A DNA stretch of 64,000 bases, from NCBI GenBank assembly GCA_963815115.1, contig CAWFFN010000005.1:1312001-1376000 (forward strand), in the 5' to 3' direction. Shown piece by piece: positions 1-64,000 of the stretch. Numbering within the stretch: position 1 is the first letter of the stretch; each line of letters opens with the position of its first letter. The position numbers were made by a program, and so were the translations under genes. Source of the stretch: an uncultured delta proteobacterium (GTDB taxonomy: Bacteria; Desulfobacterota; Binatia; DP-6). The notes beneath the pieces were generated by a model. The model searched no databases. It was not told the DNA's origin and was given only the letters and a program-made list of their open reading frames with translations.

Positions 1-373
1 GAGTGATCGACACGTAGACCAGCCCGGGGTGCTCGGCGAGCAGCTCGTCCGGTCCGAGACCGCGGGCGGCCATCGCACCCGGGTCGCCGGACTCGATCAG
101 GAAATGTGCGCCACCGACCAGCCGGCGGAACACCTCGCGACCCTCGACGCGCTCGAGCGCGAGCGTGATGCTGCGCTTGTTGCGCGTCTGGGCCCACCAG
201 GTGAGCGAGCGGTCGGGATGCGCGACGTCGTCGAGAAAGGGTCCGATGCGGCGCGCGGCCGAGCCGCCGCAGGGCTCGACCTGGATGACGTCCGCCCCGA
301 GGTCCGCCAGCATCTGGCCGCAGAGGAGCCCGCGGTGGTTCGTCAGGTCGAGCACCCGGTAGGGCGACAGCAT
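1..373 (-). CDS. CoA-transferase family III (CaiB/BaiF), partial, runs off window start
   Basis: Manual translation from ATG at 373: MLSPYRVLDLTNHRGLLCGQMLADLGADVIQVEP...RNKRSITL; not in the ORF track because no stop lies in the window. Confidence 0.85.
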   Translation of the reverse strand, partial: MLSPYRVLDLTNHRGLLCGQMLADLGADVIQVEPCGGSAARRIGPFLDDVAHPDRSLTWWAQTRNKRSITLALERVEGREVFRRLVGGAHFLIESGDPGAMAARGLGPDELLAEHPGLVYVSIT

Positions 374-419
374 GGCGGCGCGGGCTCGATGCTCCGGCGG
401 TCGTACGTGGACCCGGGGA

Positions 420-866
420 TCAGGCGCCGCGCCGCCGCGCCTCGACCGCCTGCCGGAACTCCTCGACCGAGTCGTGCAGGGCCTTCTTCTCGAGGCCGCT
501 ACGCACGAACCCGGGCAACCAGAAGCCGAGATCGATCGCCTGCGAGCACGTCGCCGTGGTGCGCCCGCCGGCCTCCTCGAAGCGGTACTCGCCGCTGATG
601 GCCCGCACGTCGCCCTCGACGAACTCCCACGTCGCGCCGTGCGGCCGGTCGTAGGTGTAGTCGAGGACGTAGCGAATGGTCTTGACGGTCATGTCGAGCA
701 GGAACTCGACGCGCTTCGGCAGCCCGTCGGCGTGATGCTCCAGCACGCGGCAGCTCGTGATCGGCGACGACCAGCGCGGATAGTCCTCGAACGCGACGAG
801 GACGGCGAAGCAATCGGTCACGGGTGCGGCGATGGTGGTCGAGTACGACTGGCGATACTCGCTCAC
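420..866 (-). CDS. SRPBCC/polyketide cyclase (START-like) family protein
   Basis: 148 aa; I-x-AP...DFEDYPRW-type N-terminus (VAFEDYPRW), C-terminal helix. Confidence 0.8.
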   Translation of the reverse strand: MSEYRQSYSTTIAAPVTDCFAVLVAFEDYPRWSSPITSCRVLEHHADGLPKRVEFLLDMTVKTIRYVLDYTYDRPHGATWEFVEGDVRAISGEYRFEEAGGRTTATCSQAIDLGFWLPGFVRSGLEKKALHDSVEEFRQAVEARRRGA

Positions 867-973
867 GCGTGCCCCTCTAGCCGGCGTGCGGGAGGCGCGT
901 CAAGGGCGGGTGTGCGGATCTGCGGCTGTTCCCTATGGGGCGAAATCCGCTATGCTCCGCCCCGGAGATTCCC

Positions 974-2080
974 ATGGCGGTACGGACGATCGAATGGAGA
1001 AACGGCAGCGTGGTCATGATCGACCAGCGACTGCTGCCCTCGCGCGAGGTCTACCGGGTGTATCGCGATCACCGCGAGGTGGCGCGTGCGATCAAGGACA
1101 TGGTCATCCGCGGCGCACCCGCCATCGGCGTAGCCGCGGCGATGGGCATCGCGCTCGGGGCGCGCTCGCTGCGGCCCGGCGATCTGGCCCGCGACTTCGA
1201 ACGGCTCTGCCGCGGCTTCGCGGCGACACGGCCGACGGCGGTCAACCTGTTCTGGGCCATCGAGCGCATGCGGCGGGTGTTCGTGCGCAACCAGCACCGG
1301 CCGATCGACACCCTGCGCACGCTGCTCGAGCGCGAGGCGCTCGCGATGCACGACGAGGACGTGGCCGCGAACCGGCGCATGGGAGAGTACGGCGCGGCGC
1401 TCATCGAGGACGGAGCCACCATCCTCACGCACTGCAACGCCGGCGCGCTCGCCACCGCTGGCTACGGCACGGCGCTGGGTGTCGTGCGGGCCGCGCGCGA
1501 GGCCGGCAAGCGCGTCCAGGTGATCGCCTGCGAGACCCGCCCCTTCCTCCAGGGCGCGCGGCTGACGGCCTGGGAGCTCAAGCGCGACCGCATCCCGGTG
1601 ACGCTCATCACGGACAACATGGCGGCGCACTTCATGCAACGTGGCAAGGTGAGCTGCGTCGTCGTCGGCGCCGACCGCGTCGCGGCCAACGGCGACGTCG
1701 CGAACAAGATCGGCACGTACGGCCATGCCGTCCTGGCGCACCGGCACGCCATTCCGTTCTACGTGGCCGCGCCGCTCTCGACGCTCGATCTGGCCTGTGC
1801 GCGCGGCGAGCAGATCCCGATCGAGGAGCGCCCCGCTCGCGAGGTCTCCCACGTCTTCGACCGTCAGGTGGCGCCGAGCGGCGTCAAGATCGCCAACCCC
1901 GCGTTCGACGTCACGCCGAGCGAGCTGGTCACGGCGATCATCACCGAGCGCGGCGTCGCCCGCCAGCCGCTCGGCCGGACGCTGGCGCGCCTGGCGAGCG
2001 GCTCCGCCGCGACGCGGCCCGCGCGGGCGGAGCGCCGGCCGGAGCGACGCCGCGAAGCGCGCAAGGAACGCCGCCGCTAG
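974..2080 (+). CDS. mtnA: S-methyl-5-thioribose-1-phosphate isomerase
   Basis: [65 protein letters not shown]. Confidence 0.95.
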
Positions 2081-2084
2081 GAGG

Positions 2085-2111
2085 GCGGCCCGAGACTCCG
2101 TCTCGGGCCGC
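2085..2111. terminator. GC hairpin between convergent mtnA and nagZ
   Basis: gcggcccgagac-tcc-gtctcgggccgc 12-bp stem; no U-tract. Confidence 0.45.
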
Positions 2112-2117
2112 GCTGCT

Positions 2118-3188
2118 CTATCCCCCGAGCCGGCGCGCGAGCCGCGCGTGCGCTGGCCAGGCGAGCCGGCTGTCGCGGCGGCGTCGCCGGCGGAGCGTGG
2201 CGGCGCGGCGGCGGAGCCCGTGGATGCGGAGCAGCGAGCCGGCCACCTGCCTCGCATCGAGCCTGCCGCGCTCGACGGCGCGCTCGACCCCCTCCATCGC
2301 CCGCACCGCGGCCTCGAGCGACTGGCAGGCGACCAGCATGTCACAGCCGGCCTCGAGCGCCGCCACCGCGATCCGCTCGGGCGAGCGCTTCCCGGCGACC
2401 GCGCCCATGTCGAGGTCGTCGCTGAAGAGCACGCCGCGAAACCCGAGCCGCCGCCGCAGCAGGTCGCGGCAGATGCGCGGCGACAGCGTCGCCGGGCGGC
2501 GCGGATCGAGGGCCGTGTAGACGACGTGGGCCGTCATCAGGGCGGGAAGGCCGGCGCCGACGGCGCGCGCGAAGGGCACGAGGTCGCGCTCCGCCAGCAT
2601 GCGTCGCGAGAGCCGCACCCGCGGGAGAACGAAATGCGAGTCGCCGGCCGTGCTGCCGTGTCCGGGGAAGTGCTTGCCGCAGGCCACGACCCCGCCGCGC
2701 GCGAGGCCACGAGCGAGAGCGAGGCCGAAGCGTGCCACGCGTTGCGGCGTCGCGCCGAAGGCGCGATCGCCGATCACCTGGTTGCGCGGGTTCGACAGCA
2801 CGTCGAGCACGGGCGCGAAGTCGAGGTCGATTCCCACCGCGGCGAGCTCGCGCGCCATGGCCAGCCCGACCGCTTCGATCGCGCGGGCATCGCCGTTGGC
2901 AGCGACGGTGGCGGCGGGCGGGAAGTGGGTGAAGGGTCTCGGCAGGCGGTCGACGCGACCACCCTCGTGGTCGATGGCGATCAGCGGGGCGACCCCGGCC
3001 CCCAGCTCGTGCAGCGAGGCGACGAGGTCGCGGAGCTGGCCGGCGGAGCGGATGTTGCGGCGGAAGAGCACGACGCCGCCAGGCGGGTGCTCGGTGAGGA
3101 CGCGGCGGGTGGCGGGGTCGAGCGCGGGGCCCGGGATCCCGGTCATGAACAGGCCCGAGACGGTCCGGCGGAGCAGGCTGGTGGCCAT
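2118..3188 (-). CDS. nagZ: beta-N-acetylhexosaminidase (GH3)
   Basis: IDHEGGRVDR, FAPVLD, KHFPGHG..GDSH, SDDLDMGA. Confidence 0.93.
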   Translation of the reverse strand: MATSLLRRTVSGLFMTGIPGPALDPATRRVLTEHPPGGVVLFRRNIRSAGQLRDLVASLHELGAGVAPLIAIDHEGGRVDRLPRPFTHFPPAATVAANGDARAIEAVGLAMARELAAVGIDLDFAPVLDVLSNPRNQVIGDRAFGATPQRVARFGLALARGLARGGVVACGKHFPGHGSTAGDSHFVLPRVRLSRRMLAERDLVPFARAVGAGLPALMTAHVVYTALDPRRPATLSPRICRDLLRRRLGFRGVLFSDDLDMGAVAGKRSPERIAVAALEAGCDMLVACQSLEAAVRAMEGVERAVERGRLDARQVAGSLLRIHGLRRRAATLRRRRRRDSRLAWPAHARLARRLGG

Positions 3189-3280
3189 TGCACGGCCTAT
3201 AGCAACGGGTCAGGCACGAACGAAGTTCTGCTGGAACGACCGACCCACCTGTGCTAGCGGTGGCGTCTGAGTAGGCGGGG

Positions 3281-3934
3281 ATGGCGGCGAACCGAAGGGT
3301 GGGGCGCTACATCGCGGTCGAGGGGCCAATCGGAGTCGGGAAGACGGCCCTCGCGAGACGGCTCGCCACCGAGTTCGGGTCGCAGCTGGTCCTCGAGCGA
3401 GTCGAAGACAACCCGTTCCTGAGCAAGTTCTACGAGGACCCCGAGCGACATGCCTTCCAGGCCCAGCTGTTCTTCACCCTCGAGCGCTACCGCCAGCAGC
3501 GCGAGCTCGAGCAGCACGGCATCGATGCCGCCGGCGGCGTGTGCGACTACCTCTTCGCCAAGGACGGCATCTTCGCCGGCGTCACCCTCAATCCGCACGA
3601 GCTGGCGCTCTACCGGCAGATCTTCCAGCTCCTCGATGCGCAGATTCCCCGGCCCGACCTGGTCATCTACCTCGAGGCCCGGCCCGACGTCCTCCTGCGA
3701 CGAATTCGCAAGCGCGACCGTGACTTCGAGCGCGGCATCACCCCGGAGTATCTGGAGCGCTTGACGGAAGCATTCCGGACCTTTTTTCATCATTATTCGG
3801 ACGCCCCACTTCTCGTGATCAACTGCTCGGACATCGACTTCGTGGAACACGGCGGCGATCTCGCCGACCTGATCAAGGAAGTCAGGGGCATGAAACAGGG
3901 GGTACAGCACTACATTCCGCTTGGATCCCGCTGA
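3281..3934 (+). CDS. deoxynucleoside kinase
   Basis: IAVEGPIGVGKT Walker A, NPFLSKFY, PDLVIYL, RDRDFE. Confidence 0.92.
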   Translation: MAANRRVGRYIAVEGPIGVGKTALARRLATEFGSQLVLERVEDNPFLSKFYEDPERHAFQAQLFFTLERYRQQRELEQHGIDAAGGVCDYLFAKDGIFAGVTLNPHELALYRQIFQLLDAQIPRPDLVIYLEARPDVLLRRIRKRDRDFERGITPEYLERLTEAFRTFFHHYSDAPLLVINCSDIDFVEHGGDLADLIKEVRGMKQGVQHYIPLGSR

Positions 3935-3981
3935 ACGACCCCGACCCCATTCCGGGGCGGGGATTGAACGGACCGAGACGG
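3917..3981 (+). ncRNA. pan RNA motif-like cis-regulatory hairpin upstream of panB
   Basis: CCG-CUUGG-A-UCC (3917-3928) pairs with GGA-CCGAG-A-CGG (3970-3981): stem with one bulged A on each strand, located 5' of panBCD. Confidence 0.7.
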
Positions 3982-4110
3982 GCAGGCACGACGGCGCGAG
4001 CTCACGGCGAGCACTGACACTCTCCCGGCACGACCCGGGACCCCGAGCAACGCGGCAGGGGATCCGGAAGGGACGCGGCGGGACGCTCTCCCACGGCAAC
4101 GCTCCATACG

Positions 4111-4144
4111 GCCTCCCGGACGACCGGTCCGAGGAGGCTTTTTC
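4111..4144 (+). promoter_or_regulatory. Terminator-like / RBS-sequestering hairpin in the panB leader
   Basis: gcctcc...ggaggc followed by tttttt; the 3' arm contains the GAGGAGG Shine-Dalgarno just upstream of ATG 4147. Confidence 0.6.
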
Positions 4145-4146
4145 AC

Positions 4147-4989
4147 ATGGAGACGACGCGCATCACGGTACCGGACCTGGGGCGGATGAAGGCGGCGGGG
4201 GAGCGGATCACGATGGTGACCGCCTACGACTGGACCTTCGCCCGGCTGCTGGATGCTGCCGGCGTCGAGCTGCTCCTGGTCGGCGACTCGCTCGGCAACG
4301 TGATCCAGGGCCACGACACGACGCTGCCGGTCACGCTCGACGAGATGGTCTACCACACGCGGCTGGTGACCCGCGGGGCCAGTCGCGCGCTGGTGGTCGG
4401 CGACCTGCCGTTCGGCTCCTACCAGTCGAGCCCCGAGCGCGCCGTCGAGAGCGCCGTTCGCCTGGTGAAGGAAGGCGGCGCGGCAGCGGTGAAGCTCGAG
4501 GGCGGCCTCAACATGGCGGCGACCATCGAGGCGATCGCACGCGTCGACATCCCGGTGATGGGGCACGTCGGACTCACGCCCCAGTCGGTCCACCGCATGG
4601 GTGGCCCCAAGGTCCAGGGCCGGCGTCACGGCAACGCGCCGGGCGGCCGCGGCCGCGTCCTCGACGACGCGCGAGCGGTCGAGGCGGCAGGAGCCTTCGC
4701 GGTCGTGCTCGAGGGCATCCCCCTCGATCTCGCCGCGGAGATCACGGCCGAGCTCGGCATCCCGACCATCGGCATCGGTGCGGGCGCCTTCTGCGACGGC
4801 CAGGTCCTTGTCCTGCACGACCTCCTCGGGCTCTCGCAGCGCGCGCCGAAGTTCGCCAAGGCCTACGCGGCGCTGGCGGACGAGGTCGTGCGCGCCGCCG
4901 AGGACTACGTCCGCGAGGTGAAGGCGGGCGACTTCCCGACCGATGCCCACTCGTACCACGCTCTCAAGCCGGTGGCGGCCAACGGCTGA
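4147..4989 (+). CDS. panB: 3-methyl-2-oxobutanoate hydroxymethyltransferase
   Basis: [46 protein letters not shown]. Confidence 0.97.
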
Positions 4990-4999
4990 GGTGACGGCC

Positions 5000-5860
5000 A
5001 TGGAGATCATCACCGATCCCCGGGCGATGCAGGCCTGGTCCGACGGCGAGCGCCGGGCGGGCCGCCGCGTCGCCCTCGTGCCCACGATGGGCGCGCTGCA
5101 CGACGGACATCTCGAGCTGGTGCGGGTGGCGCGCGCGCGGGCCGACCGCGTCGTGGTCTCGATCTTCGTCAACCCGATCCAGTTCAACCGGCGCGACGAC
5201 TTCGAGCGCTATCCGCGCACGCTCGACGAGGACGCCGGCCTGTGCGCCACCGCCGGCGTCGACGTCGTCTACGCCCCGTCGCCGGGCGCCATGTATCCCG
5301 AGGGGTTCGCCTCCGGCGTGGAGGTGGCGGGGCTCTCCGAGCCGCTCTGCGGCCGGACGCGGCCCGGACACTTCCGCGGCGTCACCACCGTGGTGACCAA
5401 GCTGTTCAACGCGGTGCGCCCGCACTGCGCGGCGTTCGGCGAGAAGGACTGGCAGCAGCTGGCGGTGATCCGGCGGATGGCCGCCGACCTCGACACCGGG
5501 ATCGAGGTGATCGGCGTGGCGACGGTCCGCGAGGCGGACGGCCTCGCGCTCTCGAGCCGCAACCGCCTGCTCGCGACCGAGGCACGGCGGGCCGCGGTCT
5601 GCGTGCCGCGCGCCCTCGAGGCGGCCGCAGCGGCGGTGGCGGGCGGCGAGACGACGGCGCGCTCGGTCGTCGACCGGGCCGCCGCCGTGATCGCGCGCGA
5701 GCCGCAGGCGCGGCTCGAGTACGCCGAGGTCCGGGATCCCGATTCCCTGACCGAGCTGGAGGCGGTGAAGGGACCGGCGTTGCTCGCCCTGGCGGTATGG
5801 GTGGGCGGCGTGCGGCTGATCGACAATCGCATCCTGAGTCCAGGGAGAACCGAACGATGA
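5000..5860 (+). CDS. panC: pantoate-beta-alanine ligase
   Basis: [49 protein letters not shown]. Confidence 0.97.
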
Positions 5861-6279
5861 CCACGCGCAAGATGATGCGGGCCAAGATCCACCGCGCCAC
5901 CGTCACCCAGGCCGACGTCGACTACGAGGGCTCGATCACCATCGACCGCCGCCTGCTCGACGCCACCGATCTGCTGCCCAACGAGGCGGTCTGCGTGTGG
6001 AACGTCACCAACGGCCACCGCTTCGAGACCTACGCCGTCGAGGGACCGCCCGATAGCGGCGTCATCTGCGTGAACGGCGCGGCTGCGCACCTGGTCTCGC
6101 CGGGCGATCTGCTCATCATTGCCGCCTTCACCTGGATGGAGGAGGATGCGGCCCGTCGCCACCAGCCCAAGGTGGTGTTCGTCGACGAGCACAACCGCAT
6201 CCGGGAGAAGCGCGCGGAGGTTCCCGGCCCCCGCCTTCCCGAGCGCGTCGACATCGGCTTCCGGACCGCGACGGAATGA
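5857..6279 (+). CDS. panD: aspartate 1-decarboxylase
   Basis: [16 protein letters not shown] self-cleavage site, NGAAAH; ATGA overlap with panC. Confidence 0.97.
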
Positions 6280-6749
6280 GCGACAAGGCCCGAGACCGCG
6301 ACATCACCGTCAACCGTCGGGCCTTCCACGAGTACCACATCGACGAGCGCCTGGAGGCCGGTCTCGCGCTCGTCGGCAGCGAGGTGAAGTCGCTACGCGA
6401 CGGGCGGGTCAACCTGAAGGACGCCTACGCGCGCTTCGTCGGCGAGGAGCTCTTTCTGATCGGCGTGCACATCAGCCCCTACGGCCCGGCGAGCCAGTTC
6501 GGGCACGAGCCCGAGCGGCACCGCAAGCTCCTGCTGCACCGGCGTGAGCTCGACAAGCTGGGAGGCAAGCTCAAGGAGCGCGGGCTCACCATGGTGCCCC
6601 TGCGTCTCTACTGGGTGAAGGGCCGTGCCAAGGTCGAGCTCGGGCTCGGGCGGGGGAAGAAGCTGTACGACAAGCGCGAGGCGATTCGCGAGCGCATGGA
6701 GAAGCGCGACGTGGACCGCGCCATGGCCGCGGGGCGACGTCGCCGCTGA
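6276..6749 (+). CDS. smpB: SsrA-binding protein
   Basis: [40 protein letters not shown]; ATGA overlap with panD. Confidence 0.97.
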
Positions 6750-6876
6750 GCCGGCGCCCGGTTGCTTGCCGGGACGGGCGATTTCGTCTTGCCCCGATTG
6801 AAGCCTGCTGCATAAAGGTCTCGACGGGGAACGTCGCTGCTGGTCGAGGGCGCGGTGCCCGGAGGAGGACCTCGCG

Positions 6877-8400
6877 ATGCGATTGCTCGTGGCCGCCGCC
6901 GTGCTGCTGCTCGGTCTGTCCGCTCGCCCCGCCGCGAGCGCCGACTCGTTCGACGTCGTGGACGCGTTCCAGAAGGACGGTGCGTTCTCGCTGATCATCG
7001 TGCCCCACAGCTGGAACGGCGCGTTCATCGTCTACGCCCACGGCTACGACGCGGACTATCGCGACATCACGCCGTACCCGTCCGACATCACGCCTGCCAA
7101 CATCGGCTCGAAGCTGTCGGGCGCCGATCTGATCCTGCAGATTCCCCTCACCCTCGGCTACGCCGTGGGGACGACGACATACCGCTCCGTCGGGTGGGCC
7201 GTCGCCGACGCCTGGCGTGACGTCGACAACGTCCGCCGGCGATTCCGCAAGCGCGTCGGCAAGCCCACGTTCACCTACGTCTGGGGGCACTCCGAGGGCG
7301 GCATGGTCACGCAGACGGTCATCGAGAAGCGGCCGCACGACTACGACGGTGCGCTGCCGATGTGCGCGCTCGGTGCGGGAGGCCGGCGCAACCTGAACGG
7401 GGCCTGGGACCTGCGCGCCGCCTACGAATACGTCTGCGCCGGCGTGCCCGACGCCGAGTTCCGGTGCAACGTGTGCACGGACGGAACCAGCCGCTGCCTG
7501 GTCGACGCGGACTGCCCATCGGGTCAGACGTGTGGCGATCTCGAGCCGGCCTATCCGCCGGAATGGGGACTCACACCGGAGTGCAGCGAGTTCGTGCTCA
7601 AGAGGCCCGGCGACCCGAAGCCCGAGCCGCGCTTCAACGACTTCGTCGCGCGTCACGTCGGCGCGTGCTTCGGCCTCGCGGCGCCGACGCCCGACCAGCA
7701 GGCCCGCCGGGACCTCTTCCTGCGCGGCACCCAGATCCCCCCGAGTTTCCTCTTCACCGATCTCTTCTTCGCGTCCGTCGCGCTCGGGGAGATCCGCAAC
7801 CGTCGGACCGGGGGCGGCGTGCCGTGGAGCAACGACGGCGTCACCTACCGGTCGCCGGCTCTCAGCCCGGCGGAGCAGGATGCCTACAATGCCGGCGTGC
7901 CGCGAGCGACCAACGACCCTGCCGCCATGGAGTACCTCCGGCGGAACTACGAAGAGCGCGGGTACACGCAGAGCAAGATCGTCACGCTGCACGCGCTCGA
8001 CGACGGGCTGGTCATTCCGGAGAACGAGGAGAAGTACCTCGAGGTGTTCGGCACGGTGAAGCGCGAGGACCAGCTGGTGCAGCTCTACACCCCGACCGGC
8101 GGACACTGCGGCTTCACACCTGCCGAGCACGTCGCTGCCCTGACGTCGCTCTTCGCATGGGTGGAGCACGGGACGAAGCCGACCGTCGCGAGCGCGCTGG
8201 CGACGTGCAACCTGGTGGCGCCGTTCGTCGGTGGCCCGTGCCGCATCCAGGATGCCGACCCGGGCGAGTTCGGCGAGCGGGTCGTCGAGCGGCGCCAGAA
8301 GGGGCTCTCGCTCCGCGACCTCGTGTGCAAGGGCGATCCCGGCGATTGCCCGGACGGCGTGTCGTGCTCGCCGCGAACCGATCGCTGCACGGTGCGGTGA
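6877..8400 (+). CDS. secreted alpha/beta hydrolase with Cys-rich inserts
   Basis: Signal peptide, GGAGG RBS, YAHGY oxyanion region, GHSEGG nucleophile elbow, D (LDDGLV) and H (GGHC) triad candidates. Confidence 0.75.
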   Translation: MRLLVAAAVLLLGLSARPAASADSFDVVDAFQKDGAFSLIIVPHSWNGAFIVYAHGYDADYRDITPYPSDITPANIGSKLSGADLILQIPLTLGYAVGTTTYRSVGWAVADAWRDVDNVRRRFRKRVGKPTFTYVWGHSEGGMVTQTVIEKRPHDYDGALPMCALGAGGRRNLNGAWDLRAAYEYVCAGVPDAEFRCNVCTDGTSRCLVDADCPSGQTCGDLEPAYPPEWGLTPECSEFVLKRPGDPKPEPRFNDFVARHVGACFGLAAPTPDQQARRDLFLRGTQIPPSFLFTDLFFASVALGEIRNRRTGGGVPWSNDGVTYRSPALSPAEQDAYNAGVPRATNDPAAMEYLRRNYEERGYTQSKIVTLHALDDGLVIPENEEKYLEVFGTVKREDQLVQLYTPTGGHCGFTPAEHVAALTSLFAWVEHGTKPTVASALATCNLVAPFVGGPCRIQDADPGEFGERVVERRQKGLSLRDLVCKGDPGDCPDGVSCSPRTDRCTVR

Positions 8401-8435
8401 GCGAGGGCCAGACCTGACGCCGCCTCCGGGCGGCG

Positions 8436-9290
8436 TCAGGGTCGGGCAGGGTAGAGCGCCAGGGGTTCCTCGTCGATCGGGAGCGAGATCAGCTCGCCGG
8501 GACCGGAGAGCGTGACGTAGAGCACGCCGTCGCCCAGGCAGCAGTTGGTCGGCTCGCTGCCCGGGCCGGTCTCGATCACCTCGCGCACCTGGCCGTCGCG
8601 CTCGAAGACGACCAGGACGTCACCGAGGCTGCCGGCGCAGTAGAGCCGTCCGGCGCGGTCGAAGCAGAAGCCGTCGGGGAATCCCTTCGGCAGCTTCGCC
8701 CACTCGACGGGCTTGGCGCCGGGCTTCGCATCCATCACCAGCACGGTCTGCGCCATGCTCTGCGCGACGTAGAGGCGGTCGTCGGGGCCGAACGCGATGC
8801 CGTTCGGGAAGAACGGCACCTCGGAGAGCAGCTCGACGCGACCGTCGAGCGACGTGCGCGCGACCCGCCCGACCCCGAGGTTCTGGAGGTCCTCCCAGTT
8901 GTGCGGATCGGTGTAGTAGAGCAGCCCGTCGGGACCGAAGCAGAGGTCGTTCGGACGATTCGGCGGTGCGCCCGGCAGCGTCGTGGCGACGTCGCGGACC
9001 TCTCCCACGAGGCTCACGCGCTGGATGCGCCCCGGGATCGCGTCGTGGGCTTCCCACTTGCCCTCGTGCCCGAGCGAGAGCCCGCCGTTGTTGGCGACGT
9101 AGAGCGCGCCGTCCGGTCCCAGCGTGGCGCCGTTCGGTCCACCGCCGGTCCGTGCGATCGTCGACACCGACGAGCCGTCCCAGAGCGAGACGCACTGGCC
9201 GCGGATCTGTACGAAGGCGATCCGCTGCGGCCCGACCCAGACCGGTCCTTCGGGAAATCCCAGCCCCGTTGCCAGCACACGCGGCTCCAT
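8436..9290 (-). CDS. SMP-30/gluconolactonase/LRE family protein
   Basis: GFPEGPVW, GPNG, RPNDL, FPNGIAF, PDGFCFD, PTNCC. Confidence 0.9.
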   Translation of the reverse strand: MEPRVLATGLGFPEGPVWVGPQRIAFVQIRGQCVSLWDGSSVSTIARTGGGPNGATLGPDGALYVANNGGLSLGHEGKWEAHDAIPGRIQRVSLVGEVRDVATTLPGAPPNRPNDLCFGPDGLLYYTDPHNWEDLQNLGVGRVARTSLDGRVELLSEVPFFPNGIAFGPDDRLYVAQSMAQTVLVMDAKPGAKPVEWAKLPKGFPDGFCFDRAGRLYCAGSLGDVLVVFERDGQVREVIETGPGSEPTNCCLGDGVLYVTLSGPGELISLPIDEEPLALYPARP

Positions 9291-9369
9291 GCCGCGGGTT
9301 TCTATCGCCGCGAGGAGGGGGGCACAATGGTCTTTTCACGACACGCAGCCCCTCGTGAACGCCCCTCGC

Positions 9370-9405
9370 CCGACGAGGGTGGGGCCGGAGACCCACCCTC
9401 GTCGG
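9370..9405. terminator. 14-bp hairpin downstream of the 9429-10073 gene
   Basis: ccgacgagggtggg...cccaccctcgtcgg. Confidence 0.5.
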
Positions 9406-9428
9406 CGAGATGCCGCGTGGGGCGCGCG

Positions 9429-10073
9429 CTACCCGAGGTTGACTTCTGTCGGACCGAAGTTGACCGCCTTCAGCCCCTTGGGATCGGCGCAGGCGCCGCC
9501 GAGGGCGGTGATGCCTTCCACCGTGAGGGCCTTGGTGCTCGATGCCGCGCCGGTGCCCGTCGGGCCGCCGAAGGGGCCGGTCTGGGTCGTGCTCGCGATA
9601 TTGAACTGACCGTACGTCGCGGTGTCCGCGAACGGAGTCGCGGTGCCACCGGAGACGTCGCCGGACCCGATCGTGATGGTCGTCGTGGCGCTGCTCAGCT
9701 TCTCGACCGTCTTCCACTTGATCGTGAGGGTGCCAGCGGCCGTCGACGGGCCGAGCAGGCTGAGGCAGTCGTTGTTCGTGGCGTTGAGGAGGCCCGAGAC
9801 CGAGCCACTCACGACGGTGACGGCGGGGTTCGCGCCGTTGGGCGTCGCAACGCAGCCGCTGAGCGTGCCCTTGATCTTGATGGCGTCGGGCAATGTGCCA
9901 CCGAGAACGAGCGAGGGCTTGAAGCCGGCGGTCGCCTTGGTGAACGTGTCGCACTTGATCGTGTAGTTCGTGGCGTCGATCGGGGGAGGCCCGGCGGCGC
10001 CGGCGCTGCCGACCAACAGGCTGCCACCGATCAGAGTCGCGATCCCGCCGAGCACAGTGATCTTTCGAAACAT
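9429..10073 (-). CDS. secreted Thr/Gly-rich hypothetical protein
   Basis: AGGAGGT RBS before ATG 10073; signal peptide MFRKITVLGGIATLIGGSLLVGSAGA; four Cys; strong codon bias. Confidence 0.75.
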   Translation of the reverse strand: MFRKITVLGGIATLIGGSLLVGSAGAAGPPPIDATNYTIKCDTFTKATAGFKPSLVLGGTLPDAIKIKGTLSGCVATPNGANPAVTVVSGSVSGLLNATNNDCLSLLGPSTAAGTLTIKWKTVEKLSSATTTITIGSGDVSGGTATPFADTATYGQFNIASTTQTGPFGGPTGTGAASSTKALTVEGITALGGACADPKGLKAVNFGPTEVNLG

Positions 10074-10318
10074 GTTACCCACCTCCTGTGGTTTGCGTGT
10101 AAGGGACACAGATGGTTCCGAGCGAGCCGCTGGCCCGCTCGCCTCCTAACCCGGCAAGGCGCTGCACGACGATGGCGCGAATCGTCCACCGACAGTGCGA
10201 GCAACGCCTCCGGCAAGTCCCTTCTCAGGGATAGTCTATGGCTTGGCCCCCTCGTGGGGCCGTCTCCGGCTTTCAGTGGCGAAGCTACACGCGGCGGCCG
10301 CCGCTGCACAAGCCCTTT

Positions 10319-10663
10319 TCAACGGTCGCGCTGCTCGAGGCACTGGCTGCCCGTGACGGCCAGGGTGTGATGCTCCGCGACGCCGGCGACGAAATGCTCG
10401 ACGAGCGCCGTCTTGCCGGCGCCGGCTTCGCCGGTGACGAACACCACCTGCCGCTCACCACGCAGCGCCCGCGCGAGGCGCTCCTCGAGAAGCTCGATCT
10501 CGCCGCCGCGGCCGAGAAGCTGGTCCTTCAAGACGAGCTGGCCGGGCCGCTCGATCAGCACCCCCAGGACATCGAATGCCTTGGGGGTGAGCCGGATCGC
10601 CCCGGCCGGGTCCTCGAGCCGCTGGTTGGCGCGGTCGAATCGGAAGCGGTCGAAGTGAACCAT
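10319..10663 (-). pseudogene. remnant of an OmpR-type wHTH + AAA ATPase transcriptional regulator
   Basis: FDRFRFD...LTPKAFDVLGVLIERPGQLVLKDQLL joined directly to GRGGEIELL...VFVTGEAGAGKT; second half of the wHTH is missing and the ORF stops soon after Walker A. Confidence 0.75.
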
Positions 10664-10752
10664 CGTCGGTCCGGCCGTCTACCTGCGTTTTAACCGCGCT
10701 CTAACCGAACTCGAAGGACTGCCCGAGCCCTGGGCGCTATCCCACGCAACCA

Positions 10753-10986
10753 ATGAGCGTGCAATCCAGCCGGGACGACCAGCGGGCGCAAGAAGGCGGA
10801 CGGAACAGACCGACCGAGCGGGCCTTCGTGATCCAGTTCGACCCCGTCGAGGGCGAGCGAAGCCGCCTCCGCGGACGGGTCGAGCTGGTGGCCTCGGGCG
10901 AGGCCATCCGCTTCCGATCCCTCAAGGAGCTGGTCGGCTTCCTGGTGGGCCAGCTGCGCAGACGCGCGAAAGGAGAACGACGATGA
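10753..10986 (+). CDS. small hypothetical protein
   Basis: 77 aa, AFVIQF...GRVELVASG..IRFRSLKELVGFL; ATGA overlap with the next gene. Confidence 0.6.
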   Translation: MSVQSSRDDQRAQEGGRNRPTERAFVIQFDPVEGERSRLRGRVELVASGEAIRFRSLKELVGFLVGQLRRRAKGERR

Positions 10987-11804
10987 GACGGGTATTGCTT
11001 GGGATCACGGTAGCGGCAGCGGTGGCACTCCTGGCGGACGCGGCCGGGGCCGCCGGCCCTCCGGCGGGACCACTCGGGAAGTGCGCCGTGGACGCCGTGG
11101 TGTCCGGTGCGGGGTGCATGGACAAGTACGAGGCGAGCGTGTGGCGGGTGCCGAACCCGCTGGCCGCGAACAGGAGCCTGGTGAAGAAGATCCAGCAGGG
11201 CACGGCAACGGCCGCGCTGCTGACGGCGGGGGGCGCGACGCAGCTCGGCATCGGCGGCAGCGACAACTACGCGCCGTGCGCGGACAGCGGGCAGAACTGC
11301 GCCGACGACGTCTACGCGGTGAGCCTGCCGGGGGTACGGCCGTCGGCGAACATCACCTGGTTCCAGGCGCAGCAGGCCTGCACGAACGCGGGCAAGCGGC
11401 TGCCGTCGAACGCGGAGTGGCAGGCGGAGGTGGCGGGAACGCCCGACCCGGGGGACGACGACGGCACGACCGAGTGCAACACGGCGAGCGCGTTCCACGC
11501 GGTCGCCACCGGATCCCGCACGGCCTGCGTGTCGGCACGGGGAGCGTTCGACATGGTGGGGAACCTCTACGAGTGGGTGGCAGATTGGGTACCGCACTCG
11601 ACGGGGTGCGGGAGCTGGAGTCCGGGCGTGAGCCCGACCGGTGACGACCAGTGCCTCGCCGGCGCGGCCGCGACGGGTGAACCCGCGGCGCTGCTGCGCG
11701 GCGGCAGCTACATCGGCGGTTCGCTTGCCGGTCCGCTCGCGGTCCTCGGCACCAACCCGCTGTCCGGCCCGAACGTGATCGTCGGCTTCCGCTGCGCTCG
11801 CTAG
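10983..11804 (+). CDS. secreted FGE-sulfatase/CLec-fold (Mtd-like) protein
   Basis: Signal peptide; MDKYEAS, ITWFQAQQAC, KRLPSNAEWQ, DMVGNLYEWV, RGGS...GFRCAR. Confidence 0.85.
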   Translation: MRRVLLGITVAAAVALLADAAGAAGPPAGPLGKCAVDAVVSGAGCMDKYEASVWRVPNPLAANRSLVKKIQQGTATAALLTAGGATQLGIGGSDNYAPCADSGQNCADDVYAVSLPGVRPSANITWFQAQQACTNAGKRLPSNAEWQAEVAGTPDPGDDDGTTECNTASAFHAVATGSRTACVSARGAFDMVGNLYEWVADWVPHSTGCGSWSPGVSPTGDDQCLAGAAATGEPAALLRGGSYIGGSLAGPLAVLGTNPLSGPNVIVGFRCAR

Positions 11805-12029
11805 TCCCGTTGCTCTCATCGCCGACGGGGCCGATGCCCGCGCCAGCCCGGACTGGCGCGGGACGTCGCCCTGGACGGCGAGCCATCCGCCGATGCCCGC
11901 CAGCACTCGCGTCCGCCCATCACAGCGGGGCACGCGAGTGGAGCCCTCCTGCAGCCGGCGGCGATTCACGAGCGCCTCCCGACCAACCACGGATTGTCGG
12001 ACGGGTTCCGATCTCCGGGGCGGCCGCTC

Positions 12030-12296
12030 CTACTTCTTGCCGCCGCCCTTCATCGAGTTACGCCAGAGGTCGGTGCAGCTGCGGACCGTCTCGACGTCGG
12101 TGTTGCTCTTCTTGGCGACCTCGTCCGCGCTGAGCCCGCCGCCCCCCTCGTCCAGCACCGCGACCACCTTGGCGCAGCCGGGCGGCATGGGCTGCGCCGC
12201 GCCCGTGCCTCCCTGCACCCCCTCGCCGCCGCGGGCGCCGCTCGCCGAAATCACCACCGCGCCGAGTAGCATCGTCACCATCCGCAGTCCGTTCAT
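12030..12296 (-). CDS. small secreted hypothetical protein
   Basis: GGAGG RBS, signal peptide, Cys pair around a short helical segment. Confidence 0.55.
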   Translation of the reverse strand: MNGLRMVTMLLGAVVISASGARGGEGVQGGTGAAQPMPPGCAKVVAVLDEGGGGLSADEVAKKSNTDVETVRSCTDLWRNSMKGGGKK

Positions 12297-12402
12297 CGTG
12301 GTCCCTCCGATGGGTCGATTGGGCGTCCTCTAGCCGGATCGCGTGCTCGGTGAAAGGGGTGGTCCTTTGCGGTAGCATTGCGGCGCGCGGGCGGAGCCGC
12401 GG

Positions 12403-13701
12403 ATGCCGACGACCTACTACCTCATCAGCGACCTGCACATCGGCGGCGACGGCGGGCTCGCGCACTGCGATTTCGAGCGCGAGCTGATCGAGTTCCTCGC
12501 CGGGATCGCGGAGGGACCACAGCCCGCGGAGCTCATCATCGTCGGCGACGCGTTCGGCTTCTGGGAGCTGACGGATCGGGAGGGGGCGTCGAAGCTCGAG
12601 ACGATCGCCACGGCGCTGCCGGCGCTCTTCCGGCAGCTGCGCGAGACCGGAGAGCGCGTGCGGATCACCCTGCTCCCCGGAAACCACGACTATGACCTGG
12701 CCTGCGTCCCGGCGTACCAGGCGGAGCTCGCGCGCTACAACATCCGTCTCGAGCCCGTGGTGTACATCACCCGCACGATCGCGGGCCGCACCGTCTGGAT
12801 CGAGCACGGCAACCAGTACGACGACTTCAACCGCTTTCCGGACTTCGGCAACCGCTGGGGACTGCCCCTGGGCTACTTCATCACCCGCGGCGTCGTCGCC
12901 TCCGCGGCCCGGAGCGCGGAGCGGAGCAAGAGCGAGTGGCTCGACGACGTCCAGTCCGTGTATCCGAACGAGGACATCCCGTTCTGGGTGCTCTCGAACC
13001 ACTTCTACAAGGAGATGACGCCGCTGCTGCGCTGGGGGCTCTTCCCCTTCCTCCTCCTGTTCACCGTGAGCGTGGTCGTCTTCGGGCTCCGCGCGGCCGG
13101 TCGGCTGTTCGGCTGGGACACGAGCGTGTTCGACATGAACCTGCAGCCGATCCTCGGGTTTCCCGGCCGGGTGATCGACCTGGTGCAGTTCGTGAACAGC
13201 ACGGTGATCGCGACGCTCCTGGTGCTCGCCGTCCCGCTGTACTTCCTGCTCCGGGACATCCGCGCGGCGGTCGCGCGCTACGGCATGGCGCGCGGCGAGC
13301 TCCTCAATGTCGAGAAGGACGCGCAGTACGTCGCCGCGGCGAAGCGCATCTTCGCCGCGGACCCGACGGTGGCGGTGTTCGTGTACGGGCACACCCACAT
13401 CCCCTCGCTGCGCGAGGTCGAGGGGCGCTACGTGATCAACACCGGGACGTGGCTCAAGCGGCTCGACTACGTTCCGGTCCGGGTGGGGCACCTGCCCGGC
13501 GTCTACGTCCCATCCTACCAGCTCAACTACTTCGAGCTCGCCGAGGACGACGGCGCGCTCCGCGTGCGCTACCGGGTGATCGCCAAGGAGCCGCCGCGTG
13601 ACCTGACGCTCCTGGAGCGGTTGCTCATCCTGGGCCGGCGCACGAAGGCGACCCCGACGATCCCCACCGAGACACGGGTCGCCCGCGGCGCGACGGTCTA
13701 G
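12403..13701 (+). CDS. metallophosphoesterase with an inserted membrane hairpin
   Basis: SDLH, GD, GNHD, EHG, GHTH, NTGTW motifs; two hydrophobic segments in the middle. Confidence 0.85.
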   Translation: MPTTYYLISDLHIGGDGGLAHCDFERELIEFLAGIAEGPQPAELIIVGDAFGFWELTDREGASKLETIATALPALFRQLRETGERVRITLLPGNHDYDLACVPAYQAELARYNIRLEPVVYITRTIAGRTVWIEHGNQYDDFNRFPDFGNRWGLPLGYFITRGVVASAARSAERSKSEWLDDVQSVYPNEDIPFWVLSNHFYKEMTPLLRWGLFPFLLLFTVSVVVFGLRAAGRLFGWDTSVFDMNLQPILGFPGRVIDLVQFVNSTVIATLLVLAVPLYFLLRDIRAAVARYGMARGELLNVEKDAQYVAAAKRIFAADPTVAVFVYGHTHIPSLREVEGRYVINTGTWLKRLDYVPVRVGHLPGVYVPSYQLNYFELAEDDGALRVRYRVIAKEPPRDLTLLERLLILGRRTKATPTIPTETRVARGATV

Positions 13702-15188
13702 CTGCCGGCGTCCTCGGGTTTCTCGATCGCCTCGGTCCACAGGGCGGTTGCGGTGCGCCCCTCCGCATCGGCCTGCTGCTCGATGTTGTCGCGGATGTGC
13801 AGGATGAGGCCGCCGATGTGGTCGCGGGCCGCGTTGATGGGCGAGAGCAGGTCCGAGAGCGCCGCCTGGTCGCCGAGGTCGCCGGCGGCGAAGCGGTCCA
13901 GCGCCTCGCTCTTCAGCTCCAGCAGCTCGCGCTGCAGCTCTGCCAGAGGCTCCAGCTCGAGCGTCGCGGAGAGCTCGAGAGTGGCGATGCGGCGCTCGAC
14001 GTCCGCGACGCGGAGCATGTAGCTCCCGAACGTCTCGTCCCGCCGGGCCCGCGTCCGCTGGCGCCACCACTGCCAGAAGAAGAGCGCGCCGCCCGCGAGC
14101 GCGCCGAGGATGCTGAGCGAGTTGCTGAGCGCGTTGACGGTGTCGTCGGTGACGTAGGGCAGGTCGCGCCGCTGGTAGTCGACTGCGCCGGCGTGCGGCT
14201 CGAGGCGCGACGGCAGCGCGAGCAAGCCGCGATCGAGGGGAGGCGACGTGACCTGGGCGACCTCGGCACCGAACACCGTGTCGAGGAAGCGCTCGACCGC
14301 CTCGGCCGGCACCCGGTCGTTCGCGACGACCATCAGCCGGGCTCCGATCGTGTGCAGGGGCGCGTCGGGGATCGGGGGATCGATCTCGTACGTGAAGGCC
14401 GGGATGACCGTGTCGGAGACGTGCCGGCGTTCGATTGCCGACCCGGCGCCCTGCGACGGCTCATCCGTGATCAGGATGCCCAGCCGGAACGCCTCCGCGA
14501 AGGGCAGCGGCACGATCCGGTAGCCCGCGGACCGGATGAGCTGCAACGCGATGATCGACGGCACCGTGGCCAGGTGGAGGACCGCGTCCGGCATGGCCGA
14601 GCGATCGCCGCGCTCGACGAGGGCCTGGAGCTCGGGGAGGGACGACGCCCGAGCGAGGTATCCGTCGTCGGTCGTGGCACCGCGGGGCCCGACACCGGCG
14701 AAGTCCAGGACAGCGGTCGCGAGGCCGGCGGTCGTCGAGCCGTTCGGTCCGAGATCGACCGTGCGGCCGCGCAGCGCGTCCAGACCGTGGGCAACGCTGT
14801 CGGCGAACTCTTCCTTCACCAGCAGGTGGAGGGCCTCGGTGTAGAGCGGCGTGACGGCGCGGACGTTCGGGTAGCGCTCCATCCGGTAGGCTCCCGAGAC
14901 CAGCGCGAAGTCGATGGCGCCCTGGCTCACCTGGGCGAGTCCCTCCTCGGTGGTCGCGGTCTCCACGAGGCGGGCGTCGAGACCGTGGCCCGCCAGCGCC
15001 CCGACGAGTGTGTGCGCGACCTTCGCCCGCGTCGTATCCATGACTCCGGGCGTCAGCGTGATGCGGCGAACCGGAGCCGGCGATCTGGTCAGCGCGATCG
15101 CCAGCGCGACGCCGAGCGCTGCCAGCCCGAGGAACAGCCCCAGCCAGCTGCCCCGCCTCGGCCGGAGAAACTTCGCTTCCTGGCTCAT
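13698..15188 (-). CDS. TAXI-family solute-binding-like protein with N- and C-terminal membrane segments
   Basis: TPLYTEALHLLV, LRGRTVDLGPNGS, H.GA..Y; C-terminal TM followed by a helical tail; start inferred at MSQEAK. Confidence 0.75.
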   Translation of the reverse strand: MSQEAKFLRPRRGSWLGLFLGLAALGVALAIALTRSPAPVRRITLTPGVMDTTRAKVAHTLVGALAGHGLDARLVETATTEEGLAQVSQGAIDFALVSGAYRMERYPNVRAVTPLYTEALHLLVKEEFADSVAHGLDALRGRTVDLGPNGSTTAGLATAVLDFAGVGPRGATTDDGYLARASSLPELQALVERGDRSAMPDAVLHLATVPSIIALQLIRSAGYRIVPLPFAEAFRLGILITDEPSQGAGSAIERRHVSDTVIPAFTYEIDPPIPDAPLHTIGARLMVVANDRVPAEAVERFLDTVFGAEVAQVTSPPLDRGLLALPSRLEPHAGAVDYQRRDLPYVTDDTVNALSNSLSILGALAGGALFFWQWWRQRTRARRDETFGSYMLRVADVERRIATLELSATLELEPLAELQRELLELKSEALDRFAAGDLGDQAALSDLLSPINAARDHIGGLILHIRDNIEQQADAEGRTATALWTEAIEKPEDAGS

Positions 15189-15665
15189 GACCGGAACGGC
15201 ACTGCCTCGGGGATCGAGAGACCGATCGCCGGGATCCACCTGCCCGAGACCACCACCACGCGCGCCCCGAGTGACCTTGCTGCACCGACCCGACGCCTGC
15301 CGACGCCGGTGCCCGGTGCGCTTCTCGTCGCCGTGAGCGGCACGGCGACCGAGGCTATGCGAGGGCAATTGAATTGGCCAGCACCGTCCCCTGGTTCGCC
15401 TCTTCACGTTTCACGCTCTCGGTTGCCTCTACGGTGCGGGCTCGATGTACGCGCGGCATCCATCTGGGGACATTCCCAGCGCCGCACCTCGGGGTCGCAG
15501 ATCCGGGAAGGAAGCCAGCTGCCAGACGGGTCCTAGCTCACCAGGACGGCGGTATCCGTGCCGGAACGCCCCCGCCGGTCCCGAGCTGCGTGGCATGTCG
15601 GTTGCTGTTGTTTCGTGGTGACTCGATCCCGCAGGCGATGCCGATTCGGGTCCGAAGGATAGCGT

Positions 15666-17453
15666 ATGAAACGACTCCGGATGGGACGCGGCCTGATGGT
15701 CGTCACGCTGGCGATCGTGGGAACCTGCGCCGTGGCGGGACGGAGCGGAGCCCGGCCGTTCGACGAGTTGATCCTCGCATTCGCCGTGGGCACGCTGGCG
15801 ATCGCGTGTTTCGCCATGCGCCGGCAGCGCGAGGCCGAGGCAGAGGTCCGAACGTGTCGGCGGGCCGAGCAAGAGCCCGCCAATCTGACGAACCTCGCCA
15901 TCCTCGCCCGCATGGGCCACGCGATCCGCACGCCGCTCAATGGGATCGTCGGTACGACCGAGCTTCTGGTTCACACGCCGCTGACGACCGCGCCGCGTGA
16001 ACTCGTCGAGATCGCCCGGGCGTCGTCCGACGCGTTGTCGACCGTGATCAACGACCTCCTCGACTTCTCCCAGATCCAGGCCGGCAAGGTCGACCTCCAG
16101 CACGTCGCCTTCGACCTGCGCGACTGCGTCGGCGAGACGCTCGAGGCACTCGCCGTCTCGGCCCACCAGAAGTTCCTCGAGCTCACCTACACGAGCTCGG
16201 ACGATGTCCCGGGCGAGCTGTACGGCGACCCGGCTCGTCTGCGCCAGGTCCTCGTCAACCTGGTGGGGAACGCGATCGAGTTCACGCGCGCCGGCGGCGA
16301 GGTGGTGGTAACCATCGACGCGATGGCGTCGAGCGATCGTGAGACACGGATTCGCTGTTCGGTTCGAGACACCGGGATCGGCATCTCCCCGGAACAGCGC
16401 GCTCGCGTCTTCGACGTCCTCGAACCGGGTGACGGCGGGACCACGCCGTCCTTCGCAAGTACGGGCCTCGGGCTGCCGATCTCGGCGCAGATCGTCCATC
16501 TCATGGGCGGTGAGATCGGCGTCGAGAGCGTCGTCGGTCAGGGCAGCACGTTCCACTTCACCGCGGCGTTCGAACGCCAGGTCCGGCCATCCCCGGCCGT
16601 TTCGCCGTCGCGACCGACGGCGCTTCGCGGGATGCGGGTCCTGGTCGTCGACGACAACCTCGCGAATCGCCGCATCCTCGAGATGATGCTGCGCGGCTGG
16701 GGGATGGAGCCGACGGCCATGGAGTGTGGCGCCGACGCCCTGTGCGCCCTGCAGGAGGCCGCGGGCAGCGCGCGACCGTTCCGCCTGGTGATCCTCGACG
16801 TCCAGATGCCGGGGCTCGACGGCTTTGAAGTCGCCGAGCGAATTCAGGATGACCCGAACCTGTCCCGAGCGCCGATCCTGATGCTCACCTCGGATCGACG
16901 CAAGGAGGATCGTGACCGTTGTCGCGAGCTCGGCGTGGCCGGCTATCTCGTGAAGCCCGTCAGGCAGTCGGAGCTGTTGCAGGCAATCTGGGAGATCCTG
17001 AGCGCGTCGCCCGCCACGGGGAGAGCGGCGGACGAATCCGATGCGCAGCAGCTGACATCGCCGCGGCCGCTCCGTGTGTTGCTGGCGGAGGACAACCCCC
17101 TGAACCAGGCGCTGATGGTGCGGGTGCTGGAGAGGACTGGCCACCACGTCACCGTGGCGGCCAACGGGAAGGAAGCGCTCGCCAAGCTGAGCGACGCGAG
17201 GTTCGACGTCGTCCTCATGGACATTGAAATGCCGGAGATGGACGGTCTGGAGGCCGCGGCGGCGATCCGCCGATGCGAACGGGCCGACGACAGTCCAGAC
17301 ACGAAGCACATCCCGATCGTCGCGCTGACGGCCCACGCGATGGTCGACGACCCGAAGCGATGTCTGGACGCCGACATGGATGCCTACCTGTCCAAGCCGG
17401 TCAACGTCAGCGACCTCCTCCAGGCGATCCACACGCTGGCGGCGGCCGCGTAG
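15666..17453 (+). CDS. hybrid sensor histidine kinase with two receiver domains
   Basis: H-box MGHAIRTPLNG, GDPARLRQVLVNLVGNA, DTGIGI, TGLGL; two REC domains (LVVDDN..LDVQMP; LLAEDN..MDIEMP). Confidence 0.9.
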   Translation: MKRLRMGRGLMVVTLAIVGTCAVAGRSGARPFDELILAFAVGTLAIACFAMRRQREAEAEVRTCRRAEQEPANLTNLAILARMGHAIRTPLNGIVGTTELLVHTPLTTAPRELVEIARASSDALSTVINDLLDFSQIQAGKVDLQHVAFDLRDCVGETLEALAVSAHQKFLELTYTSSDDVPGELYGDPARLRQVLVNLVGNAIEFTRAGGEVVVTIDAMASSDRETRIRCSVRDTGIGISPEQRARVFDVLEPGDGGTTPSFASTGLGLPISAQIVHLMGGEIGVESVVGQGSTFHFTAAFERQVRPSPAVSPSRPTALRGMRVLVVDDNLANRRILEMMLRGWGMEPTAMECGADALCALQEAAGSARPFRLVILDVQMPGLDGFEVAERIQDDPNLSRAPILMLTSDRRKEDRDRCRELGVAGYLVKPVRQSELLQAIWEILSASPATGRAADESDAQQLTSPRPLRVLLAEDNPLNQALMVRVLERTGHHVTVAANGKEALAKLSDARFDVVLMDIEMPEMDGLEAAAAIRRCERADDSPDTKHIPIVALTAHAMVDDPKRCLDADMDAYLSKPVNVSDLLQAIHTLAAAA

Positions 17454-17579
17454 CTTGACGCCGCGCTCCGTTCCTGAGACGCCTGCCGTGAGGGGTCGTC
17501 GGGGGACATGCAGCGGCTGGCGGCAGAGGCATTGGCCCATTGCCCGGTCTCTCGGTAGAGTGCGCGAGGGGAGGGCCGG

Positions 17580-17795
17580 ATGTCTCAAGCGACCGACCGC
17601 GCGTGGGTGATCGAGAGGCGCAGCGGCGTCGGCGGCGAGAGGTGGGAACCTCTGTCGGGCATCGAGCCTCGCTCACTGGCGAGCTGCAGAGTCGACCTCG
17701 AGGAGCGCGCGAGCGTGCCGCGGCATCAGGGCCGGACGTGGCGTCTTCGCAACATCGCCACGCGAGACATCATCGACTGGCCGATGCCCGCGTAG
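17580..17795 (+). CDS. small hypothetical protein
   Basis: 71 aa with GGAGG RBS; no recognised motif. Confidence 0.35.
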   Translation: MSQATDRAWVIERRSGVGGERWEPLSGIEPRSLASCRVDLEERASVPRHQGRTWRLRNIATRDIIDWPMPA

Positions 17796-17857
17796 TACAG
17801 CGCGTCGGTGAGATTCGCCCAGTTCAGGGTCGCGTCCTCGAGTGACTGACACTCGGG

Positions 17858-18187
17858 CTATATGCTGCCCACGCGGTCCGCCGCCCTGGCTGCGGTCCCT
17901 TCCAGGGCGACGAGCCGCTGCTCCAGAGCTCCCAGGCGCTCGCCGTCGAGGACCGGGCGCGGGTGCGCACTGAAGGCGGGATTGTTCACCCACCAGTCCA
18001 TGCCCATTTCCTTCGCCTTGTCCACCGAGCAGATCACCAGGCGAATCTGGATCGTGAGCAGCTCCACCTCGACGAGGTTCACGCGAATGTCCCCTGCGAT
18101 GACGATACCCTTGTCGAGCACTCGCTCGAGCACGTCGGCGAGCGTGGCGCTGGATGTCGATTTCGTGACTCCGGATGCGAAGGGTAT
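17858..18187 (-). CDS. gvpJ: gas vesicle protein, GvpA/GvpJ family (GvpJ-like)
   Basis: ATLADVLERVLDKGIVIAGDI..L.EVELLTIQIRLVICSVDKAKEMGMDWW; frame opens at ATA 18187 behind an AGGAGA RBS. Confidence 0.8.
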   Translation of the reverse strand: MPFASGVTKSTSSATLADVLERVLDKGIVIAGDIRVNLVEVELLTIQIRLVICSVDKAKEMGMDWWVNNPAFSAHPRPVLDGERLGALEQRLVALEGTAARAADRVGSI

Positions 18188-18204
18188 CTACCGTCTCCTG
18201 GCCT

Positions 18205-18468
18205 CTAGAACAGCCTGCCAAGCGGACCCAGGTCGAGGTTCAGGTCGTCCTCTTCGAGATTGAACGCTTCCCGCAGCTGCCCCTCCTGCGCGTCGAACTG
18301 CGCCTCGGTGATCTGACCACGCTCGAGCAGCAGATAGAGCTGCCGCAGCTCCTCGGTGATCGCGTCGGCCTCGCCGGCCCGTTCCGCTTGCACTGCGTCG
18401 TGCACCTGCTCCGCGACCCACAGCAGACCCCGGAACGGAGCGAAAAGCAGATCGTCGATCAGGAGCAC
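18205..18468 (-). CDS. GvpG N-terminus fused to a GvpK C-terminus
   Basis: DDLLFAPFRGLLWVAEQV...LYLLLERGQITEAQFDAQE (GvpG-like) followed by FNLEEDDLNLDLGPLGRL (GvpK signature). Confidence 0.75.
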   Translation of the reverse strand: MLLIDDLLFAPFRGLLWVAEQVHDAVQAERAGEADAITEELRQLYLLLERGQITEAQFDAQEGQLREAFNLEEDDLNLDLGPLGRLF

Positions 18469-18495
18469 GGCGCGGATCCGTTCGCCAGCGTCAGG

Positions 18496-19284
18496 CTACC
18501 CACGCGCATGTGCCGAGGCGTGCCCCGGGCGCAGGTCCAGCGCCAGATCGACGAAGTGGTGCGGCGCCCACGGCCCGCTGTAGTCGAACGCGTAGCTGTT
18601 GTCGAAGAGCTTGGCGGCATCGAACACGGCGGCCTCGAATGCCGGCTGCCGGTCGCGTCGCAGGAGGCAGGCGAGATGAAAGACCTCGGTTTCGCCGCGG
18701 GTCGTATTGTGCGTGAGCTCGTCACAGCACGGGCCGAGGATCTCCTCCACCCGCGCCCCGTGAGTCTCACGGTCCTCCCTGAGCAAGCGATCGAAGAGGC
18801 GCCCGACTTCGATCCTGTCGTCCTGCGTGGGTTCCCGATGTCCGGCGAAGAAGCGATCGCGGACGGCCCGGAGCTCCTCGTGCGTCGCGACGAAATATTC
18901 GAAGATGTTGGGCACATCCCAGGTGACCCGCAAGCCCATCTCGATGCGACCGTGCACGCGCTCCATCTGTTCCCGCAGCGACTGCTGGTTCCGTGAAAGG
19001 ATCCGCTGCATCACCTTGCCGTCGTCGGCGACCATGCCGAAGGCCACCGGCAGCACCGCCGGCGCCACCTCCATCAGCTGGCGCAGGACTTCCTGGTGCG
19101 CCGCCAGGTGGCGCCGTTCGGGCCGGAACCGGCCCGCGATCTCGCTGACGAACGCAGAGAGCGCGCCGCTGGTGATCGAGTGGACGATGCCGCTGTCCAG
19201 GCCGATCGGACCGAGGATCCGGTGGTCGAGGTGCGGCGCAACCGCGTAGACGTACAGCTTCGGCTTGAGCGACGCGGGCCTCAT
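18496..19284 (-). CDS. gvpF: GvpL/GvpF family gas vesicle protein
   Basis: LYVYAV, AHQEVL, VLPVAFG, EMGLRVTW, SGPWAPHHFV; GAGGAGG RBS. Confidence 0.88.
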   Translation of the reverse strand: MRPASLKPKLYVYAVAPHLDHRILGPIGLDSGIVHSITSGALSAFVSEIAGRFRPERRHLAAHQEVLRQLMEVAPAVLPVAFGMVADDGKVMQRILSRNQQSLREQMERVHGRIEMGLRVTWDVPNIFEYFVATHEELRAVRDRFFAGHREPTQDDRIEVGRLFDRLLREDRETHGARVEEILGPCCDELTHNTTRGETEVFHLACLLRRDRQPAFEAAVFDAAKLFDNSYAFDYSGPWAPHHFVDLALDLRPGHASAHARG

Positions 19285-19310
19285 CGATGGGCCTCCTCTT
19301 TGCGGGGTCA

Positions 19311-19508
19311 TCAGCCGTAGGTCTCCGATCGGCGGCCCGCTGACGGTACCGCCGTCGCAGGCACCGGCGAGACAGAACGGAGATTGCCGCCTTCGGTCTT
19401 GATCTCGAGCAACGCGCTGCAGGTCGAGTCGCGTACCAGTCCTGCATAGTCGTCGTAGGCATCGCCGAGATCGATCTTGTGGCCGCACGCGAGACAGATG
19501 ATCTGCAT
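19311..19508 (-). CDS. small zinc-ribbon-like protein in the gas vesicle cluster
   Basis: MQIICLACGHKIDL...DSTCSALLEI; GAGGAG RBS; second CxxC is degenerate. Confidence 0.55.
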   Translation of the reverse strand: MQIICLACGHKIDLGDAYDDYAGLVRDSTCSALLEIKTEGGNLRSVSPVPATAVPSAGRRSETYG

Positions 19509-19572
19509 GATCGTCACTCCTCGACGAGGCCGACGCGTAGCGCGCGGGCGGTCCGTTGCTCCGGCGGGCGCA

Positions 19573-19791
19573 TCACCGGTCCCTCGGCGAGTCCAGGCGC
19601 GCCTCGTGGGCATGCCACGCCTCGGCAAGCCACTGGCGACGTGTGTCGCCGATGCCGCGGGCGAGCGCGCCGCGCAGCAGCCGCCGGGTGTCGTGCGTGC
19701 GGATGGGCGCACCGGTCGACGCGGGGCACGAGCGGAATCCCTTGATCGTGCGAGCGCTGCGGATGTGCCTCCCGGTCCGAATGGTGAGCAT
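19573..19791 (-). CDS. small hypothetical protein, possibly degenerate
   Basis: GGAGG RBS before MLTIRTG; lies between co-oriented gvp-associated ORFs. Confidence 0.3.
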   Translation of the reverse strand: MLTIRTGRHIRSARTIKGFRSCPASTGAPIRTHDTRRLLRGALARGIGDTRRQWLAEAWHAHEARLDSPRDR

Positions 19792-19805
19792 CTGGTCCCT
19801 CCACC

Positions 19806-20057
19806 TCAGTACCGGAGTCTCACGCCGCCGCTGCGTGTGGCAGGGGCCGGCCGGGTCGCAGGCGGAGTCGTGCCCGCAGCCGGCGTGGCGCCGCGAGTGG
19901 CCAGCGCACCGAGAAGAGCAGATTTCTCGGCCTCGATCTCTCTCAGACGAGCATCGAGGTTCTCGACCATCGAGCCGTCGCGCGTCATTTCCACACGCCA
20001 GCGCGCGAATCCCTCGAAACCCGGGGCCCGCGGGCTCGGGCGTCTCATCTTTCGCAT
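19806..20057 (-). pseudogene. C-terminal remnant of a coiled-coil gas-vesicle-cluster protein
   Basis: VENLDARLREIEAEKSALL...GGVRLRY resembles, from recollection, the small gene following gvpN; N-terminus does not look native. Confidence 0.4.
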
Positions 20058-20270
20058 GGCCGACGGGCCGGGGAGCATCCGCCTCGGGTTCCAGTGTCCG
20101 TCGGGTGACCGCCGCCCTGGCGCAGGGGGCGCGATCTGTAGTAGCGCCGAGCCGTGCGTGAGTTCCGTCGCCTCCGCCGACCTGGTCCGACTCAACCTGA
20201 CCGGCTCGTTCGCCGGCCGGTGCCTCGGGACCAACCACCGCACCAGGTCGCAGCTACGTTGACCGCATGC

Positions 20271-20894
20271 ATGCTCGGCCCCGACGAGCTGCGCCACATT
20301 GCGCGGGTGACGATCGGGAGCTACGACCGCCACGCCGACGGCTTCCGCGAGGGGACGAAGGACCACGACGTCAGCCAGAACGTGGACGCTCTGCTGTCGC
20401 GCCTCGACGGGCCGGGCCCGTTCGCGATCCTCGATCTCGGCTGTGGCCCCGGTCGCGATCTCGCGCGGTTTCGCGCCCTCGGCCACGAGGCCATCGGGCT
20501 CGACGGCGCGGCGCGCTTCGTCGCCATGGCGCGCGCCGACACCGGGTGCGAGGTGTGGCATCAGGACTTCCTGGCGCTCGACCTGCCGCCCGCGCGCTTC
20601 GACGGCATCTTCGCCAACGCCTCGCTCTTCCACGTCCCCGCGCAGGAGGTGCCGCGCGTCCTTCGCGAGCTCCAGGCGGCGCTCAGGCCGCGCGGCGTCC
20701 TCTTCGCGTCGAACCCGCACGGGCCCGACAGCGAGGGCTGGCAGGGCGAGCGCTACGGCGCCTGGCACGATCTCGCGACGTGGCGATGCCACGTGGCGGC
20801 GGCGGGCTTCGTCGAGCTCGACCATTACTACCGTCCGCCTGGACTGCCGCGCGGCCAGCAGCCCTGGCTCGCGACCGTGTGGCGGAAGGCCTGA
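20271..20894 (+). CDS. class I SAM-dependent methyltransferase
   Basis: ILDLGCGPGRD, FDGIFANASLFH. Confidence 0.9.
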   Translation: MLGPDELRHIARVTIGSYDRHADGFREGTKDHDVSQNVDALLSRLDGPGPFAILDLGCGPGRDLARFRALGHEAIGLDGAARFVAMARADTGCEVWHQDFLALDLPPARFDGIFANASLFHVPAQEVPRVLRELQAALRPRGVLFASNPHGPDSEGWQGERYGAWHDLATWRCHVAAAGFVELDHYYRPPGLPRGQQPWLATVWRKA

Positions 20895-20920
20895 GCCGCG
20901 GCGAACGGCGAGCGTCCGAC

Positions 20921-21808
20921 GTGGCCCGGCTCCTCGACATCCTCGTGACACGGCATCCGGGCGCCTCGAAGCGCACGCTGCGGCAGATGCTGGCGCACGA
21001 GCGCGTCACCGTGGACGGCCGCACGGTCGTCCGCGCCGATGCGGAGATTCCGGAAGGCGCCCGGGTGGCCCTCGGGCGCAAGATGGTGGCCTCACCGGCG
21101 CCCGTCGCGGTCGACGTCGTCCATGAAGACCGCCATCTCCTCGTGATCGACAAGCCCGCCGGACTGCTCTCGGTGGCGTCGAGAGACGCCGGGCGAACGT
21201 CGGCATGGGCCGCCGTTCGCAGGTACCTTGCGGGCTCCGGCGAGGAGCCGTTCCTGGTTCACCGGCTGGACGAAGGTACCTCCGGGCTCCTCGTGTTCGC
21301 GAAGACGTCGGCCGTTCAGGAGTCGCTCCACGAGACGTTTGCGCGTCACGACGTCGAACGGGTCTATCTTGCGGTGGTCGACGGGCAGCCGGGCGCCGAC
21401 ACGGGTACCGTCGCGACCCGGCTGGTCGAATCCGATCGGCGTCCTTACAAGGTACGGAGCCTGCGCGGGGGTGATCCGCCGGAGGTCGCGAGCCGGGCCG
21501 AACGTGCCTGCACGCACTGGCAGGTGATCGGTCGCGATGGGGGCCGTGCGGCTCTCCTCGTCCGAGTCGAGACCGGCAAGAAGCATCAGATTCGCGTTCA
21601 CCTGTCGGACCTCGGCTGCCCGATCGTGGGCGACCGTGCCTACGGCGGCCCCGCCTTTCAGAGGCTCCTCCTGCATGCCGCGCTCCTGCGTTTCAGGCAC
21701 CCCGTGACCGGTGACCAGCTTCTGACCATCAGCCGGCCTGATCCCGCGTTCCGGCGCGCCTTTCCGGCGCTTCCGGACCCGCTGCCGCCGGGTTTCGGCG
21801 TCGAGTGA
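20921..21808 (+). CDS. RluA/RluD family pseudouridine synthase
   Basis: S4-like N-terminus, DKPAGL, VHRLDEGTSG, TGKKHQIRVH, PIVGD..YG, LHAA.L.F.HP; GTG start inferred. Confidence 0.9.
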   Translation: MARLLDILVTRHPGASKRTLRQMLAHERVTVDGRTVVRADAEIPEGARVALGRKMVASPAPVAVDVVHEDRHLLVIDKPAGLLSVASRDAGRTSAWAAVRRYLAGSGEEPFLVHRLDEGTSGLLVFAKTSAVQESLHETFARHDVERVYLAVVDGQPGADTGTVATRLVESDRRPYKVRSLRGGDPPEVASRAERACTHWQVIGRDGGRAALLVRVETGKKHQIRVHLSDLGCPIVGDRAYGGPAFQRLLLHAALLRFRHPVTGDQLLTISRPDPAFRRAFPALPDPLPPGFGVE

Positions 21809-21850
21809 TCGGCCGAAGGAGCAGCCGGGGATCTTGCGTCCGACCGTCGC

Positions 21851-23264
21851 TCACGGGTGCGGGCGGATCGCGCCCGCCTGGGGCCAGTGCCCGAGCGCGT
21901 CGTAGGCGGCATATTTGTAGAGCTCGGAGAGGGTCGGATAGTTGAACACCATGCCGATCAAGGTCTCGACGGTGCCCTGGAGCGTCATGACGGCCTGGCC
22001 GATGTGCACGAGCTCCGTCGCGCGCTCGCCGATGCAATGGCAGCCGATGAGCATGCGGCTGGCCGGGTCGAAGACGAGCTTGATCATCCCGTCGCGGTCG
22101 CCCACGATCTGCCCGCGGGCGTTCTGCTGGTAGAAGGCTTTCCCCACCACGGGCACGTAGCCGGCGTCCCGCGCCGCCGATTCGCCGTAGCCGACGCAGG
22201 ACACCTCGGGAATGGTATAGATGCCGTACGGCAGCAGCTCGCCCAGCTGCCGCTTGTAGGGGAAGGCGAAGGCGCGGCAGACGGCGACACGGCCCTGGTC
22301 CATCGAGGTGGAGGCGAGGGCGGGGAAGCCGATGCAGTCTCCCGCGGCGAAGATGTTCGGGACGCTCGTCCGGTAGCTGGCGTCCACTTCCACGTAGTCG
22401 CGCTTGCCGACCTTCACACCGATCGCATCGAGGCCGAGCCCGCGGATGTTGCCGGAACGTCCGGCGGCGAACAGGAGCTGGTCGGACACCACCTCGCCAC
22501 CGCCCTTGAGCGTGGTGACGATGCCGCGACCGGGGACGCGGCGCACCCCCGACCAGGCATCGCCGAGGTGGGCGGTGACGCCGAGCCCGCTCATCGCCTT
22601 GAGGAGTCCCACACCGATGTCGTCGTCGAGGAACGGCAGGATGTGATCGCGCGGCTCGACCAGCTGGACGGGCACGCCGAGGGCCGCGAACATCGTGGCG
22701 TACTCGCAGCCGATGACACCGGCACCGAGGACCGTCAGCGAGCGCGGCATGCGATCGAAGTGCAGCACCGTGTCCGAGTCCTCGATGTCGGGGTCGCTGA
22801 AGTCGATGTCCGCGGGACGGTGGGGCACGGAGCCCGTGGCGATGAGGACCACGTCACCGGTGATGCGCTCCGCGTCCGTCCGGACGGACGACTTCGATCA
22901 CATGGGGATCGAGGAAGCGCGCGCGGCCGGCGACCATGGTGACGCCGTGGCGATCGAGGTTCGCGCGGATGCGCGCCACCTCGGCCCGTCGTACGGCGTC
23001 CTTCCGGCTGAGCAGCCGCGGGGCGGCGAGCTCGGGCGTGATCGCCACGCTGATGCCGTAGAGCTCGCGCTGATGGTAGCCGGAGAGATACACGCTGGTC
23101 TCGCGCAGCGTCTTCGACGGCAGGGTGCCCGTGTGCACCGCTGCGCCTCCGGGCTCGGCCTCGCACTCGACGACGGCCACCTTCTTCCCGAAGTAGGCTG
23201 CCTGCGCGGCGCCCTTCTCGCCGGCGGGGCCGCTGCCGATGACGATCAAGTCGAAGGCGGCGAT
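21851..23264 (-). CDS. sthA: soluble pyridine nucleotide transhydrogenase, frameshifted near 22875
   Basis: FDLIVIGSGPAG, GTLPSKTLRE in one frame; GAGVIGCEYA, GDCIGFPALASTSMDQGR, FNYPTLSE in the next; apparent start is ATC after AGGAGA. Confidence 0.85.
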
Positions 23265-23275
23265 GGTCCCGTCTC

Positions 23276-24199
23276 CTAGAAGGAGTAGCGCAGCGCGACG
23301 ACGACGTGCGCGGCGAGCAGCACGAGCAGGGCCGCCGTGAGCGGAACGTGCAGGAACAGCCAGCCGTGGAGCCAGTGGTGCAGCCGGCGCTGCACGGCGA
23401 GATCGCGGCGCTCGGCCGCGATGTCGGCGAGATCGCGCGCCGCCTCGTGCAGCGATTTGGGAAGCTCGCGGCAGAGCCCTTCGATGGTGCGAGCCGCCAC
23501 CGCGGCGTCCGCGAACGGTCCGCGCCGGCCGTCGCCACGCAGGAACGGGCGCACCATCTCCACGTAGAACCGCCGCAGGGGCTCGGAGCCCTCGGCCGGT
23601 GCGTCGGCGGGTCGGTAGGCCGCGACACGGCGGGCCATCTTGGGATCGGAATGGATGCGCTCGCTCTCCTTCCTCTCCTCTGCCGCCTCGGGAATCGGGC
23701 CGCACACGGCCGCCGCCGTCTCGTAGGCTTCGAGACCGAGCAGGCCGACCACGTGGGGAATCTGCTCGTAGACCGTCTCGCCGGGAGCCCACGCGGACAT
23801 CAAGCGCGGCACGAACTGCTGCAGCGCGAGGCCGTACACGCCCGAGACGATGACGGCGAAGGCGAGGAGGGAGAGGGCGAGGGCGAGCGTGCCCTGGAAG
23901 CGGAAGGCGCTATGGAAGCACACCAGGGGAACGATGAGGAGCCCGAGCCACACGTGTCCCTTGAGCCAGGTCTCGGCGCGCCCGATTCGCCACGTGGGCA
24001 GGCGCTTGCGGACGTTGAGCCCGACCTCGAACAGCATGAGCGTGGCGGCGGCGATGCCGAACCACAGGCCCGGCCCGCGCGACCAGGTCAGCTCGCGTCC
24101 GGCGCCGGGGCGCGAGCGTACGTAGCCGACCGTCGCCGCCGTGCCCAGGACCGCTGCGGCGACGATCCAGCGCCGCTGGCGAGCGTCAATCAGTGCCAT
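23276..24199 (-). CDS. His-rich integral membrane protein, putative heme b subunit
   Basis: About 5-6 hydrophobic segments; His in WLKGHVWLG, CFHS, WLFLHVPL, AHVVV; start overlaps the upstream Fe-S gene stop. Confidence 0.7.
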   Translation of the reverse strand: MALIDARQRRWIVAAAVLGTAATVGYVRSRPGAGRELTWSRGPGLWFGIAAATLMLFEVGLNVRKRLPTWRIGRAETWLKGHVWLGLLIVPLVCFHSAFRFQGTLALALSLLAFAVIVSGVYGLALQQFVPRLMSAWAPGETVYEQIPHVVGLLGLEAYETAAAVCGPIPEAAEERKESERIHSDPKMARRVAAYRPADAPAEGSEPLRRFYVEMVRPFLRGDGRRGPFADAAVAARTIEGLCRELPKSLHEAARDLADIAAERRDLAVQRRLHHWLHGWLFLHVPLTAALLVLLAAHVVVALRYSF

Positions 24200-26445
24200 G
24201 CTTACCTGCGACTCCGATGGTGGTGGCGAAGAACTCGCGAGGGTTCTCCACCCGCACCGCCGCGCCGTGGGGGCATGCCACCACGCAGCTCGGGTCCTGG
24301 TCCGGAGCGAGGTTCTTGCAGAGATCGCAGGCGGTTGCCTTCTTCTCGCGTGCCACGGCCTTGCGAGGTCCCGGGCGCTGGCGATCGTCGCCCTTCACAT
24401 CGAACTCGTGCATGCTGATGTTGCCATACGGGCAGTTGTCCGCGCACACGCCGCAGCCGACGCACCAGTTCTCGATGTATATCTCGAGCGTGTCTCGACG
24501 CCGGATCGATCCCACGGGGCATCCCACCATGCACAGCGGGTCGCGGCACTGTCGGCAGGACGTGGCGACGAGGTAGTTGTCGTAGCGCAGTCCCTCGCGG
24601 ATGAGCCGCGTCACGCCGTCGTGGGCCGTGGCACACGCTTGCACGCAGAGGTCGCAGCGCGTGCAGCGGTCGAGGTCGAGCACGAGGAGGCTCTGGGCCT
24701 CCATGAGCCCTTGCTGGAGAAAATCTTCGAGCTCGACGTTGCTGGTCGTGGCGGCGATCAGGCGGTTCTCCCCGGCGCGCCGCTCGGCCTCGGCGACGAG
24801 CCGGTCCTTCACCGCGGGGAGAGTGCTCGAGCATCGTCCAGAAGTCGTCGGCAGCGATGCGTACGACATCGACATGGTCGACGGCGATGCAGCTCGCGTT
24901 CCGCGGCTTGTCGAGCAGCAGGCCCATCTCCCCGAAGAAACCGCCGCGCCCGTGGTAGGCGCGTACCAGCTCGCCCCCGGGGAGTCCCACGACGACCTTC
25001 ACGAAGCCGAGGCGCACCAGGTAGAAGGCATCGGCCGGGTCGCCCTGCTTGAAGATGGCCTGGCCCGGCTCGAAGCTCTTCAGCGTGACGCGCTTGCCCA
25101 GGTCGTGGATGAAATCGGCGTCGAGGTCCGCCAGGCACCAGACTCCGCGCAGATGCGTCGCGATGGTGCGGTTGCGGTAGCGGGCGTCGACCTGCGCAGC
25201 GAAGGCCTTCGAGCGACGAAGCAGCTGGAGCACGGGACGCAGCATCTCCAGCACGACGGTGTCTTTCGTGGCCGTCACCGTGGCCGAGCGGGGGTAGAAG
25301 TTGAGGCACGTCATCTCTCCGAAGAGCTCACCGGGGGGGAGTCGGGCCACCGGCTCCGCACGCAACAAGTCTACGGGGGCGTCGATCGGAATCGTGGCGC
25401 CTGGGGCCTCGTCGTCATCCTCTCGGCCGAGCATGCTCCTCATCCCGAGCGCGAACCGCCGGAGCATCCCGGGGCCGGTGCGGTTGTGCACGCGGGACTG
25501 GGTCGTGGAGATGCTCACCTCGACCTCGCCCTCGAGGATGAAGAACGCGGTTGAGCCGAAGTCGCCCTCCTTGCAGATGGGCTCGTCGTCCCTGGGGCTC
25601 AGCCGTCGACGGACCACTGCGCCCTCGTTCTTGCCGATGGGACCGAGCGCCTTCTCGAGGAAGCGGGGGGCTATGCCCTCGAATAGCCGGGTGCCGTCGG
25701 GCCAGCGCAGGCCGAGCAGTACCTCCGCGCCGACCGGCTCGCCGGGGATCCTTGCGTCACCGAACCCCTTGTTCGTGAGCGCGCCGGTCGGGCAGGACAC
25801 CATGCACTCCCCGCACGACACGCAGGTCGACTCGCCCATGACCTGGCCCGCGTCGAACGTGATCACGGTGGCGTTGCCCTTGCCGGCGCGTCCGATGACG
25901 TTGTTGTGCGCGACGTCCGTGCACGCGCGCACGCAGCGGTCGCACACGATGCACGCCGCGTGGTCGACGGCGATGTTCGGGTGCGAGTCGTCGTGCGGCG
26001 TCCAGCCTGCGATCGGCGGCCGCTTGGGCGGTCCGGGGCGGTAGCGGTCGGGCAGGGCACCCAGCTCGCGCGCCTTCGCCTCGAGCTCGCAGTCGTTCGT
26101 CTCCCGCTCCCGGGCGCACGGGGAAGGATGATCGGCCATCAGCAGCTCGACGAGCGTGCGCCGGACCCTTTGCACCTCCTCGCTGCCGGTGGAGATCACC
26201 ATACCCGCCGACAGCTCGCGCGCGCAGGCTGCCGCCATGACGTTCTCGCGCGCGAGCTTGCCGTCGCGCGGAACGCGCACCTCGACGCAGCACACCCGGC
26301 AGACGCCGGCCGGCTGCTGCGGTGGCAGGTGGCATACCGTCGGGATCGTGATCCCGAGCGTCTGGGCGGCATCGAAGATCGTCGTGCCGGGGGGGACCTT
26401 CACCACCCGGCCGTCGATCGTCGCCTCGATGGGCTGGTCGCTCAC
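24186..26445 (-). CDS. NuoG/HydA-type N-terminal Fe-S module + 2 cNMP-binding domains + 4x[4Fe-4S] ferredoxin, frameshifted near 24822
   Basis: IPTVCH..GVCRVC..AAC [2Fe-2S]; HPSPC...DCEL; CIVCDRCVRAC, CVSCGECMVSCP; GELFGEM..PRSATV, GGFFGEM..PRNASC; CTRCDLCVQAC, CRQC..PLCMVGCP, CVGCGVCADNCP, CDLC..CVVACP. Confidence 0.85.
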
Positions 26446-28179
26446 GCCGCTCCTCCGGCGGCCGCCAGCGCCGGCCGCATCGGACACGTGCCCGCCGGGC
26501 AGCGGCTTTCCTGGAGGTGGGCGTTCACCTCGTCCTCGAAGTGCTGCATCATGGACGTGACCGGTGCCGGCACCACCTGACCGAGTCCGCAGATCGAGGT
26601 CTGACGGAGCGTCAGGGCGAGGTCGCCGACCACCGCGAGCCCCGCGGCTCCTGCGCGACCCTCGGTCACCGCTTCCAGCAGGTGGACGATCTTCTCCGAG
26701 CCCACGCGGCAGGGCCAGCACTTGCCGCACGACTCGCGCGCGAAGAAGCGCGCGATGTTGAGTGCGAGGTCGACCATGCAGCGGCCCTCCGCCACGGCGA
26801 CGATGGCGCACGATCCCACCATCGAGCCCTGCTTGGCGAGCGCGCCCCACTCCATGGGCGTATCGGCGAGGTGTGCCGGCAAGAAGCCCGACGAGGCCCC
26901 GGACGGCACCACGGCCTTGAGCTTGCGGCCGCCGCGCACCCCGCCGCCCCAGCGCTCGATGATCTCGCGCAGCGTGGTGCCGAAGGGCACCTCGTAGACC
27001 CCGGGCCGCTCGACGTCGCCGCTCAGCCCGACGAACTTGTAGCCTGCGGCGTCCGCCGTGCCGAGGGCGCGATACCAGCTGGCGCCGCGCAGCACGATCG
27101 ACGGCACGTGCGCCAGCGTCTCCACGTTGTTGACGACGGTCGGCATGTCGAAGAGGCCGTGGAAGACCGGGATGGAGGGCTTCAGCCGGGGCTGGCCTCG
27201 CTTCCCCTCGAGCGCCTCGAGCAGCGCCGTCTCCTCGCCGCAGATGTAGCCGCCGGGGCTGACGAAGATCTCGAGATCGAAGGCGAAGTCGGAGCCGAGC
27301 ATCCGCTGGCCGAGCGCACCCTCGGCCTGGGCGAGCTTGATGGCGCGGTGCAGCGCCTCGGCTTCCCGGGCATACTCGTGGCGGATGTAGATGATGCCCT
27401 GGCGCGCGCCGCTCACGACGCCGGCGATGGCCATGCCCTCGATCAGCAGATGCGGCGCCCAGGTGATGATGCCGCGGTCCTTGATGGTGGCGGGCTCGCT
27501 CTCGTCGGCATTGCAGACGATGTATTTCCGCGTCACCTGCTGGTCGCGGACCGTTCGCCACTTCCTCACGGCCAGAAAGCCGGCGCCTCCCATGCCCTTC
27601 AGCTGCGCCGTCTCGAGCTCGGCGAGCACCGCGTCGGCGCCGCTGTCGAGGACGCGGCGCAACGCGGCCCAGCGCTGGTGCTGCCCGTCGGCGTACGGGT
27701 CGGCGTGCTGGATCGCGACTGCGGGCGACGATGCGGCCTCCGGGAGCGCCTCGTTGTCGCGCAGGGCACGGATGAGCACGTCCATCCCACCGGCATCCAG
27801 GCGCCAGTAGGGTGCGTCGTTCACGGTGAGCGCGGGTGCGCCGTCGCACCGTCCGAGACAGGAGACGCGCTCGACGGTCACCTCGCCGGCTGGCCGCGCT
27901 CGCGCCGGCGGCCTCGACGTCGTGGAGGAGCGACTCCGCCCCGCGAAGACGGCACGAGAGATCGGTGCACACCCGGACGTCTCGTGTCGGCGGCGGCGCG
28001 AGGCGGAAGTGCGGGTAGAAGGTCGCGACGCCGTGCAGGCGGTAGATGGGGACGTCCAGCTCCGCGGCCAGGGCACGCAGCGTGGCGGGCGTCAGGTAAT
28101 CGCCGTTCCGGCGTTGCGCCTCCTCGAGCGCCTCCATCAGGTGCGCGTCGGTCAGGCGAGCGTCCGGAGCCTCTACCAT
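26442..28179 (-). CDS. NuoE-NuoF fusion (FMN/NAD(H)-binding diaphorase), frameshifted near 27900
   Basis: VATFYPHF, VCTDLSC, SCLGRCDGAP (NuoE); GMGGAGF, CNADESEP..KDR, YICGEETALL, ESCGKCWPCRVG, SICGLG (NuoF). Confidence 0.88.
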
Positions 28180-28242
28180 CTGATCAGATATCCCTACCCC
28201 GTTTCCTAGAACACCAGCCCGTTCCCTGACAAGTCGATGCTC

Positions 28243-29679
28243 CTAGTTGCCACGAGTGAGTCCCTGGATATCGAAACGTCCATTCATCTCGTCGGGCCCG
28301 ATCGCCGCGTGGTAGGTGTGGCACTCGGAGCAGGCCGTCCCCGCGCTGCCCGGGCGGTGGCATCGTGCGCAGATATCGCGGCCCGGCAGCAGGAGGTCCG
28401 CCGTGTCCCTGCTCTCCTTCGCGTTGGCGTGGCAGGCGAGGCACCCGAGCTGACGATGGACACCATGATCGAAACGGCTCTGGGGGAACCAGCGGATTGG
28501 GACTCGAGTCGGCGCCACGCTCGGGAGGCCCGAGTCGGGGGCGGCGATCATGGTATGGCATTGCTTGCAGTAGCAGGACTCGCTGAAGAGCACGCGCTCG
28601 GCGGTCGCGACTCGCTCGGCGATCCAGGCGTCTCGGTCCGGCGCACTGCGCGCGGTCGCTCCGCCTGGGAACGGCCGCGGCCTGGGCGTGCCGCGAAGTT
28701 CGCCGGGATGTCGGGCGATGTAGTCGGCGTAGAGGCCCTTCAGGAAGGTGTGGACCACGGCAGGCGTATCGTGGGGGACGACGATGCTGGGGGGAAAGCG
28801 ATCGTCGGCGAACGTATTCGGGTGACACGCGGCACAGTGCTGGGCGTAGCGCACGGGCGCCATGTAGGGAGTGGTCTCGGCCGGAGCGAGCTCGGGTTTG
28901 ACCGGCGGTGCCCACCCCGCGGGCAGCTTGCCGAAGAGCGGAGTCGCCATGGACGTCGTCCCCCAGTGGCAGTTTCCGCAAACGAGCTGCACCCGGAAGT
29001 TGTTCTCGGGCCCGACGAAGTTGGCGGTGAGGTGGGTGGCGTGGTTCAGCTTGAGCTGCGCCATGTCGCGGGGCGCTGGCACGTCATCGAGTGCTTCGCG
29101 GTGCGGGTGCTCGGGGTCTCCCGTCCACACGGCGAACTCGGGGTGCAACGCGTTGTCCCGGGTCGCGAAAGCATGGATCTTCTGCGCGTCCCCTCGCAGC
29201 ACGAAGGCCGGCGGGCCCTTGGTGTGCTGCGGCAGGTCGGCGTGGCAATCGGTGCACGCAGCCGTCGAGACGGCGGAGAGGTTCGGGGCGGCGCGATGCT
29301 CGGTGTGGCAGGTCGCACACGGCGGCGTGGAGTCCTGGTTCGGGTGGTGAACCGGCACGTCGTGGCACGTCTGGCACGCCGCGTCGGTGGCACGCCGGAA
29401 ATGCGGCGGCTCGGCGTCGGTGGCGGTCCCGTGTGCGAGGTCGCGAGCCGCGATGTGGCACGCGGCGCAGTCCTCCTCGTACATCGCGTGCGCTCTCGCG
29501 AGACGGCCCGGAGACGCAGGGTGGGCACGTCCGCCGAGCATCGGTGCGATCCAGAGCGCGGCGGCGGCGAGTGCAGCGAGCGTCAGCCACACCCGCAGGC
29601 TGCGAAACCAGTGCCGGCGCAGGTAGTAGTCTCGCTCGATGCGCTGGGCGCGAAGCTTCGCTTTGCGCTGGCGGGCCAT
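28243..29679 (-). CDS. membrane-anchored decaheme c-type cytochrome
   Basis: Ten CxxCH (CAACH, CQTCH, CATCH, CTDCH, CGNCH, CAACH, CKQCH, CLACH, CARCH, CSECH); N-terminal TM; F/LxHxxH distal-His motifs. Confidence 0.9.
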   Translation of the reverse strand: MARQRKAKLRAQRIERDYYLRRHWFRSLRVWLTLAALAAAALWIAPMLGGRAHPASPGRLARAHAMYEEDCAACHIAARDLAHGTATDAEPPHFRRATDAACQTCHDVPVHHPNQDSTPPCATCHTEHRAAPNLSAVSTAACTDCHADLPQHTKGPPAFVLRGDAQKIHAFATRDNALHPEFAVWTGDPEHPHREALDDVPAPRDMAQLKLNHATHLTANFVGPENNFRVQLVCGNCHWGTTSMATPLFGKLPAGWAPPVKPELAPAETTPYMAPVRYAQHCAACHPNTFADDRFPPSIVVPHDTPAVVHTFLKGLYADYIARHPGELRGTPRPRPFPGGATARSAPDRDAWIAERVATAERVLFSESCYCKQCHTMIAAPDSGLPSVAPTRVPIRWFPQSRFDHGVHRQLGCLACHANAKESRDTADLLLPGRDICARCHRPGSAGTACSECHTYHAAIGPDEMNGRFDIQGLTRGN

Positions 29680-29688
29680 GCCGGCTTC

Positions 29689-31442
29689 TCAGCGGGTCGT
29701 CGGGCGGCGGGGAAACTTGACGAAGGGAAGGCGCACGTTCCGGACCTTCACGCGATCGGAGCGCATGTCCGCGGGCGGCCGGAATCCGCGGCCGGCGGCG
29801 AAGGAGATGATGTCGTCCTGATCGACGCCGTCGCCGCTCACCCCGGCACCCCCGATGAGCCTCCGACCTCGGTAGAGGGGTACGCTGCCGGGGAAGATCT
29901 GGATGCCATTGCCGATGCCGGGGATGGTGCTGCACGGCGATACGATCAGTCCCACCGTCAGGAGCATGACAAGGGCGCCCGAACACGAGGTCGATCTGCA
30001 GCCCGTCATTGAAAATGCTGAAGTCGCCGATGGGCACCGAGAAGGGACCGTGGAAGGTCCCGTCGATTCCGTCCGGGAAGAACGGACGGCTGAGGAATCC
30101 GCCTGCCCGGTCGCTGAAGGCGACGCTGCCGTCGAGGTCGATGCCCTCGCGACGCGCCGCTTCAACGAATTGGTCGAGATTGATTGAGGAGTCGGACGCT
30201 GCTGCGCAGTCGAGCACCCGCCTGCGAGCTGCTGAAGAACGCCGCCGTACGGCCCTTCTGCGCTGAGACGTCGAACCCGAACGTCGGGGCGTCCTGCGTG
30301 CGGAAGATGCCGAGTATGTTTCCGGCTCGGTCGACGATCGTGATGTTGACGCGCGCCCGGTCGCCCAGGGGCCGGCGGATGCCGGCTCGCGTGCGGTTCG
30401 CCTGGTGGGCGCCTTGCTTCAGCAAGCGCTGCACCTGCGCGGCCGTGAGCCCCGGCCCGGGCGGCGGATCGATGCTGTCGCGGGGTGGGTAGTAGCGCGG
30501 GTCGACGGTCCCCTTCACGCCACCCAGGGTAGCCGGAACGAATCGGCTTGGCGGCGTATCGATCGGAGCGACGTCCCCCGGACCGAAGGTGACCGTGGCC
30601 GCGGGAACGATCGGTGTCTCATCGAGATTCGAGAACGGGAAGCGGAGGCCGTTCACCAGGATCTGGTCGCCGCGGATGAAGGCCGGTGCCTCGTACCCGC
30701 GCGTCGCCGCCACCGCGATGCGTTCCTCGTCGGTCACCTCGAGATCGGTCGGGTTGCGATCCACCGTGTAGCGCCCGTTCCCCTCCACCCCGACACCACC
30801 GGCGGCTCGCCCATTCTTGTACAGCGGGAGGCCGCCCGGGTCGGCCGAGAGGCCGAGCGGCAGCGTTCCAGCCGGCAGTGGCAGCAGCGGCGGAGGTAGC
30901 GTGACCCCGGGCCGCGGGATGACATCGCCGCACGGCAGCTGGGAGAACTGCACGCCGAAGAGCGGGCCGCTCGACGTGTTCCGGATCAGGGGCGGAAAAT
31001 GTTGCTGGATGATGAAGCCGGCCGTCCGAGTCGTGAACGCGTTGCCCTGGGTGCTGAAGAAAGCTGCCGTGCCCCCCTTCGAGAGCGCCGCCAGCATGGC
31101 GAAGTTGACCTGGCACACCGGTGGCCCGGGCGGCGGTATGTCCGGAAAGCATGGGGGTTGAGGGGGCAGGGTCGTTCCGTCGAGCCCCTGTGGGTTCTTG
31201 GCGCCACCGTCGATCCTGATGGACTGATCCGCCCCGTCCATCACGTGCGTCCCCAGCACGTTCCCCTCGCGGTCGAGCACCGCGATGTTGACGGGTAGTC
31301 CGACGCGCTGCGCCTCGCTCACCGCCTGGCCGATGACGCGCGTGACGTCCGCGGCCGTCAGCGTCTGAGACGCCGCGGGCGCGGTCAGCGCCACGGCACC
31401 GGCCAAGCACGCGCCGGTCAGCGTCGGCAGCCGAGCCCGCAC
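29689..31442 (-). CDS. secreted tandem GlcG/HbpS-like heme-binding protein, frameshifted near 30215 and 29980
   Basis: Signal peptide; IAVLDREGNVLG, GGLPLYKNG..AGGVGV, ITIVDRAGNILG, PGSVPLYRG..IGGAGVSGDGVDQDD; spread across three frames. Confidence 0.8.
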
Positions 31443-31448
31443 GCGGGC

Positions 31449-33332
31449 TTGCTTAGCGAATGTGGACCGAACACGCAAGATTTGGTATGCGCGCCCGACA
31501 TTCACGACGAATCTGGAGACCCAGGTACGAAGCTCGTCCACGCACTGGCGCTGGCCTTCGTCGCACTCGCGCTCGCCGCTCCGGTGTGGGCGGAGCCGCA
31601 GGACGCAGGCAATGCCACGCCGCGGCGCCGCCCCCTGCCTTCGCCGCCCGAGCCTCCCCCCGCCGTCGAGCCGGGGCCGCCCGTGGAGAACACCGAGGAG
31701 CCGACCGGCTACACCGGTCCGCCGGCGCCGCCGGAGACGTTCCCGGCGGAGGAAGAGGTGGACTCCCGGAACCGCTGGCGCGTGGGCTTGCCCTTCTACA
31801 ATCGCCAGCCCGACAACATCCACGAGGCGCCGCTGGTCCGCGGGCAGTGGTGGGATCCGTACGACCAGAACGTGCTGAAGGGCGACTACCCGGTCTTCGG
31901 CACCCAGAACACCTTCTTCGCCTTCACCCTGCGCAGCGACACGCTGCTCGAAGGCCGGCGCCTGCCGACGCCGAGCGACGTCAGCTCGGCCCGGCCCGGG
32001 AGCTACCAGTTCTTCGGCAACGGCTCGTCGCTGCTCTTCAACCAGAACTTTCCGCTCACCGTCGAGCTGTTCGAGGGCAACGCGGGATTCCGCCCCCGCC
32101 AGTGGGAGCTGCGCGCCACGCCGGTCTTCAACGTCAACTACCTCTCCGCGCGCGAGCAGGGTGTCGTCAACATCAATCCGGCGCACGGCACCACGCGGCT
32201 CGACGGCCACGTGGCGATGCAGGAGCTCTTCGGTGACTACGAGCTGGCGACGGTCGGGCCCTACTTCGACACCATCAACGTGCGGGGCGGCATCCAGGGG
32301 TTCAGCAGCGACTTTCGCGGCTTCCTGTTCGTCGACCACCCGGCGGGCCTGAAGCTCTCGGGGACGTACGGCGCGAATCGCACGCAGTGGAACGTCGCCT
32401 ACTTCCGGCCGCTCGACAAGGACACCAACACGGGCCTGAACTCGTTCCACGATCGGGATCAGAACGTCGCGATCGGGACCCTGACGCGCCAGGACTTCCT
32501 CTTTCCGGGCTACTTCGCCGAGCTGATCGGGGCGTTCGACCGCGACAATGCGAGCAAGCGCTTCGACTCGAATGGCTTCCTGGTGCGCCCCGCGGCGATC
32601 GGCGACGCCGCCCCGCACCAGATCACGGTGGGCTATCTCGGCTGGACCGGTGACGGCCACATCGACCGCATCGGCGTCAGCCATGCCTTCTTCCAGGCGA
32701 TCGGACGCGACGACCGCAACCCGATCGCCGGCCGCGCCACCGATGTGAACGCGCAGATGGCCGCGCTCGAGGTGTCGTACGACCGCGACTGGCTGCGTCC
32801 GAAGGCGTCGTTCTTCTGGTCGTCGGGTGACGGCAAGCCGACCGACGGCACGGCGCGGGGCTTCGATTCGATCCTCGACGATCCGCTCTTCGTGGGCGGC
32901 CCGACGAGCTTCTGGGATCGCCAGGGGATCAAGCTCACCGGCACGAACGTCAACCTCACGAACCGCTTCAGCCTCCTGCCGAACCTCCGACCGAGCAACA
33001 TCCAGGGCCAGCAGAACTTCGTGAACCCGGGCATCTTCATCTTCAACGTCGGCCTGTTCGGCCGCCTGACGCCGAAGCTCGCCTTCGAGGCCAACGTCAA
33101 CTACCTGCGCTTCCAGGAGCCGGCGCCGCTCAAGCTGGTGCTGCTCCAGCACCAGATCGGGCACTCCGTCGGGATCGACTACAGCATCGCGTTCACCTAC
33201 CGGCCGCTGCTGATCGACAACATCATCCTGGTCGCTGGCCTCGCGGGGCTGACGCCGCTCGACGGCTTCCGCGACATCTACACCGCCCAGACGCTGTTCC
33301 AGGGATTCCTGAACGTGATCCTGACCTACTGA
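31449..33332 (+). CDS. putative outer-membrane beta-barrel protein (start uncertain)
   Basis: Signal-like [16 protein letters not shown], Pro-rich linker, aromatic amphipathic strands, C-terminal ..LNVILTY beta-signal; TGATG overlap with the next gene. Confidence 0.7.
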
Positions 33333-36300
33333 TGCGCGTGTCCGGACGTCTTCTGATCCTCGCGGTGCTGGGGGCGAGCGTCGCCCGCGCGGCGCCGCCG
33401 CCGCCCGGCCTGTTCGAGAACCAGCCGGCGGCGAGCGTGCCGGCGGGCAGCGAGGGATGCATCACGTGCCACACCGTCTACGATGACAGGGTGCAGCGGA
33501 CGGCGGTCCTCGAGGACTCCGCAACCATGCACCCGAGCGGGACGGTGAACCTCGGTTGCGCGGACTGCCACGGTGGCCACCCCGAGGTCTTCCGGCCGCC
33601 AGGGGCAGAGCCCGAGACGCCGGCATACGAGGACGCGCTACGGCGCGCTCACGTGCTGCCCGCGCATCCGGACGTCTGGAAGACCTCGGCGAACCCCGTG
33701 CGTTCGTACACGGCGCTCAACCGCGAGAGCGCCGACTTCGTGCGCTTCATCAACCCCGGCGACCTTCGCGCCGCCAAGAAGAGCTGCGGCCGCGCGGGCT
33801 GTCATCCTTCCGAGGTGGCCCGGGTGCGCACCAGCATGATGACCCACGGCGCCATGCTGTGGGAGGCGGCGCTCTACAACAACGGGGCGTTTCCGCTGAA
33901 GAACGCCCGTTTCGGCGAGAGCTACGGCCTCGACGGCACGCCCCAGCGCCTGCAGACGATTCCGCAGCCCGCTCCCGACGACACCACGCTCCACGGCATC
34001 CTGCCGTTCCTCGATCCGCTGCCGCGCTTCGAGGTGACGCAGCCGAGCAACATCCTGCGCGTCTTCGAGCGCGGCGACAATCGGCTGAGCATTCGCGGAC
34101 TCGGCACCCTCAACCGCACCGACCCCGTCTTTCAGGGTCTCCAGCGCACGCGGCTTCTCGACCCGATCCTCTCGTTGCTCGGCACCAACGACCATCCCGG
34201 GGACTACCGCTCCAGCGGCTGCACCGCCTGCCATGTCGTCTACGCCAACGACCGCGATCGCTTCCACTCCGGGCCGTACGCCGAGTACGGCAACCTCGGC
34301 ACGGCGGCGACCGCCGATCCCACCATCCCGCACGACGAGCGCGGCCACCCCATCCACCACGTCTTCACCCGCGGCGTCCCGTCGAGCCAGTGCGTCGTGT
34401 GCCACGTGCACCCCGGAACGTCCTTCGCCAATGCCTATCTCGGCTTCACGTGGTGGGACAACGAGACCCACGGCGAGTTCATGTATCCGCGCCGCGAGCA
34501 GCATCCGACACAGGAGCAGGAGTACGAGAGCTACACCGCCAACCCCGAGGGTTCGGCGCTCCGCGGTCTGTGGTCGGACCTCTATCCCGACCAGGCGAAC
34601 CACCTCGGCGAGGTCGGGGGACCGGACTTCCTCGAGCGCACCTGGGAGCTGAACCCCCAGCTTCACCTGACGAAGTTCGCCGACTTCCACGGCCACGGCT
34701 GGATGTTCCGGGCGATCTTCAAGCACGACCGCAAGGGCGATCTGCTCGACGCGCAGGGTGACGTGGTCGATCCGGTCACGCCGGAGAACACCCAGGTCGC
34801 GCTCGAGACTGCGGTGGAGGGCCGGCCGCACGGCGGGGCGGGCATCCCCGTGCACCTGAAGGACATCCACCTCGAGAAGGGCATGCACTGCAGTGACTGC
34901 CACTTCGAGCAGGACGTGCACGGCAACGGAAAGCTGTACGGCGAGACCCGCAACGCGATCGAGGTCGAATGCGTCGACTGCCACGGGACGGTTCGCGGGC
35001 GCGCGACGCTGCACACGTCGGGGCCCGCCGCCCCGCCCGGCGGCACCGACCTCTCGACCAAGGTGACGCCCTTCGGCACGCCGCTCTTCGAACGCCGGGG
35101 AGATCGACTGGTGCAGCACTCCATGGTCGAGCGCGATCGGTCCTGGGAGGTCGTGCAGGTCCTCGACAGCATCACGCCGGGCAATCCGCACTACAGCGAG
35201 CTGTCGCGCCTGGCGAAGACGCTCCGCCGCGACGGCAGGACGTGGGGCGACGTGCCGCCCGACGCGGCCGACGTCCGCGCGGGCGGCGATCCGCCCGCGT
35301 GGGGCACACCGGCTCCCCGCCCGGCGGGCGACCCGGCCAGCACCCTGGCGCACCGGGACGACGACCTCGCCTGCTACACCTGTCACACGTCGTGGATGAC
35401 GAGCTGCTTCGGCTGCCACCTGCCGATGCGGGCCAACTGGAAGCGGCCGCTGCTGCACTACGAGGGCGACGAGGAGCGCAACTGGACGAGCTACAACTAC
35501 CAGGTCCTGCGCGACGACGTCTTCATGCTCGGCCGCGACGGTACGGTGAAGCGGAACCGCATCGCGCCGGTCCGGTCGTCCAGCGCGGTCCTCGTCGGCT
35601 CCCAGAACCTGAACCGCGAGTGGCTCTACTCGCAGCAGCAGACCGTCTCGAGCGAGGGCTACGCCGGGCAGGCGTTCAATCCGCACTTCCCGCACGCGGT
35701 GCGTGGCGGCAACGAGACCAAGCAGTGCGTCGACTGCCACGTGTCCAAGGAGGACGACAACAACGCCTGGATGGCCCAGGTGCTCCTCCAGGGCACCAAC
35801 TTCGTCAACTTCCTCGGGCGCTACGTCTGGGTGGCGGAGGAGGACGAAGGGCTGGAGGCCGTGGTCGTCACCGAGCAGGACGAGCCCCAGGCCGTCATCG
35901 GGAGCCGGCTGCATTCGCTGGCCTATCCCCAGCGCTACCAGGCGCACGTCGCGCGCGGCCGGCTGCTGCCGGGCTCGCGCATGTTCGAGCACCCGGGACA
36001 CGACGTCCTCTCGCTGCCCTGGACGCGGGAGAAGGTGCAGTTCCTGCAGCTCCGTGGCGAATACCTCTACAGCGCCAACGGCCCGGGCGGCGCACGCATC
36101 TTCGACGTCGCCGACATCGACAACAAGAAGAACCCCGAGCGCATCACGACGTCGGTCATCTCGCCGCTCGGCCAGCGCCTCTACGTGCGCACGCGCGACG
36201 CCGCGGCGGTCCTGTCACCGTCGACGCTGGCGGTCGACCCCACGCGACCCCACCTACCGGAGAACGAGGAACGGAAGCCGATCCACACGCTGTACGGGTA

Positions 36301-37219
36301 CCTCTACATCCTCGATCGCGAGGAGGGCCTCGTGGTCACGCCCGCCAAGACGTTGCTCAACGGCGACCCGAACGACAACTTCCTCGAGCGAGCCCGGTTC
36401 CGCGACGGCACGACCGCTTTCAACCCCGGCGGCGTGCTGACGGGTGCAGTGAACGGTCAGGTCGCCGGACGCTACCTGTACGTGTGCGCCCGCGCCGGTC
36501 TCCTGGTCGTCGATATCGACGATCCCCTCGCCCCGCGGGTCGTCGCGACCCTCGCGTCGCCCGCCGTGGACGACCCGCGCGCGGTGGTGATCCAGTTCCG
36601 CTACGCCTTCGTGGCCGATGCGCGCGGCCTCGAGGTGATCGACGTGACCGACCCGACGCGACCCGTGCCCCGCGCCTCCGTCCCGATCGCGGACGCGCGC
36701 GACGTCTACGTTGCCCGGACGTACGCCTACGTGGCGGGCGGCGCGCAGGGTCTGGTGATCGTCGACGTCGAGCAGCCCGAGCATCCTTCCATCGATCAGG
36801 TGTACGATGCGGACAGGCAGATCGACGACACCCGGTCGGTGAAGGTCGGCATGACGAACGCCAGCCTGTTCGCCTACCTCGCGGACGGCAAGAACGGGCT
36901 TCGCGTCGTGCAGCTGATGTCGCCCGACACGCCCGGGTACACCGGTTTCAGCCCGCGGCCACGTCCCGATCTGCCGGGGCTGGGGCTCATCGCCACCTAC
37001 CGCACGCACGGTCCAGCGGTGGCGCTGTCGAAGGGGCTCGACCGCGACCGCGCGGTCGACGAGAGCGGCAACCAGGTGGCGGTCTTCGGGCGGCGTGGGG
37101 CCGGTCCGCTCACCCTCGAGGATCAGCACCGCCTCTACCTCCGGGACGGCGGGGTGTACGCGGTGCCGGTGCTGCGCGACGCGGCCGCGGTGCGGCGGGA
37201 GTTCGGCGCGCCGCGCTAG
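33332..37219 (+). CDS. secreted multiheme cytochrome c with C-terminal LVIVD-repeat beta-propeller
   Basis: Signal peptide; nine CxxCH plus one CX4CH (CGRAGCH); repeats [37 protein letters not shown]. Confidence 0.9.
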
Positions 37220-37710
37220 AGGCGGTGCAGGTTCTTGTCGCGCTCGATCGACAGCTCGGCGGTGGTGCGGCGCAGCCGTTCGACGAGGAACGCGGCGGCG
37301 TTGCGGTAGAGGAGGGCGGCCGCCTGCGGCCGCTTGCGGAGCTCCTCGCGCAGGCTCGCGTACGGCACCCGGATCAGAGAGCAATGGGCGCCGGCGACGG
37401 CCGTGGCCGAGCGCGGCCCGTGGTGCACGTCGAGGAAGGCCATCTCACCGAACTCGTCGCCGACGCCGAGGGTGGTGATGAGCGTCTCGCCGTCGGTCGC
37501 GTCGGAGTCGGCGGCGAGGATGTCCACGGATCCGGCCTCGACGAGGTAGAGCGCATCGGCGATGTCGCCCTGCCGGAAGATGACCTCGCCGGGCGCGTAC
37601 GTCCGCTTCTCGGCGATCGCCTCCATGACCGTCCTGAGCAGGGTCGGCGCGGAGACGTCGTCGCCCATGTGGCTGCGCAGCAGGTAGAAATCCTTCAGCA
37701 GCTCCGCCAT
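37216..37710 (-). CDS. stand-alone cyclic nucleotide-binding protein
   Basis: [29 protein letters not shown]...PRSATA; no HTH. Confidence 0.88.
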
Positions 37711-37756
37711 CCGCGGGCGTCGACGTATCACGATGGCCCGGGCAACTCCAGACGGC

Positions 37757-39973
37757 TCACTTCTCCTTCGGCCGGTAGACGCCGTCCCAACCCTCGTCGG
37801 GCGGTGCCGCGCGCAGCTCTCGGATGCGGCGGGCAAGCTCGGCGGCCGGTCCGTCGCAGCCCCACTCCGCCGTGAAACGCGCGACCCGCGCTTCCGCGCC
37901 CTCCCAGTCGCGTGCCCGATAGGCAGCGAGAACCTCGGCGAAGCCGGCGGCGAGTCGCCGCCGGCTGCCATCGGTATCGGCGGCGATCGGGCCGAGCAAC
38001 TCGTAGATGGTCACGGACCGGTGCTTGCCCTTCACCTCGACACGATCGACCTCGCGGCAGACGAAGTCGTCGGCCACCTCGCGCTGCGTCGTCTCCGACA
38101 GCAGGATGCGGGTGCGGTAGGTCTTGTTCAGGCCTTCGAGGCGCGATGCCAGGTTCACGTGGTCACCCATGGCGGTGTAATTGAAGCGCGTCGCCGAGCC
38201 GAAGTTCCCGACCACGACCTCGCCGGTGTCGATGCCGATGCCGATGGCCACGTGGGGCCACCCGAGGGTGCGCCAGCGCTGGTTGAGCGGGGCGAGCGCG
38301 TCCAGCATGTGCAGTGCAGTCTGGCAGGCGCGCTTCGCGTGATCGGGAACCGCGACCGGGGCGCCCCAGAGCGCCATCACCGCGTCACCGATGTACTTGT
38401 CGAGTAGCCCCCGATGCTCGAAGAGGATGTTCGTCATCGCGGTGAGATACTCGTTCATCAGCTTGGCGACCTCCTCGGGCCCTGAGCGCTCCTGGAGTGC
38501 CTCGACGTTCGTCGTGAAGCCGCGGATGTCCGAGAAGAAGACCGTGACCGTGCACCGATCACCACCGAGACGAACGCGCTCGGGCTCGCGCGCGAGCTGC
38601 TCGGTCACCTCGGGGTCGAGGTAGAGCCGGAACGTATCGCGTATCCGTCGCTTCTCGCGCTCCTCGCCGAGGTAGCGCACGATCCCGCCCCCGAGCACCG
38701 CGAACCCGATCGCGCCGACGGGATACAGGGCGCTGAGCACGAGCCCGCGCCTCTCGAAGAGCTGCTGCGTGCCCCATGCGTATGCGATCAGCAGTCCGGC
38801 GCTCGCGCAGAAGCCCCACGCGCCAGGGATGCGCAGGAACGATCCGACGAGCGCCCCGAGGAGGAGCACCACGCCTGCCTCGAGCGGGATGATCCAGCTG
38901 GGCCGGTGCAGGCTCTGGCGCTGCAGGATGTTGTCGATGACGGTCGCGTGAATCTCGACGGCCGGCATCTCGGCGGAGAAGGGAGAGGCTCGCCTGTCGG
39001 AGCCGACGGCGGTGAGCGCGACGAGCACGATCTTCCCGTCCACGGCGCCTTCCGGGAGGCGACCGGCGATCACGTCGGACGCGCGGATGTACCGGAAGGT
39101 CCTCTCCTTGGGGCCGAGGTAGTTGATCCAGAGCTCGCCCGCCTCGTCCACGGGGATCTCGGTGGCGCCGACCCGCAGCGCTGCGACGCCGTAGCCCTCG
39201 ACGGTCATGCTCGCGGCGGCCACTCCCGCGAAGCGGCGGAACGTCTCCAGGCTGAGCGCCCCGGTGTATCGCTTGTCCAGGCGTACCACCATCGGGACGC
39301 GGCGGAAGGCTCCGTCACCATCCGGGAGGAAGTTGTAGTGTCCGGTACCTGCCGCGGCGTTGGCGAGGATGGCGATGTTGCCGTGAAAGGCGGTCGCGGC
39401 GGGGATGATGCCGACGTTCGCACCGGCCGCGACCTGCGCCGCGATCTCCGGGATCGTGGCCGCATCGCCCGTGGTCGGCGTGTCGGGCGCGGTGGGCCCG
39501 AGGTCGAAGAAGTGCGCGAGGACGACGCGCCCGGAAGCGCGCAGCGCGGCGGCCATGCGCGCGTCATTGTACGCGAGGAGCGCCGCCTCGAGCTCGCCGG
39601 CCGACTGCGGCTCGGTCTCGAGCACGTGGTGAAGGGTCTCGTGGTCGACGCTCGGGTCTGGCTGGTCGAACAGGACGTCGAACCCGATCGCTCGGGCGCC
39701 CCCCTCGGTGAGACGGTCTACCAGCGTGGCGAGCCGTGCCCGGGGCCACGGCCAGCGTCCCAGCTCCGCGAGGCTCGCCTCGTCAACGGCGACGATCACG
39801 ACCTCGCCGCTGGCCGGGACCGGTCCCCGGAGTCGGTGGCGCAAGTCGAGTGCCTTCATGTCGTACAGCTCGAGCAGCGGCAGGCCAGCGAGCCGGAGAC
39901 CTGCGAACAGGCAGGCGATGCACAGCACCACTCGCCAGACGGTGAGGCGGGGCAGCCGCCATGTCCGTTTCAC
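37757..39973 (-). CDS. CHASE2-domain class III adenylate cyclase
   Basis: GRWPWPR, IGFDVLF (CHASE2); three TM; FSDIRGFT, DKYIGDAVMA, YTAMGDHVNLASRLEG; Lys/Thr specificity pair points to ATP. Confidence 0.93.
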   Translation of the reverse strand: MKRTWRLPRLTVWRVVLCIACLFAGLRLAGLPLLELYDMKALDLRHRLRGPVPASGEVVIVAVDEASLAELGRWPWPRARLATLVDRLTEGGARAIGFDVLFDQPDPSVDHETLHHVLETEPQSAGELEAALLAYNDARMAAALRASGRVVLAHFFDLGPTAPDTPTTGDAATIPEIAAQVAAGANVGIIPAATAFHGNIAILANAAAGTGHYNFLPDGDGAFRRVPMVVRLDKRYTGALSLETFRRFAGVAAASMTVEGYGVAALRVGATEIPVDEAGELWINYLGPKERTFRYIRASDVIAGRLPEGAVDGKIVLVALTAVGSDRRASPFSAEMPAVEIHATVIDNILQRQSLHRPSWIIPLEAGVVLLLGALVGSFLRIPGAWGFCASAGLLIAYAWGTQQLFERRGLVLSALYPVGAIGFAVLGGGIVRYLGEEREKRRIRDTFRLYLDPEVTEQLAREPERVRLGGDRCTVTVFFSDIRGFTTNVEALQERSGPEEVAKLMNEYLTAMTNILFEHRGLLDKYIGDAVMALWGAPVAVPDHAKRACQTALHMLDALAPLNQRWRTLGWPHVAIGIGIDTGEVVVGNFGSATRFNYTAMGDHVNLASRLEGLNKTYRTRILLSETTQREVADDFVCREVDRVEVKGKHRSVTIYELLGPIAADTDGSRRRLAAGFAEVLAAYRARDWEGAEARVARFTAEWGCDGPAAELARRIRELRAAPPDEGWDGVYRPKEK

Positions 39974-39982
39974 GAGCGCCGA

Positions 39983-40777
39983 TCAGCGCCGCCCCTTGGG
40001 GAGGGGAGGTGGGAGCTGTTCCCGGCCCTGGGGCGGCTTCACGGGCGGCTGATTGACGACGGTCGCGGGCGGGAAGCCCGGCGACGTCGCCAGCGGAGGC
40101 GCGATGCCGGGCAGCGGCTCGATCTCGCTCTCGGGCGGGAGGCCACCGGTCAGCAGCTCGGTCGCCGCGAGCAGCTCGCGTCGTTGCTCCTCGGGCAGCG
40201 GATGCGGCCTGGTCGGCAACTTGCCGCGGGCGACCTCGGTCGCCATGCCGGGACCGAGGAACACTTCATGCCGTCCCTGGGGGTCCGCTTTCGAGCGCAC
40301 GAACGTGGTGTCGTAGAGCCCGAGGTACAGACTCTCCGCACGCGCGGGATCGTACTGGACGATGAATCCGGTCCCGCGCGCACCGCCGACGGCGGTCGGG
40401 GTATCCACCTCGACGGTCGTCCGCGGGCGCGCGTACAGGTTGCTCAGCACCACGCGTATCCTGCCCACGATGAGCGAGAATGAGAACGCCGTGTTCGCGG
40501 TCCCCTCGGTATCGGGGCCAAGCGTCTGGACCACCGTCTGGCCGCCAGGGGTAGTGGCCTGCGTCTGGAGCTTCGAGCCCGAGAGGGTCCGTTGCTGGTC
40601 CCCGTCCAGGACGGGGTCCCCCGGCCTGAGCTGCTCCCGTGCGGGGCGGCCGGCATGGAGCACCTCGGCGGTTCCCTCGACCGCGGCCACCGTGGCGGCG
40701 CGCTCCTGCCCGGCAGCCGTGAGCGCGAGGGCCGCGACGACGAGGCTCGCCGCGAAGAGTCTTCGCACGGCCCCCAT
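39983..40777 (-). CDS. secreted FecR-domain protein
   Basis: Signal peptide; L.PGD.V..GD..RT, VDTPTAVGGARGT.F. Confidence 0.8.
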   Translation of the reverse strand: MGAVRRLFAASLVVAALALTAAGQERAATVAAVEGTAEVLHAGRPAREQLRPGDPVLDGDQQRTLSGSKLQTQATTPGGQTVVQTLGPDTEGTANTAFSFSLIVGRIRVVLSNLYARPRTTVEVDTPTAVGGARGTGFIVQYDPARAESLYLGLYDTTFVRSKADPQGRHEVFLGPGMATEVARGKLPTRPHPLPEEQRRELLAATELLTGGLPPESEIEPLPGIAPPLATSPGFPPATVVNQPPVKPPQGREQLPPPLPKGRR

Positions 40778-40778
40778 G

Positions 40779-42107
40779 CTAGTAGACCACCTGCAGCTGG
40801 GCGAGCACCACCGACCGCCGATACTGGAAGACCGGGATGTTCGAGTTGTTGATGGTGCCGTAGTACGTGAGGGCCAGGTTGAGATGGGGGCTCAGCACGC
40901 GTGAGACCTCCGCGAAGAAGACGTGCTCGTGGTCGACGCGGTTGGTCCGGAACGCCACGAAGCTGTTCAGCTCGGGGTAGTCGTCGTACTGGAACAGGTA
41001 GGTCAGCGCGACGCTGGTCTGCCACCAGGCCGGGAAGTAGATGCCGGCGTGCACCTGATAGGCACGCTGCCGGAAGTCGTTGCCCGCCATGCTGCGCGGC
41101 TGCTCGTTCTCGAACTGGAAGCCGAGGGTGAGGTAGTGCTCCGGGTCGCGGAACAGGAACTGGTTCACGCCCGCCGTGTAGTCCGGACCGTCACGGATGT
41201 CCCGGAAAGGCTGGGCGAGATAGTTCCGGTACTCGAAGCGAAACATGCCCTGCGTCTGCCCCCATGGCGGTTCGAGCAGCGTCAAGTAGGGCGTGATGAT
41301 GGGCTCCTGCATGTATGCCGAGCTGCCGAGGGCGTAGTGCCCGTAGAGGGCCTGCAGGTTGGCCCACAGCCACGGACGTATCGCGTAGGCGCCGGTGCCA
41401 CCGACCTCGTTCGCGCGGAAGTCGAAGCTGCCGGCGTCGGTGTTGAGGGTCTGGTAGAAGTCGTATTGCAGGCGGAGCATCGCGTCGCCGCGACGCAGCG
41501 GGTCGTAGTGACCTCCGAGGTCGAGCGTGAAGAAGCCGGTGCCGGCGCCGTGCGGATCCAGCTTCACGTTGCTGTCGTAGCCGACTCCCGTGCCCGCATA
41601 GAACCCCCATTGCTTGCCCGGGGCGACGACGCTGGACGGCCGTTCGCCGCGGGTGCGCGCCAGCGTGGTCAAGGCCCGCGTGCTGGTGGCGAGGCCCGGA
41701 GACATCGCCACGGCCCGATCGAGCAGGCGCGTGGCTTCGACCGTGTCCCCGGCTTCGAGGGCGGATTGCCCGAGTCGCAGCGAGACCAGGCCGAGCTCGC
41801 GCTTCGCCTCGGCGAAGTCCGGCTTGCTCGCCAGGGCTTGCTCGAAGGCACGGCCGGCCTCCTCGAGGCGGCCGAGCCGCACGAGGGCCCGACCGAGGCC
41901 GTACGCCGCCGCGGCGTCACGCGGATCGGCCGCCGCCGCGTCCGCGAAGTCCCGCCGGGCGTCCTCGAAGCGGCCGGCGTTGTACGCGGCACGTGCGCGC
42001 GCTACCAGGAGCTCCGAGCGCTCGGAGGCGCGGGCGACGCCAGGGGCGAGCGCCAACACGACCAAGGCGCTTCCGAGCGCGATCAGTCGCCGATGCCGTC
42101 CCGCCAT
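40779..42107 (-). CDS. TPR-repeat protein with C-terminal outer-membrane barrel
   Basis: Signal peptide, TPR helices, GVGYDSNV barrel start, C-terminal LQVVY. Confidence 0.8.
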   Translation of the reverse strand: MAGRHRRLIALGSALVVLALAPGVARASERSELLVARARAAYNAGRFEDARRDFADAAAADPRDAAAAYGLGRALVRLGRLEEAGRAFEQALASKPDFAEAKRELGLVSLRLGQSALEAGDTVEATRLLDRAVAMSPGLATSTRALTTLARTRGERPSSVVAPGKQWGFYAGTGVGYDSNVKLDPHGAGTGFFTLDLGGHYDPLRRGDAMLRLQYDFYQTLNTDAGSFDFRANEVGGTGAYAIRPWLWANLQALYGHYALGSSAYMQEPIITPYLTLLEPPWGQTQGMFRFEYRNYLAQPFRDIRDGPDYTAGVNQFLFRDPEHYLTLGFQFENEQPRSMAGNDFRQRAYQVHAGIYFPAWWQTSVALTYLFQYDDYPELNSFVAFRTNRVDHEHVFFAEVSRVLSPHLNLALTYYGTINNSNIPVFQYRRSVVLAQLQVVY

Positions 42108-42396
42108 CGTCCCCCTTCGGGTGTCTGCGACGGTTGGCTTGATAGCAGCCCGCTGCCTTGCCGACAAGCGGCTGCGATTTCTAGGCATGGCTCTCGGCCG
42201 CGCTGATTCGCGTCCGACTCGACGCGGCCTCCTCGCCGCGGGAGCGACTCACCGACGACTGCTTGCGAGTCCACTCCGTTGGGAACTGCGTTTCAAAGCT
42301 ACCGCAACTCCCCGCCGTGATTGACAGGACGCAAGCATGTGCCCTACCTTTGGGATGTGGCTGCGGCCGACCTCCGGCATCCCTGACGGAACGACG

Positions 42397-45297
42397 ATGC
42401 GCGTCGCGAGCGGCTTCCGCGGTGTGCTCTGTGCAGTGCTCGCGGGGCTCGCCATGGCCCGCGCGGGTCTGGCGCAGACCGTGATGCCGCCATCGATCAG
42501 CCTCCCGCCGGCTTCAGCCGTCTGTGCACCGGGCGCGCAGACGCTGCAGGCCTGTCTCACGCTTCCGGCTGGGCCGAGCGCGGTCGACATTTTCTATCTG
42601 TTCGGTTTCGGAGTCCCGGTGACGTCGCTGCTCGGCGACCTGGCGGCGAACCTCGAGCCCGTCCTGCCTGGCGTCGAATTCGGCATCGGCGCGGGAAATC
42701 TCGGCGGCTACGGGGGAGCCGGGGACGACTACAACCTGGAATTCCCTGCCAGTCGACCGTTGATCCTGAACCAGCCCATCGTCACGGCGGCGGCTGCAGG
42801 AGGTTCGGCGAGCCGTGATGCGCTCGTCAACGGCGCCCTCGGCCTCGCCTCGCCCAGCGTGGGTGGCAGCTGTATCCGCTCGAACAGCGTCGAAGCCCTC
42901 TACCAGATCGCGACGGGCGTCGGCTTCGATGGCGACGGCGACGGGTCGACCACCGGGATCGGCGGCCTTCAGACCGCCGCTGCCGACATGACGAAGACGC
43001 ACCCGGACGACAGCGGTGACATACCGGCTTTCGCGACGCTCGCACCCGGGGTGATCACCGCTGGACGCGTCGGTGGCGCCGGCTTCCGACCCGACGCGCT
43101 CAAGCTGATCATCGTGGCCACGGACAACGGCTCCGTCGAGGTGTTCTCCGGGCTCCCCCCGGCCTCCATCACGGGGCCAGGCGGCACGGTGCCGGTCGGC
43201 GATTTCGAGATCTCCACCGATGACTGCGGTTCCCCCCCGATCGGCCCGGCCGGTGATGCGAAGAGATCTGCCGACAATACGGTTCCCGATGCGGTCGCTC
43301 CGCTGGGCGCGGCGACGCTGCCAGCGGCGGTGGATGCGCTCGGCGCGGCAGGAATCCGCGTGCTCGGCCTCGGACCGGGCGCGGGACCGCGGCCGCTCGG
43401 CTCGGGGCCGGTCAGCGACCCGAGCGACCCGGCGAACCCCTCGGTGTTCCTGTCTGCCATCGCGCGCGTGACGGGCGCGGTGGACGCGACGGGAACGCCG
43501 CTGGTGGTCGACAGCGACGCCGGGCAGCGTCCCCTCAGGGACGCCGTCGTTCAAGCCGTGGAGCCGCCGCCGGTTGGCGTCGCTCTGACCGTCGCCGGCG
43601 CGATCCCCGCCGGGCTGTCCGTTGCCGTCGCACCTTCTCTCGTGTCCGGTGTCGCGCCCGGCGGCCAGGCCTGCTTCGACGTGACCTTCGCGAGCGCGAC
43701 GGTCCCGCCGGCAGGCAACTTCGCCCTCGAGTTCAGGGATTCGGCCGGCGGCGCGCTGCTCGGCACGATCCCCGTCTCCGTGGACTGCGGCGTCTGCAGG
43801 GCCGCCCAGGAGTGCGACGACGGGAATCCCTGCACGGACGAGACCTGCACGGGCGGACGTTGCGCGCGCACGAACAACACGGCGCCCTGCGACGACGGGG
43901 ACGTCTGCAACGGCGGCGATGCGTGCAGGGACGGCATCTGCACGCCCGTCGGGGCGCAGGGATCGTCGTGTGCCGCGAGCGTGCTCGGGGCCTTCCTCCC
44001 GAACTACCGCGACGGCACCATCGCCGCGCTGGACGTGGTGAGGGATCGACTGCTCGTGAGCCCCTCTCCCCAGGTCGGTCCGAGAGGAGCGCCGTGGGGG
44101 GTTGCCGTCACCCCGGACGGTCGAACCGTCTACGTGTCCAACCGGGTCAAGCGTGGCAGCCTCTCGGTGGTCGACACGGCCGACCCGACACACGTCGAGG
44201 TCGCCTCGATCGAGGTCGGGAAACGTCCGGTCGGGATCGCCGTTCACCCCGACGGGAGTCGAGTCTACGTCGCGAACCTCGACAGCCGAACGGTGTCCGT
44301 GGTCGACGCAACGACGAGGGCCGTCAAGACCATCAAGGTGGGCAAAGGCCCAGCCGGAATCGCCGTGAACTCGCAGGGCACCAGGCTGTACGTCACCAAC
44401 TACCGTGGCGACAGCCTGTCCGTCATCGACGTCGCCGACAGGCGCGATCGCGTCGTCAAGACGATCGCCGTTCCCGCGGGACCGATCGGAGTCGCAGTCG
44501 ATCCGAGCGGTACGCGGGTCTACGTCGCGAGCTATCTCGCGGCGCGGGTCACGGTCGTGGGCACCGCGAGCAACATGGTGATCGACACGATCCGGGTCGG
44601 CTCCCACCCCGCAGGGGTGGCCGTCGACTCTTCGGGCAGTCATCTCTTCGTCACGCACGCGCAGGCGAACAGGACCTCCGTCATCGACGCCGGACAGGAT
44701 CGGGAGATCGCTCGCGTCCGCGTCGGCCGCTTCCCCTTCGGCCTCGAGGTCGCCCCCGACGGCAAGGTCTTCGTGGCGAACACCAGAGATGGAAGCATCT
44801 CCGTCGTCGATCCGACCAAGGATCCGGAGCATCCGGAGGTTCATCCGCTGGAGACCCCCCTCGGTGGTCTCCCGGTCTCGCTGGGCACGTTCCTCGCCGT
44901 CGATCCGCGCACCTGCCCGGCGCCCGCGCTCCAGTGCGACGACGGCGATCGGGACACGCTCGACTCTTGCGTGGCGGTGCTGGGTTGCCGGCATGCCACT
45001 CAAGACAGCGCGCTGGACGCGTCCCGCACGAACGTCGACGCGCTCGCCAGCACCTATCGGCAAGGGCAGAGCGACCTGACGGTCGGCAGCACCGCGCAGG
45101 CGAATCGCGTCGGTACGCTCATCGGCGACGCGCAGAGAGCGCTCCACGCCGCGCCGGCGGACGTGGCGTCTGCGAAACGGACGCTTCGCGAGCTGATCGG
45201 CCTTCTCGAGGGCGGGGTCGCCGGCATGCAGCCACGGTTGACGAGTCGCCTGCTGGACCTGTCGCGGGCGGCGGCGCTCCAACTCAGGGCCTCGTAG
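42397..45297 (+). CDS. large secreted protein: VWA-like domain, Cys-rich CDDGNPCT repeats, YVTN/YncE beta-propeller
   Basis: GFRPDALKLIIVATD; CDDGNPCTDETC, CDDGDVC; repeated P.G.AV.PDG..VYV.N...SVSVID. Confidence 0.8.
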   Translation: MRVASGFRGVLCAVLAGLAMARAGLAQTVMPPSISLPPASAVCAPGAQTLQACLTLPAGPSAVDIFYLFGFGVPVTSLLGDLAANLEPVLPGVEFGIGAGNLGGYGGAGDDYNLEFPASRPLILNQPIVTAAAAGGSASRDALVNGALGLASPSVGGSCIRSNSVEALYQIATGVGFDGDGDGSTTGIGGLQTAAADMTKTHPDDSGDIPAFATLAPGVITAGRVGGAGFRPDALKLIIVATDNGSVEVFSGLPPASITGPGGTVPVGDFEISTDDCGSPPIGPAGDAKRSADNTVPDAVAPLGAATLPAAVDALGAAGIRVLGLGPGAGPRPLGSGPVSDPSDPANPSVFLSAIARVTGAVDATGTPLVVDSDAGQRPLRDAVVQAVEPPPVGVALTVAGAIPAGLSVAVAPSLVSGVAPGGQACFDVTFASATVPPAGNFALEFRDSAGGALLGTIPVSVDCGVCRAAQECDDGNPCTDETCTGGRCARTNNTAPCDDGDVCNGGDACRDGICTPVGAQGSSCAASVLGAFLPNYRDGTIAALDVVRDRLLVSPSPQVGPRGAPWGVAVTPDGRTVYVSNRVKRGSLSVVDTADPTHVEVASIEVGKRPVGIAVHPDGSRVYVANLDSRTVSVVDATTRAVKTIKVGKGPAGIAVNSQGTRLYVTNYRGDSLSVIDVADRRDRVVKTIAVPAGPIGVAVDPSGTRVYVASYLAARVTVVGTASNMVIDTIRVGSHPAGVAVDSSGSHLFVTHAQANRTSVIDAGQDREIARVRVGRFPFGLEVAPDGKVFVANTRDGSISVVDPTKDPEHPEVHPLETPLGGLPVSLGTFLAVDPRTCPAPALQCDDGDRDTLDSCVAVLGCRHATQDSALDASRTNVDALASTYRQGQSDLTVGSTAQANRVGTLIGDAQRALHAAPADVASAKRTLRELIGLLEGGVAGMQPRLTSRLLDLSRAAALQLRAS

Positions 45298-45310
45298 CGT
45301 CCGGCCCTGC

Positions 45311-46639
45311 TCAGTCGAGCTGCCGTCGCACGGCGGCGACGTCCCGGGCGAAGAGCGCCGGATCATAGGCCGCGGGATCCTGGAGACCCTTGAACACCTG
45401 TTTGATCGCGTCCTGCAGGCCGCCGGTCTCCGGCGGTGCGACCGGACATCCCTGCACGGGCGGCGCCGGCTGCCCGGCTTTCCACTGTATCCAGCTGCGC
45501 GCCGAGGCGAGAGCGGCGAGCGACCACGCGATCTGCTGCGCGCCGCGGAAGCCGGGCGGCGGCTTGCGGGGCGCGGTCAGGTCGCGCAGCACCGCGTTGA
45601 TCTCGTCTTCATGCAGGGCACCGCTCTTGCTGCGCGCCAGCAGGTGGTTGGCCGTTGCCTGCATGGCCGCTGCGACGGGCTCGACCGGCTCACCGCGCTG
45701 GCTCTGCGCGGCCAGCTGCTGGTACCGGGCGATGTTCTGCCGCAGCAGCTCCGCGCGGTCGGCGTCGACCGCGGACGCGAGCGGATCGACTCCCAGCCAG
45801 CGCGACGTGTCGAACGGCGGGTGCCCGCCGACCCCGCGCAGGGGACGTGCTCCGCTCGGGTCGAGCGGATGATGGCAGGTGAAGCAGTCGTACTGCGAGA
45901 ACTCCGGCCAGGCCTCGCGGCGCTGGCGCGTCAGCGCGTCGGCAGCCACCCGCAGCGCGACCGCCTGCCCGGCGGCCCAGGCACCGCCGTCGAACCAGTG
46001 GGCGTTGTCGGGGTGCAGCTTCCAGTGCGGCGGCATGTTGGCGGCGAACGAGTCCAGCTCGAAGACCAGCGCCGGGTGCCCGGCGGCGATCATGGCGTGG
46101 TCGACGGTCTTGCGGGCGCTCCCGAGGTGGCATTCGAGACAGGTGCCGGCGGCCACGGCGGGCTCCGTGGTGTCGGTCATGTGGAGCTGCCTCTTCCGCT
46201 CCTCGATCCCTGGCTGCTCGTGCCAACCCTTCTCCGTGTGCTCCTTGATCCACGATCCGGCCGGGCCGTGGCACGCCTCGCAGCTGACGCCGTCGGCCAG
46301 GCGCGGGCCGTCGGGCTTCTCCGGCACGTTGAGCGCGTGGCAGTCGAGGCACTTGTCCGCCTTCCACGGCTTTTCGGTCATGCCCAGACCGCGGGCGATG
46401 CTCAGCGAACGCGGCTCGTGCAGCACCGCATAGCTCGAGGCGTGGCGATCGCAGCTCCGCCACGTGGCGTACTCGTTCTGGAGGACCCAACGGCTGTCGG
46501 CGCGCGCCGTGACGCTGCCGTGGCAGTTGGGTGACGCGCACGATCCGGCCCCTCGATAGTCGCCGTCGGGCACGACCTCGCCGCCGGCGGCCGCGGCAGT
46601 CGCGAGACATGCCACAACGAGGGTCACGCCCAGCCTCAT
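45311..46639 (-). CDS. multiheme cytochrome, c554-like family
   Basis: Signal peptide; CASPNCH (CX4CH), CLDCH, GVSCEACHGP, CLECH, CFTCH; DHAMIAAGHP. Confidence 0.88.
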   Translation of the reverse strand: MRLGVTLVVACLATAAAAGGEVVPDGDYRGAGSCASPNCHGSVTARADSRWVLQNEYATWRSCDRHASSYAVLHEPRSLSIARGLGMTEKPWKADKCLDCHALNVPEKPDGPRLADGVSCEACHGPAGSWIKEHTEKGWHEQPGIEERKRQLHMTDTTEPAVAAGTCLECHLGSARKTVDHAMIAAGHPALVFELDSFAANMPPHWKLHPDNAHWFDGGAWAAGQAVALRVAADALTRQRREAWPEFSQYDCFTCHHPLDPSGARPLRGVGGHPPFDTSRWLGVDPLASAVDADRAELLRQNIARYQQLAAQSQRGEPVEPVAAAMQATANHLLARSKSGALHEDEINAVLRDLTAPRKPPPGFRGAQQIAWSLAALASARSWIQWKAGQPAPPVQGCPVAPPETGGLQDAIKQVFKGLQDPAAYDPALFARDVAAVRRQLD

Positions 46640-46776
46640 ACCGACTCGATCCTTCGCAGCATGCGGGTAGCGCATGCAAGCCGCTCGAGTCAAATCTAGC
46701 AAGTAGCCAGCCGGACATGGCGGCCGGTCACTGCCAGACACTGCCGGCCGAGTTCCCGCGGCCTTCGCCCGAGGGC

Positions 46777-48237
46777 TCAGTCGAGATGGAAGAACTGCTT
46801 GATCCGGGCCAGGAGCTGGTGCTGGGCGTCCGCCGGCGCCTCGGAGGGTCTGTCGCGCACCCCCTGGAGCTCCCGCTGCCGGCGGGCGAGGAGGGGGGCG
46901 ATCTCCTCGGCCAGGCGGGGCCGCGTCTCGAGGAGCCGGCGCACGGGCCGGTGATCGACGACCCAGCACGCAACGTCCGAGACGGCCAGGCACGTGGCAT
47001 TGCGCCGGTCCCCGGTCATCAGTGACATCTCGCCGAAGACGTCGCCGGGGCCGAGGCGGGCGACGTCCCGGCGCCCGTCTCCGCTCAGCACCTCCACATG
47101 ACCGCGCTGGATGATGAAGAGCGAGTCGCCGGGATCGCCCTCCCGGATGATCTCCTCGCCCTCCGTGAAGAGCGCCGGTCGCATCGCCGCCGCCAGGCCG
47201 GCGCGGTCCGTCTCGTCGAGGCAGGAGAACACCCCGACCCTTGCCATCGCCTGCGTGCGATCGGCCAGCTCGTTCTCGTCCTCTGCCGAGGCGGGCTGGG
47301 AGCCGCCGAGCAGGGTGCGGATCGGGAAGGGGATCTCCAGGCCGTGGCGGTGCGCTGCGTACCAGACCCGCGTACGTACGGAGGAGCGCGTCACCTCCTC
47401 GCGCAGGAAGTCGCTCGTCCAGAAGCGTAGCGTGTAGCCGACGGCGCTGTCGCCGAAGTTCGCCGTGAGGCAATCCGGAGTCGGCTCGGCGAGGACGCCC
47501 GGTGTGCCGCGGGCGGCATCGAGCAGTACCCGGTGGACCTCCCGCGGGGGGTGGCGGTAGTGGAACCCCACGTCGATGGTCAGCCGGTGCTTGCCGGGCG
47601 GCTTCGACAGGTTGATCACCTTGCCGCTCACCAGCTCGCTGTTCGGAACGATGACGGTCGAGCCGTCGCGAGCGAGCAGCATGGTCGAGCGCCAGCGGAT
47701 CTCGATGATCGCTCCCTCCTGCTCTCCGATCCGGATCCACTCCCCGATGCGGATCGAATCGTCGACCTGCAGGGCGACGCCGGCGAAGGTGTTCGCGATG
47801 GTGCTCTGGAGCGCGAGGCCGATCACGCCGGTCAGGACGGCCGACGTGGTGACGAGCGAAGCGAGGTTGACCCCCGCGTTCCCCAGCAGGATCAGCAGCA
47901 CGAGGAAGAGCGCCAGGGCCTGGAGCAGGTCCCGCACGATGGAGGGCACGTGGACCGCGGCTCGCCCGAGCGCGAGATCGAAAACCACCACTCCCGCGAG
48001 GACGACCGCTCCCGTCGCAACGAGGACCGATGCCAGCAGGGCGAGGGGTCCCGTGGCGGCGGCCGGGAGGAGGTGCAGCGCACCCGCGACGATCAGGATC
48101 GCGACTGCGGCCGTCACGCGACGTCGTGCCGGTGCCGGGAGCAGCAGGCGGATGACCAGCCCCGTCACGATCAGGACGAGGACGAGGCGGAACTCGTTCG
48201 CTCCGAGGAGCGGGGGCAGGCGTTCCCACGGGCTCAT
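46777..48237 (-). CDS. MscS mechanosensitive channel with C-terminal cNMP-binding domain
   Basis: IGLALQSTIANTFAG, IGEWI, I.WRST, VPNS, IPFP; GDVFGEMSLMTGDRRNATC. Confidence 0.92.
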   Translation of the reverse strand: MSPWERLPPLLGANEFRLVLVLIVTGLVIRLLLPAPARRRVTAAVAILIVAGALHLLPAAATGPLALLASVLVATGAVVLAGVVVFDLALGRAAVHVPSIVRDLLQALALFLVLLILLGNAGVNLASLVTTSAVLTGVIGLALQSTIANTFAGVALQVDDSIRIGEWIRIGEQEGAIIEIRWRSTMLLARDGSTVIVPNSELVSGKVINLSKPPGKHRLTIDVGFHYRHPPREVHRVLLDAARGTPGVLAEPTPDCLTANFGDSAVGYTLRFWTSDFLREEVTRSSVRTRVWYAAHRHGLEIPFPIRTLLGGSQPASAEDENELADRTQAMARVGVFSCLDETDRAGLAAAMRPALFTEGEEIIREGDPGDSLFIIQRGHVEVLSGDGRRDVARLGPGDVFGEMSLMTGDRRNATCLAVSDVACWVVDHRPVRRLLETRPRLAEEIAPLLARRQRELQGVRDRPSEAPADAQHQLLARIKQFFHLD

Positions 48238-48393
48238 GTCAGCTTCCGAGGGGTCGCCTTAGCCGTTGACCGCGGTGCCGGCAACCGTGAGGGCCGCCGC
48301 CTTCCCATGAACCCGAAATCGGCTACACTGTCGCTCCCCCGCGCCGGATCGATCTCACCCTCGGCGTGGCGGCTGACGAAGGGAGCGGAGGCG

Positions 48394-50568
<2,175 letters not shown>

Positions 50569-50590
50569 GGCCGTCGCGGGTGGGCCGGGC

Positions 50591-51652
50591 TCAGAGACGG
50601 ATCCAGCGGCCGTCGGTGGAAGCCGTGCGGGCGGCATCCATGACGCGCTGACACGCGGCGCCATCGGCGAACGTGGCGGGAGCGGCGTGCCCGACGGGCA
50701 GGCCGTCGATCAGGTTCGCGAAGTGCTCGGCCTGACGGACGAACGCCGGGAGCTCGACGGCGGCGAATGGTCCCATCCACGGTGCCGTGGCGACCTCGGG
50801 CAAGCGGAGGTCGTCGGGGATATCGACCGCGGCCTCGTGTCCGTCGCGGCCGGCACGCCAGAGGCGGCCGCCCGCGATCCAGCAGGTGGCATCGGAGCCG
50901 GCGATGCGCAGCGTTTCGAAGCGGTCGCCCCAGGTGGCGGCGCTCTGCTGGAGAACGCCCTGGGCGCCATCGCGGGTGCGGAAGAGGAGCGCATAGGTGT
51001 CGTCGGCCTGTCGAGCGATCCCCGCCGGCGCCGGCGCGCGGGCGTCGATCAGCGCCGTCACGTCGGCGATCTCGCCGAGCCAGACGCGGAGCGCGTCGAT
51101 CCAGTGCGAGCCGCACGCGCCGAGCCACCCGCCGCCCTCGGCGGCGTCGAACCACCACGCCGGCGGCGGACGCCACGGATCGACGTAGAGCGGCATCGTG
51201 CTGATCGCGGTGACCAGGTGTGGCGTGCCGAGATCGCCCCGCCCGATCAGGCGCGCCAGCATGGCGCGCGCCGGATCGAAGCGAAACTCGTGGTCGACCA
51301 GCGCGACGACGTTCCGAGCTGCGTCGCACATGGCGTCCGCCTCGGCCACCGTCCGCGCCATCGGCTTCTCGCAGAGGACGTGCAGGCCGGCACGCGCCGC
51401 CGCGACGACGGCGCCGGCGTGCGTGGCGGGCGGTGTCGCGATCGACACCGCCCGCAGGTCCGGAATGGCGAGCGCTTCCTCGAGCGTCCGGCAGGTCCGC
51501 TCGACCCCGCACCGCGCGGCGGCGCGAGCGAGGCGGTCCGGATCGCGCCCGACCAGCGCGACGACCTCGAACCGGCCGCTTGCCCGGAAGGCGGGAACCT
51601 GGATGCGGGCGCCGAATCCCGCACCCACGACGACGATGCGTATCTTCTCCAT
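50591..51652 (-). CDS. Gfo/Idh/MocA family oxidoreductase
   Basis: VVGAGFG, IATPP..H, HVLCEKPMA, GGGWL...GSHWID. Confidence 0.9.
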   Translation of the reverse strand: MEKIRIVVVGAGFGARIQVPAFRASGRFEVVALVGRDPDRLARAAARCGVERTCRTLEEALAIPDLRAVSIATPPATHAGAVVAAARAGLHVLCEKPMARTVAEADAMCDAARNVVALVDHEFRFDPARAMLARLIGRGDLGTPHLVTAISTMPLYVDPWRPPPAWWFDAAEGGGWLGACGSHWIDALRVWLGEIADVTALIDARAPAPAGIARQADDTYALLFRTRDGAQGVLQQSAATWGDRFETLRIAGSDATCWIAGGRLWRAGRDGHEAAVDIPDDLRLPEVATAPWMGPFAAVELPAFVRQAEHFANLIDGLPVGHAAPATFADGAACQRVMDAARTASTDGRWIRL

Positions 51653-51858
51653 GCTCGGGGCCAGGGTCGACCCGAAGGCGGCCGCGCCACGACGTCCCGT
51701 CCGCAGGACGACCAATCAGACGTCTAGCACTCGTCTAGCACCGTGGTGGTCGCACGAACCAGGTGCCTTGTCCCTGCGCGGTGGGCGGGCCGACTCTCCG
51801 AGCCGGGGGTGAACGGACCGCCAGCAGGGTCGGCGCGGCGAGCCCCGTGGTGAGCCCG

Positions 51859-51887
51859 TTGCGGGTGGTCCGGACCGGACATAGTAT
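51859..51887 (+). promoter_or_regulatory. sigma70-type promoter of ssrA
   Basis: TTGCGG - 17 bp - TAGTAT, about 20 bp upstream of the mature 5' end. Confidence 0.5.
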
Positions 51888-51907
51888 GGTCGGCGTGTTC
51901 CGCTCGC

Positions 51908-52259
<352 letters not shown>

Positions 52260-52382
52260 GTGAAATCAATAGGTTAGCGTCCCTGGGGGACGCGCTGGGG
52301 ACGCCAGCATCCCGCGGCGACCAGTGGGCACCCGAGAGCTCGTCGACGCGCTCGACATCGTTGCTTCGATGTTGGTGTCTAC

Positions 52383-52475
52383 CTACAGGCACCGCGTCCC
52401 CCGGAAGGCGGGGACACCGCTCATCACCTCCGGGTCGATGCTGATCGGGAGCTGCCGTAGTTCAGCCTCGTCCAT
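52383..52475 (-). pseudogene. DUF433 antitoxin-like remnant
   Basis: MDEAELRQLPISIDPEVMSGVPAFRGTR then frameshift/stop. Confidence 0.65.
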
Positions 52476-52750
52476 CTCCGAGCTGCATGAGCCGGAAGGA
52501 TACGCGACTCCAATTCCGTCCCAGCCTTGGTGGAGATGTGGCATGGTCCGGTGCGAGAAGCGCCTCCACGAACCGGCCCGTGCAAAACCTGGGAGCAGAT
52601 CGTACCGGCCGTTGCGCGCGCGGACGATTGAGAAGCGGCTTGCCAGAATGCCGCCCGCGCTGCGATACGAGGTGGGCTAGAGCCGGGGGCGTACCTCCAC
52701 GAGCCTGGCCGGGCATTGCGAGGTTACTTCCCCGACTTGAACTTTCCCGC

Positions 52751-53119
52751 ATGCGGAAGGGCGCGGCAAAAGTAAGACGGGACGGCCCCCGGCGGCCCAG
52801 CCAGGCTCACCTCGACCAACTCGTCGAGCAGGCCACGGTCGACGCCTACGGCGACTCCGAGCAGCGCTGCGGGCTGTTCACCATGATGGAAGACCGTCTC
52901 GCGCTGCCGTTCGATACCGAGGTGCTCGGCGTGCCGGTGACGGTCGAGCGGCTCGACCTGACCGCCGCGGACGAGGTGATCGCCATCTGCCGCCGTGGGC
53001 GAACGCGACAGCGGATCGGCATCCTCGACCTGCCGATGCCCAGCCCACCACCCCATGGTGCCGAGTGGATCGAGGCATACCGGTATTGGGCACAGGGACG
53101 TCCGAGCGGCGTGCGATGA
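52751..53119 (+). CDS. CcbP-like ('calcium binding') family protein
   Basis: EQATVDAYGDSEQ..G......L.LPF...VLG...AEWIEAYRYW. Confidence 0.7.
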   Translation: MRKGAAKVRRDGPRRPSQAHLDQLVEQATVDAYGDSEQRCGLFTMMEDRLALPFDTEVLGVPVTVERLDLTAADEVIAICRRGRTRQRIGILDLPMPSPPPHGAEWIEAYRYWAQGRPSGVR

Positions 53120-53985
53120 GCGAGCACCAGTACTACGAGTTCCAAGCGATCGATCGGCCGCTCGACGAGCGCGCGCTGCGCGAGCTTCGTGCATGTTCGA
53201 CGCGAGCGACGATCACGTCGACTCGCTTCGTCAACCACTACGAGTGGGGCGACCTGAAGGGCGACCCGTGGGTCTGGATGGAACGATACTTCGACGCGTT
53301 TCTCTATGTGGCCAGCTGGGGCACGCGCTGGCTCATGCTGCGCTTCTCCCGCCCCGTCCTCGACCTCTTGACTACAAGGAGGTACTGCCGGGGCGAGTCC
53401 GTCCGGGTGAGGGCCAAGGGCGACTTCCTGATCCTGTCGTTCGCCTCCGAGGACGAATCCGGGGACGGCTGGGACGACGACGGCAGCGGCTGGCTCGCCT
53501 CGCTCATCCCGGTGCGCGGCGACATCGCCGCCGGCGACCATCGGGCGCTGTATCTCGCGTGGCTGTTAGCCGTCCAGCATGGGGAGCTGGCCTCACACGC
53601 GACCGAGCCGCCTGTTCCGCCGGGGCTTCGACGGCTCAGCGCTCGGTTGAAAGCGTTCGCGGACTTCCTACGGATCGATGGTGACCTGATGGCTGCGGCC
53701 GCCCAGCGAAACCCGAACCCGAGCGCTGCCGCGCAACGCAACGAGATCGAACGATTCGTGGCCGCGTTGCCGGAGGCCGAGAAGACTGCCTGGCTCGCTC
53801 GGCTCGCGGCCGGTGATGGTTCTGACATGCGCGGCGAACTCCTCCGCCGTTTTAAGAAGGTGCGGCACCCAGCCGAGGTTCGCCCACTGAAGCCGCGAAC
53901 GGTGGCGGACCTGCTTGCCGCCGCCGGGCGCCTCCAGGAGACGCGTCGCTGTGCGGCGAGGGCAAGAACGCCACGTGGGCAGTGA
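53116..53985 (+). CDS. conserved hypothetical protein (MSEYQYYEF-type), probably C-terminally truncated
   Basis: MSEHQYYEFQAIDRPL, YEWGDLKGDP, YFDAFLYVASWG, GDHRALYLAWL; ATGA overlap with the upstream gene. Confidence 0.7.
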   Translation: MSEHQYYEFQAIDRPLDERALRELRACSTRATITSTRFVNHYEWGDLKGDPWVWMERYFDAFLYVASWGTRWLMLRFSRPVLDLLTTRRYCRGESVRVRAKGDFLILSFASEDESGDGWDDDGSGWLASLIPVRGDIAAGDHRALYLAWLLAVQHGELASHATEPPVPPGLRRLSARLKAFADFLRIDGDLMAAAAQRNPNPSAAAQRNEIERFVAALPEAEKTAWLARLAAGDGSDMRGELLRRFKKVRHPAEVRPLKPRTVADLLAAAGRLQETRRCAARARTPRGQ

Positions 53986-54069
53986 AGCCGTCCGGAGTTG
54001 CCGCCGATCACTGCGGGCCATCGACCTCCGTGCCGAGCGAGTTCGGCTGAGCGGTGAAATCGCCGTGCG

Positions 54070-54312
54070 TCAGCGGAGGTACTTCTGCCTCAGCTCGGCG
54101 GCGCGCGTCACGCCCGCATCGGTCAGACAGACCGACTTCGCTCGTCTGCCCTGCGTGAGGAAGCCCTTGGCGTCGAGCGCATCCAGCGTCTCGAAGGGGT
54201 AGCCCTTCCACGCCCGGCGCACCGTGGTGCCCATGCTGTCCTCTCTCCAGGACGTGAGGTCGAGCAGCAGCAGCGTGAGCTCTTCGATGACCCCCGCGTC
54301 GTTCGGATCCAT
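54070..54312 (-). CDS. DUF6429-like small winged-helix protein
   Basis: ELTLLLL.LTSW, RAWKGYPF..LD.L..KG, AKSV.LT..G. Confidence 0.7.
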   Translation of the reverse strand: MDPNDAGVIEELTLLLLDLTSWREDSMGTTVRRAWKGYPFETLDALDAKGFLTQGRRAKSVCLTDAGVTRAAELRQKYLR

Positions 54313-54595
54313 ACGCGCTCCTCGGTGGAATTTCTCACATGTGCCAGCCCTTCTGCCACACTCAGTGTCGGCTCGGAACGCAGACGGCGAGAGGCGGACA
54401 CCCTTGCCTCGTCGCCGCGCTCTCGGTCGAGCGTTCGAGCATGGGAATTCCGGCCGGGCGGAGCTCGACGGACCTCGATGGGGCGACCTCTGCCTCGGCA
54501 GGGTTCTCGCTCCCTCTGATGCGCCGGGCCGCCAGGTCGACACCGTGGTGTCGGGATGGCCGGCTGACGTCGAGCGTGGTACTCACGCCGTGGTC

Positions 54596-54823
54596 ATGGC
54601 GACACGCCGCACAGAACTGGACGCGATGCTTCGGCGGGCGAAGGCCCTCCCGTCGCGTGATCAGCTTGCCCTCGTCGAGGGCCTGCTCACCCCGGCGATG
54701 CAGCTCCGTCTGATCGTCAGGCAAGTCAGGAAGCAGGCGGGTCCCCGTGACGAGCGGCGGATCGACCAGGTCGTCGACCGAGCGGTGCGGAAGGTGCGGG
54801 GTGAACGCGCGGCCCGCCGTTAG
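54596..54823 (+). CDS. putative antitoxin
   Basis: 75 aa, AKALPSRDQLALVE; overlaps the downstream PIN gene. Confidence 0.6.
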   Translation: MATRRTELDAMLRRAKALPSRDQLALVEGLLTPAMQLRLIVRQVRKQAGPRDERRIDQVVDRAVRKVRGERAARR

Positions 54824-55259
54824 GGCGGTCGTTGATTCCAACCTGGTGATTCGCGGTCTCCTCCGGCGCCGGCCGCGCTCGGTCGCCGTTCGCCTGCTCG
54901 ATGCCGCGATCGACGGACGGTTCCAACTCGTGCTCTCACCGTACCTGCTGGCCGAAGTCGAGCAGACGCTGCGCGAACCTGCGGTCCGCGCCCTTCGCAA
55001 GCTGACCGATTCGCAGATCAAGGGCTTCATCGGAGCCTTGGCCGAAGTCGCCCAGGTCGTGGAAGGGGTATACGCCGTCAATCTCGTCGCTCGCGATCCC
55101 GACGACAACCCGGTCGTCGCCTGCGCCTTGGAAGCCGGCGCGAGACACGTCGTGACCGACGACCGGAAGCACCTGCTGCCCATCAAGGCCGTTCGCGTGG
55201 CAGGGTATCGGACTGTCCAGATCGTGAGCCCGATCGAGTTCCTGCGTCACCATCTGTGA
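54801..55259 (+). CDS. PIN-domain toxin
   Basis: RAVVDSNLVI, LLAEVE, RDPDDN.VV.CA, VVTDDRKHLL. Confidence 0.85.
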   Translation: MNARPAVRAVVDSNLVIRGLLRRRPRSVAVRLLDAAIDGRFQLVLSPYLLAEVEQTLREPAVRALRKLTDSQIKGFIGALAEVAQVVEGVYAVNLVARDPDDNPVVACALEAGARHVVTDDRKHLLPIKAVRVAGYRTVQIVSPIEFLRHHL

Positions 55260-55386
55260 AAGCGCCCCTCACTATGATGTCCCTGGGGGACAAGATGGCG
55301 GGAAGGTACGGGAGGCGTCGGCAGCCCAGACATCCCCAACTTCCCGCCGCTCCTACCTTCTTCTCCTTCCTCCTCCCCGCCCGCGC

Positions 55387-55409
55387 GGTTCGATTCCCCC
55401 CGCCTCCAT
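55387..55409 (+). repeat. att core copy 2
   Basis: Identical to 52236-52258. Confidence 0.9.
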
Positions 55410-55530
55410 AATTAAATCAATGGGTTGGGCGTTTCTGGGGACGCGAGAGGGACGCTGTACACGGCAGAGGGGAGCCGGCCTCGCCAGCCCGTTCGCCTAC
55501 GGGGGAGCGGATCTGTGGACCCCGACTGGT

Positions 55531-58500
55531 TCATGCGACCGCCGCAGCGAAGGAGGCGAACAGGTCGCCGGGGAGAGGTTGCTCGAGCCGCCACGTGATG
55601 GCCATCGGGAGCTCTCCCTCGTGGCTGACGTAGTGGGCAGGTCCGAGGAACCAGAACGCGCGATCATCCGTCCGCAGCCGGGCGAACAGCATGATCGACG
55701 TTCCGCGGTCGCGATGCTGCCGATAGCGAAGACCGGTCTCGCTGTCGGCCCGCGTCGTCGATTGGCTCTCCCAGTGGACGAGGTCGCGATTGATGGCGTA
55801 GTCGCGGTAGCGCGTCGTCGGCGAGAATTGCCCGGAGGTCTTGTCGAGCGTGAACGCGAGGAGGTCGACGCGCCGCTCCTTCGCCCAGTAGACGCCCGTT
55901 TGCCAGGGAGGAACCCTCGCACCCGCCCCGCGGCCGAAGGCGGCGAGGATCTCGAGACGGGAATAGCGCGCGTGAATCTGTAGCGGTACGTCCGAGGGGT
56001 CAACGAGCGGCGTGTGCAGGTGGTCGACCCGGCCGGCGAGGGCATCGAGCAGCTCGAGGATCTCGACGCGAATCTGCGGATGTGCCCAGAGCACCGCGCA
56101 GGCATCGGCGATCGATGCCGACTTGTCGACGACCTGGCCCGCGACTGACGCGACGAGCATTCGGAGCAGTCGTTGCTCGCGCGCCGTCAGGGCGGCGAGA
56201 TCGGGAGCCGCTTCCGTATCGATGATCCGGCGGTATGTGTCGAGGCGCTCGGCATCGTCGACGTGGAGCAGGCGGCCGCACGCGCGGCGCAGGGCAGCCT
56301 CGTGTCGCCCGGACGCCTGGGTCGACACCCCGGCTGCCTCGAGGAGGTCCGACCAGCTCCTGTTGCCCGCGTAGACGTCCTCGAGCTCCACGCCCGCCTC
56401 GCTCAGGAACTCGGTCAGGCGCACCTGGCGACCGCCGCTCGCCATGGCCCGCAGCTCCTCCACCTTCCCCGTCCATCGTGACGGGACGGCGTTCTGAATG
56501 CCGGAGAGCACGATGTCGGCGGCGACCGGATCGAGCTCCATGTGGCACCCTGCGGGGAGGAAGGGGAAGCCGCCGGCGATCTGCTGGATCAGCTGACTGC
56601 GGCTGCCGCCGAGCAGAGCCCGGAAGCGCCGGTCGAAGCGGAACTCGCTGCGGTGGCGCCCGACGAAGTCGAGCACCGTGCAGCCGACCTTGCCGCGACT
56701 CACGCGCAAGCCACGGCCGAGCTGCTGCAGGAAGAGGACGGGGCTGTCGGTTGGGCGCAGCAGGAGCAGCGTGTCGACGGTGGGCAGATCGACCCCTTCG
56801 TTGAAGAGATCAACGGAGAAGACGACGTTGACCCGACCCTCGGTGAGCCGGCGCAGCGCCTCGCGCCGTTCGTCCGGCGGGCTGTCGCCCCACACGGCCG
56901 CGGCGGCGATCCCGGCGTCGCCGAAGGCGCGCGCCATGAAACGGGCGTGGTCCACGCTGACGCAGAAACCGAGCGCCCGCATGCGATGGGGGTCGTCGAC
57001 GTGATCAATCACCTGGGCGATGACACGACGTGCCCAGACGTCGTTGCCGGTGAGGAGCCGGGATAGCCCCTCGACGTCGTAGCCGCGCCCCCGCCGCCAG
57101 GGGACGTCGCGCAGGTCGAGGCCGTCGTGCACCCCATAGTAGGAGAAGGGGCAGAGCCGGTGCTGGTCGATCGCGTCCCAGAGCCGCAGCTCGGCCGCGA
57201 TCCGGTCGTCGAACCAGTGCAGCAGGGGGAACCCGTCGCTGCGCTCCGGCGTGCCGGTGAGCCCCAGCAGCTCGAGCGGACGGACGTGCTCGAGCACGGC
57301 GCGATACGTGTCGGCCGCGGCGTGGTGGAACTCGTCGACGATCACCACGTCGAAGTGCGTCGGGTCGAGGTGGCGCAAGCCGGTCGACGACAGACTCTGG
57401 ATGGACGCGAAGACGTGCTCGAAGCGACTCGGTCTCTCGCCGCCCACCCACAGCTCGCCGAAGGTCGCGTCGCGCAGGGCATGCTGGAACGTCGCCCGAC
57501 TCTGCTGGAGGATCTCGGCACGATGCGCCACGAAGAGTAGCCGCGCACGGGGCAGCTCGTCGCGGAGCCGCTGGTAGTCGATCGCCGCCATCACGGTCTT
57601 CCCGGTTCCGGTGGCCGACACGAGCAGGTTGCGGTGGTGGCCCAGGCGGCGGGAGACGGCAATCTCCTCCAGGAGACGCTCCTGGAAGGGATCGGGGCGT
57701 AGCTCGGTGGGGGGCAGGGCGATCGCCTTCGCCCGGTCGGGTGGTGCAGCGCGGCGGGCGAACTCGTCGGGGTCGTACGGGACGAAGTCACCGCCGTTCC
57801 AGTACGACTCGAAGACGGCGACCATCTTGGTGACGACTTCCGGGTTGCGCGCCTCCGAGACCCGGACGTTCCATTCGAGGCCGGTCGCGTGCGCCGCGTG
57901 TGTCCAGTTGGACGAGCCGATGTAGGCGGTGGAGAAGCCCGAGGCTCGGTGAAAGAGCCACGCCTTGGCGTGGAGGCGGGTGGCCGTCGTGTCATACGAG
58001 ACCCGCACCTCCGCCCCGAGGGCGCGCAGCGCATCGAGCGCCGCCCCCTCGGTGGAGCCGGTGTAGCTCGTCGTGAGGATGCGGAGGCCCCGAGCGGCAG
58101 CAGCGTGTCGCCGCAGCGCCTCGAGGAACGGGCGCATCCCCGAGCGACGAATGAACGCCATCACCACGTCGAGACGGTCCGCGGATGCGATCTCGGCGAC
58201 GAGCTGGCTTCCGACGCGCGGCTCACCCGGAGCATTCGTGAGGACGGTTGTGTCCAGCAGCGGGATGAGCGGTTCGGGGATCGTCTCGCTGCGGCCGTCG
58301 GGGAGCCGTGCGAGGATGGCATGCAAGACCGTTGCCGGCGCCACGGGAGCATCCTGTTCCGACGTGGCGCCACGAACGGTGCCGCCGATCTCCTCGGCGA
58401 GCCGGCGAGCGAGTGTCGTCGCCACGGCGACCCGTTCCTCCTCGGTCACCGCGGCCAGGGCGCGCTGGATCAGACGACCGAGGTGCAGTGCGATCCGGTC

Positions 58501-58623
58501 CGGTGCGTCCGCAGCGCGAAGCGGTTCTCTCGCGGCCGCCCAGCGATCGCCGAGAGCGTCCAGGCGCGCGTGGAGCGCTTCGGTGATCAGCTGCTCGTAG
58601 AGTCCGCGGGGCTGCTCTGGCAT
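55531..58623 (-). CDS. PLD nuclease - SF2 helicase - DUF3427 protein
   Basis: RLHAKAW..YIGSSN (PLD HxK), ATGTGKT, DEFHH, GLTGTPERSDG, VDLFNEGVD, QQLGRGLR, YRDYAIN..HWESQS. Confidence 0.9.
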   Translation of the reverse strand: MPEQPRGLYEQLITEALHARLDALGDRWAAAREPLRAADAPDRIALHLGRLIQRALAAVTEEERVAVATTLARRLAEEIGGTVRGATSEQDAPVAPATVLHAILARLPDGRSETIPEPLIPLLDTTVLTNAPGEPRVGSQLVAEIASADRLDVVMAFIRRSGMRPFLEALRRHAAAARGLRILTTSYTGSTEGAALDALRALGAEVRVSYDTTATRLHAKAWLFHRASGFSTAYIGSSNWTHAAHATGLEWNVRVSEARNPEVVTKMVAVFESYWNGGDFVPYDPDEFARRAAPPDRAKAIALPPTELRPDPFQERLLEEIAVSRRLGHHRNLLVSATGTGKTVMAAIDYQRLRDELPRARLLFVAHRAEILQQSRATFQHALRDATFGELWVGGERPSRFEHVFASIQSLSSTGLRHLDPTHFDVVIVDEFHHAAADTYRAVLEHVRPLELLGLTGTPERSDGFPLLHWFDDRIAAELRLWDAIDQHRLCPFSYYGVHDGLDLRDVPWRRGRGYDVEGLSRLLTGNDVWARRVIAQVIDHVDDPHRMRALGFCVSVDHARFMARAFGDAGIAAAAVWGDSPPDERREALRRLTEGRVNVVFSVDLFNEGVDLPTVDTLLLLRPTDSPVLFLQQLGRGLRVSRGKVGCTVLDFVGRHRSEFRFDRRFRALLGGSRSQLIQQIAGGFPFLPAGCHMELDPVAADIVLSGIQNAVPSRWTGKVEELRAMASGGRQVRLTEFLSEAGVELEDVYAGNRSWSDLLEAAGVSTQASGRHEAALRRACGRLLHVDDAERLDTYRRIIDTEAAPDLAALTAREQRLLRMLVASVAGQVVDKSASIADACAVLWAHPQIRVEILELLDALAGRVDHLHTPLVDPSDVPLQIHARYSRLEILAAFGRGAGARVPPWQTGVYWAKERRVDLLAFTLDKTSGQFSPTTRYRDYAINRDLVHWESQSTTRADSETGLRYRQHRDRGTSIMLFARLRTDDRAFWFLGPAHYVSHEGELPMAITWRLEQPLPGDLFASFAAAVA

Positions 58624-58851
58624 GGAACGCACCGCGCCGTGAGTCTCGAGGACCTTCTCTGCACCCAGCGAGCATTGCAGCGACGGCAGCGATGACGACG
58701 GCAACCGTGGACCACGTGGACGCCACCAGCTCCCGCGCCGGGCCGGATTCGATCGCTCGTCGCGCCCTTCGCATCGGGAGACCACCCGCGTGGATCGTCG
58801 AATAGCCACGCGGTCTTGGCTGCCTGCGGTCCCGCCGATGCCATCAGACAA

Positions 58852-59160
58852 TCAAAGCCTGGGCTTGCCGCCTCGAGCGGCGTGCCAGACAGCGAGGACT
58901 GATACGCGGCGGGCGTCCTCGGCCGTCGCGTAGTACACGTGGTAGCGGGTCCTGGGCAGCAGGAGGCGCCGGAGATCAGGCCGTGGCCCGAGTCGATACG
59001 CTGCTCCTGCCAACGGTGCCGATCCCAGCCGTGTCAATACGGCCGCGAACTCCTCGACGAAGAGGTCCGGTGAGCTCGGGCGGTTTGCCTGCCACCATGC
59101 TGCGATCGTTTCGACCTGAGCGACCGCCTGCGGCGCGACGATCACCCGGAAACGCTGCAT
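58852..59160 (-). CDS. RelE/ParE family toxin
   Basis: F.VIVAPQA..Q....WW, RRLLLPRTRYHVYY, VLAVWHAAR. Confidence 0.8.
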   Translation of the reverse strand: MQRFRVIVAPQAVAQVETIAAWWQANRPSSPDLFVEEFAAVLTRLGSAPLAGAAYRLGPRPDLRRLLLPRTRYHVYYATAEDARRVSVLAVWHAARGGKPRL

Positions 59161-59396
59161 CAGCGATGCTGGCGCCGCAACGCCTCGATGAGATCCTCCG
59201 CCGCGACACCCTCTCCCCGCTCGATCTCTTCCTGCGCCACCGCCAGGGCCGCGTGCAGCCGCGCGCGCTCGTCGTCGTCGAGGTCGTCGCCTGGGTCGAC
59301 GACGATGAGGTCGACCTCGCTCCCCTCGGGCAGGTTCAACGGCTCATCGATGACGACCTTGCCGGCCCGCACGCGCCCCTTCAAGGTGAGCACCAT
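59160..59396 (-). CDS. putative antitoxin of the RelE/ParE toxin
   Basis: LKGRVRAGKVV..EPL.LPEGSEV, acidic linker, EEIERGEGV; TGATG overlap with the toxin. Confidence 0.7.
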   Translation of the reverse strand: MVLTLKGRVRAGKVVIDEPLNLPEGSEVDLIVVDPGDDLDDDERARLHAALAVAQEEIERGEGVAAEDLIEALRRQHR

Positions 59397-59701
59397 GTGA
59401 CCGCGTACGTACCATCGACCTTGACCGTGTGCCACCGCGACGGGTCCCCTCCCCTCGGGGGGGCAGCGGGCCGCGGTGGTCGTCCCAGGCCCTCGAGTTA
59501 CCCTTCGGGCGGATCGTCCCCGAGGGACATGATGACGGGAAATGACGGGAGACGTCGGTAGGCTCGGGGGGCATCGGAGGATAGTCCCAACCAGACGTAG
59601 CCGCCGCGATACGGCCCGGGCTGCGGCGGCGGGACGGCCCAGGTGCGGCCGGCGCCGTGATCGGTTTGCCGACTGTTACGTAACTGGTTACAGTCGCAGC
59701 G

Positions 59702-59986
59702 ATGGCGATCCGGGGGTTCCGGCACGCCGGACTCGCCCGGTTCTTTGCCACGGGATCGAAGGCGGGCATCCGCCCGGAGCACGCCGCGCGGCTGCGCCGA
59801 CTGCTTGCGGTCCTCGACGCGGCGAGCGGGCCGCAGGATGTCGCCCTCCCAGGGCTGAGCCTGCATCAGCTCAAAGGCGCGGCCGCGGGCCGCTGGGCCG
59901 TCACGGTCAGCGGCAACTGGCGCGTGACCTTCGCCGTCACGGCCGAAAAGGAGATCACCGATGTCGACTACGAAGACTACCATTGA
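59702..59986 (+). CDS. higB: HigB-like toxin
   Basis: I.GFRHAGL.RFF..G...[28 protein letters not shown]. Confidence 0.9.
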
Positions 59987-59999
59987 GCGGGTGGGCTCG

Positions 60000-60284
60000 A
60001 TGCACCACCCGCCGCACCCGGGCGAGGTCCTGGCCGAGGAGTGCCTGAAGCCGCTCGGGCTGAGCGTCACGGCGGCGGCGCGCGCGCTCGGCGTGAGCCG
60101 CAAGACCTTCTCGCTCATCCTGAACGGTCACGCGGGAATCACGGCGCCGATGGCGCTGCGGCTCGCGAAGGCGTTTGGCGCGACGCCGGAGTTCTGGCTC
60201 CGGCTCCAGATGCAGCGGGACCTCTGGGACGCCCGCCGGACGCGGACCGCCGGCGTCAAGCGGCTCGTGCGAGACGTCGCCTGA
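60000..60284 (+). CDS. higA: HigA family antitoxin
   Basis: [38 protein letters not shown]. Confidence 0.92.
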
Positions 60285-60306
60285 CGCGGAGCTCCTCACT
60301 GACCAC

Positions 60307-60540
60307 ATGACCTCGCTACTGTAAGCGCTCTTGTCGGGTTCGTCGGCGTGCTGGTCGGCGGGTGGTTGACCGGGTACCACCAGCGCCAGCAGCGCCGGCA
60401 GGCGGCGATCCGGGAGCAACTCGAGCGGTTCTACTCACCGATGGTTGCGCTACGCGCGCGCATTCGGGCGAAGGGCGAGACGCGAGCCAAGGTCCACACC
60501 GCTGCCGAGCAACTCTGGTGCGAACAGGTCGAGCGCGACT
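60307..60540 (+). pseudogene. remnant of a single-TM hypothetical protein
   Basis: DLATVSALVGFVGVLVGGWL...REQLERFYSPM; start out of frame and C-terminus degenerate. Confidence 0.35.
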
Positions 60541-60628
60541 GGACTTGCCCCCGACCGGCGAACAGCTCAGATGTGGGCGTGAGCCCACGAGGAGGGTGTT
60601 CGGATGCGGAAGCGCGGAGCGGCTTAAC

Positions 60629-60919
60629 TCAGGTGTTCGCCCGGACGGGGGCAAGACCACGGTGCGCATCGCCATCGGCGTGGGCGGGCGCGCCGAACTG
60701 GACCTTGAAGGCGACGTCTTCGCGAAGATCGCGATTCGTGTCGAAGCGAAAGGCGTAGAAGCCCTCGTCACGAAAAGTGTCCGGCGCGCCGACGCCGGCG
60801 TTCGGGTTCACGGTCAGGGCCATACCGTTGTGCCGGGGCGGCCCCCGAAGGAGATAGAAGTCGCAGACGTTGATGCGGGGGTCTCCTTTGGCGGTAGGCG
60901 TATCGAAATGATGCGACAT
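60629..60919 (-). pseudogene. truncated DUF4331-family gene
   Basis: MSHHFDTP...DPRINVCDFY, MALTVNP, YAFRFD; only about 96 aa. Confidence 0.65.
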
Positions 60920-61005
60920 GACCCCTCTTTATGATTTGGTTCAAGCGGGATCGAAGACGGTCAGAGGCCGTTGTCCTCGGTGAAGCGGCCGCTTCATTGC
61001 ATCGG

Positions 61006-61395
61006 CTACGCCGCTTTGCCTTGCCCCGCGTCCGACGACACCAGCAACCCGCCAAGCACGATCGCCACGAGGAAGAGCGCGGGCACGTCCCCGAGCAGGT
61101 GCCCGTGATGCGCGGCCGGCATCGACTGCACCGCCATGATGCCGCCGTGCACGACGCTCGACCACACAGTGAACCAGATCAAGCTGCGATGGGCTTGTGG
61201 ATCTCTCGACGCGATGAGCAGGAAGACGCCGAGCGTCGCGTAGACTCCGACGATCATCATGAAGTACTGCGAGTCGTGGGGGGCGCCCGCGTGCCACGCC
61301 CAGCCGGACGGCCACACGATCGCCAGCGGGTAGACGAGGAGGAAGACGGCGCCGAAGAGGGCCAGGGCGATTTGCAGCAGTCGTTGAGAAGACAT
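61006..61395 (-). CDS. small membrane protein (DUF6632-like)
   Basis: WPSGWAW, MIVGVYATLGVFL, SLIWFTVWSSVVHGGIMAVQ, HLLGDVPAL. Confidence 0.75.
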   Translation of the reverse strand: MSSQRLLQIALALFGAVFLLVYPLAIVWPSGWAWHAGAPHDSQYFMMIVGVYATLGVFLLIASRDPQAHRSLIWFTVWSSVVHGGIMAVQSMPAAHHGHLLGDVPALFLVAIVLGGLLVSSDAGQGKAA

Positions 61396-61397
61396 CG

Positions 61398-61577
61398 TCA
61401 GGATTCCCTCCCTTCGTGATGGCTCACGAAACCCATGACCGTCTGGACGCGGAGGTCGGCGCCCTCCCAGACCTGGTCGTTGGGAATGACGCGGTAGATA
61501 TCATGCCGCTCCAAGGAAGCCGCAAAGCCCGAGTTGTCAATACACACCGCGAACCGCGTTCGAGAGCCCTTCCGCAT
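61398..61577 (-). pseudogene. fragment of a small conserved hypothetical gene
   Basis: MRKGSRTRFAVCIDNSGFAASLERHDIYRVIP; C-terminus appears replaced. Confidence 0.4.
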
Positions 61578-61680
61578 GGTGACTAGTTGCCCGGCCGGTT
61601 CTGCACGCCAGCAGCTGCCCGCTCTGCGCCTCCTTGGCGGTGATCAGGTTCGGTTGGCACGGAGTTTCGAGCCGGGTCCT

Positions 61681-61815
61681 TCAGGGGGACAGCAGGTTGC
61701 CCGCCTCGTCGTAGTCGAGGATCACGCCCGGCTTGTCCTCGTCACTCTCGGCCACCACGCCTTCGCGAAGCGTGACCGTCAGCGTGTCCGTCTCGCCGTC
61801 GTATTCGACCTTCAT
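61681..61815 (-). pseudogene. truncated DUF2283 protein
   Basis: MKVEYDGETDTLTVTL...ESDEDKPGVILDYDEAGNLLS then early stop; GGAG RBS. Confidence 0.7.
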
Positions 61816-62077
61816 GTGACTCTCCAGTCCTCAATAAGCCCGCTCGCCCGATACTCGTGACCGAGGGAGTCGTACCGCGGAGCAGTTGCGCCGGGAGTGG
61901 TGCGGCGTCGGCCGTCTTGAGCAGCTCGGCGGTCGTCGTCCCATCGAGATACTCCTCGCCACAGTTGTCGCAGACGCCCGCGGGCACCCCCCGGACAACG
62001 ACGATGGCTCCGCCGCGCTCTAGCGTCACGCTCGCCTTCCCGGGTTGGATCTCGCCCTGTCGGCAGATGACACACAT
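61742..62077 (-). pseudogene. YgiT/MqsA-type zinc-finger antitoxin, degenerate 3' end
   Basis: MCVICRQG....G...VTLER...VVVRGVPAGVCDNCGEEY; the frame runs on into unrelated sequence; no cognate toxin upstream. Confidence 0.65.
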
Positions 62078-62185
62078 GATGGATTCTTCCTCCTCGTGAA
62101 CCCGTCTCCCCAGCCCGCCGTCACGGCCGGCGAGGGCTCCCCGACGACCGTGGCGGTCCGAACAGTGCCCTGCTACCGTATGCCC

Positions 62186-62404
62186 ATGCGGCTTGCCAGT
62201 GCCCGGGTGGTCCGGGGTTCGATCGTCACACGCGCGAGGTTCCCCGACGGGACACGCCTGACGCTCGTTCCTCACGACGACGGACCACCGGTCGGCCTCG
62301 ACCCCGACGAGGAAGCCGGCGTGCTCAAGGGGATATCCGAGATTGCGTCGGGCCGAGGCATCCCGGCGCGCACCGTTCGTCGGAAGCTTCGCCGGCACCC
62401 CTGA
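62186..62404 (+). CDS. putative antitoxin
   Basis: ARVVRGSIV...FPDGTRL...LDPDEE....GISEIASGRGI; similar to 59160-59396. Confidence 0.6.
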   Translation: MRLASARVVRGSIVTRARFPDGTRLTLVPHDDGPPVGLDPDEEAGVLKGISEIASGRGIPARTVRRKLRRHP

Positions 62405-62428
62405 CCGCCGTAGGGGGAGACTCAGGCG

Positions 62429-62740
62429 GTGCCTCCCTACGCCGTCACCGTTGCGCCGATTGCCAATGCATAGATCGAAGCCGCGCTGCTGTGGTGGAGT
62501 CGCAACCGACCAGCGTCCCGAGGCTTGCTTGCGAACGAAGTTGATCGTGCCCTGGCGCTGATCGAGCACGTACCCCAGGCGGGGCGCCGCACGACGAGTA
62601 CGCTCTTCCGTGACGTCCGCCGCCTGCTCCTCCGGCGGAGCGGCTATCACCTTTACTACCAGGTCCTCGAGGCGCAGCACGCCGTCCACGTCGTGTACTT
62701 CCGTCACGCTCGCCGACGATCGATCACCAAACCGAGATGA
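62429..62740 (+). pseudogene. RelE/ParE toxin with premature stop
   Basis: YAVTVAPIANA*IEAALLWWSRNRP...RRLLLRRSGYHLYY; TAG at 62471-62473. Confidence 0.75.
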
Positions 62741-62858
62741 GCCCTGTGGGCAGCGCGTCGCAAACATGAACTGTCCGCTCAGCATCGGATTACCGACTGA
62801 TTCAGCGGTAGCGCCGCGGGAGGAGCCGATAGGAAGCCGATAGGCGTAGCAATGCAGA

Positions 62859-62942
62859 CGGGCTGCCCTCCGCCGCGATAGGTTCGCGGTGGACCACGGG
62901 GTCAGCCGAGACGGCGCCCCAAGCATTGAGGAGGGCAGCCCG
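62859..62942 (+). promoter_or_regulatory. 13-bp inverted repeat in the IS110 leader, covering the RBS
   Basis: cgggctgccctcc (62859-62871) / ggagggcagcccg (62930-62942), ending 1 nt before ATG 62943. Confidence 0.6.
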
Positions 62943-64000
62943 ATGCAATGCTCCGTGGGATTGGACGTGCACAGCAAGGCGAGCGTGTTCGTGATCCAGG
63001 ACGGGCACGGGCAGGTGCGAGCGCAGGGGGAAATGTCCACGACCCCGGCCGGCTTCCGGGGCTGGCACGAGGCGCAGCGCCTGCCAGCGGGGACGCCCGT
63101 CGCCTTGGAGACCGGGACGGTGGCCTTTTTTGTCGCGCGCGAGCTGACGGCGCTGGGGTGCGCGCCGCTCGTGGTCGATGCCCGCGAGGTGCGGCTCAAG
63201 GCGCAGCGGCCGACCCAGAAGAGCGACCTGCGGGATGCGTTCGAGCTCTGCGACGGCTTGCGGCGGGGGATCGATCGCACCATCGTGCATGTGCCGCCGC
63301 GGCCCGTTGCCCGGCTCCGCGAGACGCTGGCGCGGCGCCGGCACGTGGTGCGTCTCGAGACCGCGCAGGTGAACGCCGTCAAACGGCTACTGCGAGGCGC
63401 GGGGCTGGCGCGCCTGAGCCGGAGTCTCGGGACTCTGGGGTGGGCTGTGCAGAGCTTCCCTAGTCGCCAGCTTGGCGGGCCACGGCGAGCGGCGCGACTA
63501 CGTCGCACCGCACCGCGAACTGTGGCGCTGCGCGCGCACGCAGCGGGTGGCACTGGAGGGCGCGTTGACCGTGCAGCTGGCCGCGCCCGCGTTCGCCCCC
63601 GCCCTCCGCCGGCTCCAGACCATCCCCGGCGTGGGGCCGATCGTCGCCGCCACCGTCCTGGCGGTCTTCTCCGACGTGCGCCGGTTCGCGGACGCGAAGC
63701 ACGCGGCCAGCTATGCGGGCCTGGTCCCGGCCACGTATCACTCGGGCGACCGCGAGGCCTACGGGCGCATCACGAAGCGGGGGTCCCGGGAGCTGCGCAC
63801 GATGCTGTGCGAGGCGGCCCACCATGCCAGTCGCCCGACCCATCCGTTCCACCCCTACTTCGCGCTGCTTTGTGCGAAGCGCGGCTACAAGATGGCGACC
63901 ATCGCGGTCGCGCACCGGCTCGCCCGGATCACGTTCGCCATGCTGCGCGACGGGACGGACTTCGACGTCGCGCAGCTCACTATCGAGGAGGGCCCGGTCG
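62943..64000 (+). mobile_element. IS110-family transposase, frameshifted near 63460, runs off window end
   Basis: VGLDVH, VALETG, KSDLRDA (DEDD); then in the +1 frame LQTIPGVGPI, RRF......SYAGLVP...SG, ITKRGS, AVAHRLAR. Confidence 0.9.

Follow-up and report, generated by a model that had tools for sequence, protein, structure and literature searches.

Can electrons from cytoplasmic NADH be carried through both membranes of a bacterium to outer multiheme cytochromes, and by which proteins? The question is raised by two divergent gene clusters in the genome of an uncultured delta proteobacterium (Binatia; DP-6). The window, meaning the whole stretch of DNA analyzed here, is 64,000 nucleotides long, and a sequence-only reading had proposed that eight protein families encoded at 21851..37219 form an electron conduit of a composition not yet described. 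We read the cluster as a PCC4/ptd-type conduit with a different input module, in which a cNMP-modulated route would lead from NADH to periplasmic and outer cytochromes, and we judge this reading to be about evenly poised between right and wrong. The gene set is widespread, and its core has already been described by others from sequence alone.

Gene content of the locus

Genes were called on the minus and plus strands using GC3 phase together with Pfam and NCBIfam models, and the gene positions, domains and heme counts given earlier were borne out. The cluster extends past 21851..37219, and the last four features below lie beyond that interval.

21851..~23270, minus strand: SthA-type soluble pyridine nucleotide transhydrogenase (flavoprotein), in two frames (Pfam, tblastn)
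23276..24199, minus strand: His-rich five-TM membrane protein of 307 aa, intact
24186..26445, minus strand: Fe-S/cNMP/ferredoxin protein, frame broken (Pfam, NCBIfam, tblastn)
26442..28179, minus strand: NuoE-NuoF fusion (NuoEF), frame broken (Pfam)
28243..29679, minus strand: decaheme cytochrome c of the PtdG type, 10 CxxCH, intact
29689..~31442, minus strand: exported HbpS-like (GlcG/DUF336) repeat protein, in three frames (Pfam PF03928)
31449..33332, start tentative, plus strand: outer-membrane beta-barrel candidate (structure model), intact
33332..37219, plus strand: LVIVD multiheme protein of 1295 aa (motif count, Pfam), intact
37216..37971, minus strand: small single-domain cNMP-binding protein (Pfam cNMP_binding, E 9.8e-20)
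37757..39973, minus strand: CHASE2 sensor fused to an adenylate/guanylate cyclase (Pfam CHASE2 1.7e-60, Guanylate_cyc 1.3e-25)
45311..~46560, minus strand: c554-like cytochrome with 4 CxxCH, 1 Cx4CH and a signal peptide (tblastn, Pfam Cytochrome_C554)
46777..48237, minus strand: MscS-type channel with a C-terminal cNMP-binding domain (Pfam)

Tight packing was confirmed by start/stop overlaps between NuoEF and the Fe-S protein (GTGA), between the Fe-S and TM proteins (14 nt), and between the barrel and LVIVD proteins (TGATG). Searches of 18.5-51.7 kb with Pfam likewise agreed with the earlier statement that hydrogenase, molybdopterin and complex I membrane subunits are absent there.

Frame breaks in this genome

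Four leftward genes had been taken for single open frames and proved to be broken in this genome. Five breaks, all of the +1 type, were located in them: one near 22874-22889 in SthA, one at a CCCC run (24816-24819; tblastn frame change at 24817/24818) in the Fe-S/cNMP/ferredoxin gene, one near 27906-27912 in the E-F linker of NuoEF, and two (30182-30206 and 29935-29983) in the HbpS-like gene. The orthologs from two related genomes (L013 and L014) are intact and align here by tblastn in two or three frames; the L013 SthA ortholog aligns in frame -3 over residues 1-127 and in frame -1 over 133-462, and the L014 HbpS-like ortholog, a 604-aa protein with a signal peptide and three stretches of the domain, aligns in frames -3, -1 and -2. 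Pfam placed the SthA halves in two ORFs, the HbpS-like domain (PF03928) in two ORFs and the NuoEF halves in two frames, the NuoEF orthologs being single 578-codon frames. The intact SthA ortholog passes the NCBIfam NF003585 cut-off (539.8 versus 465).

Because the orthologs are intact and similar breaks were confined to those homologous loci that carry long-read-style names (27 loci with 17 frame-change junctions in 208,065 nt, against 0 in 328,866 nt from the other 53), the five breaks are probably assembly errors. Decay of the cluster in this genome, with real +1 breaks and with NuoEF, the Fe-S protein, SthA and HbpS as pseudogenes, appears unlikely to us. It would account for the uneven spread of the breaks, all of which lie in four genes (~7.1 kb) and none in the decaheme, TM, barrel and LVIVD genes (~8.2 kb), and for the three clear candidates in 9.5 kb of cluster compared with 0.4 per 10 kb genome-wide (~8x the mean density); rpoB and rpoC of this genome are also intact, and a homopolymer of 4 or more is found at just one of the five sites. 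Against decay, in addition to the restriction of such breaks to long-read-style names, GC3 stays at the coding level on either side of each break, and the fragments are still 64-72% identical to the orthologs, with neither stops nor deletions. Moreover, the genome as a whole holds 273 clear frame-break candidates, of which 201 are likewise +1, and of six candidates sampled, two interrupt a Pfam domain in genes unrelated to the cluster, one for an AcrB-type pump and one for a Proton_antipo_M subunit.

Conservation across related loci

Co-occurrence was scored in the best 80 of 576 confirmed stretches, and all counts out of 80 refer to this sample. The core order NuoEF, Fe-S/cNMP/ferredoxin protein, five-TM protein, decaheme was found on one strand, with members in 66 to 77 of the loci: homologs of the Fe-S/cNMP protein were present in 77/80, of the decaheme in 76/80 (in each case directly after the TM gene) and of NuoEF in 66/80. 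The sample spans Acidobacteriota, Rokubacteria, Binatia, Planctomycetota, Verrucomicrobiia and others, most loci being from Acidobacteriota of soil and peat. Co-occurrence thus held for the four core genes, in fixed order in most loci and across several phyla, and failed for the eight-family unit, of which LVIVD (32/80), barrel (24/80), HbpS (17/80) and SthA (10/80) are accessories. A c554-like homolog was found in 57/80.

NuoEF was unmatched in 14/80 loci. Eight of these 14 keep just the cNMP-ferredoxin part of the Fe-S protein, and in seven of the eight the neighboring ORFs that were tested included no NAD(P)H enzyme, so NADH is not a universal donor.

Homologs of the outlying genes were also located. 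The L014 homolog of the small cNMP protein sits between the LVIVD gene and NuoEF, a 50% identical homolog of the MscS-cNMP channel adjoins SthA in L013, and full-length homologs of the CHASE2-cyclase (35-36% identity) lie ~2 kb after the decaheme in 11/80 loci. The c554-like cytochrome is 46.7% identical to the L014 protein (tblastn), and in relatives its homolog and NuoEF are transcribed divergently.

Predicted periplasmic and outer-membrane proteins

In 21 of the 23 orthologs looked at, the decaheme N-terminus carries a basic pattern of the type TKKLAQRIDLNYFKR and then a hydrophobic helix, and the protein is probably anchored in the inner membrane by this one TM helix. At E<=0.001 neither the DmsE/MtrA model nor any other in NCBIfam matched it. 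The barrel candidate had no Pfam or NCBIfam match; its model is all-beta with ~21 strands (pLDDT 68.1, pTM 0.67), and the best Foldseek matches were AlgE (E 4.6e-11, TMq 0.45) and then OprD/Occ porins, so that the nearest folds are 18-strand AlgE/OprD types, with MtrB absent among the matches listed. The LVIVD protein, 75% identical to its L014 ortholog, has 9 CxxCH and 1 Cx4CH, a C-terminal beta-propeller and a Sec signal peptide, and no lipobox was found in it.

These proteins could belong to a periplasmic redox or nitrogen-oxide pathway in place of extracellular electron transfer, in which the decaheme and the c554/NrfA-like pentaheme protein would reduce a soluble substrate in the periplasm beside an unrelated barrel and LVIVD protein. 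PtdA is assigned to the NrfA COG and ptd genes occur in nitrite oxidizers, according to the accessible text of the ptd preprint (bioRxiv 10.1101/2023.11.21.568154); the five-heme protein here matches Cytochrome_C554 (Pfam), and the barrel and LVIVD genes are each present in a minority of the 80 loci. This pathway is nevertheless distinctly unlikely: in several phyla the barrel and LVIVD genes, if a locus has them, are no more than 10 kb away from the core, and no catalytic-site family (such as NrfA or HAO) scored above cut-off in NCBIfam or Pfam.

Input module, membrane protein and predicted docking

NuoEF has the sites for 2Fe-2S, FMN/NADH and 4Fe-4S. The L014 protein contains Complex1_51K, NADH_4Fe-4S, 2Fe-2S_thioredx and SLBB domains (Pfam) and, with a score of 442, stays below the nuoF_fam cut-off of 558.65 (NCBIfam). 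The Fe-S protein consists of an N-terminus resembling HoxU, NuoG and the [FeFe]-hydrogenase N-terminal region (NCBIfam), two cNMP-binding domains whose FGE..R[SN]A motifs are >=95% conserved, and a C-terminal ferredoxin with four clusters. In 41 sequences the ligands for one 2Fe-2S and two 4Fe-4S clusters, followed by four 4-Cys motifs, are conserved; the His-ligated NuoG-type motif is incomplete, with H96, C100 and C109 alone conserved. Since ~330 residues of cNMP domains part the two Fe-S blocks, an unbroken Fe-S wire is an assumption.

The membrane protein belongs to a family of 4121 representatives at E<=0.001. In 20 sequences W78, H82, H96, S119, G120, G123, H274, H278, W280, H284 and H298 are invariant, giving W-x3-H-x13-H on TM3 and on TM5, the last TM, and SGxxG on TM4. 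The heme-ligating geometry expected earlier is thus present, as the invariant pairs H82/H96 and H284/H298, each 14 apart. Its model has five long helices (pLDDT 83.7). Foldseek returned no solved structural relative at E<=0.001, VIA-align found generic helical hairpins only, PDB sequences searched with a profile yielded no hit below E 2.6, and Pfam Ferric_reduct (PF01794) scored 16.5, below its cut-off of 28. As no solved relative was found, the predicted binding of two b hemes, of the PtdF/PCC4 inner-membrane type, is drawn from the motifs.

Complex prediction was performed with the TM protein, the ferredoxin domain and 2 hemes, alongside 3 controls. The TM-ferredoxin pair reached ipSAE values of 0.65, 0.65 and 0.67 versus 0.00 for the best control, judged by a mark that 116/157 solved complexes and 2/215 mismatched pairs reach in a calibration covering neither custom alignments nor hemes riding along, both of which were used here. 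The runs had >=70% of contacts in common, and partner pLDDT was >=66. The predicted interface comprises TM-protein residues 61-79, 127-145 and 270-278 (with invariant R64, W78, P131, H274 and H278) and, on the ferredoxin, its first and its last Cys motif. For the electron chain proposed earlier, complex modeling therefore bore out one contact, the ferredoxin domain on the conserved cytoplasmic face of the TM protein.

The five-TM di-heme anchors of type B succinate:quinone oxidoreductases react with quinone. A flavoprotein, an Fe-S protein and a five-TM di-heme anchor together resemble di-heme SQR/QFR, and this likeness favors a quinone-coupled complex. The five-TM protein would then give electrons to, or take them from, the pool of quinones, either with NuoEF and the Fe-S protein as a non-pumping NADH:quinone reductase or with the decaheme fed from quinol, and the system would draw on quinol as Mtr/Pcc do. 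The loci lacking NuoEF must draw their electrons from elsewhere, for which quinol would do. On the other hand, we know of no quinone-site motif for the TM protein, and the ferredoxin predicted on its cytoplasmic face, with an anchored decaheme encoded next to it in 76/80 loci, would complete a quinone-free path. Despite the five-TM, two-HX13H architecture being common to cytochrome b-type quinone-reactive subunits (He et al. 2017, PMC5566968, as far as its accessible text goes), we regard quinone coupling as improbable. The contrast drawn earlier with MtrCAB/Pcc as quinol-fed systems depends on the putative bypass of quinone.

Proposed route and direction of electron flow

In the NADH-driven conduit that we favor, NuoEF would oxidize cytoplasmic NADH through FMN, 2Fe-2S and 4Fe-4S, and electrons would cross the cNMP-binding Fe-S protein, first by its NuoG-like clusters and then by its four-cluster ferredoxin domain, docked at the cytoplasmic face of the five-TM protein. 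Two bis-His b hemes stacked through the membrane would carry them to the membrane-anchored periplasmic decaheme, from which they may move on to other multiheme proteins and, in loci that encode them, to the barrel and the 10-heme LVIVD propeller. Gating of this flow by a cyclic nucleotide is suggested by the two cNMP domains in the Fe-S protein and by nearby genes for cyclases and cNMP proteins.

The outward direction is favored because NADH (~ -320 mV) lies below typical multiheme cytochromes and outward electron movement goes with the membrane potential. In the opposite case, donors outside the cell or in the periplasm (Fe(II), reduced humics) would supply NAD+ with electrons, and lithotrophs would gain NADH by a direct path. 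Modules of the NuoEF type run both ways in Hox hydrogenases and formate dehydrogenases; however, transfer from Fe(II) to NAD+ is strongly uphill, and electrons would move inward against the membrane potential. No pump, bifurcating partner or extra HydB-type clusters were found in the cluster (Pfam), and the loci are mostly from soil and peat Acidobacteriota. Inward flow is therefore highly unlikely, even though PCC4 clusters, in the accessible text of PMC5566968, occur in Zetaproteobacteria and Hyphomicrobium from Fe(II)- or pyrite-oxidizing settings and were cast as Fe(II)-oxidation candidates.

Comparison with known systems

The composition had been thought undescribed, a view overtaken by two sources whose accessible text covers, from sequence, an Fe-S/cNMP protein, five-TM protein, decaheme, tetra/pentaheme proteins and porin: PCC4 (He, Barco, Emerson and Roden 2017, Front Microbiol, PMC5566968) and ptdABCDEFG (bioRxiv 10.1101/2023.11.21.568154, 2024). 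As given there, PCC4 comprises a porin, multiheme cytochromes of 4, 5 and 10 hemes, and a five-TM inner-membrane protein. The latter is ~300 aa long and carries WX3HX13H on both TM3 and TM5 and SGXXG on TM4; immediately upstream of its gene is one for an Fe-S protein, and the tetraheme gene has more redox genes next to it. For PCC3/PCC4, He et al. suggested that the membrane protein reacts with quinone, and they read PCC4, known from Proteobacteria and Planctomycetes, as a quinone-linked Fe(II)-oxidation conduit without an extracellular cytochrome. The TM protein here has all three published motifs, a likeness by description rather than by direct sequence comparison; by contrast, Acidobacteriota, Rokubacteria and Binatia make up most of the hosts here, NuoEF and a NuoG-like extension serve as the redox genes, and a 10-heme LVIVD protein joins the barrel.

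In the ptd preprint, as far as accessible, PtdE is a cNMP-binding protein with 4Fe-4S clusters, PtdF a ferric-reductase-like membrane protein, PtdG a decaheme, PtdA/PtdD penta/tetraheme proteins and PtdB a porin, their function being declared unknown by the authors. PtdE, PtdF and PtdG match the three central genes here, and PtdA/PtdD the c554-like protein. The place of PtdC is taken by NuoEF and the N-terminal NuoG/HoxU-like module on the PtdE homolog, and this input module looks new. PtdG is described as periplasmic, whereas the decaheme here and 21/23 orthologs have a conserved cytoplasmic peptide and TM anchor; the preprint hosts are marine and saline, the loci here from soil and peat. The syntenic porin, scaffold and multiheme cytochrome clusters EET1-EET4 of peat Acidobacteriota/Verrucomicrobiota (bioRxiv 10.64898/2026.05.27.727921), likened by description only, may overlap with the barrel and LVIVD part; NADH, Nuo, cyclic nucleotide and inner membrane do not occur in the accessible main text of that preprint.

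With MtrCAB and Geobacter Pcc the cluster shares the logic of a periplasmic multiheme cytochrome, an outer-membrane barrel and a further multiheme protein. It differs in a decaheme lacking a DmsE/MtrA match (NCBIfam, E<=0.001), in a barrel whose listed matches include AlgE and OprD and not MtrB, and in its input, an NADH flavoprotein and Fe-S chain in place of CymA, ImcH or CbcL. Hmc/Tmc of sulfate reducers and type B succinate:quinone oxidoreductases also combine a cytoplasmic Fe-S subunit with a heme b membrane subunit, Hmc/Tmc adding a periplasmic multiheme cytochrome in the same complex. Compared with these, the cluster has an NADH-oxidizing NuoEF module and cNMP domains, and no HdrD/CCG-type subunit and no membrane subunit of the NarI or NrfD type.

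The closest mechanistic analogue is the group of ferric-reductase-domain proteins NOX, FRE and MsrQ, in which two bis-His b hemes on TM3/TM5, as predicted here, take electrons of a nicotinamide-linked flavin in the cytoplasm across the membrane. The protein here departs from them in its sub-threshold PF01794 score, in having five TM instead of six, and in ~140 cytoplasmic residues inserted before the last TM; its flavin and NADH site lie on separate NuoEF and Fe-S subunits, and its proposed acceptor is cytochrome c rather than O2, Fe(III) or MsrP.

Gene content of the cluster

Long spurious ORFs are abundant in the window because of its G+C content of 70%, and genes were placed by third-position GC (GC3) phase together with family searches, which gave the following cluster.

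21851 to ~23270, minus strand: SthA-type transhydrogenase (GC3 phase, family search)
23276 to 24199, minus strand: 307-aa transmembrane protein, hereafter the TM protein (GC3 phase, family search)
24186 to 26445, minus strand: Fe-S protein: an Fe-S N-terminus resembling NuoG/HoxU, then cNMP-binding domains and, at the C-terminus, a ferredoxin of four 4-Cys motifs
26442 to 28179, minus strand: NuoE fused to NuoF (GC3 phase, family search)
28243 to 29679, minus strand: cytochrome with 10 CxxCH (GC3 phase, motif count), hereafter the decaheme
29689 to ~31442, minus strand: exported HbpS-like repeat protein (GC3 phase, family search)
31449 to 33332, plus strand: all-beta barrel by model, without family match
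33332 to 37219, plus strand: 1295-aa LVIVD-propeller protein with 9 CxxCH and one Cx4CH, Sec signal

The gene inventory of the sequence-only reading was correct. Its remark that hydrogenase, molybdopterin and complex I membrane subunits are missing also held, none being found by family searches across 18.5-51.7 kb, and three of the start/stop overlaps within the cluster are real. The Fe-S and TM genes overlap by 14 nt. The divergent HbpS-like and barrel genes start at 31442-31536 with hardly any intergenic DNA between them; the barrel gene lacks an ordinary start codon immediately ahead of the stretch that resembles a signal peptide, the sole in-frame TTG lying 27 codons upstream. A GvpL/GvpF gas-vesicle family protein (18496-19488, minus strand; Pfam E 2.6e-55) is encoded just left of the cluster's neighbours. 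A search for expression listed no RNA record covering the stretch.

Frame breaks in the assembled genome

NuoE, the Fe-S protein, SthA and the HbpS-like protein were each split across ORFs of different frames in the window, as judged by Pfam, whereas their orthologs in two genomes of the same family and other genera (G023 and G020) were single frames (NuoEF 578 codons, Fe-S protein 713, SthA 466, HbpS-like 604). Alignment to these orthologs changed frame at five sites (27906-27912, 24816-24819, 22874-22889, 30182-30206 and 29935-29983), all of the +1 type, with one extra base; the site at 24816-24819 is a CCCC run where the orthologs need CCC. The sequence-only reading had missed these five breaks, which lie in four of the eight genes; the genes are real, and their reading frames are broken.

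The breaks are probably assembly errors rather than decay, because coding signal and identity are kept, frame changes concentrate in long-read-style loci, and similar breaks occur elsewhere in the genome. GC3 did not drop below coding level to either side of any break, and the broken-gene fragments were 64-72% identical to their orthologs. Among 80 homologous loci (see below), the 27 classed as long-read-style, a class inferred from record names, contained 17 frame-change junctions in 208,065 aligned nt, against 0 in 328,866 nt for the other 53. Genome-wide (12 contigs, longest 1.9 Mb), a rough frame-phase HMM returned 273 clear candidates, defined as same-strand frame switches with the upstream frame running >100 nt past the switch; 201 of these were of the same +1 type, whereas two-thirds of ordinary gene boundaries were of the other type. 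This excess points to a consensus error that systematically inserts bases, or else to an unusual frameshift load. Fourteen candidates of this rough heuristic were sampled and the 6 that were stop-free on both sides were tested: in 2 the switch fell inside a Pfam domain, 3 gave no Pfam hit that could be used, and the sixth was spurious, being a tandem pair of CoA-transferase genes. The two split genes are unrelated to the cluster, encode a Proton_antipo_M (NuoL/M/N or Mrp type) protein and an AcrB-family (AcrB-type pump) protein, and run in two frames each inside the domain (G000:C5:833034-834444 and G000:C9:642977-644220; L096-L099).

Real pseudogenisation, a matter independent of how the system works, is favoured by the intact rpoB and rpoC, by a clear-candidate density in the cluster about 8-fold the genome mean, and by the confinement of all five breaks to four of eight genes. 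It fits poorly with the preserved GC3 and identity, with the 17-to-0 skew and with the split domains in unrelated genes, and we regard it as unlikely. Programmed frameshifting was rejected, as it needs five sites in four unrelated genes, which share no common slippery motif and have in-frame orthologs. Soil-metagenome contigs from four runs reached the cluster in patches, and none of the pieces listed was shown to cross any of the five sites; the nearest approach to a break was in NuoEF, where record 16 of run X2 (27919-28254) ends just short. Their single indel, the loss of a letter at 24784 from an X2 contig (depth 2 of 14.8) that is probably from a related strain, was rejected as an explanation of the break at 24816-24819, from which it lies 32 nt away and outside the stretch of the ortholog frame change.

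Conservation across genomes

The TM protein had at least 265 relatives, in Binatia, Vicinamibacterales, Methylomirabilota and Acidoferrum MAGs, none of which carried a functional name. An exhaustive profile search returned 4121 representative clusters of the family at E<=0.001, 2133 at E<=1e-10 and 735 at E<=1e-30. Many members (among P0132-P0262 of the family set) are 450-880 aa long and matched the profile in two stretches, which implies that the cytoplasmic part separating TM4 from the last TM helix holds large inserts. A scan of species-representative genomes gave at least 576 confirmed stretches, and gene content was counted by tblastn in the best 80 of these, each with 10-kb flanks.

Table. 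Homologs of cluster parts near the TM gene in the best 80 of at least 576 confirmed loci; counts are lower bounds, some loci being cut off by contig ends.
Fe-S/cNMP protein: 77 of 80
Decaheme: 76 of 80
NuoEF: 66 of 80
c554-like 5-heme protein, divergent from NuoEF: 57 of 80
LVIVD cytochrome: 32 of 80
Barrel: 24 of 80
HbpS-like protein: 17 of 80
CHASE2-cyclase, full-length: 11 of 80
SthA: 10 of 80

By these counts the proposed eight-part unit reduces to a conserved four-gene core (NuoEF, Fe-S protein, TM protein and decaheme) with an optional periphery. The one-strand order NuoEF, Fe-S, TM, decaheme was nearly constant; the decaheme lies directly downstream of the TM gene in related loci (76 of 80), and upstream of NuoEF instead in the window. 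No NuoEF was found by tblastn in 14 of the 80 loci, and in 8 of these (L017, L018, L022, L027, L056, L071, L072, L079) the Fe-S protein consists of the cNMP-ferredoxin part only. Selected neighbouring ORFs scanned in 7 NuoEF-less loci encoded an amidase, an M50 peptidase, a CarboxypepD_reg protein, an SDR, a GST and a PLD protein, and none a PtdC-like NAD(P)H flavoprotein.

NuoEF, the Fe-S protein and SthA

NuoEF and the NuoG-like N-terminus of the Fe-S protein passed their Pfam domain models and scored below equivalog cut-offs in NCBIfam (nuoF_fam 442 vs 558.65; HoxU 156.9 vs 333). No Q-module, membrane arm, hydrogenase or formate dehydrogenase subunit was found near NuoEF, and a second NuoF is encoded elsewhere in the genome (contig C7, 201970). 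NuoEF and the NuoG-like part appear to be a paralogous NADH module rather than complex I.

Pfam searches of the Fe-S protein returned cNMP_binding (1.7e-35) and Fer4 families, with Fer4_11 (PF13247) at 23.9 against a cut-off of 26.2. Across 41 sequences the N-terminal block kept ligands for three clusters, one 2Fe-2S and two 4Fe-4S; the His-ligated NuoG-type motif was incomplete, with only H96, C100 and C109 kept. Both cNMP domains kept the motif FGE..R[SN]A, which we take to be the phosphate-binding cassette, and the C-terminal block carries four 4-Cys motifs. The SthA ortholog of L013, the homologous locus in G023, scored 539.8 against NF003585 (Si-specific NAD(P)+ transhydrogenase), above the curated cut-off of 465; the window copy is 72% identical to it and split in two frames.

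The window also encodes a single-domain cNMP-binding protein, a CHASE2-adenylate/guanylate cyclase and an MscS-type mechanosensitive channel fused to a cNMP-binding domain (46777-48237, minus strand). The L013 cluster is likewise flanked by a cyclase-AAA protein and an MscS-cNMP homolog: the channel copy (L013 5303-6505; 50% identical) adjoins SthA, and a 1362-aa adenylate/guanylate cyclase with AAA_16 (L013 14416-18504, minus strand), a second cyclase type by the core, directly follows the decaheme and partially matches a TOMM kinase/cyclase model. Three further genes sit between the cyclase and the 5-heme cytochrome of the window.

39983 to 40777, minus strand: exported 264-aa protein
40779 to 42188, minus strand: TPR protein
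42337 to 45297, plus strand: 986-aa NHL/YncE-type beta-propeller protein, no heme motifs

These three (39983-45297) were rejected as parts of the system, with homologs in 0 of 80 loci.

The membrane protein and its partners

Hydrophobic stretches are apparent in the TM-protein sequence, and its structural model (pLDDT 83.7) has five long helices (6-29, 43-64, 75-97, 104-137 and 248-306) and a helical cytoplasmic insert of ~140 residues. Residues W78, H82 and H96 on TM3, S119, G120 and G123 on TM4, and H274, H278, W280, H284 and H298 on the last helix were invariant in 20 sequences of 41-66% identity. The heme-ligating geometry expected by the sequence-only reading was found at the level of these residues, as two His pairs, each 14 residues apart, that would fit two hemes stacked across the membrane.

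The model had no Foldseek match in the PDB at E<=0.001 and only generic helical hairpins in a wide VIA-align search (Z<=9.7); a sequence-profile search of the PDB had no hit below E 2.6, and NCBIfam gave no match. Atlas matches were unnamed clusters or ones named "putative ferric reductase like", and Pfam Ferric_reduct (PF01794) scored 16.5 bits against a cut-off of 28. The bis-His pattern of the ferric reductase domain (NOX/FRE/MsrQ) on TM3/TM5 is present in the TM protein, although it has five helices, not six. Neither NOX nor MsrQ was among the fold-search matches listed; the TM protein may still be kin to them.

The predicted docking comes from models in which the TM protein (alignment A1) and the ferredoxin domain (A3) were folded jointly with two hemes. 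The complex scored 0.65, 0.65 and 0.67 and the best of three controls 0.00, against a mark that 116 of 157 solved complexes and 2 of 215 mismatched pairs reached in a calibration run without own alignments or riding ligands. The runs agreed in at least 70% of contacts, with partner pLDDT of at least 66. The TM protein contributes three parts to the predicted interface: a conserved cytoplasmic loop (61-79), a stretch at 127-145 and that end of the last helix which carries H274/H278. The ferredoxin contributes its first and last Cys motifs. Electrons passing from the last cluster to the inner heme would require such an arrangement, and the models support ferredoxin/TM binding.

The decaheme probably is anchored beside the TM protein rather than free in the periplasm, because a basic peptide and a single TM helix at its N-terminus are conserved (in 21 of the 23 orthologs examined). 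The barrel model (pLDDT 68.1, pTM 0.67) is all-beta with ~21 strands, and its best fold matches were AlgE (E 4.6e-11, TMq 0.45), then OprD/Occ porins.

Proposed electron path

The sequence-only reading of an NAD(P)H-to-surface conduit is supported in part, for the four-gene core and not for the eight-part unit. The best-supported reading of the core is outward flow from NADH. Electrons would pass from NADH to FMN, along the Fe-S chain to two b hemes and outward to the anchored decaheme, then to other cytochromes and, in loci that have them, the barrel and LVIVD protein, with flow under cNMP control. The outward direction was chosen because NADH is a low-potential donor and outward electron movement goes with the membrane potential; inward flow to NAD+ is very improbable. 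An outward path would dissipate proton-motive force rather than build it, which would make regulation sensible. A periplasmic function other than extracellular electron transfer (EET) appears quite improbable.

To our knowledge, electron exit from the cytoplasmic membrane is the least understood step of EET outside Shewanella and Geobacter, and we know of no characterised entry point that does not draw on quinol. We tentatively propose, as a possibility still more doubtful than assured, that outward flow from NADH here forms a quinone-independent, cyclic-nucleotide-gated shortcut in soil and peat phyla, in which electrons from NuoEF would cross an Fe-S wire equipped with sensors, then a di-heme membrane protein of a new class, and reach extracellular acceptors by way of an anchored decaheme. 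If true, it would amount to a bacterial "NADH oxidase for minerals and humics", in effect a regulated valve that lets electrons bypass complex I and the quinone pool, carried by Acidobacteriota, Rokubacteria, Binatia and others that are dominant in soil and peat. If NuoEF feeds the conduit, NADH could be reoxidised at the expense of Fe(III), humics or electrodes with the quinone pool bypassed, and the cNMP sensors would be the first known second-messenger control inside an electron wire. With at least 576 confirmed loci in species-representative genomes and 4121 representative TM-protein clusters, the cluster type is very common; the shortcut, if real, would change models of redox balance, fermentation yields and methane suppression in anoxic soils and would offer a compact NADH-to-electrode module for engineering.

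Comparison with known systems

MtrCAB has an MtrA/DmsE-family decaheme and a 26-strand MtrB barrel; here the decaheme had no NCBIfam match at E<=0.001 and only generic c7/c3 and paired-CXXCH matches in Pfam, and the barrel is modelled with ~21 strands (pLDDT 68), with MtrB absent among the fold matches listed.

The closest likeness is to PCC4 (He et al. 2017, PMC5566968) and ptdABCDEFG, a name found only in a 2024 preprint (10.1101/2023.11.21.568154). As far as the accessible text of the former goes, PCC4 comprises a porin, cytochromes with 4, 5 and 10 hemes, and an Fe-S gene upstream of that for an inner-membrane protein (~300 aa, five TM, SGXXG on TM4, WX3HX13H on TM3 and TM5); domains of its further redox genes appear only in a supplementary figure. 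The accessible preprint text gives ptdA as a pentaheme cytochrome, ptdB as a porin, ptdC as an FAD/NAD(P)-oxidoreductase, ptdD as a tetraheme cytochrome, ptdE as a cNMP-binding protein with 4Fe-4S clusters, ptdF as a ferric-reductase-like membrane protein and ptdG as a decaheme cytochrome. The 307-aa TM protein shares size, TM number and motifs with the PCC4 membrane protein as published there. A PtdE-like Fe-S protein is encoded directly upstream of it, as in the published clusters, and the PtdG-like adjacency of decaheme and membrane-protein genes, with 10 CxxCH here, recurs in related loci. For the tetra/pentaheme cytochromes and porin, the window offers, as candidates, the barrel and, 8 kb away, a c554-like protein with 4 CxxCH and 1 Cx4CH, adjacent to the core in 57 of the 80 loci. 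By motifs and gene content, rather than by alignment to the published proteins, the cluster appears to be of the PCC4/ptd type.

He et al. proposed a membrane protein that reacts with quinone and serves Fe(II) oxidation (PMC5566968). Quinone reactivity of the TM protein, with this precedent on its side and the predicted ferredoxin contact as the other route to its hemes, is in our judgement unlikely, and supply from NADH is kept as the preferred reading. The described parts of ptd have PtdC as donor, in place of which NuoE-NuoF and a NuoG-like N-terminus are found here; no PtdC-type gene was found in the window's cluster by Pfam or NCBIfam, and SthA (10 of 80 loci) belongs to a different flavoprotein family. 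Relative to those descriptions the hosts also differ, the decaheme is anchored by prediction, and there is an extra 10-heme LVIVD protein. A preprint of 2026 on peat EET clusters (10.64898/2026.05.27.727921), whose main text does not mention NADH, Nuo, cyclic nucleotides or the inner membrane, may cover the outer part of the cluster. No description of the NuoEF-fed form was found in the literature, on which Supplementary Figure 4 of He et al. 2017 and the supplements of both preprints may bear.

The type has been described from sequence, and no characterised example of it is known, as the sequence-only reading held. The core looks to be of the PCC4/ptd kind known from sequence, and what looks new is the NuoEF and NuoG-like donor module, a concrete, testable candidate donor for clusters whose function the accessible text of the 2024 preprint calls completely unknown.

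Follow-up and report, generated by a model that had tools for sequence, protein, structure and literature searches.

A fused iron-sulfur and cyclic nucleotide-binding protein as a putative subunit of an NADH-to-periplasm electron conduit

The products of a widespread gene cluster probably conduct electrons from NADH through the membrane to a cytochrome with ten haems. One of the genes of this cluster, herein referred to as the target, was found in the analyzed window (the whole stretch of 64,000 nucleotides) and encodes a protein in which Fe-S modules are fused to two cyclic nucleotide-binding (cNMP) domains. According to our main reading, to which we give a probability of about 0.5, the target would provide the Fe-S subunit, on the cytoplasmic side, of an NADH-to-periplasm conduit with four parts, and this subunit would be under the control of cAMP or cGMP. 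The cluster is not entirely without precedent: a ptdABCDEFG cluster was previously named in one preprint, the accessible part of which describes its function as "completely unknown" (bioRxiv 10.1101/2023.11.21.568154). Going by the description given there, the target corresponds to a long form of PtdE from this cluster. The family is large: 147 clusters at 50% identity match the cNMP tandem by itself with E ≤ 1e-30. Its only annotation is the generic "cyclic nucleotide-binding domain-containing protein". The target gene has the following features:

24186..26445, minus strand: target gene, long-form PtdE-like Fe-S protein (ORFs, Pfam, identity to P0002)
26224..26334, minus strand: [2Fe-2S] motif, four Cys, inside the Fer2_4 domain (Pfam, motif location)
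26089..26130, minus strand: His site HPSPC...DC, that is HxxxCx8C (motif location)
25792..25953, minus strand: ferredoxin-like domain with two CxxCxxCxxxC motifs, 2x[4Fe-4S] (Pfam, motif location)
24823..25662, minus strand: tandem cNMP-binding domains (Pfam cNMP_binding, column counts)
25323-25282, minus strand: phosphate-binding cassette of domain 1, FGEM..PRSA (motif location)
24936-24895, minus strand: phosphate-binding cassette of domain 2, FGEM..PRNA (motif location)
24273..24665, minus strand: four Cys groups (16 Cys), DmsB/NarH-type four-cluster ferredoxin domain (Pfam, NCBIfam, motifs)
24817..24826, minus strand: frame break, one extra base relative to an intact homologue of the same family (tblastn, frame model, L041 DNA alignment)

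The gene starts with GTG at 26445, overlapping the stop codon of the upstream NuoF gene on the minus strand, and its own stop codon is at 24188-24186, minus strand. It is read in two frames and encodes about 750 aa once these are joined. The original prediction had implied a frame repair, and tblastn with an intact homologue as the query indeed placed the target in two frames, with the change between 24817 and 24821. Identity to the intact homologue P0002 is 78% over P0002 residues 1-548 and 84% over residues 543-752. In residues 1-542 of the target, Pfam detected Fer2_4 (E 1.2e-14, 54.6 bits, cut-off 22.8) as well as Fer4_7, Fer4, and Fer4_Nqo3, each with E of about 1e-7; in the head, Fer4_7 scored 30.8 bits and Fer4_Nqo3 29.8 bits against a cut-off of 27. 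The match to NADH-G_4Fe-4S_3 was below the cut-off (E 8.7e-4, 19.2 bits, cut-off 27). The cNMP_binding family (PF00027) matched in three stretches with E 4.1e-36 (123.3 bits against 27.5), and domain 1 contains a conserved insertion of about 55 residues. The final 209 residues matched Fer4_7, Fer4_9, and related families with E of 1.7e-13 and weaker. No C-terminal molybdopterin-type or H-cluster domain was found in the target by Pfam.

All of the predicted Fe-S sites were located: the [2Fe-2S] site, the His site one Cys short, the two [4Fe-4S] sites, and a DmsB-like 4x[4Fe-4S] domain with four Cys groups and 16 Cys in typical spacing. The His site has the spacing of NuoG and HoxU (H, +4, +13) and lacks the Cys at +7. 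The description of the protein as a NuoG-type wire holds for the order and spacing of the Fe-S modules, but the head is nearer to HydA and HoxU than to NuoG. All scores are far under the cut-offs: 168-184 bits for FeFe_hydrog_A6 (cut-off 765), 131-157 bits for HoxU (cut-off 333), and 107-121 bits for NuoG (cut-off 470; all NCBIfam). The best solved relative by sequence is HydA1 (7q4v_A, E 1e-54, profile positions 4-211), and the other best solved relatives of the head are FdsA (6tg9_A) and HoxU (5xf9_B, E 1e-33). At the domain level, the ferredoxin part matched DmsB, HydN, FDH3 beta, DsrO, and ArrB with E from 1e-8 to 1e-13 (NCBIfam). No named four-cluster equivalog of NCBIfam was reached, the best being PRK09898 (49 vs. 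213) and DmsB (44.7 vs. 214.1).

In the homologue search, 8000 candidates were scored and 4626 matches were found at E ≤ 0.001. The predicted domain architecture is real and family-wide, as every one of the 120 best matches carries PF00027 together with Fer4-type families. The ferredoxin part is not a separate gene in these homologues: 117 of the 120 are fused proteins of 684-758 aa. Matches to the ferredoxin part of 114-366 aa are located mostly on contigs of 1-3 kb and have no uniform length; they appear to be fragments.

In total, 31 Fe-S ligand positions were examined in 67 homologues, and all but one are invariant in all 67. These include the four Cys of the [2Fe-2S] site, both CxxCxxCxxxC motifs of the head, and the H, C, and C of the His site. 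The exception is the second Cys of ferredoxin group IV, which is C in 53, S in 13, and N in 1 homologue; the other 15 of the 16 Cys in this domain are invariant. The position of the missing Cys in the His site is occupied by Q (59), H (5), or E (3). Because this site has no fourth ligand in any of the 67 homologues, its cluster may be absent or unusual.

The phosphate-binding cassette of cNMP domains has the motif G-E...R-[ST]-A. This motif is present in domain 1 of the target, and domain 2 of the window copy has N after the R. The two pockets are intact, as predicted, with canonical cassettes and G, E, R, and A invariant in both domains in 67/67 homologues. The residue after the cassette R is S in all 67 homologues in domain 1 and T (47), N (5), V (5), S (4), or M (3) in domain 2. 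Among 39 more diverged representatives, G, E, and R are conserved in 39, 38, and 35 proteins for domain 1 and in 39, 37, and 28 for domain 2.

This pattern bears on a rather unlikely alternative, in which the conduit is the same but has no cNMP gate. The tandem would then be a scaffold, a dimerisation module, or a sensor of another ligand, and electron flow would be constitutive or controlled by transcription alone. CRP/FNR-family domains of the cNMP fold are known to bind ligands besides cyclic nucleotides, and 11 of the 39 diverged representatives have another residue in place of the Arg of the second pocket. On the other hand, a mere scaffold would not be expected to conserve precisely those residues that contact the phosphate and the ribose, and this conservation extends to domain 1 of the diverged clusters. 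The window also encodes other cNMP-binding proteins and an adenylate/guanylate cyclase, the gene for which adjoins that of a small cNMP-binding protein; 33 matches to PF00211 were found in the genome, this cyclase being one of them. From motif conservation and the neighbouring cyclase gene we infer that cyclic nucleotides may gate the conduit.

The absence of a gate between Fe-S modules in part of the family is a further point for that alternative. Short forms of 472-554 aa lack the N-terminal Fe-S module and have the cNMP tandem at the N-terminus, so no mid-chain gate is possible there. The HoxU-like head is present in only about 12-17 of the 39 diverged representatives. Sequence comparison thus identifies the tandem plus the four-cluster domain as the invariant core of the family. 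The original prediction that the tandem and the ferredoxin domain had replaced a catalytic domain is not consistent with this core, and its placement of the sensors in the middle of the chain applies to the long form, where they lie between Fe-S modules, and not to the short forms.

The preferred reading, a cNMP-regulated conduit, draws further on the gene neighborhood, which includes the following genes:

21851..23267, minus strand: SthA-like FAD/NAD(P)H flavoprotein gene (Pfam, frames)
23276..24199, minus strand: membrane protein of 307 aa, PtdF-like, putative dihaem cytochrome b (invariant His, TM prediction)
26442..28179, minus strand: NuoE-NuoF fusion gene with thioredoxin-like [2Fe-2S], FMN/NADH site, and N3 cluster (Pfam, NCBIfam)
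28243..29679, minus strand: decahaem cytochrome c, membrane-anchored, PtdG-like (10 CxxCH, one N-terminal TM, Pfam)
29689..30217, minus strand: small HbpS-like gene, upstream of the cytochrome gene (frame model; six other loci)
37757..39973, minus strand: CHASE2-domain adenylate/guanylate cyclase gene, 11 kb from the target
45329..46528, minus strand: cytochrome c554-like tetrahaem protein, possible PtdD

The target is located between the NuoE-NuoF fusion gene and the membrane protein gene, with start and stop codons that overlap or nearly abut; the start of the membrane protein gene overlaps the stop of the target. Conservation of this arrangement was surveyed in 36 loci, mainly from soil Acidobacteriota and Planctomycetota MAGs. 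A match to the membrane protein was found in 34 and a match to the cytochrome in 32 of these loci. Ten CxxCH motifs are present in 27 of the 32 extracted cytochromes, and the remaining five are pieces of 158-410 aa. The NuoF gene is immediately upstream in 24 of 26 long-form loci, and one of the other two has just 148 nt of upstream sequence; NuoF was found in none of the seven short-form loci with about 7 kb upstream. A cytochrome c554-like tetrahaem gene adjoins the cluster in 23/36 loci. The long form adds a lead: the NuoE-NuoF partner and the HoxU-like head indicate NADH as the electron donor, and the membrane and decahaem partners indicate the periplasm as the destination. No pentahaem PtdA and no protein annotated as the porin PtdB were recognised in the window. 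The window additionally encodes a nine-haem LVIVD protein and a 601-aa protein judged beta-barrel-like by eye alone.

The membrane protein is a putative dihaem cytochrome b, as suggested by its His residues. H82, H96, H284, and H298 are invariant in 33/33 proteins and in 40/40 homologues, forming two pairs with a distance of 14 residues on two transmembrane helices. The protein has 4-5 helices; hydropathy places them at 43-61, 77-95, 103-121, and 285-303, and a loop of 163 residues separates the last two. The pairs H82/H96 and H284/H298 lie within or at the ends of helices 77-95 and 285-303. By sequence, homology to any known haem protein is not demonstrable. The window protein scored 16.5 bits with Ferric_reduct (cut-off 28, Pfam). 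Among 40 homologues, matches to DUF4405 (17/40), Ferric_reduct (11/40, at E ≤ 1), and Ni_hydr_CYTB (8/40) were all below the cut-offs and of partial coverage. Comparison with Escherichia coli MsrQ and YodB by hhalign gave probabilities of 0.3-0.5% (0.3% for MsrQ), and a profile search of solved structures with the membrane protein gave no relevant match.

Docking of the four-cluster domain with the membrane protein gave a median score of 0.55 (runs 0.53, 0.55, and 0.60), and the best of three controls gave 0.00. The mark used is reached by 116/157 solved complexes and 2/215 mismatched pairs, and scores of ≤ 0.60 by only 18/157 solved complexes along with both passing mismatches. The runs share at least 89% of contacts, and the pLDDT of the partner is at least 80. 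These models lend weak support to contact between the two proteins.

In the proposed conduit, NADH would be oxidised at the FMN of NuoF, and the chain of Fe-S clusters would relay the electrons to the four-cluster domain of the target, docked at the cytoplasmic face of the dihaem b protein. The two haems of that protein would pass the electrons through the membrane to the decahaem cytochrome in the periplasm, from which they may pass to further multihaem proteins encoded nearby. Such flow would be downhill, aided by the membrane potential, and would conserve no energy, which would explain the presence of a switch. Once bound to the tandem, cAMP or cGMP could alter the packing of the Fe-S modules or of the membrane partner and so turn the flow on or off. 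In a more specific and tentative version, somewhat on the unlikely side, the second messenger would bind to the tandem between the Fe-S modules, or ahead of them, and would thereby physically couple the NADH-oxidising NuoEF/HoxU module to the transmembrane dihaem-decahaem conduit or uncouple it.

Two other readings concern the direction and the purpose of the chain. Modules of the NuoEF/HoxEFU type are reversible in other enzymes, and electrons from periplasmic or extracellular donors might instead pass via multihaem cytochromes to NAD+, making NADH. The ptd cluster is likened, in the accessible part of the preprint, to porin-cytochrome complexes of metal reduction and also of metal oxidation (bioRxiv 10.1101/2023.11.21.568154). 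Electrons would, however, have to enter the negative side of the membrane from the positive side and be raised to the potential of NAD+/NADH, both of which are uphill steps, and no ion-pumping or quinone-linked subunit that could drive the uptake was found beside the membrane protein in the cluster; this direction is considered improbable. Still more improbable is a redox sensor, in which the chain would report the periplasmic or NADH redox state and the tandem would add a second signal. Many Fe-S and cNMP-fold proteins are regulators, and the JGI family name is "CRP-like cAMP-binding protein", but Pfam detected neither a DNA-binding or kinase domain nor an output domain of another kind in the window protein, P0002, or P0007. 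Moreover, 7-8 clusters, a flavin module, a dihaem protein, and ten c-type haems are far beyond the needs of sensing.

If the tandem controls the flow, as in the favored conduit, second-messenger signalling would be tied directly to electron transport. Such control would also make ptd-type clusters more accessible to experiment, in soil Acidobacteriota, in Planctomycetota and, going by the accessible part of the preprint, in marine oxygen-deficient-zone bacteria. No case of a cNMP-domain switch on an electron-transfer chain was found in the literature searched. In the more tentative coupling version, the target would be the first component of an electron-transport chain under direct cyclic-nucleotide control, and a soil bacterium would be able to switch an electron outlet to the periplasm, one that dissipates energy, on or off within seconds.

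The state of the copy in the window was considered separately. Breaks of the +1 type were found in four of six adjacent genes. Besides the target, these are nuoEF (at about 27893-27910), sthA (at about 22867-22875, where the contig of a relative is one base short at 22874), and the small HbpS-like gene (at about 29975; a single frame in six other loci). The breaks are somewhat more likely to be consensus errors in the assembly than a very recent inactivation. A less favored but serious alternative is that they are real mutations and that the cluster is a decaying, non-functional remnant, acquired horizontally and being lost. The local density is high, four of six consecutive genes compared with 165 candidates of a crude detector in 6.89 Mb genome-wide (about 24 per Mb), and the extra base of the target is not within a long homopolymer. 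The gene was found in none of the four other genomes of the genus, a full-length copy in only 1/30 relatives, and no match to the cNMP tandem in 300 other genomes of the phylum. Against decay, the copy retains 165/165 invariant columns (and 124/139 near-invariant ones), so any inactivation must be very recent. All four local breaks are of the +1 type, genome-wide candidates are biased towards this type (123 vs. 42), and they form 15 clusters of at least three within 10 kb; this bias and clustering resemble systematic consensus error. Both the 12-contig assembly and the copies of relatives that are split on long contigs are in line with the error pattern of long reads, and none of the short-read contigs shown spans any of the four break sites. 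Decay of this copy would be compatible with the conduit and would concern the state of the copy, not the nature of the family.

Individual parts of the proposed conduit resemble several known systems. With HoxU, HydA, FdsA, and NuoG, the target shares the [2Fe-2S] site, the His site, and the two [4Fe-4S] sites in identical order and spacing, as well as pairing with NuoE/NuoF-type subunits. Unlike HydA, FdsA, and NuoG, it has no hydrogenase, molybdopterin, or NuoG C-terminal domain, and the His site of its family differs from that of the NuoG/HoxU/HydA module in consisting of His and two Cys. The four Cys groups have the spacings typical of DmsB, NarH, FdnH, and HybA. As in DmsB/NarH-type systems with NarI or FdnI, the adjoining gene encodes a membrane protein with two His pairs; this partner, however, does not significantly resemble known cytochromes b. 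The ferredoxin domain of the target is fused to a cytoplasmic NADH-side module and serves no molybdoenzyme, and the proposed direction is outward, to c-type haems.

In the mycobacterial acetyltransferase Pat, a cNMP-binding domain serves as the allosteric switch of the enzyme to which it is fused, and the Pat model matches the second cNMP domain of the target with E 1e-15 (NCBIfam). In the target, the regulated part would instead be an electron-transfer chain. With NOX, FRE, and MsrQ, the proposed conduit shares the logic of cytoplasmic NAD(P)H, a flavin, two transmembrane b haems, and an outside acceptor. It differs in the Fe-S wire of 7-8 clusters between flavin and haem and in the membrane partner with its 4-5 helices and long loop.

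The closest counterpart is the ptd cluster, as far as described in the accessible part of the preprint (bioRxiv 10.1101/2023.11.21.568154). PtdE is a cyclic nucleotide-binding protein with 4Fe-4S clusters and is followed by PtdF, a ferric-reductase-like transmembrane protein, and PtdG, a periplasmic decahaem protein. A tetrahaem protein and an FAD/NAD(P) oxidoreductase are found nearby, and the cluster also includes the pentahaem PtdA and the porin PtdB. The order of target, membrane protein, and decahaem cytochrome corresponds to PtdE-PtdF-PtdG in 32-34 of the 36 loci. The HoxU/HydA-like head of the window protein and its NuoE-NuoF neighbour are not mentioned in that part of the preprint. The ptd MAGs described there are marine or saline, including marine oxygen-deficient-zone bacteria, whereas the loci analyzed here belong mainly to soil Acidobacteriota and Planctomycetota.

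The target, a minus-strand gene at 24186..26445, encodes an Fe-S protein of the long form, in which an N-terminal HydA/HoxU-like Fe-S head precedes a tandem of cNMP-binding domains and a four-cluster ferredoxin domain. The original prediction had described a NuoG-type Fe-S wire leading into two cNMP sensors and a tetra-cluster ferredoxin. This architecture was confirmed, with every named motif located in the gene.

Target gene and its motifs (by motif placement)
26445 (start GTG) to 24188-24186 (stop), (-): target gene, its start overlapping the TGA of the upstream nuoEF
26334-26224, (-): [2Fe-2S] Cys motif
26130-26089, (-): HPSPC...DC
25953-25792, (-): two CxxCxxCxxxC motifs
25323-25282, (-): FGEM..PRSA
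24936-24895, (-): FGEM..PRNA
24665-24273, (-): four Cys groups (16 Cys)

In Pfam searches, residues 1-542 of the target matched Fer2_4 (E 1.2e-14), a ferredoxin-like 2x[4Fe-4S] domain, and cNMP_binding in three stretches (E 4.1e-36), as well as, below threshold, NADH-G_4Fe-4S_3 (E 8.7e-4, 19.2 bits vs a cut-off of 27). The C-terminal 209 residues matched Fer4-type families only. The Fe-S head is thus present as predicted, but its assignment to the NuoG type is less apt than a HydA/HoxU-like one, judging by the NCBIfam scores for FeFe_hydrog_A6 (168-184 bits), HoxU (131-157 bits), and NuoG (107-121 bits), all of which are far under their cut-offs.

Of the 8000 candidates scored in a search with residues 1-542, 4626 matched at E<=0.001. 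Among the 120 matches listed, 117 are 684-758 aa long, and PF00027 and Fer4-type families occur together in every one. The best match, an intact 752-aa homologue herein referred to as P0002, shares 78% identity with the target in its residues 1-548 and 84% in residues 543-752. Proteins of this family are named "cyclic nucleotide-binding domain-containing protein" in source databases.

Across 67 aligned full-length homologues, the four [2Fe-2S] Cys, the His-site residues H, C, and C, the eight Cys of the ferredoxin-like domain, and, in the four-cluster domain, 15 of 16 Cys are invariant (67/67 each), as are G, E, R, and A in the phosphate-binding cassettes of both cNMP domains. The His site, predicted to be one Cys short, was found to be so throughout the family, since the position of the second NuoG Cys is occupied by Q in 59 homologues, H in 5, and E in 3, and never by Cys. 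The cNMP domains contain three more invariant Cys (P0002 positions 293, 380, and 519). A role for these as ligands of an extra Fe-S cluster was rejected, as F, L, V, or A stands at these positions in 8-12 cases among 39 diverged representatives, as expected of a buried core.

When the cNMP tandem alone was used as the query, 147 clusters (50% identity) were found at E<=1e-30. These include short forms of 472-554 aa, consisting only of the tandem and the four-cluster domain, and the N-terminal Fe-S head was found in only ~12-17 of the 39 diverged representatives. Therefore, the family has the cNMP tandem with the four-cluster domain as its invariant core and the HoxU-like head as an add-on. The idea of a catalytic domain replaced by sensors does not match such a modular family. 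A stand-alone ferredoxin gene as the norm was also rejected: matches of 114-366 aa differ in length, are mostly fragments at contig ends, and in many cases still have PF00027.

In the window, the target is read in two frames. The frame switch was placed between 24817 and 24821 by tblastn with an intact homologue as the query and at 24821/24823 by a codon-position hidden Markov model trained on the genome. Alignment of the DNA with the intact copy at locus L041, from a genome of the same family, revealed one extra base at this spot. Breaks of the +1 type occur in four of six consecutive genes at 21851-30217 (-): the sthA-like gene, the target, nuoEF, and the small HbpS-like gene.

Frame breaks in genes other than the target
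22867-22875, (-): SthA-like gene (tblastn frames)
~27893-27910, (-): nuoEF (frame analysis)
~29975, (-): small HbpS-like gene, a single frame at six other loci

A programmed frameshift was rejected because the homologues are read in a single frame. The window copy of the target retains 165/165 invariant and 124/139 near-invariant columns of the family alignment, and thus the break must be very recent unless it is a consensus error. Of these two, an assembly error is the reading toward which we lean for the target. A contig of a relative from the soil-metagenome run X4 lacks one base at 22874, within the break of the SthA-like gene. Window-identical pieces are present in four soil-metagenome runs; among the short-read pieces shown, none spans 22867-22875, 24817-24826, 27893-27910, or ~29975. 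Genome-wide, a crude frame-model detector, which gives known false calls in both directions, reported 165 candidates in 6.89 Mb (~24 per Mb). Those of the +1 type outnumber the rest 123 to 42, and there are 15 clusters with at least three candidates within 10 kb. Separately, a low-depth contig from the soil-metagenome run X2 lacks one base at 24784, ~35 nt downstream of the extra base of the target. If this contig also has the extra base, the frame would be restored after a 12-codon out-of-frame patch.

The genes around the target are tightly packed in the order small HbpS-like gene, decahaem cytochrome gene, nuoEF, target, membrane-protein gene, and sthA-like gene, and the start of the membrane-protein gene overlaps the target stop, just as the target start overlaps the stop of nuoEF. 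Homologous loci were compared at 36 sites, which by MAG title belong to Acidobacteriota (22), Planctomycetota (10), Verrucomicrobiota (3), and Methylomirabilota (1). Some of these phylum assignments may stem from binning and not indicate true breadth, because contigs labeled as Verrucomicrobiia (L005 and L037), Methylomirabilota (L007), and Acidobacteriota (L012) have nearly the same layout and coordinates around the cluster. A homologue of the 307-aa membrane protein of the window was found downstream of the target at 34/36 loci and a cytochrome match in its neighborhood at 32/36. Ten CxxCH motifs are present in 27 of the 32 extracted cytochromes, the other five being pieces of 158-410 aa. 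NuoF lies directly upstream at 24/26 long-form loci and at none of the seven short-form loci having ~7 kb of upstream sequence.

Further conserved genes and a cyclase gene near the cluster
30267-31430, (-): HbpS-like protein (6 loci)
31527-33329, (+): 601-aa secreted protein without a Pfam family, beta-barrel-like by eye alone (6 loci)
33353-37210, (+): LVIVD-repeat protein of 1286 aa with nine CxxCH motifs (nine-haem; 7 loci)
37757-39973, (-): CHASE2 adenylate/guanylate cyclase
45329-46528: c554-like tetrahaem protein, a conserved neighbor (23/36 loci)

The loci sharing the HbpS-like, 601-aa, and LVIVD-repeat genes (30267-37210) beside the cluster belong mostly to Planctomycetota, and these three proteins may form an outer part of the same pathway. 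In a preprint on Tenderiales, LVIVD proteins appear only as surface proteins. Genes for cNMP signaling are also located beside the cluster, at 37216-39973 (-) and 46777-48237 (-), where an MscS-type channel with a cNMP domain at its C-terminus and a small cNMP-binding protein are encoded along with the CHASE2 cyclase. In total, 33 cyclase-domain matches were found in the genome. The window additionally contains a tmRNA gene at 51908-52260 (+), with the tag peptide ADNNYALAA, and the SmpB gene at 6276-6731 (+). Downstream of the tmRNA gene, where the G+C content falls to 0.66-0.67, lies a PLD/ResIII helicase/DUF3427 gene at 55537-58473 (-); this may mark an integrated element.

The 307-aa membrane protein is annotated as "hypothetical" everywhere. 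Four of its histidines (H82, H96, H284, and H298) are invariant in 33/33 and 40/40 cases and lie on the predicted helices 77-95 and 285-303; a 163-residue loop precedes the last helix. Because its Pfam matches are weak (DUF4405 in 17/40, Ferric_reduct in 11/40, and Ni_hydr_CYTB in 8/40) and no homology to E. coli MsrQ or YodB was detected by hhalign, its assignment as a putative dihaem b protein is drawn from the His pattern. A sequence profile search for a related solved structure gave no relevant match. When the four-cluster domain was docked to the membrane protein, the median score was 0.55 (runs of 0.53, 0.55, and 0.60; best control 0.00), the docking mark being attained by 116/157 solved complexes and 2/215 mismatched pairs, with only 18 of the 157 solved complexes and both passing mismatches at 0.60 or under. 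The runs share at least 89% of contacts, with a partner pLDDT of at least 80. The models weakly suggest that the four-cluster domain docks on the membrane protein.

The co-conserved genes encode a flavin/NADH module (NuoEF), the target, whose single chain has seven or eight cluster sites, the membrane protein with its two His pairs, and the decahaem cytochrome anchored in the membrane. Electrons would pass from NADH through FMN, the Fe-S chain, the four-cluster domain, and two b haems to periplasmic c haems. Such outward flow would be downhill and would dissipate the membrane potential, so a fast switch would make sense. The predicted cNMP-gated electron switch is plausible on three grounds: the residues holding the cyclic phosphate and ribose are strictly conserved, a cyclase gene lies in the neighborhood, and the window has a cNMP theme. 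Binding of cNMP could change how the four-cluster domain packs with the head (long forms) or with its donor or the membrane partner (short forms).

Within the lineage of the window, the target gene was not found in any of the four other genomes of the genus searched. A full-length copy, intact and 69% identical, was found in 1 of 30 relatives (G008), and none of 300 further genomes from the phylum gave a match to the tandem query at E<=1e-30; therefore, the cluster is patchy in its own lineage. Four genomes of the same class (G021, G026, G027, and G007; loci L042-L045) have proteins whose cNMP and four-cluster part is only 32-37% identical to that of the target. In two of these genomes, a weak membrane-protein match lies just downstream, and the pairing of the two proteins may reach these more distant relatives.

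A putative ptdABCDEFG operon is named in a preprint (10.1101/2023.11.21.568154), which presents it as not previously described and its function as one that "remains completely unknown". PtdA is a pentahaem protein, PtdB a porin, PtdC an FAD/NAD(P) oxidoreductase, PtdD a tetrahaem protein, PtdE a 4Fe-4S cyclic nucleotide-binding protein, PtdF a ferric-reductase-like transmembrane protein, and PtdG a periplasmic decahaem protein. By description alone, the target matches PtdE, the membrane protein PtdF, and the decahaem cytochrome PtdG; the SthA-like gene may be PtdC. No use of the ptd name beyond this preprint and no other literature on the family were found, and none of the search terms occurs in a survey of Desulfuromonadia cytochromes (PMC11492766). 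The family is widespread and uncharacterized, its short form having already been noticed in the preprint, by description. The long form with its NuoEF partner adds a testable electron donor to the family. A sequence profile search found no solved structure with the whole target architecture, only the first ~215 positions and the cNMP domains being matched; the best sequence match among solved structures is HydA1 (7q4v_A) of a bifurcating hydrogenase, at E 1e-54 over profile positions 4-211.
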